DNA from: an uncultured Clostridium sp.
Lineage (GTDB): Bacteria > Bacillota > Clostridia > TANB77 > CAG-508
Length of the DNA: 40,000 bases
Direction: 5' to 3'
Assembly (NCBI GenBank): GCA_947569365.1
Contig: CANOSM010000004.1
Location: forward strand, 37,261-77,260
Part shown: in pieces, positions 1 to 40,000 of the stretch
Position numbering within the stretch: position 1 is the first letter of the stretch
Layout of the letters: each line of letters opens with the position of its first letter
Made by a program: the position numbers and the translations under genes
Notes under the pieces: model-generated
Database searches by the model: none
Seen by the model: only the letters and a program-made list of their open reading frames with translations
What the model was told of the DNA's origin: nothing

Positions 1-189
1 AAATATGATGAATCAGGAGAAATTACACAATATAGTGTGAGAGATAAGTTCGTATTAGCAGCATTAGATGATAAGGATTATCCAGAGCCAGAGCATCTAC
101 AGGCCGTTTTTAAAACTGCTATAGAAAAAGGAGTAAAAGAACAGATAAGTAGCTTAAAAAATATTGTATCAGAAAATGATGGAAGATAA
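1..189 (+). CDS. 3' end of an unidentified protein-coding gene (partial, runs off the left edge)
   Basis: Frame 1 is open from base 1 to TAA at 187-189 (KYDESGEITQYSV...SENDGR*). 62 aa is too little to assign a family. Confidence 0.4.
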   Translation, partial: KYDESGEITQYSVRDKFVLAALDDKDYPEPEHLQAVFKTAIEKGVKEQISSLKNIVSENDGR

Positions 190-231
190 TAAGTATATAC
201 TAGATTCTAATTTATTTCATATTACTAGTTA

Positions 232-260
232 TTGCAAAAATAAGATGAATATTATATAAT
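232..260 (+). promoter_or_regulatory. sigma-A type promoter candidate for leuS
   Basis: TTGCAA (232-237), 17-nt spacer, TATAAT (255-260). GGGGAG Shine-Dalgarno at about 281-286 precedes the ATG at 293. Confidence 0.5.
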
Positions 261-292
261 TGTTGAAATTCTAATATAAAGGGGAGATACAT

Positions 293-2728
293 ATGTCATA
301 CAATTTTAAAAAGGTCGAGAAAAAATGGCAAGAAAAATGGGAAAAAGAAGGAACATTTAATGCAAAAACAGATTATACAATGCCTAAATGGTATGGACTG
401 ATTGAATTTCCTTATCCATCAGGACAGGGACTTCATGTTGGACATCCAAGAAGTTATACAGCATTAGATATAATTGCAAGAAAAAAGAGAATGCAAGGAT
501 ACAATGTACTCTATCCTATAGGATTTGATGCGTTTGGATTACCAGCTGAAAATTATGCTATTAAAAATCATGTACATCCAAGAATAACAACTGAAAATAA
601 TATTAAACATTTTAAAGAGCAACTAAAATCTGTTGGTTTTTCATTTGATTGGTCAAGAGAAGTAAATACAACAGATCCAAATTATTATAAATGGACTCAA
701 TGGATTTTTATTAAGTTATATAAGAAGGGATTAGCATATAAAGCTACTATGCCAATAAACTTTTGTACAGGGTGTAAAGTAGGACTTGCAAATGAAGAAG
801 TTGTAAATGGAGTTTGCGAAAGATGTGGAAGTCCTGTTGTACAAAAAGAAAAAAGTCAATGGATGCTTAAAATAACAGAGTATGCTCAAAGATTAATAGA
901 TGATTTAGATGATATTGAATTTCTAGACAAAATAAAAACTCAACAAAAAAATTGGATAGGAAGAAGTGAAGGAGCAGAAGTAGAATTTAAAATAGCAAAT
1001 ACTGATGAAAAATTAGTAGTATATACTACAAGACCTGATACTATTTTTGGTGCAACTTATATGGTTATTGCTCCAGAACATAAACTTATAGAAAAATATA
1101 AAGATAAAATTACTAATTTACATGAAGTGGAAGATTATAAGAAAAAAGCAGCTCTTAAATCAGATTTTGAACGTTCAGAATTAAATAAAGAGAAAACAGG
1201 TGTAGAAATAAAAGGAATTAAAGCCATAAATCCGTTAACGAATGAAGAAATTCCTATATGGATTTCTGATTATGTATTATCTACATATGGAACAGGAGCT
1301 ATTATGGCAGTTCCTGCTCATGATGATAGAGATTTTGAGTTTGCTAAAAAATTTAATTTACCTATAAAACAGGTTGTTGCACCAAAAGACCTTGATGTAA
1401 CAAATACATCAGAATATGATAGTGAAAAAGCTTTTACAGACGTAGAAAATGGAATTTCTATAAATTCAGGATTTTTAACAGGACTAGATACTAATACTGC
1501 AAAGGCAAAAGCTATTGAATATATTGAAAATAATAAATTAGGAACTAAAAAAGTAAATTATAAACTTCGTGATTGGGTATTTTCTCGTCAAAGATACTGG
1601 GGAGAACCAATACCAATGGTATATTGCAATGATTGTGGATGGAATCCAATAAAAGAGGAAGAACTACCACTTGTACTTCCTGAAATAGAAGATTATGAAC
1701 CAGGAGAAAATGGAGAATCTCCACTTGCAAAACTTACAGAATGGATTAAGACAAAATGTCCATGCTGTGGAAAAGATGCAAAAAGAGAAACTGATACAAT
1801 GCCACAATGGGCAGGGTCTTCATGGTATTTTTTAAGATATACTGATCCACATAATGATAAAGCTTTAGCTTCAAAAGAGGCACTAGATTATTGGACACCA
1901 ATAGATTGGTATAATGGAGGAATGGAGCATACAACACTTCACTTATTATACTCAAGATTTTGGCATAAGTTTTTATACGATATAGGAGTAGTTCCTACTA
2001 AAGAGCCATATCAAAAACGTACTTCACATGGTATGATTTTAGGTGGTAATGGTGAAAAAATGTCTAAATCTAAAGGAAATGTAATAAATCCAGATGATAT
2101 AATAGAAGAATTTGGAGCAGATAGTTTTAGAGTATATGAAATGTTTATGGGACCATTTGATCAAACGGCTCCATGGTCTATGGAAAGTATAAGAGGATGT
2201 AGTAAATTCTTAGATAGAGTATGGAATTTAAAAGACATTATGATAGAAGGAAATACATATTCTGAAAAATTTGAAAAAATGATGCATAAGGCTATAAAGA
2301 AAGTAACAACAGATATAGAAGAAATGAAATTTAATACTGCTGTTGCGACATTTATGACTATGGTAAATGAATTTTATAAAGAAAAACAAATTAATAGAGC
2401 AGAGTACAAAACATTTTTACAATTATTAAATCCTTTTGCACCACATATGACAGAAGAACTATTTAAAGAAATTGGAGGAGAAAAAGAAATATCAAATACT
2501 CCATGGCCAACATATGATGAAAGTAAAACTATAGATGATGAAATAGAAATTCCAGTACAAATAAATGGAAAAGTAAAAACTACTGTAAAAATAAATAAGG
2601 GTGCAGAGGAATCAGAAGTAAAAGAATTAATTATGAATAATAATTCTGTAAAAGGATTAATAAGTGGTAAAACAGTAGTAAAAGAGATTTATGTAAAAGG
2701 AAAAATATTTAATATAGTTATAAAATAA
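293..2728 (+). CDS. leuS: leucine--tRNA ligase
   Basis: 811-aa ORF with class I HIGH motif (HVGHPRSY), KMSKS motif ([10 protein letters not shown]), an editing-domain insertion and zinc-type CxxC pairs. Full-length bacterial LeuRS architecture. Confidence 0.97.
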
Positions 2729-2752
2729 TTTTAAAAATTAATTTATAGAGAA

Positions 2753-2786
2753 ATAAGGCTAGTTATAAAAACTGCCTTATTTTTAT
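2753..2786 (+). terminator. rho-independent terminator candidate after leuS
   Basis: ATAAGGC (2753-2759) pairs with GCCTTAT (2774-2780) and is followed by TTTTAT. Confidence 0.55.
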
Positions 2787-2877
2787 AAAAAAATAAATAA
2801 TTTTGGAATAAATTTAAGATTCAATCATATAAATATAAATAGGAACATGTTAACCAATATTCATAGGAGGTATCCAT

Positions 2878-3102
2878 ATGAAGGCATTAACACTTTATCC
2901 ACCTGAAGAACTCTATGTACGGTATTTATTTAAATCAGTACAGAATTATGGAGTTATAAATTGTGATTTAGAAACATTTACTAAATTGTACAATGAATGG
3001 TGTGAAAAAAATCTTTCTGGAAATTCTGGAAAAGTGCTACAGATGTTTGAAACGCTTATGCTGGAAAACTTTATTGAGTATTTAGCAAGTACAGACATCT
3101 AA
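2878..3102 (+). CDS. hypothetical small protein (74 aa)
   Basis: ORF with a strong SD (AGGAGG) 7 nt upstream of the ATG. No recognisable motif. Contains an in-frame CGG (GTA-CGG-TAT) read as Arg. Confidence 0.45.
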   Translation: MKALTLYPPEELYVRYLFKSVQNYGVINCDLETFTKLYNEWCEKNLSGNSGKVLQMFETLMLENFIEYLASTDI

Positions 3103-3113
3103 AGCAAGATGCG

Positions 3114-3155
3114 GAGTAGTTGAAATAATCAATATTTTAACTACTCTGTGTTGTT
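3114..3155 (+). terminator. hairpin terminator candidate after the 74-aa ORF
   Basis: GAGTAGTT (3114-3121) pairs with AACTACTC (3139-3146), followed by a T/G-rich tail. Confidence 0.4.
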
Positions 3156-3208
3156 AATAAGAATATTATTAAATAATAATATTATAAAAAAAAATATATA
3201 TACAAACA

Positions 3209-3231
3209 AGACAGGTAATAGAAACCTGTCT
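3209..3231 (-). terminator. hairpin terminator candidate after the GNAT gene (possibly bidirectional)
   Basis: AGACAGGT (3209-3216) pairs with ACCTGTCT (3224-3231), 10 nt past the minus-strand stop at 3242. There are T-rich flanks on both strands. Confidence 0.45.
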
Positions 3232-3241
3232 CATTCTTTTC

Positions 3242-3703
3242 TCAAAACTTAATTGTGTAAACATTATTATGATCTTTTTCTGGATTGTATTTTTTTATAA
3301 CCTTCAAAGAATTAGTATTACTAGGCTCAATAAGCAAAATACCTTGATTAACTTCAGGATAATGCTTTTTCACAAATTGTAAGAGCCCCTCCAAAGACTC
3401 TGCTGCATAACCACTACGTCTATATTCTCTTCTTATAACATATTCAATCATTACATCTGTTGGAGGCATCATATAATAGCTTATAAAACCTACCATATAC
3501 TCCTTGTATAAAATTGCGAAGATTATATCTAGTTCACAAAGGTTTAGACAATCAGCTTCAAAAAAATCAGCTATTTCATCAGGAGTATTTCCAATATCAA
3601 AGTACCTTTTTACGTCCTTATCTAAGCAAATGTTTACAAATTCATTTTTATCCTCTTTTGTAAATGGTCGCATCTGCAACCGTTCAGTTTCAAAGTTAAA
3701 CAT
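3242..3703 (-). CDS. GNAT family N-acetyltransferase (RimJ/RimL-like)
   Basis: N-terminal TERLQMRPF motif typical of Acetyltransf_3 members. YRRSGYAAESL resembles the acetyl-CoA binding R/Q-x-x-G-x-A segment. 153 aa. Confidence 0.8.
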   Translation of the reverse strand: MFNFETERLQMRPFTKEDKNEFVNICLDKDVKRYFDIGNTPDEIADFFEADCLNLCELDIIFAILYKEYMVGFISYYMMPPTDVMIEYVIRREYRRSGYAAESLEGLLQFVKKHYPEVNQGILLIEPSNTNSLKVIKKYNPEKDHNNVYTIKF

Positions 3704-3775
3704 AACTTCTACCTCTCTTTCATAATATAAGTTAACTTATATTATAACAGATTATGTGAATATTGTAAAATTTAT

Positions 3776-4162
3776 CTATTGTTTTTTAATTTTTGGCTTA
3801 GATACTAATGATGCAATATATCCAAAGAAGATAGCTGCTGCAATTCCACCAGCACAAGCTTTAATTCCTCCTGTAAAAGCTCCAATAAATCCAGATTGTT
3901 TAACTTCTTCTATAACACCTTTTGATAGATTATAACCAAATCCAGTAAGTGGAACAGTTGCACCAGCACCTGCAAAATCTACTAAATATTGATATATTCC
4001 GAGTCCACCGAGTATTGCTCCCACAGTAACGTATAATACAAGAATTCTAGCAGAAGTCATTTTTGTTTTATCAATTAATATTTGTGCAATAACGCATAAT
4101 AGTCCACCTACTATAAAAGCATATAAAATAGTAATCCATTTTATATTTTGAAAAAATTCCAT
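3776..4162 (-). CDS. spoVAE: stage V sporulation protein AE (SpoVAEB-type)
   Basis: 128-aa polytopic membrane protein with FAGAGATVPLTGFG and GGIAAA segments characteristic of SpoVAC/SpoVAE paralogs. It is the last gene of the spoVAC-AD-AE order. Confidence 0.85.
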   Translation of the reverse strand: MEFFQNIKWITILYAFIVGGLLCVIAQILIDKTKMTSARILVLYVTVGAILGGLGIYQYLVDFAGAGATVPLTGFGYNLSKGVIEEVKQSGFIGAFTGGIKACAGGIAAAIFFGYIASLVSKPKIKKQ

Positions 4163-4178
4163 AATACACCTCTAAAAA

Positions 4179-5183
4179 TTATATTTCTATACTAACAGCA
4201 TGAGCTATTCCTGGTATACTTTCTCCTTGTTGAGCAGTAGTAGAGTTAGTTAAAGCACCAGTTGCTATTAATAATATTTTTTTAAGTTTTTTGTCTTTAA
4301 GTTTCTTAAATAAATGTCCTGAAAATACAGATGCACAACATGCACATCCAGAACCTCCTGAATGAGTGTCTTGTGATTCTTTATCAAATATTAATACACC
4401 ACAATCGTTATAATTATTTTTTATATTATAACCTTTTGATTTTGTCATTTCGATAACTATTTCTTTTCCAATGTAACCCAAATCTCCAGTAAAAATGCCG
4501 TCATAATAATTAGGACTTCTACCAGTATCTTTAAAATGTGCTACCATAGTATCAATTGCTGCAGGAGCCATAGCTGCTCCCATGCTATTTGCATCTTTGA
4601 TACCCATATCAACAATCTTTCCTGGAGTGAAATGAGTTATATAAGGTCCAGTTCCAGATTTAGAAAGTATACAAGCACCACTTCCAGTTACAGTCCACTG
4701 AGCAGCAGGTGGTCTTTGATTTCCAAGTTCTAGAGGAAACCTAAATTGTTTTTCAGCACTACAAAAATGACTAGATGCAGCACACAAAACATTTTCAAAG
4801 AAATTACCATCTACACCCATTGATCCTAATATTAAACCTTCAACAAATGTAGAGCAAGCACCAAATATTCCAAAATAAGGTACATTAACTTCACGAAGTC
4901 CAAAACTTGAAGATATACATTGGTTTAATAAATCACCAGCATAACATGCATCTATCTTATTTGATGGTATACCTGATTTTGCAATTACAGTATCTACTGT
5001 ATCTTTTATAAATCTACTTTCTGCTTTTTCCCAAGAAGATTCACCATAAAATTCATCTTCTACACATTTATCAAAGTCCTTAGCAAGAGGACCGCTAGAT
5101 TCTTTTGGACCAACTATACAAGCTGTTTCTAAAATTGTTACAGGATTTTCAATTCTGTATGTTTGATTTCCAACTTTTTTCAT
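4179..5183 (-). CDS. spoVAD: stage V sporulation protein AD
   Basis: 334 aa with GPKESSGPL, GDLLNQ, FGACST, EKQFRFP, AAQWTVTGSGA, MGAAMAPAA, HSGGSGCAC and GIAHAVSIE. This is the thiolase-like SpoVAD signature. Confidence 0.92.
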   Translation of the reverse strand: MKKVGNQTYRIENPVTILETACIVGPKESSGPLAKDFDKCVEDEFYGESSWEKAESRFIKDTVDTVIAKSGIPSNKIDACYAGDLLNQCISSSFGLREVNVPYFGIFGACSTFVEGLILGSMGVDGNFFENVLCAASSHFCSAEKQFRFPLELGNQRPPAAQWTVTGSGACILSKSGTGPYITHFTPGKIVDMGIKDANSMGAAMAPAAIDTMVAHFKDTGRSPNYYDGIFTGDLGYIGKEIVIEMTKSKGYNIKNNYNDCGVLIFDKESQDTHSGGSGCACCASVFSGHLFKKLKDKKLKKILLIATGALTNSTTAQQGESIPGIAHAVSIEI

Positions 5184-5200
5184 TTTTTACCTCCATAATT

Positions 5201-5666
5201 TTATATAAAACCAAGATATTGAACATTAAATAACATATATACAAGACCAACTAAAATAGAAGCAGATATTCCATAAACTAAAACTGGTCCTGCAACAGTA
5301 AACATTTTTGCACCAACTCCCATTACATATCCTTCTGATTTGTATTCCATAGCAGGAGATATAATAGAATTAGCAAATCCTGTAATTGGAACTAAACTTC
5401 CGAGCACCTGCAAATTTTCCAATTCTATTGAAAAGGTTTAGTGCTGTTAAAAAGGCACTTATAAAAATCAAAGAAATTGATACAACAGTTCCAGATAAAG
5501 AAGTCGAAAGACCTCTAAACTTACAATATTCTGATATTATTTCACCAATTGTGCAAATTAATCCTCCAACCCAAAAAGCATTAAAGCAATTTTTTAATAT
5601 AGGAGAATTTGGTGACTTCTTATCAACATAATCTTGATAACTTTTTTTTGTTTCTAAAGGATCCAT
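5201..5666 (-). CDS. spoVAC: stage V sporulation protein AC, reading frame broken by one extra nucleotide (pseudogene or +1 recoded)
   Basis: The ATG at 5666-5664 is preceded by a GGAGG SD. The N-terminal part (...NRIGKFAGA) and the C-terminal part (GSLVPITGFANS...) lie in two frames that join exactly if the C at 5402 (minus strand) is skipped, at GCT-C-GGA. The total of 466 nt equals 3n+1. The joined FAGAGS-VP-TGFANS matches the SpoVAC consensus I recall. Confidence 0.85.
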
Positions 5667-5689
5667 AATTACCTCCAATTTTTTATTTT

Positions 5690-5718
5690 TATTATGTGTA
5701 AAAAAACGGCAATTATGC
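5690..5718 (-). promoter_or_regulatory. forespore sigma-G/sigma-F type promoter candidate for the spoVA operon
   Basis: On the minus strand: GCATA (5718-5714), 17-nt spacer, CATAATA (5696-5690). This matches GHATR-N17/18-CATXHTA. The spoVA operon is sigma-G dependent in Bacillus. Confidence 0.4.
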
Positions 5719-5782
5719 AAAAAATTAAGAAAAATCATTATTGCATTTCTATTACATTTGATTAACACTTCTGTTAAAAATA

Positions 5783-5811
5783 TTGACTTTTAGTATAAGA
5801 ATATGTAAATT
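5783..5811 (+). promoter_or_regulatory. sigma-A type promoter candidate for the pilus cluster
   Basis: TTGACT (5783-5788), 17-nt spacer, TAAATT (5806-5811) with TG immediately upstream. Confidence 0.35.
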
Positions 5812-5893
5812 TAAAAGTATAAAAGGAGATTATTATGAGGATTTTATGCGAATGAAATCTAAATAATGAAAAAGATGACGAAGGAGTAAACTG

Positions 5894-7528
5894 ATGCAGA
5901 GCTGTTTAGGTATTTATATAGACAATTCAATGATAAAATATTCTAAAATAAGCAAAGAAAAAGAGAATATAAAAATTGAATCTTCAGGAATCAGATTCTA
6001 TGATGAAAATATTTCAACTACACTAAATCAAATAGTCCAAGAAACAAATAGTCAAAAATTACCAATAGCTATAAATATTTCTGACGAAAGTTATGACTAT
6101 ATAGATGTTTTTTCACTATTAAATAAAAGTGATATAAAAAAATCTATAGATATTGAATTTGAAATGCTTTGCAACGAAAGAGGATATGATAGAAAGCTTT
6201 TTGAAAATAGATATATCTTATCTGTAAATAGAAATAATACTGATAAAATGAGAGCATTAAATGTATCTGTCATGAAAAATAGCCTAATTGAGAAAACAAG
6301 ACCTTTTGAAAAATTAAAATTAAATTGTGCATCTCCAATGTCAACTAGCATAGTAAACCTTTTAGACATGAATTCAAGACCAAATGCAATAATAGTAAAC
6401 ATAGAAGAAACAACTACTGTAACAGTTGTAATGAATGGTGTTATAGAAGATGTTGTGAAGATAAATGATGGAATGAAGGATATTTTAGATAAGATATCTG
6501 AAAGCGAAAATTCTATGACTAAAGCATATGAAATATGCAAAAATACTACTATTTCAACACAAGAAACAGGAATAAGTGATAGTGATGAATACTTAGAAAT
6601 AATCATGCCAACTATATATAAAATAGTTAATGAAGTAAAAAGAATAGAAGAGAATGTAGTAGGAAGAGTAGACAATATTTATCTTACAGGTTCAGGTATT
6701 TCAATAAATAATATTGATTTATATTTTCAAAATTATTTTGAAGATACACATTGTGAAATGTTAAAACCAAGTTTTTTAAAAGCAAGTTCTTTAAAGTTTC
6801 CACTAAAAGAATATATGGAAGTAAATTCAGCTACAGCTTTAGCAATAGAAGGTGTTGGTGCTGGAACTCCAGAACTAAATTTCAGAAGTGGTTTAAGTAC
6901 AGTAGGTTCAGGGACAAAAAAGAATATTGGAAAATTAGAAATAACAGGAATACCTGAATTAAAAATACCTAATATAGGGATAACATCTCAAAATGGAAAT
7001 AAAAATTTAGAAGAATGGGATTCTAAAGAAAAATTAATGTTTAGAATACTAGTTACTATTCTTATTTTTACTTTAGGATATACTATTATATCAAATTTAG
7101 TAAAAAGAGATTTAGTAAAAGCAAATGAGGCATTAGCTACAGAAACAACTACTGTGGAGAGAGCTGTAACAGATATAACTAGTGATATAGATTCTCTACA
7201 ATCAGCATCTGATGATTATAAAGAAAAATACAATAGATTAATAGGAGTAGAACCTGAAGGTACAGAAAGTGAAATTTTAAAAGGTGCTATTCCACAATTC
7301 TTACAACAAGTTATGTATTCTGTACCAGCTGAGGTAATATTAGTATCAATAGAAAACACATCAGGAAACCAAATGTCTATTGTAGCAAAATCACAAGATT
7401 ATGAGCAACTAGGTTTATTTAAAGTTATGTTATATGCAGATGGAATATTAACAAATGTAACATCAACAAGTAGTTATAAAGAAGATAAAGATATCTATGT
7501 AACAATAATAGGAAATTTACCAAAGTAG
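5894..7528 (+). CDS. pilM: type IV pilus assembly protein, PilM-PilN fusion
   Basis: The N-terminal ~340 aa looks like an actin-like ATPase fold (CLGIYIDNSMIKYSKI start, LTGSGISINNI). It is followed by one TM helix (LMFRILVTILIFTLGYTIISNLV) and a coiled-coil/periplasmic-type domain as in PilN. It sits at the head of the pil cluster. Confidence 0.7.
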   Translation: MQSCLGIYIDNSMIKYSKISKEKENIKIESSGIRFYDENISTTLNQIVQETNSQKLPIAINISDESYDYIDVFSLLNKSDIKKSIDIEFEMLCNERGYDRKLFENRYILSVNRNNTDKMRALNVSVMKNSLIEKTRPFEKLKLNCASPMSTSIVNLLDMNSRPNAIIVNIEETTTVTVVMNGVIEDVVKINDGMKDILDKISESENSMTKAYEICKNTTISTQETGISDSDEYLEIIMPTIYKIVNEVKRIEENVVGRVDNIYLTGSGISINNIDLYFQNYFEDTHCEMLKPSFLKASSLKFPLKEYMEVNSATALAIEGVGAGTPELNFRSGLSTVGSGTKKNIGKLEITGIPELKIPNIGITSQNGNKNLEEWDSKEKLMFRILVTILIFTLGYTIISNLVKRDLVKANEALATETTTVERAVTDITSDIDSLQSASDDYKEKYNRLIGVEPEGTESEILKGAIPQFLQQVMYSVPAEVILVSIENTSGNQMSIVAKSQDYEQLGLFKVMLYADGILTNVTSTSSYKEDKDIYVTIIGNLPK

Positions 7529-7553
7529 GATTATAAATAAGGAGTTTTGCAAA

Positions 7554-8315
7554 ATGAGAAAAATCGTTTTAGGAGTTTTAATTGTAATAACATGTGCTTT
7601 TACTGCTAAATTATTTATATCTGGTTTTTTCGGAATAGATAGTATGGCTACTTTAGAGGAAAAGAAAGATGAATATGAAGAAAAAGCAGAAAAACTAGAA
7701 AAACAGAAAGAAACTTTTAATAAAGATAAAAATATATTAACAGTAACACTAAATAACTATAATGATAGTAAAACATCGTATGAGAGTATGCTTGGACTTT
7801 CTTCACCAGAAGAACAAAAACAAGCCAATCTTGGAAATTATTATGATTTAGAATATTTATGGACTGTTATAGGTACTCATGCAGTAAAAGAAGGAGTAAA
7901 ACTTGGAATTGTATTTACAACAAGTTCAAAAGTACCAGATAATGAAGAATCTATATATGCAAACATAAACTTTACAGTAATTGGTGAGTATAGACCAATT
8001 AGTGAATTTATAGAAAAATGTGAAAATGATTCAAATTTACAATTTTCAATAAGCTCATTTAAAATTGTACCTTATGAAAAAATGGCTGATGATGATGCAT
8101 TACAAGTAGCAAATTATCTTCAAGCCACTTTCACAGTAAAAGATGTACCACTTTCAGCAGATACAATACAATTAATAAATAATAAAGTAGAAGATAGTGC
8201 AGAGTTACAAATGAATTTAAAACCAGAAAATAACAATGACAATAATAATTCTACTAACACAGAAAGTAGTAATAATAGTGATAACAACAATAACAGTATA
8301 GTAAATAATAATTAG
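7554..8315 (+). CDS. pilO: PilO-like type IV pilus biogenesis protein with an Asn-rich tail
   Basis: N-terminal TM helix, then a charged coiled coil (EEKKDEYEEKAEKLEKQKE), then a globular domain. Positioned directly after pilMN. The C-terminus is N/S/D low complexity. Confidence 0.5.
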   Translation: MRKIVLGVLIVITCAFTAKLFISGFFGIDSMATLEEKKDEYEEKAEKLEKQKETFNKDKNILTVTLNNYNDSKTSYESMLGLSSPEEQKQANLGNYYDLEYLWTVIGTHAVKEGVKLGIVFTTSSKVPDNEESIYANINFTVIGEYRPISEFIEKCENDSNLQFSISSFKIVPYEKMADDDALQVANYLQATFTVKDVPLSADTIQLINNKVEDSAELQMNLKPENNNDNNNSTNTESSNNSDNNNNSIVNNN

Positions 8316-8346
8316 TAAAATTTAAGAATGTATAAAAGGAGCAAAT

Positions 8347-8994
8347 ATGAGATCTTTTGTTAAAGAAGTAGTTAGTATGACATTTATATCAATAGCTGTA
8401 ATATTAATATTAGTATTAGTATTTTATGATTATTTAAAATTAGATACTGAAGCAAATATGGAAACTGAATATTCAAGAAGTGAAGACGTTAGTGCAGCAC
8501 TGGCAGATGATACTCAATCAAATCAAGTTATAGCATCTTTTTCAAAAAGTTTATATAGCTTAGACTCATCTGATATATCTAGTTATATAAGAGATGGGAT
8601 TATGGAAAGAGGAAAAAAACATCCATTTTCTGATATAAATGATGATTCATATGATGGAGTTAATGCAATTAATAATAATATAGTAGATCCAAATGCTACA
8701 ACAGTACCAGTAACAACACCTGGTACAACAACGACAACAGTACCAGTAACAATGCCTACTACAAACCAAACTACAAATCAAAATACAACTTCAGGAAATA
8801 CTGTAGGAACATCTGGAAATAGAAGTAATACTACAAATGGAAATTCCACAACTCAAAGCAGATCTACATCATATAGTAGTGATACTTCAGAGAGTTCAGA
8901 TTCAGTAAATACAGGGAAATCATCAGGAAATAATAGTAAAACAAAAAAGAAGAAAAATACAAAACCTTTTTTTGATGATGGAACATCAAAATAG
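8347..8994 (+). CDS. membrane-anchored T/S/N-rich protein of unknown function within the pilus cluster
   Basis: Single N-terminal TM (FISIAVILILVLVFY). Long Thr/Pro/Asn/Ser tract (TTVPVTTPGTTTTTVPVTMPTTNQTTNQ...) and a basic KTKKKKNTK tail. No prepilin leader. Confidence 0.5.
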   Translation: MRSFVKEVVSMTFISIAVILILVLVFYDYLKLDTEANMETEYSRSEDVSAALADDTQSNQVIASFSKSLYSLDSSDISSYIRDGIMERGKKHPFSDINDDSYDGVNAINNNIVDPNATTVPVTTPGTTTTTVPVTMPTTNQTTNQNTTSGNTVGTSGNRSNTTNGNSTTQSRSTSYSSDTSESSDSVNTGKSSGNNSKTKKKKNTKPFFDDGTSK

Positions 8995-9019
8995 GTAAAA
9001 ATAAAAAGGAGGACATAAA

Positions 9020-9475
9020 ATGCTAAAAAGCCAGAAAGGTATAACATTAGTAGCTTTAGTTATAACTATAATAGTATTAATAATATTAGCTGGAGTTACA
9101 GTTTCTATGGTAGTAGCACCAGATGGACCAATAAAAAGAGCACAAGAAAGTAAAGAAGCAGTAAATAAAAGTGATGTTCAAGAACAAATTTCTATGGCTA
9201 TATCAAATATGGTTGTTAAATATTATGAAGAGGGTGCACCAGAAGTCAAATTAAATAACCAAACAAGTAATAGTGAAAACATTCCTTCTTTAGGAGGATA
9301 TTTATATAATGATATTAATTCAGAAAATAGTAAAATAAATGCAGCACTTCCTGCAGGATATAATATCAAAAGTGCTACAATTGAAGAAGCTAAAGTAATT
9401 ATGAATGTTGAAGTTAAGGGAAATTCTTATAAAGCAATTTATGATGCTGTAGAGCAAAATGTAGTAGTAGAATAA
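9020..9475 (+). CDS. pilA: type IV (pseudo)pilin, probable major pilin
   Basis: Short basic leader ending in Gly (MLKSQKG) followed by a ~22-aa hydrophobic helix (ITLVALVITIIVLIILAGVTV). Strong SD, 151 aa, with its own downstream hairpin. Position +5 is Ala rather than Glu. Confidence 0.75.
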   Translation: MLKSQKGITLVALVITIIVLIILAGVTVSMVVAPDGPIKRAQESKEAVNKSDVQEQISMAISNMVVKYYEEGAPEVKLNNQTSNSENIPSLGGYLYNDINSENSKINAALPAGYNIKSATIEEAKVIMNVEVKGNSYKAIYDAVEQNVVVE

Positions 9476-9482
9476 TATAAAA

Positions 9483-9519
9483 AGAGCATATGCAATGCTT
9501 ATACATATGTTCTTTTTTA
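9483..9519 (+). terminator. hairpin terminator/attenuator after the pilin gene
   Basis: GAGCATATG (9484-9492) pairs with CATATGTTC (9504-9512, one G:U) and is followed by TTTTTT. Confidence 0.55.
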
Positions 9520-9554
9520 ATAAAAAATAAATAGAAAAAAGGAAAGCTATATTA

Positions 9555-18740: not shown

Positions 18741-19581
18741 ACTTATTTACTCTTACAAATTTATAATCATCTAGGTTTGTTAATTGCTTAACAAAGTGTC
18801 CATCATATATTGTAGAATCATTATCTTCTAAAGATATTGGAAGTGATACATTACATACATATTCATCATCATTTGAATTAATAATATGGATTGTAAAATC
18901 TATTGTAGCTCTTATATTAGAAAGAAGAGTATTAGATTTTTTTAGTAATGTACCATCAAATGTTATAGCTCCTGAATTATTTTCTAAAATTAAACTAGAA
19001 TAAACATTTGAATTTACATATGAAAGTGTAAGTGGATTTGAACAATCTGCATAAAAAGAAGGAATAGTATAATCAATGTCTTCATTTTTAGAAATAACAG
19101 AAAAGTCCATTTTTCCATCTATTTGTTTATCTAAATCATTTACTATTCCTATACCTAAAGAATTAGGATTTTTATAAAATAATGATGGATTTCCAAGTGT
19201 AGGTTTAGTAGAAAAATTAACATTATCAATATATAAATTCTTTACTAAATTCTTTGAAGTTAATTTATCTGAATTTACATAATTATTTATATTTAGTGAT
19301 ATATCAGTATATTGATATATATTTAAATTCCAATAGTCTTTTTGTGTATCTGAATTATTAGTTGCATTTGCAGAACTATATAAAAGAATATTATCAATTT
19401 TAAAAATAGTATCTTCTTTTGGAGCTATGGTATTTGATATTTCTGTAATAATATTATTTTTCTTTTCATTATTATTATGATTATATCTGTATATAAAAAA
19501 TCCAATAATTAATACTAATATGACTATAAAAAAAATTATTCTAAAAGTCATTACTTTTTTCCTATTATTTTCTAATATCAT
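18739..19581 (-). CDS. hypothetical N-terminally anchored extracytoplasmic protein (280 aa)
   Basis: TM helix FRIIFFIVILVLIIGFFIY followed by an N/S/D-rich beta-type sequence. GGAGG SD upstream. No recognisable family. Confidence 0.5.
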   Translation of the reverse strand: MILENNRKKVMTFRIIFFIVILVLIIGFFIYRYNHNNNEKKNNIITEISNTIAPKEDTIFKIDNILLYSSANATNNSDTQKDYWNLNIYQYTDISLNINNYVNSDKLTSKNLVKNLYIDNVNFSTKPTLGNPSLFYKNPNSLGIGIVNDLDKQIDGKMDFSVISKNEDIDYTIPSFYADCSNPLTLSYVNSNVYSSLILENNSGAITFDGTLLKKSNTLLSNIRATIDFTIHIINSNDDEYVCNVSLPISLEDNDSTIYDGHFVKQLTNLDDYKFVRVNK

Positions 19582-19680
19582 ATAAATTTTATCCTCCGTG
19601 AAATTAAAAATATATATAAATATATATCAAATTAACTAATTTATCAAGGAAAACTATGGAAATTATACTTATTTATTCAA

Positions 19681-19709
19681 TTGACAAAAGTACAAGCAAA
19701 TATTACAAT
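19681..19709 (+). promoter_or_regulatory. strong sigma-A promoter candidate for the autolysin gene
   Basis: Perfect TTGACA (19681-19686), 17-nt spacer, TACAAT (19704-19709). SD GTAGGAG and ATG at 19732. Confidence 0.6.
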
Positions 19710-19731
19710 ATTTGTAGGAGTTGTTTAAAAA

Positions 19732-21021
19732 ATGAGAAAAGTAGAATATGTAGTACAAGTAAATGAAGATGTAAAGAAACGAAAACTAATAATAATATCT
19801 TTAATAACAATTATAATTTTAGCAGCACTTATACTTACAGGATTTGTTCTTAAAAAGTCTCTTGCAAGAACAGAAAAAAGCTCTGAAGAAGTTTCTAAAT
19901 CAAATGAGGGAGATATTAAAAAGCAAGAAGAAAAAGAAGGACTTTCTATAGAAAAAAATCTAGATGTGCTAGATGTAAAAAATATATTAAATGAAAATAC
20001 TAAAAATGTTGAAACAAAAACTTTAGTAGTAGATGAAATAGATTTAGATTATAAAACAGTATATAAAGAAAACTCAAATCTAGCACAAGGTATGATAAAA
20101 ACTATACAAGAAGGTATAGATGGTAGTCAACAAGTTATAATTGTAAAGACATACTCTGGTAGTGAGTACATAGGAGAAGAAAGATTAACAAGCAGAGTAA
20201 CTAAAGGAAGTATTGATAAAATAGTAGAAATAGGAACAGGAAAACAGGTTTATTCTTATAAAGTAAAAGTAGGAGATACACTTTTAGTAACACCACCTGA
20301 ACTTACTTTAAGAAAATCAAATAATACAAAGTCTGAAAAAGTATGTGTACTAAAAAAGGATAATGAAGTTTCTTTAGTTGAAATAAAAGATGAATGGTAC
20401 AAAGTAAAATATAAGTCACATATAGGATATGCACAAGCAAATTGTTTTGTAGTTAAAGAGAAAAAACAAGAGCCAACAGTAATTTTTAAGGATGGTAAAG
20501 AATATTCTAAAAAAGAATTACTTGCATCTTTAAGTTTTGATATGCATCTTAATAAGCCAAGTGGTTTAACATTAGATCAATTTAAAAAAGTATTGTCAGG
20601 AAATCCAGCAGATACTAAACATGTAATAGAAGATAATGCGAAATATTTTTATTATGCAGAAAAACAATATAATATTAATGGTATTTATTTAGCTGCTATG
20701 GCAATTCATGAAGGTGGATGGGGAAAATCTAAAATATCAAATGATAAGAAAAATTTATTTGGATATGGTGCATATGATAGAAATCCTTATAGTAATTCAT
20801 ATAATTTTGAAACATATGCAGAGGGTATAGATTTAGTTGCAAGAGCTTTAGTAAAAAATTACTTAAATGAAAAAGGTACAAAGATTTATGATAATCAAAA
20901 AGCAACAGGAAAATATTATAATGGACCAACTCTAACAGGAGTTAATACAAGATATGCATCAGATAAAAACTGGGCAAAGGCAACTTTTAAATGGATGACA
21001 TACTTATATAATAGATTATAA
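19732..21021 (+). CDS. cell-wall hydrolase: TM anchor, G5 domain, SH3b domain, GH73 N-acetylglucosaminidase
   Basis: G5-like YKTVYKENSNLAQGMIKTIQEGIDGSQQVIIVKTY...IVEIGTG. SH3b-like DEWYKVKYKSHIGYAQANCF. GH73 catalytic region YLAAMAIHEGGWGKS...NLFGYGAYD. Confidence 0.82.
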   Translation: MRKVEYVVQVNEDVKKRKLIIISLITIIILAALILTGFVLKKSLARTEKSSEEVSKSNEGDIKKQEEKEGLSIEKNLDVLDVKNILNENTKNVETKTLVVDEIDLDYKTVYKENSNLAQGMIKTIQEGIDGSQQVIIVKTYSGSEYIGEERLTSRVTKGSIDKIVEIGTGKQVYSYKVKVGDTLLVTPPELTLRKSNNTKSEKVCVLKKDNEVSLVEIKDEWYKVKYKSHIGYAQANCFVVKEKKQEPTVIFKDGKEYSKKELLASLSFDMHLNKPSGLTLDQFKKVLSGNPADTKHVIEDNAKYFYYAEKQYNINGIYLAAMAIHEGGWGKSKISNDKKNLFGYGAYDRNPYSNSYNFETYAEGIDLVARALVKNYLNEKGTKIYDNQKATGKYYNGPTLTGVNTRYASDKNWAKATFKWMTYLYNRL

Positions 21022-21032
21022 AATTTTAGGGG

Positions 21033-21062
21033 CAATTAGTTAAATAAAGCTAATTGTCTTTA
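21033..21062 (+). terminator. weak hairpin terminator candidate after the autolysin gene
   Basis: CAATTAG (21033-21039) pairs with CTAATTG (21050-21056), followed by a TCTTTAAATTT tail. Confidence 0.35.
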
Positions 21063-21107
21063 AATTTCTACAAATAAATATTTAATTACAAATTTATAAT
21101 AATCTTA

Positions 21108-21136
21108 TTGCTATTTTTATCAAATTATTGTATGAT
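21108..21136 (+). promoter_or_regulatory. sigma-A type promoter candidate for the 21185-26220 module
   Basis: TTGCTA (21108-21113), 17-nt spacer, TATGAT (21131-21136) with an upstream TG. Confidence 0.4.
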
Positions 21137-21184
21137 AATATATGTATAAAATTAGGCAAAATCAAAAAAATGGGGGATACATAA

Positions 21185-21604
21185 ATGAAAAAATTGTTAT
21201 ATTATATGGTTGCAATACTTATACTAATATTATTACTTGCAGTTCCATCTTATGCATCAACACAAATTGCTACAGAAAAAGGTGTTATGGAAACAGACAA
21301 TGCAACAAAATTCTCACAAATGAAACAAGGATTTGAAGCAAAGTTTGCTCAATACTCAGATAAATATGGTTCTAAAGTTTATGGAGGAGTAGCTTTAGTA
21401 TTAGATACAATAAGAATATATAGTATACCATTTTGCTTTGTAGGTATTGCAGTAGGTGCAATATATCAATATGTAATAGGTATAAGAAAAATGGATGTAA
21501 GAGATAAAGGATTTAATTTACTAATTGCTTTTGTTACAATTTTAGTAATATGTCAAGTATTACCATTAGTATTTGCTATAATTACTAAAGGATGGGTATT
21601 ATAA
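21185..21604 (+). CDS. small secreted/membrane protein (signal peptide plus two C-terminal TM helices)
   Basis: Signal-peptide-like MKKLLYYMVAILILILLLAVPSYAS, a ~45-aa soluble segment, then two hydrophobic helices. GGGGGA SD. Translationally close to the next gene. Confidence 0.5.
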   Translation: MKKLLYYMVAILILILLLAVPSYASTQIATEKGVMETDNATKFSQMKQGFEAKFAQYSDKYGSKVYGGVALVLDTIRIYSIPFCFVGIAVGAIYQYVIGIRKMDVRDKGFNLLIAFVTILVICQVLPLVFAIITKGWVL

Positions 21605-21634
21605 TACGAGAAGACGTTTGGAGGTTTTTAACAA

Positions 21635-24600
21635 ATGAAAATTTTATTTGCAGTAAGTAACGAAAATGTTTCTGACGCAATAGTTAAAAGTTATCAAAAA
21701 AATTATAATGATAGTATTACGTATAAAAATGTATTTTACTTTAATGCAATAATTAAAGAAATTCAAAGAGATAAAGAATATGATAGAATAATTATTAGTG
21801 AAGATTTAGAACCATTTGCTAATAATAATTATGATGCTATAGATAAATTTATTTTTGAGAGATTAGATGCAATAGTTTCAGAAATAAAAGATTTTGCAGA
21901 GAAAAGAATACCTATAATATTAATATGTACTGATAGAAGAACAAAAACAAGTCCAATGATTACAAAAATATTTAACATTGGAATTTATGATGCAGTTATT
22001 GGTTCAGATAGAAAAATAGAAAATGTTTGTAGATTAATAAAGGAACCAAGGACAAAAGAAGATGCAAAACAATATTATAAAATAGAAAGCGGAGATGAAA
22101 ACAATTCTTCTGAAGTTGATATAAGTGAAGAAGAAGTTCAAAATATAGTTAATTATTATAAAAAATTAGGAAAAAATGAGGAAAGATATACAGATAGTTT
22201 TAATAATATAGCTACACAATATACAGATGCACAACTTAAAATAATTATAAGATATTTACCTATAAATGTTAAAGCTATTTTAGAATCAGAATGTGCAAAA
22301 TATCAAGAATTAGTAACATTTGATAATCCAGCGACAGTAAAAGAACAAAAAGAAAAAGAGAGACTAAGAAGAAAAAAACAAAGAGAAAAAGAAGAAGAAG
22401 AGGAAAGAATAAGAGAACAACTAGCACAAAAGAAGAAACGTGAACAAATAGAAAAGAAAAAACAGGCAAATAAATACATTCCTAATAATTCGAAAAATAA
22501 CAATCAATCAGAAAATAAAACTAGAGTGGCAACAGGAATTGGAATATTAGATAATAAAATTAATAGACCTTCAATGCAGGGGAATGTTGTAATTCCTAAT
22601 GCTATAAATACTAAACAAGCTAAAAAGGTATTATCAGACGATGAAATGAATATTCAACCTAGAAAAGTAATAAATAATGAAAATAAAACTGAAAATGTAG
22701 TAAAACCTAAGGTAGTTAATAATGAGCAAGTAGTAGAAAATAGAGAAATAAAGAAACCTGTAGAAAATAGTAAAGAGAAAATTCAAACAGTTAGTTTACC
22801 GGGATTTGAAAATATAGAAACTGACAACATACAAGTAAATGTTAGTAATGATATAGAAGAAGTAGATATAATACCAGAAGAAGTTGTAGTAAAAGAGAAA
22901 AAGGAGGATAACCCAATAAATACTGTGAAAACTCCTGAAAATGATAATAATATAGAAAAAGATATAGAAGTAGAACCAGTAAAAAAAGGAAGAGGAAGAC
23001 CAAGAAAAACTCCTCTACCAGAAGAAAATAAGATACCTATGGTTCAAGAAGTAAAAACAGATAATAATATAAAGACTGTTGAAGATAATTCAAATGATGT
23101 AAATATAATAAGTAATTTAGAAGTAGAACCAACAAAAAGAGGAAGAGGCAGACCAAGAATTACACCTATAGAAGAAGTAGTTGAAAAAACAAAAGGAAAA
23201 AGAGGCAGACCAAGAAAAACTCCTCTGCCAGAAGATAATATATCTATGGTTAAAGATATAGAAATAGATAATGATATAAAAACTACTGAAAATAATTCAA
23301 ATAGTATAGATAATGCAATAAATAATTTAGAAGTAGAACCAGTAAAAAGAGGAAGAGGTAGACCAAGAATTACACCTATAGGAGAAGTAGTTGAAAAGCC
23401 AAAAGGAAAAAGAGGCAGACCAAGAAAAACTCCTCTGCCAGAAGAAAATAATAAGCTTCAAGTAGAAGAAGTAGGAAAAGATAACTTTATTGATATAGAG
23501 GAAGTTCCTAAAAAAGTAAATAATGAGTCAGATAATCAAGTAAGTAACATATTACCAGAAGTAGAAAAAGATGATATTACATCTACATTTAGTTCTTTTG
23601 ATGCTTTTGAAGTTCCAGAAGGAAAGACAGAAGAAACAACCAGTTCAACAATTTTACCAGGTTTTGATGAAGATTTTGAAGAATTGGATAAAATAATAAA
23701 TAATGATAAACAAGAAGATACTATTGAAAACCAGAATTATAATGTATTAGATGATAACTTTGATAATATAGATGATGATAATGAAGATATTCAAGATGAT
23801 ATAAGTGTGGAAGATGAGCAAAGCGAAGAAACTTCAACATTACCAGGTATGATGGATATAGAAGATTTCGAAGACGAAGATAATGTAGAAGAAGATAATA
23901 TTAATGAAAACTTAGAAGAACAATCAGAAGAAGATATAGATTCTTACACAAAACAGGATGATTTACAAGATTTAAATGATTTAAATAATGGAGTCACAAG
24001 TAGTAATAATGTAGTAAATTCATTACCAGGTTTTGAAGACTTAGATGATATGGTAGAAGATGAAGAAGAAAGTAATATAAGTCAAGAAGAAGGGAGCTTA
24101 TTACCAGGTTTTGAAAATGACGAAATTAATTCAAGTGTGGTGGCTGCTACATCATATAGAGAATCTGATTTAGAGAGAACAGCTAGTATAAGGAAATTAG
24201 AAGAAAATAGAGTTTATTCTACTGGTTCATTACAAAGTGCACTTACTCCAGATAAGAAAATAGTAGCTTTTATAGGAACGAGTAAAAATGGAACTTCTTT
24301 TATTGTAAATAATTTAGCAAGTTTATTTTCATCAATAGGTATAAAAACAGCAATATTAGATATGACCAAAAATAGAAATGCATATTATATTTATACAAAT
24401 AATGATGAAAAATTGAGACAAGTTTCTTATGATGCGATAGATAAACTAGAAAATGGAGTTGCAGAAGGAATTAAATCTGATAGAAATTTAGATGTTTATA
24501 CTGCTGTTCCAAATGAAGAAAAAGATTTTTCAAATGCAGAAGCAATATTAACAACTTTAATAAAAAATGAATCACTTGTACTCATTGATTGTGATTATGA

Positions 24601-25102
24601 TACACCTTTAGGATATTTCGCAAATGCACAAGAAATATATTTAGTACAATCAATGGATATACTTACGATTCAGCCACTTACAGCTTTTTTAAGGGAGTTA
24701 AAAGCAAATGGAATATTAGATCAAGAAAAACTAAGAGTTGTTGTAAATAAGGAAATAAAAGTAAGAGGATTAACTTCTAAAACAATAATAGGAGGAATGT
24801 CTTTTTATAATGATCCAAGTATGTCGTATATGACAGAATTATTTAATAAAGATAAAATAAAAGCTTGTACTTTGCCTTTTGAAGATGCTATTTATTCTAA
24901 ATATTTAGAAACACTAGTAAATTGTAATGTTAGCATAAGTGGATATTCAAAAAATTTTATGAATAGTTTAAAAATTTTAGGAAATATGGTATATCCTTTA
25001 TTAAGTAAACAAACATATGTAAAAAATGGACCAGACTATACAAAAAGTAATTTTTCAACAGAAATGAATAATACTTTAAATCAGATGAGAAAGAAATATT
25101 AA
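21635..25102 (+). CDS. 1155-aa protein: pseudo-receiver N-domain, K/E coiled coil, five AT-hooks, acidic linker with LPGF motifs, degenerate ParA/MinD (TadZ/CpaE-like) C-domain
   Basis: N-terminus has a CheY-like beta/alpha pattern without the DD pair (KILFAVSNEN...RIIISEDLEP...IILICTD). Five xRGRPRxTP motifs. The C-terminus has KKIVAFIGTSKNGTSFIVNNLA...GIKTAILDM...LVLIDCDYD, i.e. a deviant Walker A lacking the GK[ST] lysine, plus a Walker B-like strand. Confidence 0.7.
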   Translation: MKILFAVSNENVSDAIVKSYQKNYNDSITYKNVFYFNAIIKEIQRDKEYDRIIISEDLEPFANNNYDAIDKFIFERLDAIVSEIKDFAEKRIPIILICTDRRTKTSPMITKIFNIGIYDAVIGSDRKIENVCRLIKEPRTKEDAKQYYKIESGDENNSSEVDISEEEVQNIVNYYKKLGKNEERYTDSFNNIATQYTDAQLKIIIRYLPINVKAILESECAKYQELVTFDNPATVKEQKEKERLRRKKQREKEEEEERIREQLAQKKKREQIEKKKQANKYIPNNSKNNNQSENKTRVATGIGILDNKINRPSMQGNVVIPNAINTKQAKKVLSDDEMNIQPRKVINNENKTENVVKPKVVNNEQVVENREIKKPVENSKEKIQTVSLPGFENIETDNIQVNVSNDIEEVDIIPEEVVVKEKKEDNPINTVKTPENDNNIEKDIEVEPVKKGRGRPRKTPLPEENKIPMVQEVKTDNNIKTVEDNSNDVNIISNLEVEPTKRGRGRPRITPIEEVVEKTKGKRGRPRKTPLPEDNISMVKDIEIDNDIKTTENNSNSIDNAINNLEVEPVKRGRGRPRITPIGEVVEKPKGKRGRPRKTPLPEENNKLQVEEVGKDNFIDIEEVPKKVNNESDNQVSNILPEVEKDDITSTFSSFDAFEVPEGKTEETTSSTILPGFDEDFEELDKIINNDKQEDTIENQNYNVLDDNFDNIDDDNEDIQDDISVEDEQSEETSTLPGMMDIEDFEDEDNVEEDNINENLEEQSEEDIDSYTKQDDLQDLNDLNNGVTSSNNVVNSLPGFEDLDDMVEDEEESNISQEEGSLLPGFENDEINSSVVAATSYRESDLERTASIRKLEENRVYSTGSLQSALTPDKKIVAFIGTSKNGTSFIVNNLASLFSSIGIKTAILDMTKNRNAYYIYTNNDEKLRQVSYDAIDKLENGVAEGIKSDRNLDVYTAVPNEEKDFSNAEAILTTLIKNESLVLIDCDYDTPLGYFANAQEIYLVQSMDILTIQPLTAFLRELKANGILDQEKLRVVVNKEIKVRGLTSKTIIGGMSFYNDPSMSYMTELFNKDKIKACTLPFEDAIYSKYLETLVNCNVSISGYSKNFMNSLKILGNMVYPLLSKQTYVKNGPDYTKSNFSTEMNNTLNQMRKKY
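22964..23449 (+). repeat. in-frame tandem repeat (units of 150, 210 and about 126 nt) encoding the AT-hook cassettes
   Basis: AATTTAGAAGTAGAACC...CCAGAAGA recurs at 23114 and 23324 (period 210 nt, about 6 mismatches in a 123-nt core by eye). The first unit at 22964 lacks the 60-nt segment that encodes the second hook. Confidence 0.9.
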
Positions 25103-25134
25103 ATATACAAAAATAGTAAAAGAGGTGGATAATT

Positions 25135-26220
25135 TTGGTCTTAATACCAATAGTTGTGCTTGTAGCAATAGTAGCAATTTTAATTTTCTATAATATAAAA
25201 ATAAAAAAACAAATAACAACTTTATCAGATATGTCTAAAAAAGTTAATAATTTAAATGTTTTACAAAACTTTATGGATATTACTGGTGAAGATATTTCAG
25301 TTGATGAAAAAATAAGAAAAGTAAATGAAATTCTTATAGAAAAGTTTGAAATAAAATATTCAACTATTGTTGTATTCAATGGAGCCGAATATATATTAAA
25401 AGCTTCAAATACAGATCAAAAATATTGGCCAAATTTAATGAACTTGCATATGGAAGATGTTTTTAAGGAAAGTATTTCTAATGCAGTTCCAAAATATATA
25501 ACAGTAGATGGAGAGGGAGAAAAACTTCCATATCAAAAATTAGATTTTGGAAGAGCTAAATCCGCAATATTTTTTCCATTATTTATAGATAATGTTTATA
25601 TTGGGTATTGGATTATTGAAAGTTCTGTAATGCATGCTTTTGATAATGTTGATATAGTATTATTAGAAGTAATTAGAGACGATATAGTAGCACTAGTAAA
25701 GACTGTTTCATATCAAGAAGCAATGGAAAGTATAGTAAGAACAGATCAATTTACAGCATTATATTCTGCAGAATATTTATATGGAAAGGCAAAGGCAAAA
25801 ATTGATTCTGAGCCAACTTCTACAGTGAGTATGTTTAGAATAACTAATATAGAAGAAATAAATAACGTATATGGAAGAGTAATGGGAAATAATATAATTA
25901 TAGAAGTTGCAAATTGGGTAAAAACTCTTATTACTTCAGACCAAATTTTTATAAGATATATGGGACCAAAATTTGTAATAGTATTTGTTGGAAAAGATAA
26001 TGACTATGCAACAGATATATTAAAAAGTATGAGAGAAGATATTGAAAGTATAGAATTAGAATCAACAAATGAAAAAGGAGAGAAGATACCTGTTAGACCT
26101 AAAGTAAATTTCGTAGTTTCAACTTATTATAAAGGTACAGGAGTTGAAAAGGTTACTAAGAAGCTAGAGGAATACTTAGATAGTGCTGATAAGCAAGAGC
26201 ATAATATTAATTATATATAA
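25135..26220 (+). CDS. membrane-anchored sensor-like protein with degenerate GGDEF domain
   Basis: TTG start after a GAGGTGG SD. N-terminal TM ([17 protein letters not shown]), a GAF-like middle region, then a GGDEF-fold pattern: [13 protein letters not shown] (D-x-LT-x-L), [17 protein letters not shown] (in place of DxDxFKxxND) and [12 protein letters not shown] (GGDEF replaced by GPKF). No RxxD I-site. Confidence 0.65.
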
Positions 26221-26237
26221 AGATAGGAGTGATGAAC

Positions 26238-26492
26238 ATGGAGAACTTTGATAAAACAATGAGCTTTAAAGTTGAAAAGGAAGATAATATAAAATCAAGA
26301 GAAATTATGAAGGAAGTATATGAAGCATTAGTAGAAAAAGGATATAATCCTATAAATCAAATTGTTGGATATATTTTGTCAGGAGATCCAACATATATAA
26401 CAAGTCATAAAAATGCAAGAAATCTAATAAGATCAGTTGAAAGAGATGAATTATTAGAGAAAATGCTAAAAAATTATATAGGATTAGAATAA
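26238..26492 (+). CDS. ireB: IreB family regulatory phosphoprotein (UPF0297/YrzL)
   Basis: [38 protein letters not shown] is the family signature. The ATG at 26238 has the best spacing from the TAGGAG SD. The listed ORF starts at GTG 26229. Confidence 0.85.
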
Positions 26493-26493
26493 T

Positions 26494-26916
26494 ATGAAAA
26501 AGAGATTGTTAGGAATAGATTATGGAGATGCAAGAGTGGGGATAGCTATATCAGATGCACTTGGAATAACTGCTCAAGGATTAAAAACTATTCATCATAA
26601 TGGAAACGATAAGATTTTATTAAAAGAACTTGATAATATATTAAATGAATATGAAATTTCTACTTTTGTTGTAGGAATGCCATATAATATGAATGGTACA
26701 AGTTCCGATAGAGTGGAAATTACAAACAAATTTATTCATAAACTTAAGTGTAAATACAATAATATACAGATAGAGACTATAGATGAAAGATTAACAACAG
26801 TTGAGGCTCATAGAACAATGAATGATTTAAATATTAATCCTCAAAATAAAAAAAATATAGTAGATACTATCTCAGCAGTATATATACTTGAAATATATAT
26901 GAATAAAATAAAATAA
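26494..26916 (+). CDS. ruvX: Holliday junction resolvase-like / pre-16S rRNA nuclease RuvX (YqgF)
   Basis: LGIDYGDARVGIAISD N-terminal motif, ...VVGMPYNMNGT...DERLTTVEA. 140 aa. Confidence 0.9.
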   Translation: MKKRLLGIDYGDARVGIAISDALGITAQGLKTIHHNGNDKILLKELDNILNEYEISTFVVGMPYNMNGTSSDRVEITNKFIHKLKCKYNNIQIETIDERLTTVEAHRTMNDLNINPQNKKNIVDTISAVYILEIYMNKIK

Positions 26917-27035
26917 TTTAGTTGCACTATTGTATAATTTAGTATATATTATATACAATATTATAAAATAAAGGATGTTTTAAGATATTAATATTTTACA
27001 AGGATTTGTAAATTTTGAAAGGAGAATATAAAAAA

Positions 27036-27356
27036 ATGGATGAAAACAAGGATTTAGAGATTGATGAGGAATTAAATAACATAATAGTATTAAATGATGA
27101 AAATGGAGATGAAGTTGAATTCGAATTTTTAGATTTAGTTGAATATGATAATGAAGAATATGTTATATTATTACCAGTAGCAGCAGAAGATGATGAAGAT
27201 TTAGGCGAGGTTGTTATATTAAAAGTTGAAGAAACAGAAAGTGAAGAAGAAGAATCTTATGTTAGCGTTGATGATGAAGAAACATTAAATAAAGTTTTTG
27301 ATATATTTAAAGATAAATTTAAAGATGAATTTAATTTTGTTGACACTGAAGAATAA
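27036..27356 (+). CDS. DUF1292 (YrzB) family acidic protein
   Basis: IVLNDENGDEVEFEFLDLVEYDNEEYVILLP...VVILKVE is the typical DUF1292 pattern. The ATG at 27036 follows an AAAGGAG SD, and the listed TTG 27015 overlaps that SD. Confidence 0.8.
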   Translation: MDENKDLEIDEELNNIIVLNDENGDEVEFEFLDLVEYDNEEYVILLPVAAEDDEDLGEVVILKVEETESEEEESYVSVDDEETLNKVFDIFKDKFKDEFNFVDTEE

Positions 27357-27379
27357 TATTATATGGATTAACTCAGAAG

Positions 27380-27414
27380 ATAGATAATTTTTATGAAGTT
27401 ATCTATTTTTATTT
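27380..27414 (+). terminator. rho-independent terminator after the ireB-ruvX-DUF1292 genes
   Basis: ATAGATAA (27380-27387) pairs with TTATCTAT (27399-27406), followed by TTTTATTTT. Confidence 0.6.
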
Positions 27415-27470
27415 TAAACAAGTATAATATTTGAAAAAAAATATAATTATAAATAAAGAAATTTATAAGA

Positions 27471-27501
27471 AAAAGCTGATAGAAATATCCTATCAGCTTT
27501 T
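27471..27501. terminator. perfect 12-bp hairpin, likely bidirectional terminator
   Basis: AAAAGCTGATAG (27471-27482) pairs with CTATCAGCTTTT (27490-27501) around a 7-nt loop. It lies 43 nt past the stop of the minus-strand gene. Confidence 0.6.
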
Positions 27502-27543
27502 CTGCAGAAAGAGAAATTTGTACTTTTATATTTTTAGTCTGTA

Positions 27544-27963
27544 TTAAATAAAAGCTTCAAAATATTTTAGTGTATTATCACTACCAAAAATCAGCTCTAA
27601 TTGCTGAATATCCATCGAATTTAATGATGTAATAATAAATTCTAATGAATATTTATATTTAAGTAGAAGAATTTTTTCCATAAATTCATTCTCATGAATA
27701 AAACTGTGTTCATACAGAAAATGGATTATTTGAAATAAAATGTCTTCAGAGTAATCGGTAAGAATATGATTTAATTCATTAATATCAAAAAAGAATTTTT
27801 CTTTAATATTGGATAAATTATCATCTACCATACAAACTGTAATCCGATTATCTCTTTGCTGTATAAGCAAAGGATCGTAATTATCTCCTTCTTCTGGAAT
27901 GATTGCGAATTTCCTAGCAGAAAGACGCAGTGTTGATGGGTTACTTAAAGTTAGATTAATCAT
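27544..27963 (-). CDS. hypothetical protein (139 aa from the SD-supported ATG)
   Basis: ORF without a recognisable family. The GAAGGAG inside the listed 5' extension serves as SD for the ATG at 27963. Contains an in-frame AAT-CGG-ATT read as Arg. Confidence 0.45.
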   Translation of the reverse strand: MINLTLSNPSTLRLSARKFAIIPEEGDNYDPLLIQQRDNRITVCMVDDNLSNIKEKFFFDINELNHILTDYSEDILFQIIHFLYEHSFIHENEFMEKILLLKYKYSLEFIITSLNSMDIQQLELIFGSDNTLKYFEAFI

Positions 27964-28205
27964 GTATAAAACTCCTTCTTCCATTCCTTATATTATTATC
28001 ATAAAAAAATATATAATAATATTAACATAATGTAATATTATTATATATTTTATGCAGAAAAAGTTGACATAAGATAAAATAATATTAATTTATACTTAGT
28101 AATTATAAAGTTATATATATATAAAAGTAAATAAAAATAAATAAGAAAAAAGTTTAAAATAAAAAAAATTCAAATATACTGAAATTTTTTTGATTTAAAG
28201 TATAA

Positions 28206-28234
28206 TTGATTTTAAAAATTATATATGGTAAAAT
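28206..28234 (+). promoter_or_regulatory. sigma-A type promoter candidate (extended -10)
   Basis: TTGATT (28206-28211), 17-nt spacer ending in TGG, TAAAAT (28229-28234). Confidence 0.45.
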
Positions 28235-28266
28235 CTAATATATATTTACAAAGGAGATAAAATAGT

Positions 28267-28737
28267 ATGGTTAGTATGATAAGTTATTTACTTACTTTCT
28301 TAAGTATAATGTTTTGGTTTTTTAGATTAATAGTTGGATATTGTTATACTATGGAAATAGATATTGGTTTTGAGCCATTAAATTTAGGAATAGAAATTGC
28401 ACTATTATTTGCGTCAGTACCATGTATAATACTAATGATAAGAAGAAATTTACTTGGAACATTTATATATGCATTAATGTATTGGATGTATTTTGGTTCA
28501 GATTTAATAATGGTAATAAGTGAAATAATACAAGGTACATATACAAATTCATTAACTTCAACTGCTGTTGCTGCAATTGTTGGAGTAGGAATTCCTTTAT
28601 TTAATTTAATTGATGTTTATGTTAATAAAAATAGAACAGGAAAATTTGGGGATAAAAAAACTGATTGGTTTTATAAGAATAAAGATTATGATAGAAAATT
28701 TGATGAAAGAGCAGATAAAAATAATTATAAATTATAG
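28267..28737 (+). CDS. hypothetical integral membrane protein (about 4 TM helices)
   Basis: Four hydrophobic segments and a charged K/D-rich tail. AAGGAG SD upstream. Confidence 0.55.
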   Translation: MVSMISYLLTFLSIMFWFFRLIVGYCYTMEIDIGFEPLNLGIEIALLFASVPCIILMIRRNLLGTFIYALMYWMYFGSDLIMVISEIIQGTYTNSLTSTAVAAIVGVGIPLFNLIDVYVNKNRTGKFGDKKTDWFYKNKDYDRKFDERADKNNYKL

Positions 28738-28939
28738 ATTAAAAAAGATAAGATTCATTGTGCAGAATTACTTTGAATCTTATTTACTTTTAAATAAAGA
28801 ATATTTTGAAATATATACTATAATTGAAAAACATTACTTTTTATATTATAATCTAGATGAAAAATATATTTGTGATGTATTATAAAAAATATAAAATATA
28901 ATGTTCTATTAAATTAAAATATAGAGAGGAATTATAAAA

Positions 28940-29365
28940 ATGATTAATACAAAACTAACTAAAAAGGCAATGGTTATAGCATATAATGCACATATGAATC
29001 AGTTTGATAAAGCAGGAATTCCATATATTTTTCATCCAATTCATGTAGCAGAGAAAATGGATACAGAAAATGAATGTATTGTTGCACTTTTACATGATGT
29101 TGTTGAAGATACTAATATTACATTTAAACAATTAGAAAAAGAATTTCCAAAAGAAGTAATTGATGCACTAATATTATTAACACATGATAAAGATACTGAC
29201 TATATGGATTATATTAAAAAAATAAAAGATAATTATATTGCCAAGAATGTAAAGATTGCAGATATTATACATAATTCTGATGAGACTAGGCTAGATGAAA
29301 TTAAGCAGAAAGATATTATAAGAATAAATAAATATAAAAAAGCATTAGAATATCTATTAAATTAA
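28940..29365 (+). CDS. stand-alone RelA/SpoT-type HD domain protein ((p)ppGpp hydrolase-like, small alarmone hydrolase family)
   Basis: AYNAHMNQFDKAGIPYIFHPIHVAE...IVALLHDVVEDTNITFKQLEKEFPKEVIDALILLTH matches the HD_4 pattern (H-x-GQ-x-D/RK, PY-x-x-HP, LLHDvvEDT). Confidence 0.72.
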   Translation: MINTKLTKKAMVIAYNAHMNQFDKAGIPYIFHPIHVAEKMDTENECIVALLHDVVEDTNITFKQLEKEFPKEVIDALILLTHDKDTDYMDYIKKIKDNYIAKNVKIADIIHNSDETRLDEIKQKDIIRINKYKKALEYLLN

Positions 29366-29574
29366 ATTTAAAATAATATTAAAATATTAGTATAGTTTGA
29401 TAATAAACATAAATTTTATGAAAAAATGGGAGGACAATTAATAGCAGAAGATGAAGATAATGAAAATAAAAGAATTGTTCAAGTTAAATATTATTATAAA
29501 ATCAAATAAAATAACAGAAAGTAAAAAATAAATAAATTTAGATATTTTTAAATATAAGGAGTAAATGATAAGTA

Positions 29575-30087
29575 ATGATAAATGGAATAATAATTGCAGG
29601 ATTTGCAACTTGTGGAAAAAGTGTTTTAGGGAAGAAATATAGTAATGTAATTGATTTGGAGTCAAGTAATTATAAACATAATAATACTAATATTAAAAAT
29701 ATACCTATCGAAGCGAGAAAAGGCACCAAAAGAGAAATAAGTAAAGAGTGGCCAGATAATTACTATAATGCAATTAGTGAGGCTATAAAAAAGTATGATA
29801 TAGTTTTAGTTCAATTAAAACCTGAACATTTTGACTATTTTGATAAAAACAATATAAAATATAGTATAGCATATCCAAATATTAATAATTGGGAAGAAGT
29901 TGAGAAAAAATGTATTAATAGAGGGAATAATGAAAACTTTATTAGAAAACTAAAGCAAGTATTTATACCATTTTATGAAGATTCCATACAAAGAAATTAT
30001 GAGAATTTATATATTATTAATGAAAATGAAACATTAGAAAGTGTTTTAATAAAAAATAATGTTAAATTAATAGAAAAACATAATTAA
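29575..30087 (+). CDS. P-loop NTPase / putative small kinase
   Basis: N-terminal Walker A in a beta-strand context (IIIAGFATCGKSVLGKK). 170 aa. No further family assignment is possible. Confidence 0.5.
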   Translation: MINGIIIAGFATCGKSVLGKKYSNVIDLESSNYKHNNTNIKNIPIEARKGTKREISKEWPDNYYNAISEAIKKYDIVLVQLKPEHFDYFDKNNIKYSIAYPNINNWEEVEKKCINRGNNENFIRKLKQVFIPFYEDSIQRNYENLYIINENETLESVLIKNNVKLIEKHN

Positions 30088-30180
30088 AACTTATCAGAGA
30101 AAAAATTAAAAAACTTTATATTTATTATGATATAAAAATTATAAAGTAATTTTTATAACTAAATGAGAAGGAGCAAATTA

Positions 30181-31074
30181 ATGGTAGATTTACATATACA
30201 TACAATATATTCTGATGGAGATAGAACTATAGATGAGATATTAAAATTATGTGAAGAAAAGAAATTAGAATATATTTCGATAACTGACCATAACACATGC
30301 AAAGCATATTATGACCAATCTTTAAAGAATAATAAAATATTTAAAGGCAAGATAATAAAAGGTGTTGAAATGAATGCAACATTTCAAAATAAAAAAATTG
30401 AAATTCTAGGTTATAATATAAAAGAAACACAAATAATAGAAGAGTGGTCACAAAAGTTTTTTTCAGAAGAAGTATTAAGAAAACAGTAACAGGAGTCAAA
30501 GAGGAAATTTTTAGATATATGTGATAAAAAAGGTATTATTTATGATGAAAGTAAAATACCAAGGGATGTTCCTTTAACAGATTATATAACAATATATATT
30601 TATAAAGAATTAATTAAACATAAAGAGAATCATAAAATTCTTGGTGAATATGCAAAATCATTAAATCTATTTATTAGAAAAGGATTAATGAATCCAGAAA
30701 GCGAATATTATACTGGCAGTGATGATTTGGCAAATCCAATATATGAAGATGTAATAGATATTATACATAGATCAGGAGGTTTAGCTTTTTTGGCGCATCC
30801 TTTTGAATATAGAATTGAAGATACAATTAAATTTCTTGATGATTTAATGAAGAAAAACGAGTTAGATGGAATAGAATGTTTTCATCCATCTGCTAATGAA
30901 AATGCAACGAATATATTAGTGGAATATGCAAAAAAAAATAATTTATATATTAGTGGTGGAAGTGATTATCATGGAAGCAAAAAGCCTAATATAGAAATTG
31001 GAACAGGTGATGGAAATTTAAAAATTTCTAGAAAAATGATAGAAGAATGGATAGATATAGGGGAAAATAAATAG
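30181..31074 (+). pseudogene. PHP-domain phosphoesterase (TrpH/YciV-like) with an in-frame TAA
   Basis: VDLHIHTIYSDGD and ITDHNT at the N-terminus; LAHPFEY, ECFHP and GGSDYHG at the C-terminus. Both ORFs are in the same frame, separated only by TAA at 30487-30489 (..LRKQ*QESKRK..). The ATG at 30181 follows a GAAGGAG SD. Confidence 0.7.
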
Positions 31075-31217
31075 ATAAAATTTAGTAAAAGTAACTTTAA
31101 CTACAAATAGAAATAAAAAAAATGCTTATATGAAGTATTAAAAATAGGTTTTGCATATTTTAATTAATAATAAAATAATGTAAATCAAATTAAATTTTAA
31201 CTTATAGGAGAAATATA

Positions 31218-31666
31218 ATGGAACCAGAAAGATCACACTTAGATGTGCAGTACATTTATTTTTAGTTGTTGATGGCAAAATATTAGTTGAAAAAAGAAAA
31301 AATAGAGAGTATTGCAACGGAGAATATGATGTTATTGCTTCACATATTCTAGGTGGAGAAAATGCAATTGATGCAGTGATAAGAACTGCTAAAACAGAAG
31401 TAAATATAGTAATTAAAAGGGAAGACTTAGAGATAATACAGGTAATGCATCAAAATGATAATGGACTAGAATATATAAATTATTTTTTTCTAGCTACTAA
31501 ATATTCTGGAATAATAAATAATAATGAACCACAATTTTGTGAAAATTTAGAATGGGTAGATTTTAAATATCCAGTAAACAATTTAGAAAAATACATTAAT
31601 GAAGCAATTAAAAATTATCTTGATAACCAAAATGAAAGATTTACATTTTATGGGTGGAAAAACTAA
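31218..31666 (+). pseudogene. Nudix-fold protein, 5' frameshifted and with a degenerate Nudix box
   Basis: The SD-supported ATG at 31218 is 1 nt out of frame with the long open frame (31208-31666), which encodes RCAVHLFLVVDGKILVEKRKN...GGENAIDAVIRTAKTEVNI. That frame has no start codon before GTG 31376. REXXEE is replaced by RTAKTE. Confidence 0.5.
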
Positions 31667-31856
31667 ATTTTCCAAAAACAGTGAAGAGAAAATTGAAGAA
31701 ATCATTATAATTTCACATTACGAATCTAATTACCATAAAATTAATTTAATAAATGAAGTATTGAAAAATGTGAGATTGAAAAAAGTTTAAAGCAGTAAGA
31801 GATGGAAAAGTAATTATTTAATAATAGAAAATAATAATTACTTAAAGGAGGTATTT

Positions 31857-32832
31857 ATGAATTCAAATAACAATAAAATAATGATTTATGAAGATAAAGA
31901 TGGCGTGACAAAGGTAAATGTTAAATTTATGAATGAAGATTTATGGATTACTCAAAATCAACTAGCAGAGATTTATAAAACTACTCAACAAAATATTAGC
32001 TTACATATAAAAAGTATTTATAATGATGCTGAGCTTCAAGAAAATTTAACTAACAAGAAATTCTTGTTAGTTCAAAAAGAAGAAAATAGAGAAGTAAAGA
32101 GAAATATAGATCATTATAATTTAGATATGATAATTGCTTTAGGATATAGAGTTCAATCAGAAGTAGCAGTAAGATTTAGAATATGGGCAACTGGGAAGTT
32201 ACACGAATACATACAAAAAGGTTTCACAATGGATGATGAAAGATTAAAACAAGGTGGAAATAGATATTTTAGAGAACTATTACAACGAATTAGAGATATC
32301 CGTTCAAGTGAAAGAAACTTTTATCAACAAGTAACAGATATATATGCAACAAGCATTGATTATGATCCAAGAAGTGATATGACAAAGAAATTCTTTGCGA
32401 CAGTGTAAAATAAATTACATTATGCAGTACATGAACATACAGCATCAGAGTTAATTTATGATAGAGTAGATAATGAAAAACCTTATGTAGGAATGAAAAA
32501 TTTTAAAGGAGATTATATTACAATAGATGATGTGAAAATTGCTAAAAATTATTTGTCAGAAATAGAATTACAAAGACTTAATTTATTTTTTAGATTATGC
32601 AGAATTGCAAGCATTAGAGCAAAGAAGTATGAAAATGTCAGATTGGATAGAAGAACTAGATAATCAAATATTATTGAATAGAAGAAAAATATTAGAAGGC
32701 AATGGTAAAATATCTCATGAAGAAGCAATAAAAAAAGCAGAAAAAGAATTTAATATTTATCGTGAAAGAGAAATGAGAGAATTACAAAGTGATTTTGACT
32801 TGATGATGAAATCATTACCAAATAAAAATTAA
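31857..32832 (+). pseudogene. RhuM family virulence/Fic-associated protein, nonsense plus frameshift
   Basis: Family pattern IMIYEDKDG...VNVKF..EDLWITQNQLAEIY..TQQNISLHIKSIY...FRIWATGKL..Y. There is an in-frame TAA at 32406-32408 where the family has FFATVQNKLHYA. A frame change occurs at the T6 run 32586-32591 (..LQRLNLFF / LDYAELQALEQ..). Confidence 0.8.
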
Positions 32833-32878
32833 ATTATATTCCGTCGAATTCGACGTGTTAATAAAGAAGGTGAAATAG

Positions 32879-32938
32879 ATGAGTGATAATAAAGAAGATA
32901 ATCAAGAGGTGTTTTCTAAAACCTCCATCAACTGGTAA
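32879..32938 (+). pseudogene. displaced, diverged copy of the rbgA 5' end (19 codons)
   Basis: Encodes MSDNKEDNQEVFSKTSINW*, compared with MNNNDENMSKMNINWYPGH at the intact rbgA start (34839). The SD regions are similar, and ATCAACTGGTA (32927-32937) matches ATTAACTGGTA (34875-34885). Confidence 0.5.
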
Positions 32939-33033
32939 AGCCTGATTTTAGCAAAACCATTTAAAAGTATTGAAAAATAAGCATTTCTTTTAAATAAGTT
33001 TTTACATAATTATGAAAAAATAGGAGGAATTAT

Positions 33034-33915
33034 TTGAAAAAAGATTTAATAAAGACAGAAATGATAGTAAAAGATACTATAGTAAATGTAATTAGAATTA
33101 ACGGAAGTAATTACATATCTTTAACAGATTTAGCGAGATATGCTAATCCAGAAGAACCTAAAATTCCAATACAAACATGGATGCGAAATAAAAACGTTAT
33201 TTCATTTTTAGGACTTTGGGAACAAATGTACAATTCAAATTTCAAAGGTATCGAATTCGAGACCTTTGAAAATGAAGCAGGAAAAAATAGTTTTTATTTA
33301 TCTCCGCAAAAATGGATAAATACTACAAATGCAATAGGAATCATTTCTAAATCAGGCAATAATGGCGGAACATATGCGCATTCAGATATAGCATTTGAAT
33401 TTGCAAGTTGGTTAAGTCCAGAATTTAAACTTTATTTGATTCAAGAATTTGAAAGATTAAAGAAAAACGAAGCCTATCAAAATCAAGTAGAATGGCATGC
33501 AAATAGAATGCTATCTAAAGTAAATTATTTAATACATACAGATTCAATAAAAAAGAATATTATACCGATGTTATCAGATAAACAGAAAAACTATGTTTAT
33601 GCAGAAGAAGCTGATGTGTTAAATGTAGCTTTATTTGGTATGACAGCTAAGGAGTGGAGAGAGAAATATCCTGAATTAGCTAAAGAAGGAAATATAAGAG
33701 ATTATACGGATTTATTACACTTGATTATTTTGAGTAATCTTGAAGCAAAAAATGCGGACTTAATAGCAAGTGGAATATTACAGAAAGATAGATTGGTAAT
33801 ATTGAATCAAACAGCTAAAGAACAAGTTGAATTGTTAGAGAATAATAAGAATATTAAAGAACTGCAAAGTTTACAAACAAACGTAAATAAGAAATTAATA
33901 AAAGATAAGAATTAA
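33034..33915 (+). CDS. KilA-N domain-containing protein
   Basis: TTG start after a TAGGAGG SD. NGSNYISLTDLARY...TWMRNKNVISFLGLWE...GGTYAHSDIAFEFASWLSPEFKLYLIQEFERLK is the typical KilA-N family block. Confidence 0.8.
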   Translation: MKKDLIKTEMIVKDTIVNVIRINGSNYISLTDLARYANPEEPKIPIQTWMRNKNVISFLGLWEQMYNSNFKGIEFETFENEAGKNSFYLSPQKWINTTNAIGIISKSGNNGGTYAHSDIAFEFASWLSPEFKLYLIQEFERLKKNEAYQNQVEWHANRMLSKVNYLIHTDSIKKNIIPMLSDKQKNYVYAEEADVLNVALFGMTAKEWREKYPELAKEGNIRDYTDLLHLIILSNLEAKNADLIASGILQKDRLVILNQTAKEQVELLENNKNIKELQSLQTNVNKKLIKDKN

Positions 33916-33930
33916 AAGGAAGTAATAATT

Positions 33931-34818
33931 GTGAGTAATAGTAAAAATAACAATGTAGAAAATATTTATTTTAGTGAAATAGAATTTTATAATAAGAGTA
34001 TGATTACTACTACAGATATGGAAAATGTATTTATAAATGAAGATTTATTTAAAACGCCATTATATAAAAAAATAGAAATTGATGAAAATACAATGAATTA
34101 TAAGTTTTTTCCATATGATAGTTTGAAATTAGAATTATATTGTAATGAGTGTAAAAAAAGAAGGATATATTCTTTTATGAATTCTAGAAATGCATTTATT
34201 AATATGGCACCAGGAGCATTAAGAAGTAGTGTTAAAGATGAATTTGAAAGAATAAACTTCTTTAGATTAATTGCTCAAGCTGATTGTGGACATCATGTAG
34301 TGACCGAATTTAGAGTTATAGATAAAAATCATATTGAAAAGATTGGTCAATATCCATCAATATACGATATGAATGAAGAAATAAATAACAAGCAATTTCT
34401 GAAGTTATTGGATGAAGAATATGTTTCTTATTATAAAACAGCTTGTTCTTTATATAGTTTTAATTCCTGCATAGGGGCATTAACTTATCTTAGAAGAATA
34501 TTTGAACAATTGCTAATTGAGATATTTAATTATAATAAAGATAAAATATCAATAAAATTTGATGATTATAAAAAAATGAAAATGAAGGAAAAAGTCAATG
34601 AGATAAAAAGTTATTTGCCACAAATTATGCAAGAACAAGGATTTAATACGATATATACTAAAATAAGCGATGGTATCCATAATTTAAGTGAAGAAGAATG
34701 TTCTACTATATTCCCTGTTTTAAAGGAAGGAATTGAGGAAATTTTAATTGAGAGATTAGAAGAAAAAAATAAAGAAAAACGTAGGAAAGAAATTTCTGAT
34801 AAGTTAAATAATTTATAA
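33931..34818 (+). CDS. hypothetical protein with a CxxC...CGHH zinc-ribbon-like N-region and a DUF4145-like C-region
   Basis: GTG start 15 nt after the KilA-N stop. CNECKKRR...ADCGHH pair. The C-terminal helical region (YYKTACSLYSFNSCIGALTYLRRIFEQLL...ISDGIHNLSEEE) resembles DUF4145 as I recall it. Confidence 0.5.
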   Translation: MSNSKNNNVENIYFSEIEFYNKSMITTTDMENVFINEDLFKTPLYKKIEIDENTMNYKFFPYDSLKLELYCNECKKRRIYSFMNSRNAFINMAPGALRSSVKDEFERINFFRLIAQADCGHHVVTEFRVIDKNHIEKIGQYPSIYDMNEEINNKQFLKLLDEEYVSYYKTACSLYSFNSCIGALTYLRRIFEQLLIEIFNYNKDKISIKFDDYKKMKMKEKVNEIKSYLPQIMQEQGFNTIYTKISDGIHNLSEEECSTIFPVLKEGIEEILIERLEEKNKEKRRKEISDKLNNL

Positions 34819-34838
34819 TTAAGTAGGAAGTGATATAA

Positions 34839-35732
34839 ATGAATAATAATGATGAAAATATGTCAAAAATGAACATTAACTGGTATCCTGGACACATGGC
34901 AAAAACTAAACGTCAAATAATAGATGATTTAAAATTAATAGATGTTGTTATAGAATTATTAGATGCTAGAATACCAATAGCTAGTAGAAATCCAGATTTT
35001 GATATAATAGCAAAAAATAAAAAAAGAATAGTAATACTAAATAAATCAGATTTAGCAAGTGATGTAGAAAATAAAAAATGGATAGAATACTTTAAAGAAA
35101 AAGGAATAGTAGCAATAGTAGTAGACTCAAATTCTGGAAAAGGTGTGGACAAAGTTCCTAAAGAAATTGAAAAAATTATGAATGAAGATATTTCAAAGAT
35201 AAAGGAAAAAGGAATTATAAGAAAAACAATTAGAGTTATGATACTAGGTATTCCAAATGTTGGTAAATCTTCATTTATTAATAGAATATCTAAAAAAGCC
35301 ACTATGAAAGTTGGAAATAGACCAGGAGTTACAAGACAAAAACAATGGATTCGTATAGGAAATCAAATTGAATTATTAGATACACCAGGTGTATTATGGC
35401 CAAAATTTGATGAAGATGTTGGACTTAAATTAGCATATACTGGCTCTATTAAAGATGATATATTAGATAAAGTTGATGTAGCATATAATCTTATTAAAGA
35501 ATTAATAGATACTAACAAAGAAAATATAAAAAGTAGATACAATATAACAGATGAAGAATATAATTCTTGTATAAAAGAAGAAAATTATGCACTTGAGTTT
35601 ATGTTTTTAATAGGAAGAAAAAGAGGAGCCTTGATTTCAGGTGGAGAGATAGACTTAGAAAGAACAGCTGGAATTATATTAGATGACTTTAGATCAGGAA
35701 AAACTGGAAAAATAACTTTAGAAATGTTATAA
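34839..35732 (+). CDS. rbgA: ribosome biogenesis GTPase A (YlqF/RbgA)
   Basis: INWYPGHMAK motif and circularly permuted GTPase order: NKSDL (G4), GIPNVGKSSFINR (G1), DTPGVLWPK (G3). Confidence 0.92.
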   Translation: MNNNDENMSKMNINWYPGHMAKTKRQIIDDLKLIDVVIELLDARIPIASRNPDFDIIAKNKKRIVILNKSDLASDVENKKWIEYFKEKGIVAIVVDSNSGKGVDKVPKEIEKIMNEDISKIKEKGIIRKTIRVMILGIPNVGKSSFINRISKKATMKVGNRPGVTRQKQWIRIGNQIELLDTPGVLWPKFDEDVGLKLAYTGSIKDDILDKVDVAYNLIKELIDTNKENIKSRYNITDEEYNSCIKEENYALEFMFLIGRKRGALISGGEIDLERTAGIILDDFRSGKTGKITLEML

Positions 35733-35770
35733 TACAAAGTAGGTTTATATTAACCTACTTTGTATTTTTA
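35732..35770 (+). terminator. rho-independent terminator after rbgA
   Basis: 14-bp perfect stem ATACAAAGTAGGTT (35732-35745) / AACCTACTTTGTAT (35752-35765), followed by TTTT. Confidence 0.8.
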
Positions 35771-35782
35771 GGAGAAAAGAAA

Positions 35783-36190
35783 TTGGAATTAATAGATAGA
35801 GAAAAAGATATAATGGATGTAAAAATGTTATCACCACTTACATGGGCATATATTGGAGATAGTGTATATGAGATGTATATAAGAACATATTTAATAAATA
35901 AAACAAAACTAAAACCTCATAAATTACATATAGAATCAATAAAATATGTAAAAGCAAAATCACAAGCAGATATATTAAAAAAAATAGATGATATGCTAAC
36001 AGATGAAGAAAAAGATATAGTAAGAAGAGGAAGAAATGCAGAAAATCATCATTTGCCAAAGAATGCAGATCCAGAAGATTATATGTATTCAACAGCTTTT
36101 GAAGCACTAATTGGATATTTATATTTAACGAAACAAGATGAAAGGCTAAGACATATATTAGAGAAATGTATTAATAACGATAAAAAATAA
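35783..36190 (+). CDS. mrnC: Mini-ribonuclease 3 (Mini-III, 23S rRNA maturation)
   Basis: LTWAYIGDSVYEMYIRTYL (RNase III signature-like) and FEALIGYLYL. 135 aa from a TTG start; an internal ATG start is also possible. Confidence 0.85.
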   Translation: MELIDREKDIMDVKMLSPLTWAYIGDSVYEMYIRTYLINKTKLKPHKLHIESIKYVKAKSQADILKKIDDMLTDEEKDIVRRGRNAENHHLPKNADPEDYMYSTAFEALIGYLYLTKQDERLRHILEKCINNDKK

Positions 36191-36214
36191 AGAAAGTTAT
36201 ATTAATAAATATGC

Positions 36215-36244
36215 TTGACTATTGATAGAAAGATGTGGTATAAA
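36215..36244 (+). promoter_or_regulatory. sigma-A promoter (extended -10) for the tRNA gene
   Basis: TTGACT (36215-36220), then TG-G-TATAAA (36236-36244), 18 nt ahead of the tRNA 5' end. Confidence 0.6.
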
Positions 36245-36261
36245 TATGTAGTACTAAATAA

Positions 36262-36336
36262 GGCCCCTTGGTCAAGCGGTTAAGACGCCACCCTCTCAAG
36301 GTGGAATCATGGGTTCGATTCCCGTAGGGGTCACCA
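36262..36336 (+). tRNA. tRNA-Glu (anticodon CUC), CCA encoded
   Basis: 75 nt. Acceptor GGCCCCT/AGGGGTC. D arm GTC-AAGCGGTTAA-GAC. Anticodon stem CCACC/GGTGG with loop CU-CUC-AA. T arm ATGGG-TTCGATT-CCCGT. Terminal ACCA. The backbone matches Firmicute tRNA-Glu. Confidence 0.9.
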
Positions 36337-36351
36337 AACTATAAAAGATTG

Positions 36352-36393
36352 GAGTATTAGGAAGTATTTAGGACTTCTTAATACTCTATTTTT
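36352..36393 (+). terminator. rho-independent terminator after tRNA-Glu
   Basis: GAGTATTAGGAAGT (36352-36365) pairs with ACTTCTTAATACTC (36373-36386, one mismatch), followed by a TATTTTT tail. Confidence 0.7.

Positions 36394-40000: not shown

Follow-up and report, generated by a model that had tools for sequence, protein, structure and literature searches.

Three genes on the same strand (+), here called A, B and C, lie 5′ of ireB-ruvX-DUF1292 in a 40,000-nucleotide stretch of DNA from an uncultured Clostridium sp. (the window). The question raised by this locus is whether the three genes form one unit, and what such a unit might do. As a module of three linked genes they are known from hundreds of uncultured gut Clostridia, and they are described in no protein family library.

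Gene order, transcription signals and distribution

The genes are separated by gaps of 30 nt (A-B), 32 nt (B-C) and 17 nt (C-ireB); these values, given before in a sequence-only reading of this DNA, agree with the ORF coordinates (Table 1). Each start is preceded by a Shine-Dalgarno sequence (GGAGG, GAGGTG and AGGAG for A, B and C, respectively), and the ATG of ireB at 26238 is also its start in public gene calls. The hairpin upstream of A, whose stem is so AT-rich that the terminator scan passes over it, likely closes the preceding transcription unit. A promoter had been placed at 21108. A candidate with 9 of 12 matching positions is indeed present there, but it is indistinguishable from chance, as 68 promoter-type matches were observed in this AT-rich DNA and 58±6 were expected. 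The terminator scan of the + strand from 20900 to 28300 found none. Read from the sequence, the hairpin at 27380 is the first terminator-like structure past the six genes from A to DUF1292. The second downstream hairpin is a putative bidirectional terminator separating convergent genes.

Table 1. Features of the module and its surroundings, in window positions.
Feature	Position	Strand	Basis or remark
PilC	14606-15514		window pilus cluster
ROK gene adjoining pilus cluster	15817-16728		window ORF
Upstream hairpin, 7-bp stem and T-rich tail, 3′ of G5-SH3-glucosaminidase gene	21033-21056	+	read from sequence
Promoter candidate, sigma-70-like, TTGCTA-17-TATGAT	21108-21136	+	9/12 match
Gene A, 139 aa	21185-21604	+	ORF list; 27-sequence alignment
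Gene B, 1155 aa	21635-25102	+	ORF coordinates
B N-domain, aa 1-230	21635-22324	+	AF2 pLDDT ~90; alignment A4
B disordered linker, aa 282-843	22478-24163	+	pLDDT 30-40
210-bp tandem repeat, 2.2 copies, in B linker	22990-23451	+	source of extra AT-hook copies
AT-hook cores (RGRP), n=5	22991-23002, 23144-23155, 23201-23212, 23354-23365, 23411-23422	+	in 210-bp repeat
B C-domain, aa 845-1155	24167-25099	+	Foldseek vs PDB; P-loop survey; alignment A3; hhalign
Degenerate P-loop GTSKNGTSF	24275-24301	+	P-loop survey
Conserved terminal helix, putatively amphipathic, FSxxMNxTLNxM(K/R)KKY	25052-25099	+	tail comparison
Gene C, 361 aa, TTG start	25135-26220	+	Pfam, PDB alignment, Foldseek
C GAF/PAS-like domain, aa 56-199	25300-25731	+	structure model
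C degenerate GGDEF domain, aa 203-361	25741-26217	+	Pfam and structure
MGPKF motif of C	25960-25974	+	alignment to PDB 6zxb
ireB (ReoM family)	26238-26492	+	Pfam 2e-39; NCBIfam equivalog above cutoff
ruvX (YqgF)	26494-26916	+	Pfam 3.3e-40
DUF1292 (YrzB-like)	27015-27356	+	Pfam 1e-15; public gene-call start 27036
AT-rich hairpin, then TTTTTATTTT	27380-27416	+	read from sequence
Perfect 12-bp hairpin, A and T runs on flanks	27471-27501	.	read from sequence

Synteny and clade distribution were established computationally. Co-occurrence of the three genes, for which a neighbourhood check had been proposed, was found throughout: the order A-B-C-ireB-ruvX-DUF1292 is kept by every one of the 80 species-level relatives retrieved from TANB77-type gut Clostridia, wherever the flank extends far enough (80/80), out of at least 586 matching genomes. 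The genes up- and downstream of the six-gene block vary between relatives. Despite these reshuffled flanks, order and short spacing were kept in genomes where identity falls to 51% (C) or 34% (B). This speaks against three lineage-specific genes with unrelated roles that came to share an operon with ireB by chance, as does the prediction that A, B and C all meet at the membrane; although C is dispensable in some lineages, we regard such a lack of joint function as very unlikely. Also, the description of the module as inserted ahead of ireB was misleading, since it is inherited vertically and embedded in the operon, with no recent insertion.

Distant B homologues (34-40% identity) have an A homologue on one side and ireB-ruvX on the other, at B-ireB gaps of 12-16 nt. 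C is missing in three of these four lineages and the AT-hooks of B are missing in all. Because A-B-ireB-ruvX is kept in this way, the conserved core is A and B, coupled to ireB. For the same absences, C and the proposed nucleoid tethering are clade-specific additions outside the core, and neither can be ancestral. As a counterpoint, the adjacency to ireB may last merely because tight operons resist breakage.

Domain architecture and lost catalytic residues

Domain architecture and the loss of catalytic residues were likewise established computationally. Protein A had been taken for a small bitopic protein, which was wrong, because in an alignment of 27 sequences, including distant lineages, it has a signal peptide followed by an extracytoplasmic stretch of ~45 aa and a two-TM hairpin. 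The signal peptide is cleavable-looking with an invariant Ala at -1, and a cytoplasmic loop between the two TMs (IRKLDxRDKGF) is conserved. No Pfam, NCBIfam or PDB family was matched by A. The undescribed status of A and B holds across Pfam, NCBIfam, PADLOC and PHROGs, the PHROG matches of both being marginal only. When searching for an anti-phage or phage link of the module, no PADLOC match was obtained, and the only PHROG matches below E 1e-4 were generic GGDEF ones for C.

The AF2 model of the B N-domain has a (βα)5 order, a putative flavodoxin/receiver-like fold, with a helical subdomain. Glu56 is invariant at the phospho-Asp position of receivers, and equivalents of the Thr and Lys are missing (alignment A4). 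Comparison of the sequence with CheY and the PDB gave no match, and the domain may be called receiver-like by its secondary-structure order only. A K/E-rich helix (aa 235-279) precedes the linker of ~560 residues, which differs widely in composition and length between species; B ranges from 641 to 1249 aa in total. The AT-hooks reported before in B were confirmed by the five RGRP cores and by a consensus, PK(K/R)GRGRP(R/K)K, with RGRP invariant in 150 hooks; those of the window read KRGRGRPRK and KGKRGRPRK. Two hooks, ~17-25 residues apart, are present per B in 70 of the 76 orthologues; the rest of the linker is unalignable, and Arg makes up 1.3% of it outside the hooks. The Pfam AT_hook model, which is too short for significance, gave E 0.79 on B, and the R-G-R-P core with basic flanks is an AT-hook motif by sequence.

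The C-domain of B was modelled with a pLDDT of ~90. Its best 50 Foldseek matches in the PDB were mostly ParA, Soj, MinD, BcsQ, FleN and FlhG (E 2e-7 to 3e-5; TM-score to target ~0.6-0.72), so that on the AF2 model and Foldseek a SIMIBI ParA/MinD fold is present. Sequence methods are blind to it: no ParA/MinD match was found with Pfam, NCBIfam, phmmer against the PDB or the family profile against the PDB, and because B has no Pfam family at E ≤ 1, it has no sequence-level match to TadZ or ParA-type models. B homologues make up 347 clusters among 1.84 billion representatives. In more than 170 homologues the P-loop consensus GxxKxGT[ST]F is near-universal and GK[ST] occurs in none. Of the deviant Walker A motif, KGGxxGK[ST], the family has lost both lysines (signature and P-loop). 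By hhalign, GTSF...LDMT of B aligned with GKTT...IDFD of E. coli MinD, placing T at K16, a weak match. Both the switch I and the Walker B position have kept their Asp (alignment A3 and hhalign), and one P-loop Lys, K34 in domain numbering, is invariant in an alignment of 34 sequences and near-invariant family-wide. The ParA-like character that the sequence-only reading gave to B was thus supported by Foldseek on the AF2 model and by the P-loop survey, in the form of a C-terminal ParA/MinD fold without the P-loop lysines. Since K34 and the Ser/Asp ligands are kept, non-canonical nucleotide binding is possible, whereas an ATP hydrolysis cycle of the MinD/ParA type should not be run, because both deviant Walker A lysines are replaced.

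At the end of B, the hydrophobic-moment score of the terminal helix is not different from background, and distant relatives carry basic-GLFG tails ([KR][KR]G[LF]F[GK]) like the membrane-targeting sequence of MinD. A/D ATPases whose C-terminus carries an MTS make use of the membrane (review, PMC11407121). Paired AT-hooks and a membrane-type tail on a single polypeptide with a ParA-family fold would suit a RacA- or Noc-like protein that anchors a chromosomal region at the membrane or pole in segregation or sporulation, and sporulation genes are nearby in relatives (SpoVG and SleB-like in L004; Spo0A in L089 and L090). However, AT-hooks lack sequence-specific origin recognition at 25% GC, a parS/ParB-like partner is absent from the module, no DNA-binding element is recognisable in distant lineages and the genes sit in a housekeeping operon with no obvious sporulation regulon. 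We therefore consider a role in chromosome anchoring or segregation quite unlikely.

Protein C starts with a TM helix ahead of the GAF/PAS-like domain, and Pfam GGDEF (PF00990) matched it at 7.4e-12 (45.8 bits, cutoff 23.8). In Foldseek, its model matched GAF-GGDEF and PAS-GGDEF structures along their whole length, with an rmsd of 2.6-3.3 Å to GGDEF structures. Alignment to PDB 6zxb revealed the replacements DID→RIT, GD→GN and GGEEF→MGPKF, so both the GG[DE]EF motif and the metal-binding Asp are absent (DxD to RxT, GD to GN). All 48 aligned C proteins carry RYMGPKF unchanged, as do all loci. At the I-site position, five residues ahead of the place of GGDEF, no RxxD (or RxGD) was found, and no Arg or Asp is conserved there among 48 homologues. 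The degenerate GGDEF, including its lost metal acids and RxxD, is thus upheld by the 6zxb alignment and the homologues; C is a catalytically dead TM/GAF-like/GGDEF protein, unable to synthesise c-di-GMP. Judged by their conservation, the degenerate motifs of C (RYMGPKF) and B (GxxKxGT[ST]F) are under purifying selection.

Pilus genes and known systems

A type IV pilus (T4P) cluster encoding PilD, PilB, a PilT-like ATPase and PilC lies 5.7 kb upstream of the module in the window. This had led to a proposed link between the module and pili, in which B, like TadZ/CpaE, and C, like a FimX/PopA-type degenerate GGDEF protein, would place the nearby T4P machine. TadZ combines an atypical receiver with an atypical ParA/MinD domain, in a non-motor localisation scaffold (bioRxiv 10.64898/2026.07.08.737194), an architecture that B, with its putative receiver-like N-domain, resembles, and a clade-specific pilus cluster exists in TANB77 genomes (PMC11680825). 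However, in the retrieved flanks, which extend only ~4-5 kb upstream of A so that a cluster farther off is possible in some genomes, pilus-cluster genes were found upstream in only 2 of the 87 other loci. These two (L010 and L016) are from close relatives that have the ROK gene as well. Elsewhere the flanks hold leuS or unrelated genes: in ten loci leuS is upstream inside the retrieved flank, and the interval from leuS to the module contains no pilus-cluster match, and L004-type loci have VTC, DUF4956 and Cthe_2159 upstream. In distant lineages A-B is found beside ireB, and none of the genes within ±8 kb is a pil gene. The module is always upstream of ireB-ruvX, and C is without the I-site. 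A pilus-placement regulator is therefore most improbable.

The identity of B as a TadZ/CpaE protein was ruled out by its P-loop, GxxKxGT[ST]F and not K/RGGxGxS/T, and by its position outside any tad locus; the pilus genes of the window are themselves T4P-type (PilB, PilC, PilD) and not tad/flp. Unlike TadZ/CpaE, B contains AT-hooks in a long stretch of disordered linker, and TadZ (3FKQ) is not among its best 50 structural matches.

MinD shares with B the fold (Foldseek matches 4v02, 3q9l, 3r9j and 1g3q), the β1-loop-α1 position of the P-loop, the Asp at switch I and Walker B, and, putatively, an amphipathic or basic-GLFG C-terminal tail after a flexible segment, the last being clearest in distant B relatives. 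In contrast to MinD, B has no sequence-level similarity, has lost both Walker A lysines and has its C-domain in one chain with an N-domain of 230 aa and several hundred linker residues; genes for MinC, MinE and DivIVA are absent from the module. The BcsQ-BcsE-BcsF system of E. coli cellulose secretion likewise unites a ParA/MinD-fold protein, a degenerate receiver/GGDEF protein and a small membrane protein, and BcsQ is among the top structural matches of B (6yay, 6yb5, 6ybb). However, BcsQ binds ATP (6ybb), BcsE binds c-di-GMP via an I-site-type motif that C lacks, and the domains are split differently among the polypeptides. Neither the Pfam scan of ORFs in the window nor the precomputed domain tables for the relatives examined showed any cellulose synthase genes.

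Noc, the nucleoid occlusion protein of Bacillus, binds chromosomal DNA and, via an amphipathic helix, the membrane. It has a ParB-family fold, specific Noc-binding sites and a dependence on CTP. If B tethers, its mode would be similar, with no homology between the two. As for C, GdpS, YdaK and GdpP of Firmicutes are degenerate GGDEF proteins that are associated with the membrane and have no cyclase activity, of which YdaK uses its I-site and GdpP is a c-di-AMP phosphodiesterase. Their membrane and sensor modules differ from those of C, and the GdpS NCBIfam model matched C weakly (E 0.003, far below cutoff). None of the three is known to carry MGPKF or to adjoin a pseudo-MinD.

Proposed function of the module

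We favour, with a rough probability of 0.45, a vertically inherited, operon-embedded, non-catalytic module of TANB77-type and related gut Clostridia, in which A and C would join a membrane/nucleoid scaffold centred on B. Its membrane binding, DNA binding, complex formation and physiological role are what we infer from these data. A, B and C are predicted to be expressed together with ireB-ruvX-DUF1292. B would be the core, a long two-headed scaffold in which a linker of 50-850 residues connects a pseudo-receiver to a pseudo-MinD/ParA domain, and would be held on the inner membrane face by its terminal tail and/or the conserved cytoplasmic loop of A. In the clade of the window, the two HMGA-type AT-hooks of the linker would sit on the AT-rich chromosome (~25% GC), making B a hydrolysis-independent nucleoid-to-membrane tether. 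C would be a membrane-anchored GAF-like sensor with a dead GGDEF, acting as a ligand-responsive adaptor on the B scaffold. That the module may couple envelope growth or division to chromosome position is suggested by the invariable adjacency of ireB and by the peptidoglycan enzymes often found upstream: the upstream neighbour is a glucosaminidase in 31 loci, while L089 and L090 have PBP5 there.

The module could instead relay a signal to IreB with no tethering. C would then sense either a small molecule, with its GAF-like domain, or a guanine nucleotide, in the remodelled GGDEF pocket, and B would transmit the state of C to IreB, to the PASTA kinase and on to peptidoglycan synthesis, with linker and AT-hooks as accessories. 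The module invariably adjoins ireB, and IreB/ReoM is a PASTA-kinase substrate and phosphorylation-controlled MurA regulator, with the stability of MurA under its control in Listeria (PMC8528326). In C, conservation of the GAF-like domain is very high (LPYQK...FGRAKSA...) and the guanine-contacting Asn (N243) is invariant, with R235 and K279 in place of the metal-binding acids. However, three of the four distant lineages with A-B-ireB have no C, B shows no resemblance to kinases, phosphatases or known partners of IreB in any part, and the strict conservation of the AT-hook pair argues for functional hooks. We think this relay rather unlikely.

A and B, with C in TANB77, might be a missing Clostridial nucleoid-occlusion/division-site system, in which a hydrolysis-dead MinD descendant with a membrane seat would read chromosome position through AT-hooks and give input to PASTA-kinase/IreB peptidoglycan control. 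We regard this as an unlikely proposal; if true, pseudo-enzymes would stand in place of ATP-driven Min/ParA patterning.

An undescribed module of pseudo-enzymes in the ireB operon

The genes A (small membrane protein), B (AT-hook and ParA/MinD-fold protein) and C (TM-GAF-like-degenerate GGDEF protein) form an undescribed, vertically inherited module of pseudo-enzymes that is embedded in the ireB operon. The intergenic gaps were 30 nt (A/B), 32 nt (B/C) and 17 nt (C/ireB), as the sequence-only reading had given them, and a Shine-Dalgarno sequence could be read ahead of every start of A, B and C. A terminator scan detected no plus-strand terminators within the six genes from A to the DUF1292 gene. 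The promoter candidate that had been proposed at 21108 is present, but such matches are not commoner than chance in this AT-rich DNA. No riboswitch or other regulatory RNA was found upstream of A, the sole Rfam match in the window being a tRNA-Glu.

Features of the ireB operon and its surroundings (window positions)
Feature	Position	Strand	Remarks
Pilus-like cluster, type IV	5894-15514		
N-methyl pilin	9020-9475		in pilus-like cluster
PilD	9555-10364		in pilus-like cluster
PilB	11394-13025		T2SSE 1.9e-103, sub-threshold MshEN domain
PilT-like ATPase	13047-14000		in pilus-like cluster
PilC	14606-15514		in pilus-like cluster
ROK gene	15817-16728		adjoins pilus cluster
AlbA_2/Schlafen-like gene and HATPase_c_4/Fic-like_C gene	17227-18427		between pilus cluster and module
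N-terminally anchored protein	18739-19581	-	280 aa, family unassigned
G5-SH3-glucosaminidase gene	19732-21021		peptidoglycan hydrolase
Hairpin	21033-21056		closes glucosaminidase gene upstream of A
A	21185-21604	+	ORF, 139 aa
B	21635-25102	+	ORF, 1155 aa
Tandem repeat in B	22990-23451		210 bp, 2.2 copies, 86% match
C	25135-26220	+	ORF, 361 aa, TTG start
ireB	26238-26492	+	Pfam 2e-39
ruvX	26494-26916	+	Pfam 3e-40
DUF1292 gene	27015-27356	+	Pfam 1e-15
AT-rich hairpin, then T-run	27380-27416	+	by eye
AT-rich hairpin, then T-run	27471-27501		by eye
Variable region	27544-34818		downstream of operon
RhuM-like gene	31857-32408		in variable region
KilA-N gene	33034-33915		in variable region
GTPase gene	34839-35732		
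tRNA-Glu	36262		Rfam

Species-representative genomes contain at least 586 relatives of C; the best 80, which were examined, all came from uncultured gut Clostridia. The named carriers include Clostridium sp. CAG:273, Ca. Merdicola and Ca. Scatovivens, which belong to family CAG-508 of the GTDB order TANB77 (PMC13106387, PMC13508870). The order A-B-C-ireB-ruvX-DUF1292 was found in every retrieved locus with a long enough flank; the operon is nearly universal in TANB77 and marks the clade. The abundance of this uncultured human-gut order has been linked to immunotherapy response (PMC11680825); TANB77 is therefore of clinical interest now. A defence or phage origin of the module was rejected. Its flanks vary between loci: the glucosaminidase gene lies upstream in 31, leuS lies upstream inside the retrieved flank in ten, and one relative's locus (L004) has VTC, DUF4956 and Cthe_2159 genes in this place. 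The hydrolase gene (31 loci) and the gene for the 280-aa anchored protein (20 loci) are semi-conserved neighbours of the module among closer relatives.

Domains of protein B

Neither domain of B was matched by Pfam, NCBIfam or phmmer against the PDB, and the family profiles of B did not match the PDB either. For the C-terminal 305 residues, a set of 1.84 billion representatives yielded only 347 clusters; the canonical ParA-family expansion, which would add thousands, is absent from them. In the AF2 model residues 845-1155 were predicted with a pLDDT of ~90, and Foldseek assigned this C-domain to the ParA/MinD fold, with Borrelia ParA-type proteins, Soj, MinD, BcsQ, FleN and FlhG as matches (E 2e-7 to 3e-5, TM-score to target ~0.6-0.72). 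The β1-α1 loop of the window's B reads GTSKNGTSF, and the consensus over more than 170 homologues is GxxKxGT[ST]F, with GK[ST] in none of them. In a weak 26-column hhalign match around the P-loop of E. coli MinD, GTSF...LDMT of B aligned with GKTT...IDFD, which places Thr at K16 and Thr, Ala or Ser at K11; the Ser/Thr is kept, as is the Asp of switch I. The Walker B position carries two invariant Asp residues, D135 and D137. The fold matches together with the loop indicate that B has the ParA/MinD fold without both lysines that define the chemistry of the family. The loop also contains K34, which is invariant in a 34-sequence alignment and near-invariant in the wider survey, so that B might still bind nucleotides in a non-canonical way.

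MinD, TadZ/CpaE and BcsQ-BcsE-BcsF are the nearest systems known. B shares its fold with MinD and may have a similar tail, whereas its chemistry differs. It resembles TadZ/CpaE in its proposed architecture and scaffold logic, and the BcsQ-BcsE-BcsF system has a similar cast, consisting of a ParA-fold protein, a degenerate receiver/GGDEF protein and a small membrane protein. By sequence or motif, B is not a member of MinD, TadZ/CpaE or BcsQ. We rate B as a new family of ParA/MinD-fold pseudo-ATPases, in which both the architecture and the genomic context are new.

In the AF2 model residues 1-230 (pLDDT ~90) form five β-α units, ordered as in flavodoxins and receivers, and a helical subdomain; a K/E-rich helix (235-279) and disorder (282-843) follow. 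This N-domain carries an invariant Glu at the phospho-Asp position of receivers, lacks counterparts of the receiver Thr and Lys, and gave no hhalign match to E. coli CheY. From its topology we infer that it may be a "pseudo-receiver".

Exactly two AT-hooks, 17-25 residues apart, were found in 70 of 76 B orthologues. The consensus is PK(K/R)GRGRP(R/K)K, and RGRP is invariant across 150 instances. The remainder of the linker cannot be aligned; its length ranges from ~200 to 850 residues and its Arg content is 1.3%. That RGRP and the pairing are kept amid such a linker is strong evidence, at the level of sequence, that the AT-hooks are functional. Five RGRP cores (as KRGRGRPRK or KGKRGRPRK), instead of the usual two, are present in the window's B; L007 has three. 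The extra hooks stem from a tandem repeat; the copy number of this predicted DNA-binding element has varied recently. Thr-Pro sites beside the hooks were considered as kinase targets and dropped, as they are unconserved in orthologues. Database entries of B are mostly N- or C-terminal fragments of 200-530 aa, with no full-length protein among the matches. Assemblies or gene calls that break in the repetitive, low-complexity linker are the likely cause; if so, the family would be hidden from domain-architecture surveys.

The N- and C-domains and the GxxKxGT[ST]F loop are still present in distant B homologues (34-40% identity). Their linkers are E/K/Q/R-rich and coiled-coil-like or N/Q-rich, without AT-hooks, and their tails read [KR][KR]G[LF]F[GK], like the membrane-targeting tail of MinD. 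Three distant loci contain an A homologue, B, ireB, ruvX and DUF1292 without a GGDEF gene, two of them with a PBP5-type carboxypeptidase gene just upstream. In another, a GGDEF protein that has degenerated in a different way (SGQRL) is encoded between B and ireB. Gene content and linkers of these lineages show that the conserved core is A and B coupled to ireB-ruvX, and that the window's clade has added C and the AT-hooks. In four distant homologues (P0502, P0495, P0490 and P0475; L089 8001-10943, L090 8001-10379) a second MinD-MTS-like motif lies directly past the N-domain (KKGLFGFRKNK, KKGILGFLKNKK, KKGGLFGGFKKHK). Together with the C-terminal basic-GLFG tail, it suggests two putative membrane-binding elements in these proteins. 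In three other homologues (P0423, P0429 and P0434) an N/Q-rich, prion-like extension of 200-280 residues separates the ParA-like domain from the conserved SxLNKMK motif at the terminus. The hydrophobic moment of the C-terminal tail of B did not stand out from background.

Proteins A and C and the proposed role of the module

In A, a signal peptide whose -1 residue is an invariant Ala is followed by ~45 extracytoplasmic residues and two TM helices, which enclose a conserved cytoplasmic loop of ten residues. Its topology is a hairpin and not the bitopic one that had been supposed. Searches for families of A returned only chance matches to TM segments. An analogy of A and B to BY-kinase/CapA-CapB was discarded, since no BY-kinase was among the structural matches and the topology of A differs.

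C matched Pfam GGDEF above the cutoff (7.4e-12). In its AF2 model (pLDDT 81.7) an N-terminal TM helix precedes an α/β sensor domain (56-199), which a linker helix joins to the GGDEF domain. The best full-length PDB matches were PAS-GGDEF and GAF-GGDEF proteins (DosP, Dcsbis 4zmu and phytochrome-linked cyclases), and the modelled sensor domain is probably GAF or PAS, the two being indistinguishable here. When C was aligned to DgcR (PDB 6zxb), the metal-binding D-x-D was replaced by R-I-T, the base-contacting G-D by G-N and GGEEF by MGPKF; no RxxD motif was found upstream of the GGDEF position. Architecture, structural matches and replaced motifs bear out the earlier description of C as a TM-GAF-like degenerate GGDEF protein. 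Among 48 homologues (55-91% identity) RYMGPKF and the guanine-contacting N243 are invariant, and both metal-binding acidic positions carry Arg or Lys. This conservation indicates that the site is under selection and not decaying. Public records name these proteins "diguanylate cyclase", which is almost certainly wrong for the C family given the invariant MGPKF and the loss of the metal ligands.

All three proteins are predicted to come together on the cytoplasmic side of the membrane. There B would be a hydrolysis-independent scaffold, held by its terminal helix and/or A, and its paired AT-hooks would bind the chromosome in TANB77-type genomes (~25% GC), so that B might tether the nucleoid to the membrane. 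C would act as a ligand-sensing adaptor. The weakest step is the physiological target, most plausibly envelope growth or division, as IreB/ReoM governs the stability of MurA under the PASTA kinase (PMC8528326) and peptidoglycan enzymes are often neighbours. ireB encodes a PASTA-kinase substrate with control over peptidoglycan synthesis, and its physical linkage to the module offers an entry point to chromosome/membrane/wall coordination in these reduced-genome Clostridia.

Spatial organisation in bacterial cells depends mainly on ParA/MinD proteins, whose pattern formation is understood to be driven by ATP. The B family has lost both Walker A lysines everywhere and kept the fold, and it would be a clear case from nature in which a positioning ATPase has become a static scaffold. 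The family has also gained a putative pseudo-receiver, a linker of great length and, in a single clade, AT-hooks of the HMGA type.

The pilus cluster and the variable flanks

The sequence-only reading had linked the module to the nearby type IV pilus-like cluster. However, PilC of the window was matched only in L010 and the adjoining ROK gene only in L010 and L016. Of three TadZ features, B lacks two, the K/RGGxGxS/T motif (bioRxiv 10.64898/2026.07.08.737194) and the tad/flp locus, the third being an N-terminal atypical receiver; C has no I-site. On these three grounds the pilus link is not supported. A pilus cluster whose conservation is reportedly confined to TANB77 has been described, and one of its pilins enhances anti-PD-1 therapy (PMC11680825); the window's cluster may correspond to it.

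The two genes between pilus cluster and module were matched only in contigs of the window's own strain and in no other locus. The region downstream of the operon differs from one relative to the next and resembles an island, and other loci lack the majority of its ORFs. Shared synteny restarts at the GTPase gene.

Follow-up and report, generated by a model that had tools for sequence, protein, structure and literature searches.

The canonical deviant Walker A motif, KGGxxGK[ST], includes both a signature lysine and a P-loop lysine. Among the proteins of ParA/MinD fold, MinD and FlhG use membrane-targeting sequences and ParA-type proteins use the nucleoid (PMC10241942). TadZ proteins with a Walker A that lacks the lysine have little or no ATPase activity and nevertheless localise (PMC13189830). 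In HMGA2, a negatively charged C-terminus is paired with positively charged AT-hooks (PMC4482583).

The protein described here is encoded by a single, uninterrupted open reading frame of 1155 aa (21635-25102, + strand) in a 40,000-nucleotide stretch of DNA (the window) from a genome of ~26% GC. From N to C terminus the layout is pseudo-receiver, helical subdomain, charged helix, AT-hook block, acidic block, ParA/MinD-fold domain and C-terminal helix. The reading frame and all of the sequence features described in an initial annotation of this DNA are present. The protein yields nothing above threshold in Pfam or NCBIfam, and neither end domain is recognised by Pfam, NCBIfam or PDB sequence searches.

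The protein is one of a genuine, conserved family that occurs in uncultured gut Clostridia and has had no name so far. A search of 1.84 billion representatives with the family profile returned only 417 relatives. The phyletic survey called for in the initial annotation places the family in at least 583 species genomes, all of uncultured Clostridia, and the hooks are limited to a branch of it. The database labels encountered read 'hypothetical protein', with one exception ('BcsQ'). In the literature searched, no paper was found that combines AT-hooks, a ParA-like domain and the nucleoid, in line with the initial annotation, which was aware of no description of such a fusion.

End domains and their conserved residues

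The N-terminal pseudo-receiver domain (aa 1-140; 21635..22054) folds as (beta-alpha)5 from aa 1 to 136 in the AF2 model (pLDDT 90 for the domain, about 90-97 over the fold). Its best Foldseek matches in the PDB are receiver domains (ComE, RcsB, NarL and Rcp1). The N-domains of CpaE (4myr, 4n0p and 4dad) also match, although canonical receivers outscore them (E 1.7e-4 versus about 2-3e-3). The CheY-like pattern originally read from the sequence is therefore confirmed as a receiver fold. Lacking in the alignment, as also noted at that stage, are the acidic pair after beta1 and the conserved lysine after beta5. Glu56 directly follows beta3, at the position of the phospho-acceptor aspartate of receivers; it is invariant in a 42-sequence alignment and is kept in the distant members read. 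No Pfam family matches the N-domain of the window protein at E<=1, the Response_reg/receiver and TadZ N-terminal models included. A receiver-type Pfam family was matched by none of the 42 homologues, and the TadZ N-terminal model is likewise absent from their summary.

The conserved N-terminal region continues into a subdomain of five helices (aa 160-230; 22112..22324; AF2 pLDDT 86-96) that carries invariant residues, includes the motif QYTDxQLxIIxxxLPxxVKAxLE and is also present in distant family members. The invariant residues in the alignment are acidic, polar or hydrophobic and none is basic, so the subdomain does not provide a second DNA-binding site. Foldseek aligns full-length regulators of the NarL/RcsB/DesR type to the N-terminal model over 215-240 columns, at an rmsd of 10-18 A; judged from the model, kinship of the module to full-length NarL/RcsB-type regulators is only suggestive.

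The C-terminal domain (aa 851-1125; 24185..25009) was modelled with an overall pLDDT of 81 (about 85-95 in the fold region). Foldseek returned 230 PDB matches at E<=1e-3, the best to ParA, MinD, FlhG, Soj and FleN (E down to 3e-8, target-normalised TM about 0.7), with BcsQ and NifH also found. Thus, the three-dimensional fold is that of ParA/MinD (aa ~870-1125), and the MinD/ParA-like layout given in the initial annotation is borne out. Sequence profiles give fainter signals: 17 of 35 homologues show a weak match to Pfam CbiA (best E 2.8e-5) and five a weak match to MipZ. The window protein itself matches none of Pfam CbiA, ParA, AAA_31 and MipZ, so that of the structure and profile checks suggested for the two ends, modelling recovered both folds and the profile searches (CbiA/AAA_31, TadZ_N, Response_reg) recovered neither. 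In the other direction, canonical ParA/MinD proteins lie out of reach of the family profile, both in the 1.84 billion representatives and among PDB sequences.

The P-loop, GTSKNGTS (aa 881-888; 24275..24298), follows the family pattern G-[TAS]-x-K-x-G-[TVN]-[ST], found in about 285 of 289 relatives. Its register was set from the family-invariant glycines and the beta1-loop-helix geometry of the model. The window protein has threonine at the positions of both the canonical signature lysine (x2) and the GK[ST] lysine; across the family these positions are [TAS] and [TVN]. The sole lysine lies at x4 of GxxxxGx[ST], a non-canonical position, and thus both canonical lysines are missing. The GK[ST] lysine had rightly been called absent; the residue taken for the signature lysine is the one at x4. 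The hydrophobic Walker-B-like strand identified previously, LVLIDCD (aa 981-987; 24575..24595), is upheld by its conservation, with D[CAS]D in 267 of 269 relatives. The alignment of 42 sequences shows no variation at Gly881, Lys884, Gly886, Asp909, Asp985 and Asp987, Ser888 is also conserved, and Lys884 and the DxD are nearly invariant across about 290 relatives. This pattern of conservation argues for a retained ligand site, and the loss of ATP dependence suggested in the initial annotation is at most a possibility.

A conserved helix ends the protein (FSTEMNNTLNQMRKKY; aa 1140-1155; 25052..25099; conservation within the subfamily). It is detached in the AF2 model (pLDDT 53-63), after a linker stretch below 50. 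In the window's branch the helix is polar (consensus FSxxMNxTLNQMKKKY), its mean hydrophobicity is low, and 10% of shuffles attain its hydrophobic moment of 0.38 (not significant). It is therefore a weak candidate for membrane binding. The tails of distant members are basic with GLF or FFG (KKKGLF or KKFFG) and resemble the membrane-targeting sequences of MinD.

A long linker with AT-hooks and acidic repeats

The end modules are joined by a disordered or extended linker of low hydropathy, which lies below the charge-hydropathy boundary. The long linker had been recognised at the outset, with a length of ~700 aa; it is ~615 aa, because the conserved N-terminal region extends via the helical subdomain to about aa 230. 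The linker opens with a K/E/R-rich stretch (aa 235-280; 22337..22474), encoded by a purine-rich low-complexity repeat, in which 32 of the 46 residues are charged. This stretch had been called a coiled coil, a reading that fits less well: only five residues are hydrophobic and the heptad pattern is absent. By its composition it is probably an ER/K-type single alpha-helix serving as a spacer. Distant members have ER/K-type repeats at the same position, far longer. A short linear motif follows (RPxxxxxVVIPxxxxTxxxKK; aa 311-332; 22565..22630), the core of which, P[VI][VI][IV]P[STNA]x[VLI], occurs in 63 of 125 full-length relatives. The window copy, NVVIPNAI, is without the first proline of the core, and its homology was assigned from position.

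The AT-hook block (aa 450-600; 22982..23434) contains five RGRP cores with K/R and Pro flanks, at aa 453, 504, 523, 574 and 593. All five are found in the contexts first reported, and their RGRP cores, basic and proline flanks and disordered surroundings are those of AT-hooks of the HMGA type. A 210-nt tandem repeat spans them (nt 22990-23451; 2.2 copies, 86% match), and by this repeat the five hooks are the product of a recent tandem duplication of a conserved two-hook module. At least one RGRP is present in 85 of the 125 full-length relatives, and exactly two, usually 17-29 aa apart, in 73; the motif is thus conserved and not a chance match. The flanks are conserved as well (PK[RG]KRGRPRKxP). 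Pfam AT_hook scores below threshold on the window protein (10.2 bits versus a cut-off of 17.4) and reaches E 6e-6 in homologues. In the near subfamily the two-hook module is kept in sequence, spacing and position while the C-terminal domains are only 57-75% identical, which indicates purifying selection on the motif itself.

RGRP is lacking in 40 of the 125 full-length relatives. Some hook-less close relatives, with genomes equally AT-rich, have a Lys-rich basic block at the hook position, followed by the same acidic block; GC content and hook presence do not track each other. Distant members keep both end domains and separate them by hook-free spacers that are ER/K-rich or proline-rich (PKVEP and QQPPM repeats). 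These have neither hooks nor any basic block, and DNA binding therefore cannot be the function of the family as a whole.

C-terminal of the hooks is an acidic block with a net charge of -69 (aa 606-850; 23450..24184). Of the five LPG[FM] motifs with acidic residues in the linker, four are in this block (aa 674, 736, 797 and 823) and the fifth is at aa 388. The family consensus is [DE][DE]x[TIVL]LPG[LFM][DE][DE], with 0-16 copies per member, and acidic LPG motifs are C-terminal of the hooks in 64 of 67 relatives with both features. Neither these motifs nor the net charge was mentioned in the initial annotation.

Gene neighbourhood and proposed role

The family gene is always flanked by that of a small two-TM membrane protein on one side and by ireB-ruvX-DUF1292 on the other, and in no case is the locus a tad locus. 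The small membrane protein, of 139 aa (21185..21604, + strand), has a signal peptide or N-terminal anchor, a variable outer segment and two hydrophobic helices with a short conserved basic loop between them (IGIRKMDVRDKGF). Its gene is directly upstream of the focal gene in all 70 related loci that include upstream DNA, and the distant loci L081 and L082 have it upstream as well. No match to it was found in Pfam or NCBIfam. One distant copy has a sub-threshold match to PF18895 T4SS_pilin (E 2e-4), and two distant copies match phrog_5422, for which no function is assigned. We regard this protein as a candidate membrane partner of the focal protein.

Directly downstream is a gene for a membrane-anchored degenerate-GGDEF protein (25135..26220, + strand; Pfam GGDEF E 7e-12, NCBIfam TIGR00254), in which RYMGPKF replaces GGDEF and ITSD replaces the RxxD I-site. 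It is in this position in 80 of 80 near relatives and absent from L081 and L082. The ireB, ruvX and DUF1292 genes (26229..27356, + strand; Pfam) are kept downstream in 77-79 of the 80 loci, and in distant loci too. Gaps of 30 nt at the focal locus give an operon-like arrangement, and no terminator-like site was found on the + strand from 21185 to 27356. Envelope-related neighbours are common: a G5-SH3-glucosaminidase here, and PBP5 and Cu_amine_oxidN1 proteins in distant loci.

We tentatively propose, giving it somewhat less than an even chance, that the focal protein belongs to the ParA/MinD structural superfamily as a non-canonical member and, with the build of a long tether, serves as a static or slowly switching scaffold that links the nucleoid and an envelope-associated complex. 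The linker would be kept on AT-rich chromosomal DNA, with little preference for particular sequences, by the hooks or, in some relatives, by the Lys-rich blocks. The MinD-like end may bind nucleotide, as conservation of the site suggests, and would hardly hydrolyse it. It could serve for dimerisation and for docking at the membrane, which would be reached through the neighbouring membrane protein(s) or the conserved C-terminal tail. With the hooks on DNA and this end at the membrane, the nucleoid would thereby be coupled to the envelope-associated complex, and such a scaffold would have more in common with Noc or TadZ than with a gradient motor of the ParA type. The acidic block may shield the hooks or link one molecule to another, by analogy with the acidic tail of HMGA proteins. 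For the hook-bearing branch, the idea of a nucleoid-anchored scaffold, already put forward in the initial annotation, is plausible.

The hooks might instead be incidental, in an envelope-associated scaffold or ruler whose whole function rests with its two ends and the small membrane partner. DNA would then not be involved, and the linker would be an entropic or extended spacer that drifts in composition among AT-hooks, Lys-rich sequence, ER/K helix and Pro-rich sequence. The distant members fit this: the small membrane protein, both ends and the ireB-ruvX synteny persist in them, and ER/K, PKVEP and QQPPM repeats take the place of hooks. So do the 40 full-length members without RGRP, the failure of GC content to predict hooks, and adjoining genes that are often envelope-related. 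A drifting spacer does not account for the purifying selection on the two-hook module in the near subfamily, however, or for the basic block that stays in the same place after hook loss, and we consider this reading unlikely. We think it rather improbable that the protein is an architectural chromatin or transcription factor like HMGA or CarD, with no membrane or positioning role. The N-terminal module would then be a NarL-like regulatory or DNA-binding head, the hooks would bend AT-rich promoter DNA and the MinD-like end would oligomerise. The long alignments with NarL/RcsB/DesR-type regulators favour this, as does the order of hooks and then acidic sequence, which resembles HMGA and the CarD HMGA-type domain (PMC2919716, PMC4482583). 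The high rmsd of those alignments, the helical subdomain with no basic invariant residues, the strict linkage to membrane-protein genes and the members without hooks all argue against it.

A further explanation, in line with the likeness to TadZ/CpaE noted in the initial annotation, is that the protein is an orthologue that positions the type IV pilus machinery whose genes lie upstream. An ARD-like domain combined with a MinD-like one is the architecture of TadZ, CpaE N-domains are among the fold matches, and genes of PilD, PilB, PilT and PilC types lie 6-12 kb upstream (9555-15514). However, this cluster is of the PilB/PilT type rather than Tad, and unrelated genes separate it from the focal gene. 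Of 80 related loci, whose flanks were covered to only about 5 kb on the upstream side, just one has a PilC relative. The P-loop departs from the TadZ consensus K/RGGxGxS/T, the N-domain matches no TadZ N-terminal profile, and TadZ has no such long linker. Orthology is therefore very improbable: with no tad locus and no fit of P-loop or N-domain profile, the TadZ-like architecture is a resemblance at the level of fold only.

Comparison with known systems

With TadZ/CpaE, the family shares an N-terminal receiver fold without phospho-acceptor chemistry, a C-terminal MinD/ParA fold, a Walker A without the P-loop lysine and, probably, a scaffold role with low or no turnover. It differs in also lacking the signature lysine and the GG pair of the TadZ P-loop, in having a small two-TM protein as its conserved partner outside any tad locus, and in an N-domain matched by no Pfam family. 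Its extra helical subdomain, linker of 300-900 aa, AT-hooks and acidic LPG repeats are further differences. MinD and FlhG share the fold and, behind a flexible linker, a short C-terminal tail that is conserved, the resemblance to a membrane-targeting sequence being found in the tails of the distant members. In contrast to them, the family lacks both Walker A lysines, the tail is polar in the window's branch, and no MinC/MinE or flagellar genes were seen around the family loci.

ParA/Soj, McdA and PomZ have the ParA fold and associate with non-specific DNA, as is presumed for the family. Their DNA binding comes from the surface of the ATP dimer and cycles with hydrolysis, whereas the candidate DNA binders here are the linker AT-hooks, which would be independent of nucleotide state, and a ParB-like partner gene is absent at the family loci. 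HMGA and the HMGA-type domain of Myxococcus CarD share multiple RGRP cores with K/R and Pro flanks, disorder and a strongly acidic segment. Unlike theirs, the hooks of the family are enclosed by two folded domains, one of a signalling and one of a positioning type, the acidic part has repeated LPG[LFM][DE][DE], and there is no RNAP-interacting CarD_TRCF domain. Noc of Bacillus is unrelated in fold and sequence, being ParB-like, with specific sites and an N-terminal amphipathic helix; what the family may share with it, as a proposal, is the logic of one polypeptide that joins chromosomal DNA to the membrane or a membrane complex.

A charge-polarised linker carrying AT-hooks

The gene at 21635-25102 (+ strand) is one ORF encoding a protein of 1155 aa, in a window with a GC content of ~26% over its whole extent. 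Every string cited in the initial annotation was found in it: five RGRP cores (aa 453, 504, 523, 574 and 593), a K/E-rich stretch (aa 235-280), the P-loop sequence GTSKNGTS (aa 881-888) and the Walker-B strand LVLIDCD (aa 981-987). The hooks are enclosed by a 210-nt tandem repeat (nt 22990-23451, 2.2 copies, 86% match), and their unusual number is due to recent duplication of this 70-aa unit. Among 125 full-length family sequences (553-1434 aa, median 894), the window protein alone has five RGRP hooks; 73 have two, 7 have one, 4 have three and 40 have none. The ancestral hook module is bivalent (e.g., PVKRGRGRPRKYPxxxxPKPKGKRGRPRKNPLPEE), with a spacing that is usually 17-29 aa. The hooks match the HMGA-type sequence definition, and their identification as AT-hooks is borne out by the five cores and by the two-hook module of the 73 sequences. 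Hookless close relatives come from equally AT-rich genomes (25-28% GC) and encode a Lys-rich basic block at the hook site, followed by the same acidic block. Hook presence did not track GC content when this was tested.

The linker is strongly polarised in charge, a property that was absent from the initial annotation, as were its LPG[FM] motifs. The hook block (aa 441-605) has a net charge of +6 and the next block (aa 606-850) one of -69. Five acidic LPG[FM] motifs occur at aa 388, 674, 736, 797 and 823; across the family, the acidic block contains 0-16 copies per sequence of [DE][DE]x[TIVL]LPG[LFM][DE][DE]. The likeness of LPGF to the C-terminal peptide of FtsZ ([IL]-P-x-F) or to the SSB tip (DDD[IL]PF) is no more than a lead. 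The charge-hydropathy criterion classes all parts of aa 235-850 as disordered and the two ends as folded.

Two further motifs were observed in this region. RPxxxxxVVIPxxxxTxxxKK (aa 311-332, window 22565-22630) is conserved amid otherwise unconserved linker, and many homologues have YTDEVxLPGLDDLDDLD just N-terminal of the C-terminal domain, where the window protein carries a degenerate version (~aa 770-786). The two motifs probably serve as docking peptides.

Two folded ends

Neither end domain is recognisable by sequence, and structure prediction resolves both. Searches of the whole protein against Pfam and NCBIfam gave no match above threshold, and PDB sequence searches with both end domains (phmmer with single sequences, and family profiles) gave none that was significant. 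The sole PDB sequence match, an insignificant one to the P-loop of adenylate kinase, agrees with a GxxxxGx[ST] register. No meaningful alignment was obtained with hhalign between the C-terminal domain profile and an approximate sequence of E. coli MinD. PADLOC returned no defence-system matches and PHROGs only weak matches to families without known function.

Structures of the end domains were predicted from family alignments. The N-terminal model (mean pLDDT 90) comprises a (beta-alpha)5 domain (aa 1-136) and a five-helix bundle (aa 165-228). Its top Foldseek matches in the PDB are the receivers ComE, RcsB, NarL and Rcp1 (E ~1e-4 to 1e-3), with the CpaE/pilus-assembly N-domains 4myr, 4n0p and 4dad slightly lower (E 2-3e-3). 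The pseudo-receiver proposed in the initial annotation is thus upheld: the receiver fold is present, and the catalytic residues of receivers, the conserved acidic pair after beta1 and the Lys after beta5, are both absent. Directly after beta3 is Glu56 (within ISEDLEP), which is invariant in a 42-sequence alignment and retained in the distant members that were read. Compared with ISDWNMP of CheY, Glu56 presumably falls at the phospho-acceptor position, an assignment suggested by strand position rather than by superposition. Alignments of the N-terminal model with full-length NarL-type regulators extend over 215-240 columns, but with an rmsd of 10-18 A, and the helical bundle may resemble the helical output domain of these regulators. 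We do not call the bundle DNA-binding because none of its invariant residues is basic.

The C-terminal model (pLDDT 81) matches ParA, MinD, FlhG, Soj, FleN, BcsQ and NifH in the PDB (Foldseek E down to 3e-8, target-normalised TM ~0.7), which confirms the fold of the degenerate ParA/MinD domain described previously. Weak Pfam matches among C-domain homologues are to CbiA (17/35) and MipZ (5/35). A family profile searched against 1.84 billion representative proteins gave just 417 matches, and thus the family appears to be an isolated branch, unconnected to canonical ParA/MinD by HMMER. By structure the domain belongs to the ParA/MinD superfamily, yet it lacks the deviant Walker A motif that defines it. 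We rejected a chromosomal ParA/Soj for lack of a neighbouring ParB gene and on account of the degenerate P-loop.

In the C-terminal model, a six-residue loop connects strand beta1 (KIVAFI) to a helix that begins at Thr887. Placing the GxxxxGx[ST] register on the invariant Gly881 and Gly886 puts Thr882 at the position of the signature Lys and Thr887 at that of the GK[ST] Lys. The only P-loop lysine, Lys884, is at x4. The statement in the initial annotation that the signature Lys is present was therefore wrong, both canonical lysines being gone. The pattern G-[TAS]-x-K-x-G-[TVN]-[ST] occurs in ~285 of 289 relatives, and the P-loop Lys and DxD are nearly invariant across ~290. The active site reads as a preserved ligand site and not a decayed one: the 42-sequence alignment has no substitution at Gly881, Lys884, Gly886, Asp909 (where beta2 ends), or at Asp985 and Asp987 of the Walker-B strand. 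The ATP independence and nucleoid anchoring put forward in the initial annotation are hypotheses. In the window's branch, a low-confidence linker follows the fold and leads to a conserved terminal helix, FSxxMNxTLNQMKKKY.

Distribution and genomic context

Scanning a single genome for each species showed at least 583 genomes that encode the family, and the 80 loci that we fetched are all from uncultured animal-gut Clostridia, including Candidatus Scatovivens and Candidatus Merdicola. Database relatives (756 for the C-domain, 245 for the N-domain) are all unnamed or annotated as 'hypothetical protein', apart from one labelled 'BcsQ' by a source. Neither end domain is covered by a Pfam or NCBIfam model, the searches gave no named homologue, and no paper in the literature searched joins AT-hook, ParA-like and nucleoid. 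This accords with the earlier remark that the fusion was not known to have been described. The gene is a single fused ORF wherever contigs permit. In public protein sets, the family appears mostly as separate N- and C-terminal fragments (e.g., P0124/P0032, P0127/P0072 and P0190/P0081), some pairs of which sit on contigs identical in size. Assembly or gene-caller breaks in the repetitive linker are the probable cause, and as a consequence the fused architecture is under-reported by automated annotation.

The distant members are the most informative result on the family. They retain the N- and C-terminal modules and lack hooks, and the repeats that make up their linkers are long and charged (ER/K type), proline-rich (PKVEP type) or QQPPM. 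At the C-terminus, they carry basic plus GLF/FFG tails (e.g., KKKGLF, KKFFG, RRGIFG), which resemble MinD membrane-targeting sequences. A search seeded with a distant member returned only 7 relatives, none named.

Gene order around the ORF is strictly conserved. Directly upstream in 70/70 loci with upstream DNA, and also upstream in distant loci, is the gene for a small protein that has a signal peptide and two hydrophobic helices, which a conserved basic loop connects. Copies without family assignment are at 21185-21604 in the window and, in two loci of distant members, at 9405-9953 (L081) and 9508-9993 (L082). The conservation of its cytoplasmic loop, [IV]G[IN][RK]K[LM]D.[RK][DE][KQ]GF, extends to the distant genomes. 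Matches of the small protein are to phrog_5422 (two copies), a family without known function, and, below threshold, to Pfam T4SS_pilin (one distant copy, E 2e-4), the latter a lead only. Directly downstream in 80/80 near loci, and absent from distant ones, is a membrane-anchored pseudo-GGDEF protein (25135-26220). Its catalytic motif (RYMGPKF) and I-site (ITSD) are both degenerate, suggesting a pseudo-enzyme that the module has recruited. Genes for ireB, ruvX and DUF1292 are downstream in 77-79 of the 80 loci, and likewise in distant loci. No terminator-like sites were identified on the + strand between 21185 and 27356, and a promoter scan was uninformative at this GC content (96 sites vs 80 expected).

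Elsewhere in the window, the type IV pilus gene for PilC (T2SSF) is split into overlapping ORFs (14191-14652 and 14606-15514), which suggests a frameshift, pseudogene or sequencing error; PilD (9555), PilB (11394) and PilT (13047) appear intact. An AlbA_2/Schlafen ORF (17227-17970) and an ORF with HATPase_c_4 and Fic-like_C (18002-18427) look like halves of one split regulator gene. The region 28900-34800 contains short fragments, ORFs for HD_4 (141 aa) and PHP (108 aa), and the mobile-element-type genes RhuM (31857) and KilA-N (33034). The related loci contain a few relatives of its ORFs at most, and the region has the appearance of one that has decayed or been acquired horizontally. A SpoVAC/SpoVAD/SpoVAEB operon (3776-5768, - strand) was identified, and thus the organism is probably a spore former. 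The L081 contig also encodes Spo0A.

Proposed role and comparison with known systems

We rate the protein as a member of a divergent family of putative scaffolds that have a ParA/MinD fold, a pseudo-receiver and AT-hooks. The design conserved family-wide is two folded ends, a long spacer between them and a dedicated small membrane protein. Within the spacer of the window's branch, a conserved candidate DNA-binding segment (AT-hooks or Lys-rich block) precedes the acidic repeat block. Because of this combination and its HMGA-like charge layout, we tentatively favor a tether or scaffold that would link AT-rich DNA of the chromosome with a membrane-associated complex. The hooks or Lys-rich block would hold the DNA, the hooks suggesting nucleoid binding, and the MinD-like end would be a nucleotide-binding, poorly hydrolysing module for docking and dimerisation. 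Action at the membrane is suggested by the MinD fold, the tail and the membrane neighbours. In the window's branch, the tail is polar and its amphipathicity was not significant when tested; thus, docking via neighbouring membrane proteins is no less likely than direct binding to lipid.

Most family members place canonical eukaryote-type AT-hooks in the long linker, and the distant ones have none. A rival reading, in which the family forms an envelope scaffold without any function at the DNA and its hooks are mere accessories, seems to us unlikely. The charge layout of the spacer in the window's branch, hooks or basic block followed by acidic block, is the same as in HMGA proteins (PMC4482583) and in the HMGA-type region of CarD (PMC2919716). 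A chromatin or transcription factor like HMGA or CarD, encoded here between membrane proteins, is improbable. The initial annotation had likened the ends to TadZ/CpaE, which is nearest in architecture. However, locus context does not support membership and the Walker A consensus K/RGGxGxS/T is absent from the family, so that a TadZ orthologue serving the upstream pilus genes is very improbable. A bolder form of the tether is a long shot: a MinD/ParA-fold protein without nucleotide cycling would stay permanently on the nucleoid via its AT-hooks, its ends docking a T4SS-pilin-like hairpin and a pseudo-diguanylate cyclase. Such a hard-wired tether, built almost wholly of pseudo-enzyme modules in a large order of uncultured low-GC gut Clostridia, would assume spatial tasks (such as division-site or chromosome placement, in growth or sporulation) that fall elsewhere to Min, Noc or ParAB.

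Bacterial cells are organised in space mainly by ParA/MinD proteins, and to our knowledge every well-studied one binds the nucleoid or membrane in an ATP-dependent manner. The family described here keeps the fold, has lost both Walker A lysines and has added a pseudo-receiver. Its structure is unusual, it occurs widely within an uncultured lineage, and it adds a rare, well-conserved bacterial example of the HMGA-type AT-hook. It marks a conserved three-gene module without functional annotation (two-TM protein, focal protein and pseudo-GGDEF protein) in at least 583 species of uncultured animal-gut Clostridia. Should the hooks prove to bind DNA and the ends to dock at the membrane, the design would be unlike known systems, with positioning or tethering achieved without a nucleotide cycle. 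In its proposed logic, the protein is nearest to Noc. As a poorly hydrolysing docking module, the MinD-like end would be comparable to TadZ variants that have little or no ATPase activity and still localise (PMC13189830).

Follow-up and report, generated by a model that had tools for sequence, protein, structure and literature searches.

Repeated L-P-G-hydrophobic-acidic peptides, putative docking motifs in the disordered linker of an AT-hook protein from uncultured Clostridia

Linear motifs carried in multiple copies on disordered scaffolds are central to eukaryotic cells and have rarely been documented in bacteria. In the DPF, NPF, and DPW arrays of Eps15 and epsin, and in the FPPPP array of Listeria ActA, irregularly placed cores of 3-5 residues within acidic disorder provide avidity for a small folded domain. 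The acidic-hydrophobic EIDAL peptide of FliM and FliY is bound by both a receiver domain (CheY) and a MinD-like ATPase (FlhG). TadZ/CpaE localises Tad pili. WalK's W-acidic motif attaches to WalR at its DNA-binding domain, in competition with DNA (PMC9087282). As for AT-hooks, CarD and its Stigmatella orthologue were described in 2010 as the only prokaryotic proteins known to have an HMGA-type domain (PMC2919716).

We analysed a window of 40,000 nucleotides from the genome of an uncultured Clostridium sp. (contig CANOSM010000004.1, positions 37,261 to 77,260), in which one gene encodes a protein of 1155 aa (P0001) that contains a repeated short peptide in its disordered part. The gene, its neighbours, and the main parts of its product are located in the window as follows.

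21185..21604, plus strand: upstream gene for a small membrane protein with a signal peptide and three hydrophobic helices (from the translation)
21635..25102, plus strand: gene for the putative 1155-aa scaffold protein (from the list of open reading frames and the translation)
21635..22318, plus strand: N-terminal domain, aa 1-228, a receiver (REC) fold and a five-helix bundle (AF2 pLDDT 87)
22328..22471, plus strand: long helix rich in K and E, aa 232-279 (AF2 secondary structure)
22979..23443, plus strand: AT-hook array with five RGRP cores, aa 449-603 (cores at aa 452-600; DNA repeat families D1 and D2)
24242..25003, plus strand: C-terminal domain of the ParA/MinD fold, aa 870-1123 (AF2 pLDDT about 90)
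25052..25099, plus strand: C-terminal amphipathic helix, aa 1140-1155 (AF2 helix 1142-1154)
25135..26220, plus strand: downstream gene for a membrane-anchored GGDEF protein (Pfam GGDEF, E = 7e-12)

From the N to the C terminus, the 1155-aa protein is thus made up of a receiver-like domain, a coiled coil, a disordered linker with the AT-hooks and the acidic motifs, and a MinD/ParA-like domain, the linker between the folded domains being 640 aa long. Foldseek matched the N-terminal domain to response-regulator REC domains, NarL/RcsB, and the CpaE receiver domains 4myr and 4n0p (TM 0.64-0.70), and the C-terminal domain to ParA, MinD, Soj, ParF, and FlhG (TM 0.65-0.74), with 3fkq among the matches. 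The Walker A motif of the C-terminal domain is degenerate, its lysine being replaced (G881-T-S-K-N-G-T-S888), and K875, G881, K884, G886, D909, T911, D985, and D987 of this domain are invariant. The C-terminal helix, with a nearly invariant F1140 and a hydrophobic moment of 1.28 per residue, is possibly a membrane-targeting helix of the MinD type and may thereby have a membrane role; no signal peptide is present in the translation. Neither Pfam nor NCBIfam assigned a significant family to the protein, whether scanned whole or as three separate parts, the sole match, to AT_hook, falling just below the Pfam threshold (15.2 bits vs. a cut-off of 17.4), and models of the ParA/MinD type (CbiA, AAA_31, and ParA) from these collections did not match aa 860-1155 even at E = 10. 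Orthologues were found in 60 of the 61 genomes of the order, and 545 relatives among 1.8 billion representative proteins. In the literature on AT-hook plus ParA-like proteins, the LPGF motif, and TadZ, we found no description of this protein family.

The gene belongs to a conserved module located ahead of ireB-ruvX-DUF1292. In 38 of the 45 loci examined, among them every locus of one family of the order (GTDB family f1), the gene immediately upstream of the orthologue encodes a small membrane protein. The GGDEF gene is found downstream in families f1 and f3 and was not found at the loci of families f2, f4, and f5.

TadZ/CpaE proteins (3fkq, 4myr, and 4n0p) likewise combine a receiver-like fold with a ParA/MinD fold, in that order. 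They differ from the 1155-aa protein in that they have no counterpart of the 640-aa disordered insert with its AT-hooks and motifs, and the Walker A lysine is replaced in the 1155-aa protein (G-T-S-K-N-G-T-S). A tad/cpa locus is also absent around the gene, whose neighbours encode the small membrane protein, the GGDEF protein, and ireB-ruvX, and no TadA/CpaF ATPase was detected in the genome, where PF00437 matches PilB and PilT only. CarD and HMGA1/2 resemble the 1155-aa protein in another respect, namely, in having RGRP AT-hooks directly beside an acidic disordered segment and fused to a protein-interaction domain; five RGRP cores and a contiguous acidic region are present in the 1155-aa protein, and no sequence homology to HMGA or CarD was detected. 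The partner domain of CarD binds RNA polymerase and CarG, whereas the hooks of the 1155-aa protein are flanked by receiver and MinD/ParA folds. To our knowledge, the acidic region of HMGA and CarD has neither an L-P-G-hydrophobic core nor counted copies of a motif. WalK's W-acidic motif and the EIDAL peptide of FliM/FliY are likewise short hydrophobic cores in acidic disorder and dock on a folded signalling domain, but they occur once per protein, have other cores, and include neither a Pro-Gly turn nor a multi-copy arrangement. The arrays of Eps15, epsin, and ActA are alike in mechanism only, since the kingdom, the cores, and the partners are others.

Five x-L-P-G-F/M-acidic peptides occur in the linker, with their Leu residues at aa 388, 674, 736, 797, and 823, together with a conserved island of a second form.

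22790..22825, plus strand: motif copy 1, VSLPGFENIETD, aa 386-397, upstream of the AT-hooks
23591..23617, plus strand: conserved island SSFDAFEVP, aa 653-661, of the second motif form (hydrophobic-D-x-F-E-hydrophobic)
23648..23689, plus strand: motif copy 2, TILPGFDEDFEELD, aa 672-685, with L-P-G kept in five of five species
23834..23881, plus strand: motif copy 3, STLPGMMDIEDFEDED, aa 734-749, with T-L-x-G conserved and P in four of five species
24017..24067, plus strand: motif copy 4, NSLPGFEDLDDMVEDEE, aa 795-811, found only here and in the nearest relative (G008)
24095..24133, plus strand: motif copy 5, SLLPGFENDEINS, aa 821-833, with L-P-G-F kept in five of five species

The peptides quoted in a preliminary description of this DNA are exactly those in the translation of 21635-25102 (plus strand), and the span given there (22796-24121) runs from the Leu codon of copy 1 to a point inside copy 5. 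Its account of one copy before and four copies after the AT-hooks agrees with the positions of the five RGRP hooks (aa 452-600). The L-P-G-F/M part of the proposed motif holds, whereas a uniform (S/T)-(L/I) in front of it does not, the preceding pairs being VS, TI, ST, NS, and SL. As also proposed there, little DNA is shared: the copies have 14-25 nt in common around TTACC(A/G)GG (repeat families D3, D9, and D18). The AT-hook array, in contrast, repeats over long stretches of DNA, its 139-nt units being 93% identical (D2). A link to the +1 CGG recoding reported for this genome was rejected: CGG does not occur in frame in the gene, and copy 1 has its CCG-GGA in the reading frame.

Intervals between copies of the motif are irregular, ranging from 8 to 315 residues, which argues against a folded repeat domain, and all five copies here have an AF2 pLDDT below 50 and no secondary structure. 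The acidic region (aa 700-870) contains 16.4% Glu and 15.8% Asp. The acidic part as a whole (aa 641-870) has six prolines, and four of them belong to motif copies. The pattern [LIVM]PG[FMLIV] is found five times in the 640-aa linker vs. about 0.07 expected, and none of 20,000 shuffles of the linker reached five matches, the maximum being three. Among all open reading frames of at least 70 aa in the 2.03-Mb genome, the stricter pattern [LIVM]PG[FMLIV][DE][DEN], which leaves out the LPGMMD copy, has six matches, four of them in the 1155-aa protein. Other carriers of the motif, as expected for a shared hub, were sought in the same genome and none was found, so that the motif does not behave like one common to the many clients of a hub.

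The motif is conserved in homologues, the point on which the preliminary description had made its proposal depend. Four of the five copies are retained in the four closest species, with up to 100% identity in the core (100% for the L-P-G-F core of copy 1), whereas the linker as a whole is 34% identical; in the SSFDAFEVP island, the five closest species show 89% conservation over residues 653-659 and an invariant P661. Copy 4 is the youngest. The 81 full-length homologues that bear the motif or AT-hooks contain 300 LPG-hydrophobic matches vs. 4.7 in shuffles, i.e., an approximately 60-fold enrichment, and 32 matches to a second form, hydrophobic-D/N-L-F-acidic-hydrophobic, vs. 1.1. In 39 relatives without AT-hooks, there were no matches to either form. 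The residue after L-P is Gly in 314 cases vs. 47 for all others combined, and 126 distinct instances give the consensus [T/S/I/V]-L-P-G-[F/L/M/I/V]-[E/D]-[D/E/N]-(hydrophobic or acidic)-[D/E]; in relatives, the sequence LPGLDDWD, in which a Trp stands among acidic residues, is found in many copies. Within family f1, no fewer than 12 of the 16 genera sampled retain the core, and the flanks are not retained. The number of copies per homologue varies between 0 and 17, some species having a single copy, and in several species whole repeat units were amplified in tandem with periods of 14-28 aa.

On the tree, the LPG form and the D-L-F form are intermingled; in many lineages the latter replaces or accompanies the former, and the two co-occur in eight proteins, as expected if both serve one site. 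The motif and the AT-hooks are confined to one clade (family f1), in which one subclade of 11 proteins has neither. By the patterns used here, nine AT-hook homologues lack both motif forms, some having N/Q/Y-rich low-complexity sequence instead; thus, the specific docking site may be dispensable. The number of motifs is independent of the number of hooks (two hooks occur with 0-17 motifs, five hooks with five motifs), so a partner in trans fits better than one-to-one masking of hooks. No order-wide common motif was found in families f2-f5, only scattered alternating hydrophobic-acidic islands; their linkers are different, consisting of E/R/A/K helical repeats or P-K-V-E repeats or being very short. 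The evidence on the motif is all comparative, and the host organisms are uncultured.

The core of the motif is strongly constrained while its surroundings drift. A five-residue core, L-P-G-hydrophobic-[DE], lies in disorder, is conserved between divergent flanks, and is plastic in copy number, which are marks of a short linear motif; the earlier suggestion that the repeat is kept at the protein level, and not through recent duplication, is therefore borne out. New with respect to that description are the extended consensus, the interchangeable second form, the strict coupling to AT-hooks in one clade, and the range of 0-17 copies. We favour, with middling confidence, the reading that the five peptides are selected copies of a linear motif and putative docking sites for a folded partner in trans, displayed on a non-enzymatic scaffold that hooks DNA; that all copies serve one and the same partner is plausible. 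The near-invariant Pro-Gly would form a tight turn presenting the Leu and the next hydrophobic residue beside an acidic patch, and each copy would insert into a hydrophobic pocket with basic residues around it, on a folded protein acting in trans. With several copies per chain, avidity for an oligomeric or clustered partner would result. Since the hooks would tether the chain to the chromosome, which is AT-rich (25% G+C), the array would gather this partner at the nucleoid; were the scaffold anchored by the C-terminal helix and by the membrane proteins encoded next to it, the site would instead be a junction of nucleoid and membrane.

A fairly unlikely alternative is that the receptor is the protein itself, the motifs binding the N-terminal domain, the C-terminal domain, or the basic segments that bind DNA, either in cis or from one molecule to another, and thereby competing with DNA or controlling oligomerisation in the manner of HMGA/HMGB acidic tails. 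The protein has both kinds of domain known to bind EIDAL, receiver and MinD-like, and the motif and AT-hooks are present jointly and absent jointly. Precedents can be seen in the AT-hooks adjoining an acidic region that also define HMGA and Myxococcus CarD (PMC2919716) and in the acidic tail motif of WalK that binds the WalR DNA-binding domain in competition with DNA (PMC9087282). However, in an AlphaFold2 model of the full-length protein, built with 45 orthologues, neither domain had a motif docked on it in cis, and the copies remained below pLDDT 50. No column of the N- or C-terminal domain follows whether a protein has the LPG or the D-L-F form (the top mutual information was 0.42 bits, with mixed residues), nor do motif-bearing proteins have extra positive charge relative to motif-less ones (-5.2 vs. 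-3.7 for the N-terminal domain and +2.9 vs. +6.3 for the C-terminal domain). The number of motifs is, moreover, unrelated to that of AT-hooks. A single complex prediction with FtsA, a SepF dimer, the protein's own C-terminal domain, and a motif peptide scored 0.00 vs. a mark of 0.32, a score that, according to the tool, is evidence neither for nor against binding and in which four kinds of chain may have lowered the sensitivity. The motifs might also act as stickers in a sticker-and-spacer linker that associates with itself or coacervates with DNA and the basic segments, so that a condensate arises on the nucleoid with no dedicated folded receptor. The high and variable valency (0-17 copies), the opposite charge blocks on each chain (a K-rich/AT-hook part followed by a D/E-rich part), and the N/Q/Y-rich prion-like sequence that takes the place of the acidic motifs in some homologues are consistent with such behaviour, which we nevertheless consider decidedly improbable, as the near-invariant Pro-Gly and the fixed five-residue core exceed the specificity that known sticker grammars require and a single copy persists in some species.

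Mimicry of a hub-binding peptide, the beta-clamp-binding motif QL[SD]LF or the C-terminal peptide of FtsZ (D-I-P-x-F-L-R/K), by which the nucleoid-bound scaffold would capture the clamp or FtsA/SepF, is very unlikely. It has sequence resemblance in its favour: the FtsZ tail shares hydrophobic-P-x-F with LPGF, and the second form x-I-D-L-F resembles the clamp motif and alone fits its positions 2-5. The LPGF form, by contrast, matches neither QL[SD]LF nor QLxLxL, having Gly in place of Leu at position 4 and no preceding Gln. The FtsZ of this genome ends in ELDIPTFLRK (ELDIPTFLRKNNK), a C-terminal peptide followed by basic residues, whereas the motif copies are internal, are followed by D/E, and accordingly do not qualify as FtsZ peptides. 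A DnaN dimer with a two-motif peptide (aa 788-838), predicted from a 28-row DnaN alignment, scored 0.14 and hence, like FtsA with SepF, below 0.32; for complexes with templates this good a higher value might have been anticipated, with the same reservation as to what the tool's scores mean. A sortase signal (LPXTG) was rejected, as the core is L-P-G-F and the copies are internal, with no signal peptide or following helix, and a phospho-threonine/FHA site and a calcium-binding repeat were rejected on sequence (wrong core, internal position, and irregular spacing). That the repeats are a functionless by-product of low-complexity expansion is scarcely credible: several species did amplify whole units of 14-28 aa in tandem, and the linker otherwise evolves fast (34% identity), but the copies analysed here share just 14-25 nt of DNA, the core outlasts its flanks in the sampled f1 genera, and the enrichment over shuffles is about 60-fold.

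If the reading of the peptides as docking sites for a partner in trans holds, a 12-15-residue peptide, with clear loss-of-function mutations in L, P-G, and F, gives an experimental handle. The motif peptide could help to find the partner and, through it, a function for the conserved three-gene module. In a more far-reaching interpretation, which we regard as quite unlikely, the LPG-hydrophobic-acidic array and its receptor would form a motif-receptor pair new to bacteria. A pseudo-MinD scaffold, anchored in the membrane and bound to the chromosome by its AT-hooks, would thereby collect many copies of a factor of the cell cycle or the envelope on the surface of the nucleoid, acting in uncultured gut Clostridia as a nucleoid-membrane tether or as an organiser akin to nucleoid occlusion, on a eukaryote-like plan that joins AT-hooks to acidic multivalent motifs. 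The motif is strongly conserved and easily recognised in many genomes of uncultured gut Clostridia from humans, rabbits, ruminants, and chickens, and would therefore mark an interaction important to the whole lineage.

A regular-expression scan of the scaffold protein located the leucine of the L-P-G-F/M motif (LPGF motif) at aa 388, 674, 736, 797, and 823, and the five peptides cited in the preliminary description were recovered in exactly the contexts quoted there. With the five RGRP AT-hooks at aa 452-600, one motif copy lies ahead of the hooks and four lie behind them, as that description had proposed. The gene is as follows:

21635-25102, + strand, scaffold-protein gene, 1155 aa (ORF list and translation)

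From its composition, the 640-aa disordered linker is expected to contain ~0.07 motif matches by chance; five copies were reached in none of 20,000 linker shuffles, the maximum being three. Of the six prolines that the acidic part (aa 641-870) contains, four belong to motif copies, and the pattern [LIVM]PG[FMLIV][DE][DEN] has six matches among all ORFs of at least 70 aa in the 2.03-Mb genome, four of them in the scaffold protein. The AT-hook array was enlarged by recent duplication at the DNA level (units at 23102-23240 and 23312-23450); the hook count is five here, compared with three in the sister species and two in the majority of relatives.

Orthologs were found in 60 of 61 sampled genomes of the same GTDB order (5 families, 26 genera). 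Searching 1.8 billion representative proteins exhaustively yielded 545 relatives, indicating a narrow family; the sources named in their records are uncultured gut Clostridia of humans, rabbits, ruminants, and chickens, and include Clostridium sp. CAG:343 and Candidatus Scatovivens faecipullorum. In the GTDB family of the window (f1), 22 of the 26 full-length orthologs carry 1-17 linker copies of [LIVM]-P-G-[FLMIV], the pattern used for these counts, and 25 have at least two RGRP hooks; neither LPG motifs nor hooks were found in the sampled orthologs of families f2-f5. Among 150 representative relatives, 69 possess both features, 42 neither, 25 hooks only, and 14 the motif alone; many proteins in the two single-feature classes are fragments.

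Motif conservation in homologs, which the preliminary description had singled out for checking, is strong: among 120 full-length proteins, the 81 of the motif- or hook-bearing group contain 300 LPG-hydrophobic matches versus 4.7 in shuffles, and the 39 hook-less ones contain 0. The consensus of 126 distinct instances is [T/S/I/V]-L-P-G-[F/L/M/I/V]-[E/D]-[D/N/E]-[W/L/F/I or acidic]-[D/E], and the residue after L-P is Gly 314 times versus 47 for all others combined. Among the five closest species, identity is 34% in the linker, 82% in the N-domain, and 92% in the C-domain; the L-P-G core is fully or nearly fully kept at four of the five positions, and the aa 797 copy is confined to this genome plus its nearest relative.

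All proteins bearing hooks or motifs fall in one clade of the tree (100/100 support), within which a subclade of 11 proteins, including that of genome G036, has neither. Motif number does not track hook number: proteins with two hooks have 0-17 motifs, and five motifs occur both in this genome (five hooks) and in its sister (three hooks). Linkers differ strongly between families of the order, so the two folded domains tolerate very different spacers. The hook- and motif-less subclade (locus L056 of G036; P0050-P0085) has long N/E/K-rich linkers with repeats such as DDDIEIEFEEE. In f5 (L060, L066, L072, L075) and f2 (L073, L076) the linker is either a long helical repeat rich in E/R/A/K (EAREQQELAEKARR-type) or a proline-rich one built on P-K-V-E, and that of f3 is only ~60 aa long. 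Four homologs (P0045, P0057, P0071, P0079) keep two AT-hooks and have N/Q/Y-rich, prion-like low-complexity sequence where the acidic motif region sits.

Family members devoid of LPG carry I-N-L-F-E-L, I-D-L-F-D-L, V-N-L-F-N-L, or similar peptides at the same acidic post-hook position. This second form ([LIVMF]-[DN]-[L/x]-F-[DEN]-[LIVMF]; 32 matches versus 1.1 in shuffles) stands in for LPGF, or occurs beside it, across many lineages. On the tree of the N- and C-domains the two forms intermingle, and they occur together in eight proteins, one being the scaffold protein itself, with the conserved island SSFDAFEVP (FDAFEV; aa 653-661, window 23591-23617). Both would follow a common scheme, in which a turn separates a hydrophobic residue from a second one, hydrophobic or aromatic, that is followed by acid, and we infer that they are equivalent variants serving one site. 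A second linker island, VVIPNAINT (window 22586-22612, aa 318-326), followed by basic residues, shows 89% conservation among the closest species; in at least 16 homologs from several genera it can be recognized as PVVIPSxxNT.

Pfam and NCBIfam recognized no part of the scaffold protein except for a sub-threshold AT_hook match. The AlphaFold2 model built with 45 orthologs contains two confident domains, with linker pLDDT <50 almost throughout aa 281-842. In the N-terminal domain (aa 1-228), a receiver fold precedes a bundle of five helices, and its structure matches response regulators, NarL/RcsB, and the CpaE receiver domains 4myr and 4n0p. The C-terminal domain (aa 870-1123) has a ParA/MinD fold (TM 0.65-0.74 to ParA, MinD, Soj, ParF, and FlhG at 13-17% identity), also supported by the protein atlas, with the following motif:

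24275-24298, aa 881-888, degenerate Walker A, G881-T-S-K884-N-G886-T-S

G881, K884, and G886 are invariant, K884 across the order; a near-invariant Thr replaces the canonical GK[ST] lysine, three residues after K884. Either a pseudo-ATPase or a domain that uses the displaced lysine is the probable reading. The last 16 residues (aa 1140-1155, window 25052-25099) form an amphipathic helix, F-xxx-M-xxx-L-xx-M-xxx-Y with F1140 nearly invariant, which may be a MinD-like membrane-targeting helix.

The gene belongs to a conserved module (window 21185-27356) of a small membrane protein, the scaffold gene, a GGDEF protein, and ireB-ruvX-DUF1292; this synteny holds across the order (loci L031-L077), the GGDEF gene being found only in f1 and f3. 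The only T2SSE-family ATPases in the whole genome are PilB and PilT, encoded inside the window (9555-15514), and no TadA/CpaF ATPase was found in the genome. The scaffold protein shares its fold order, receiver plus ParA/MinD, with TadZ/CpaE, but differs in locus context and sequence-model features; with no TadA/CpaF in the genome, it is TadZ-like in fold order and not TadZ by context. For the 326-aa ORF that separates pilD from pilB (10381-11361), Pfam gave no match. A DivIVA-like gene directly follows SepF (L194:1300-2252), and contig C5 (L080) has FtsA next to FtsZ, whose C-terminal end is ELDIPTFLRKNNK.

The mechanism we prefer, with about an even chance of being correct, is multivalent docking, the partner being provided in trans. 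The near-invariant Pro-Gly would most plausibly form a turn that displays Leu and the hydrophobic residue after it next to an acidic patch, so that the receptor should have a hydrophobic pocket in a basic environment. Avidity would come from the presence of several copies, and the AT-hooks would position them on the chromosome, which is AT-rich (25% G+C). No other carrier of the motif was found among the proteins of the genome, which speaks against a common hub serving many clients. Distances between copies run from 8 to 315 residues, unlike the pattern of a folded repeat domain. Condensation driven by motifs as stickers appears improbable. Neutral repeat expansion is scarcely credible: the five copies here have only 14-25 nt in common around TTACC(A/G)GG, upholding the earlier claim of minimal similarity at the DNA level, whereas the AT-hook array is a long DNA repeat of 139-nt units with 93% identity.

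The DnaN dimer was selected as a candidate partner because I-D-L-F resembles the beta-clamp motif QL[SD]LF, and FtsA with the SepF dimer because the FtsZ tail of this genome, ELDIPTFLRK, has hydrophobic-P-x-F in common with the LPGF motif. Complex prediction scored 0.14 for the DnaN dimer and 0.00 for FtsA, the SepF dimer, and the protein's own MinD-like domain jointly; per the tool, scores under the 0.32 mark speak neither in favor of binding nor against it. We regard specific imitation of the clamp motif or FtsZ tail as very unlikely. Self-regulation, with the motifs binding the protein's own domains or competing with DNA, is a possible but somewhat doubtful reading. It has precedents in the acidic regions of HMGA/CarD (PMC2919716) and in WalK's W-acidic motif, which competes with DNA for the WalR DNA-binding domain (PMC9087282). 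The full-length AlphaFold2 model has no motif docked on the protein's own domains, no N- or C-domain residue tracks the switch of motif form, and no extra positive charge was found in motif-bearing proteins.

We found no paper on the scaffold-protein family or the LPGF motif. HMGA/CarD also pair AT-hooks with an acidic region, and to our knowledge contain no counted L-P-G-hydrophobic core. We classify the LPGF array as a bacterial linear motif that a scaffold carries in multiple copies, and its solid conservation makes the proposed interaction directly testable.
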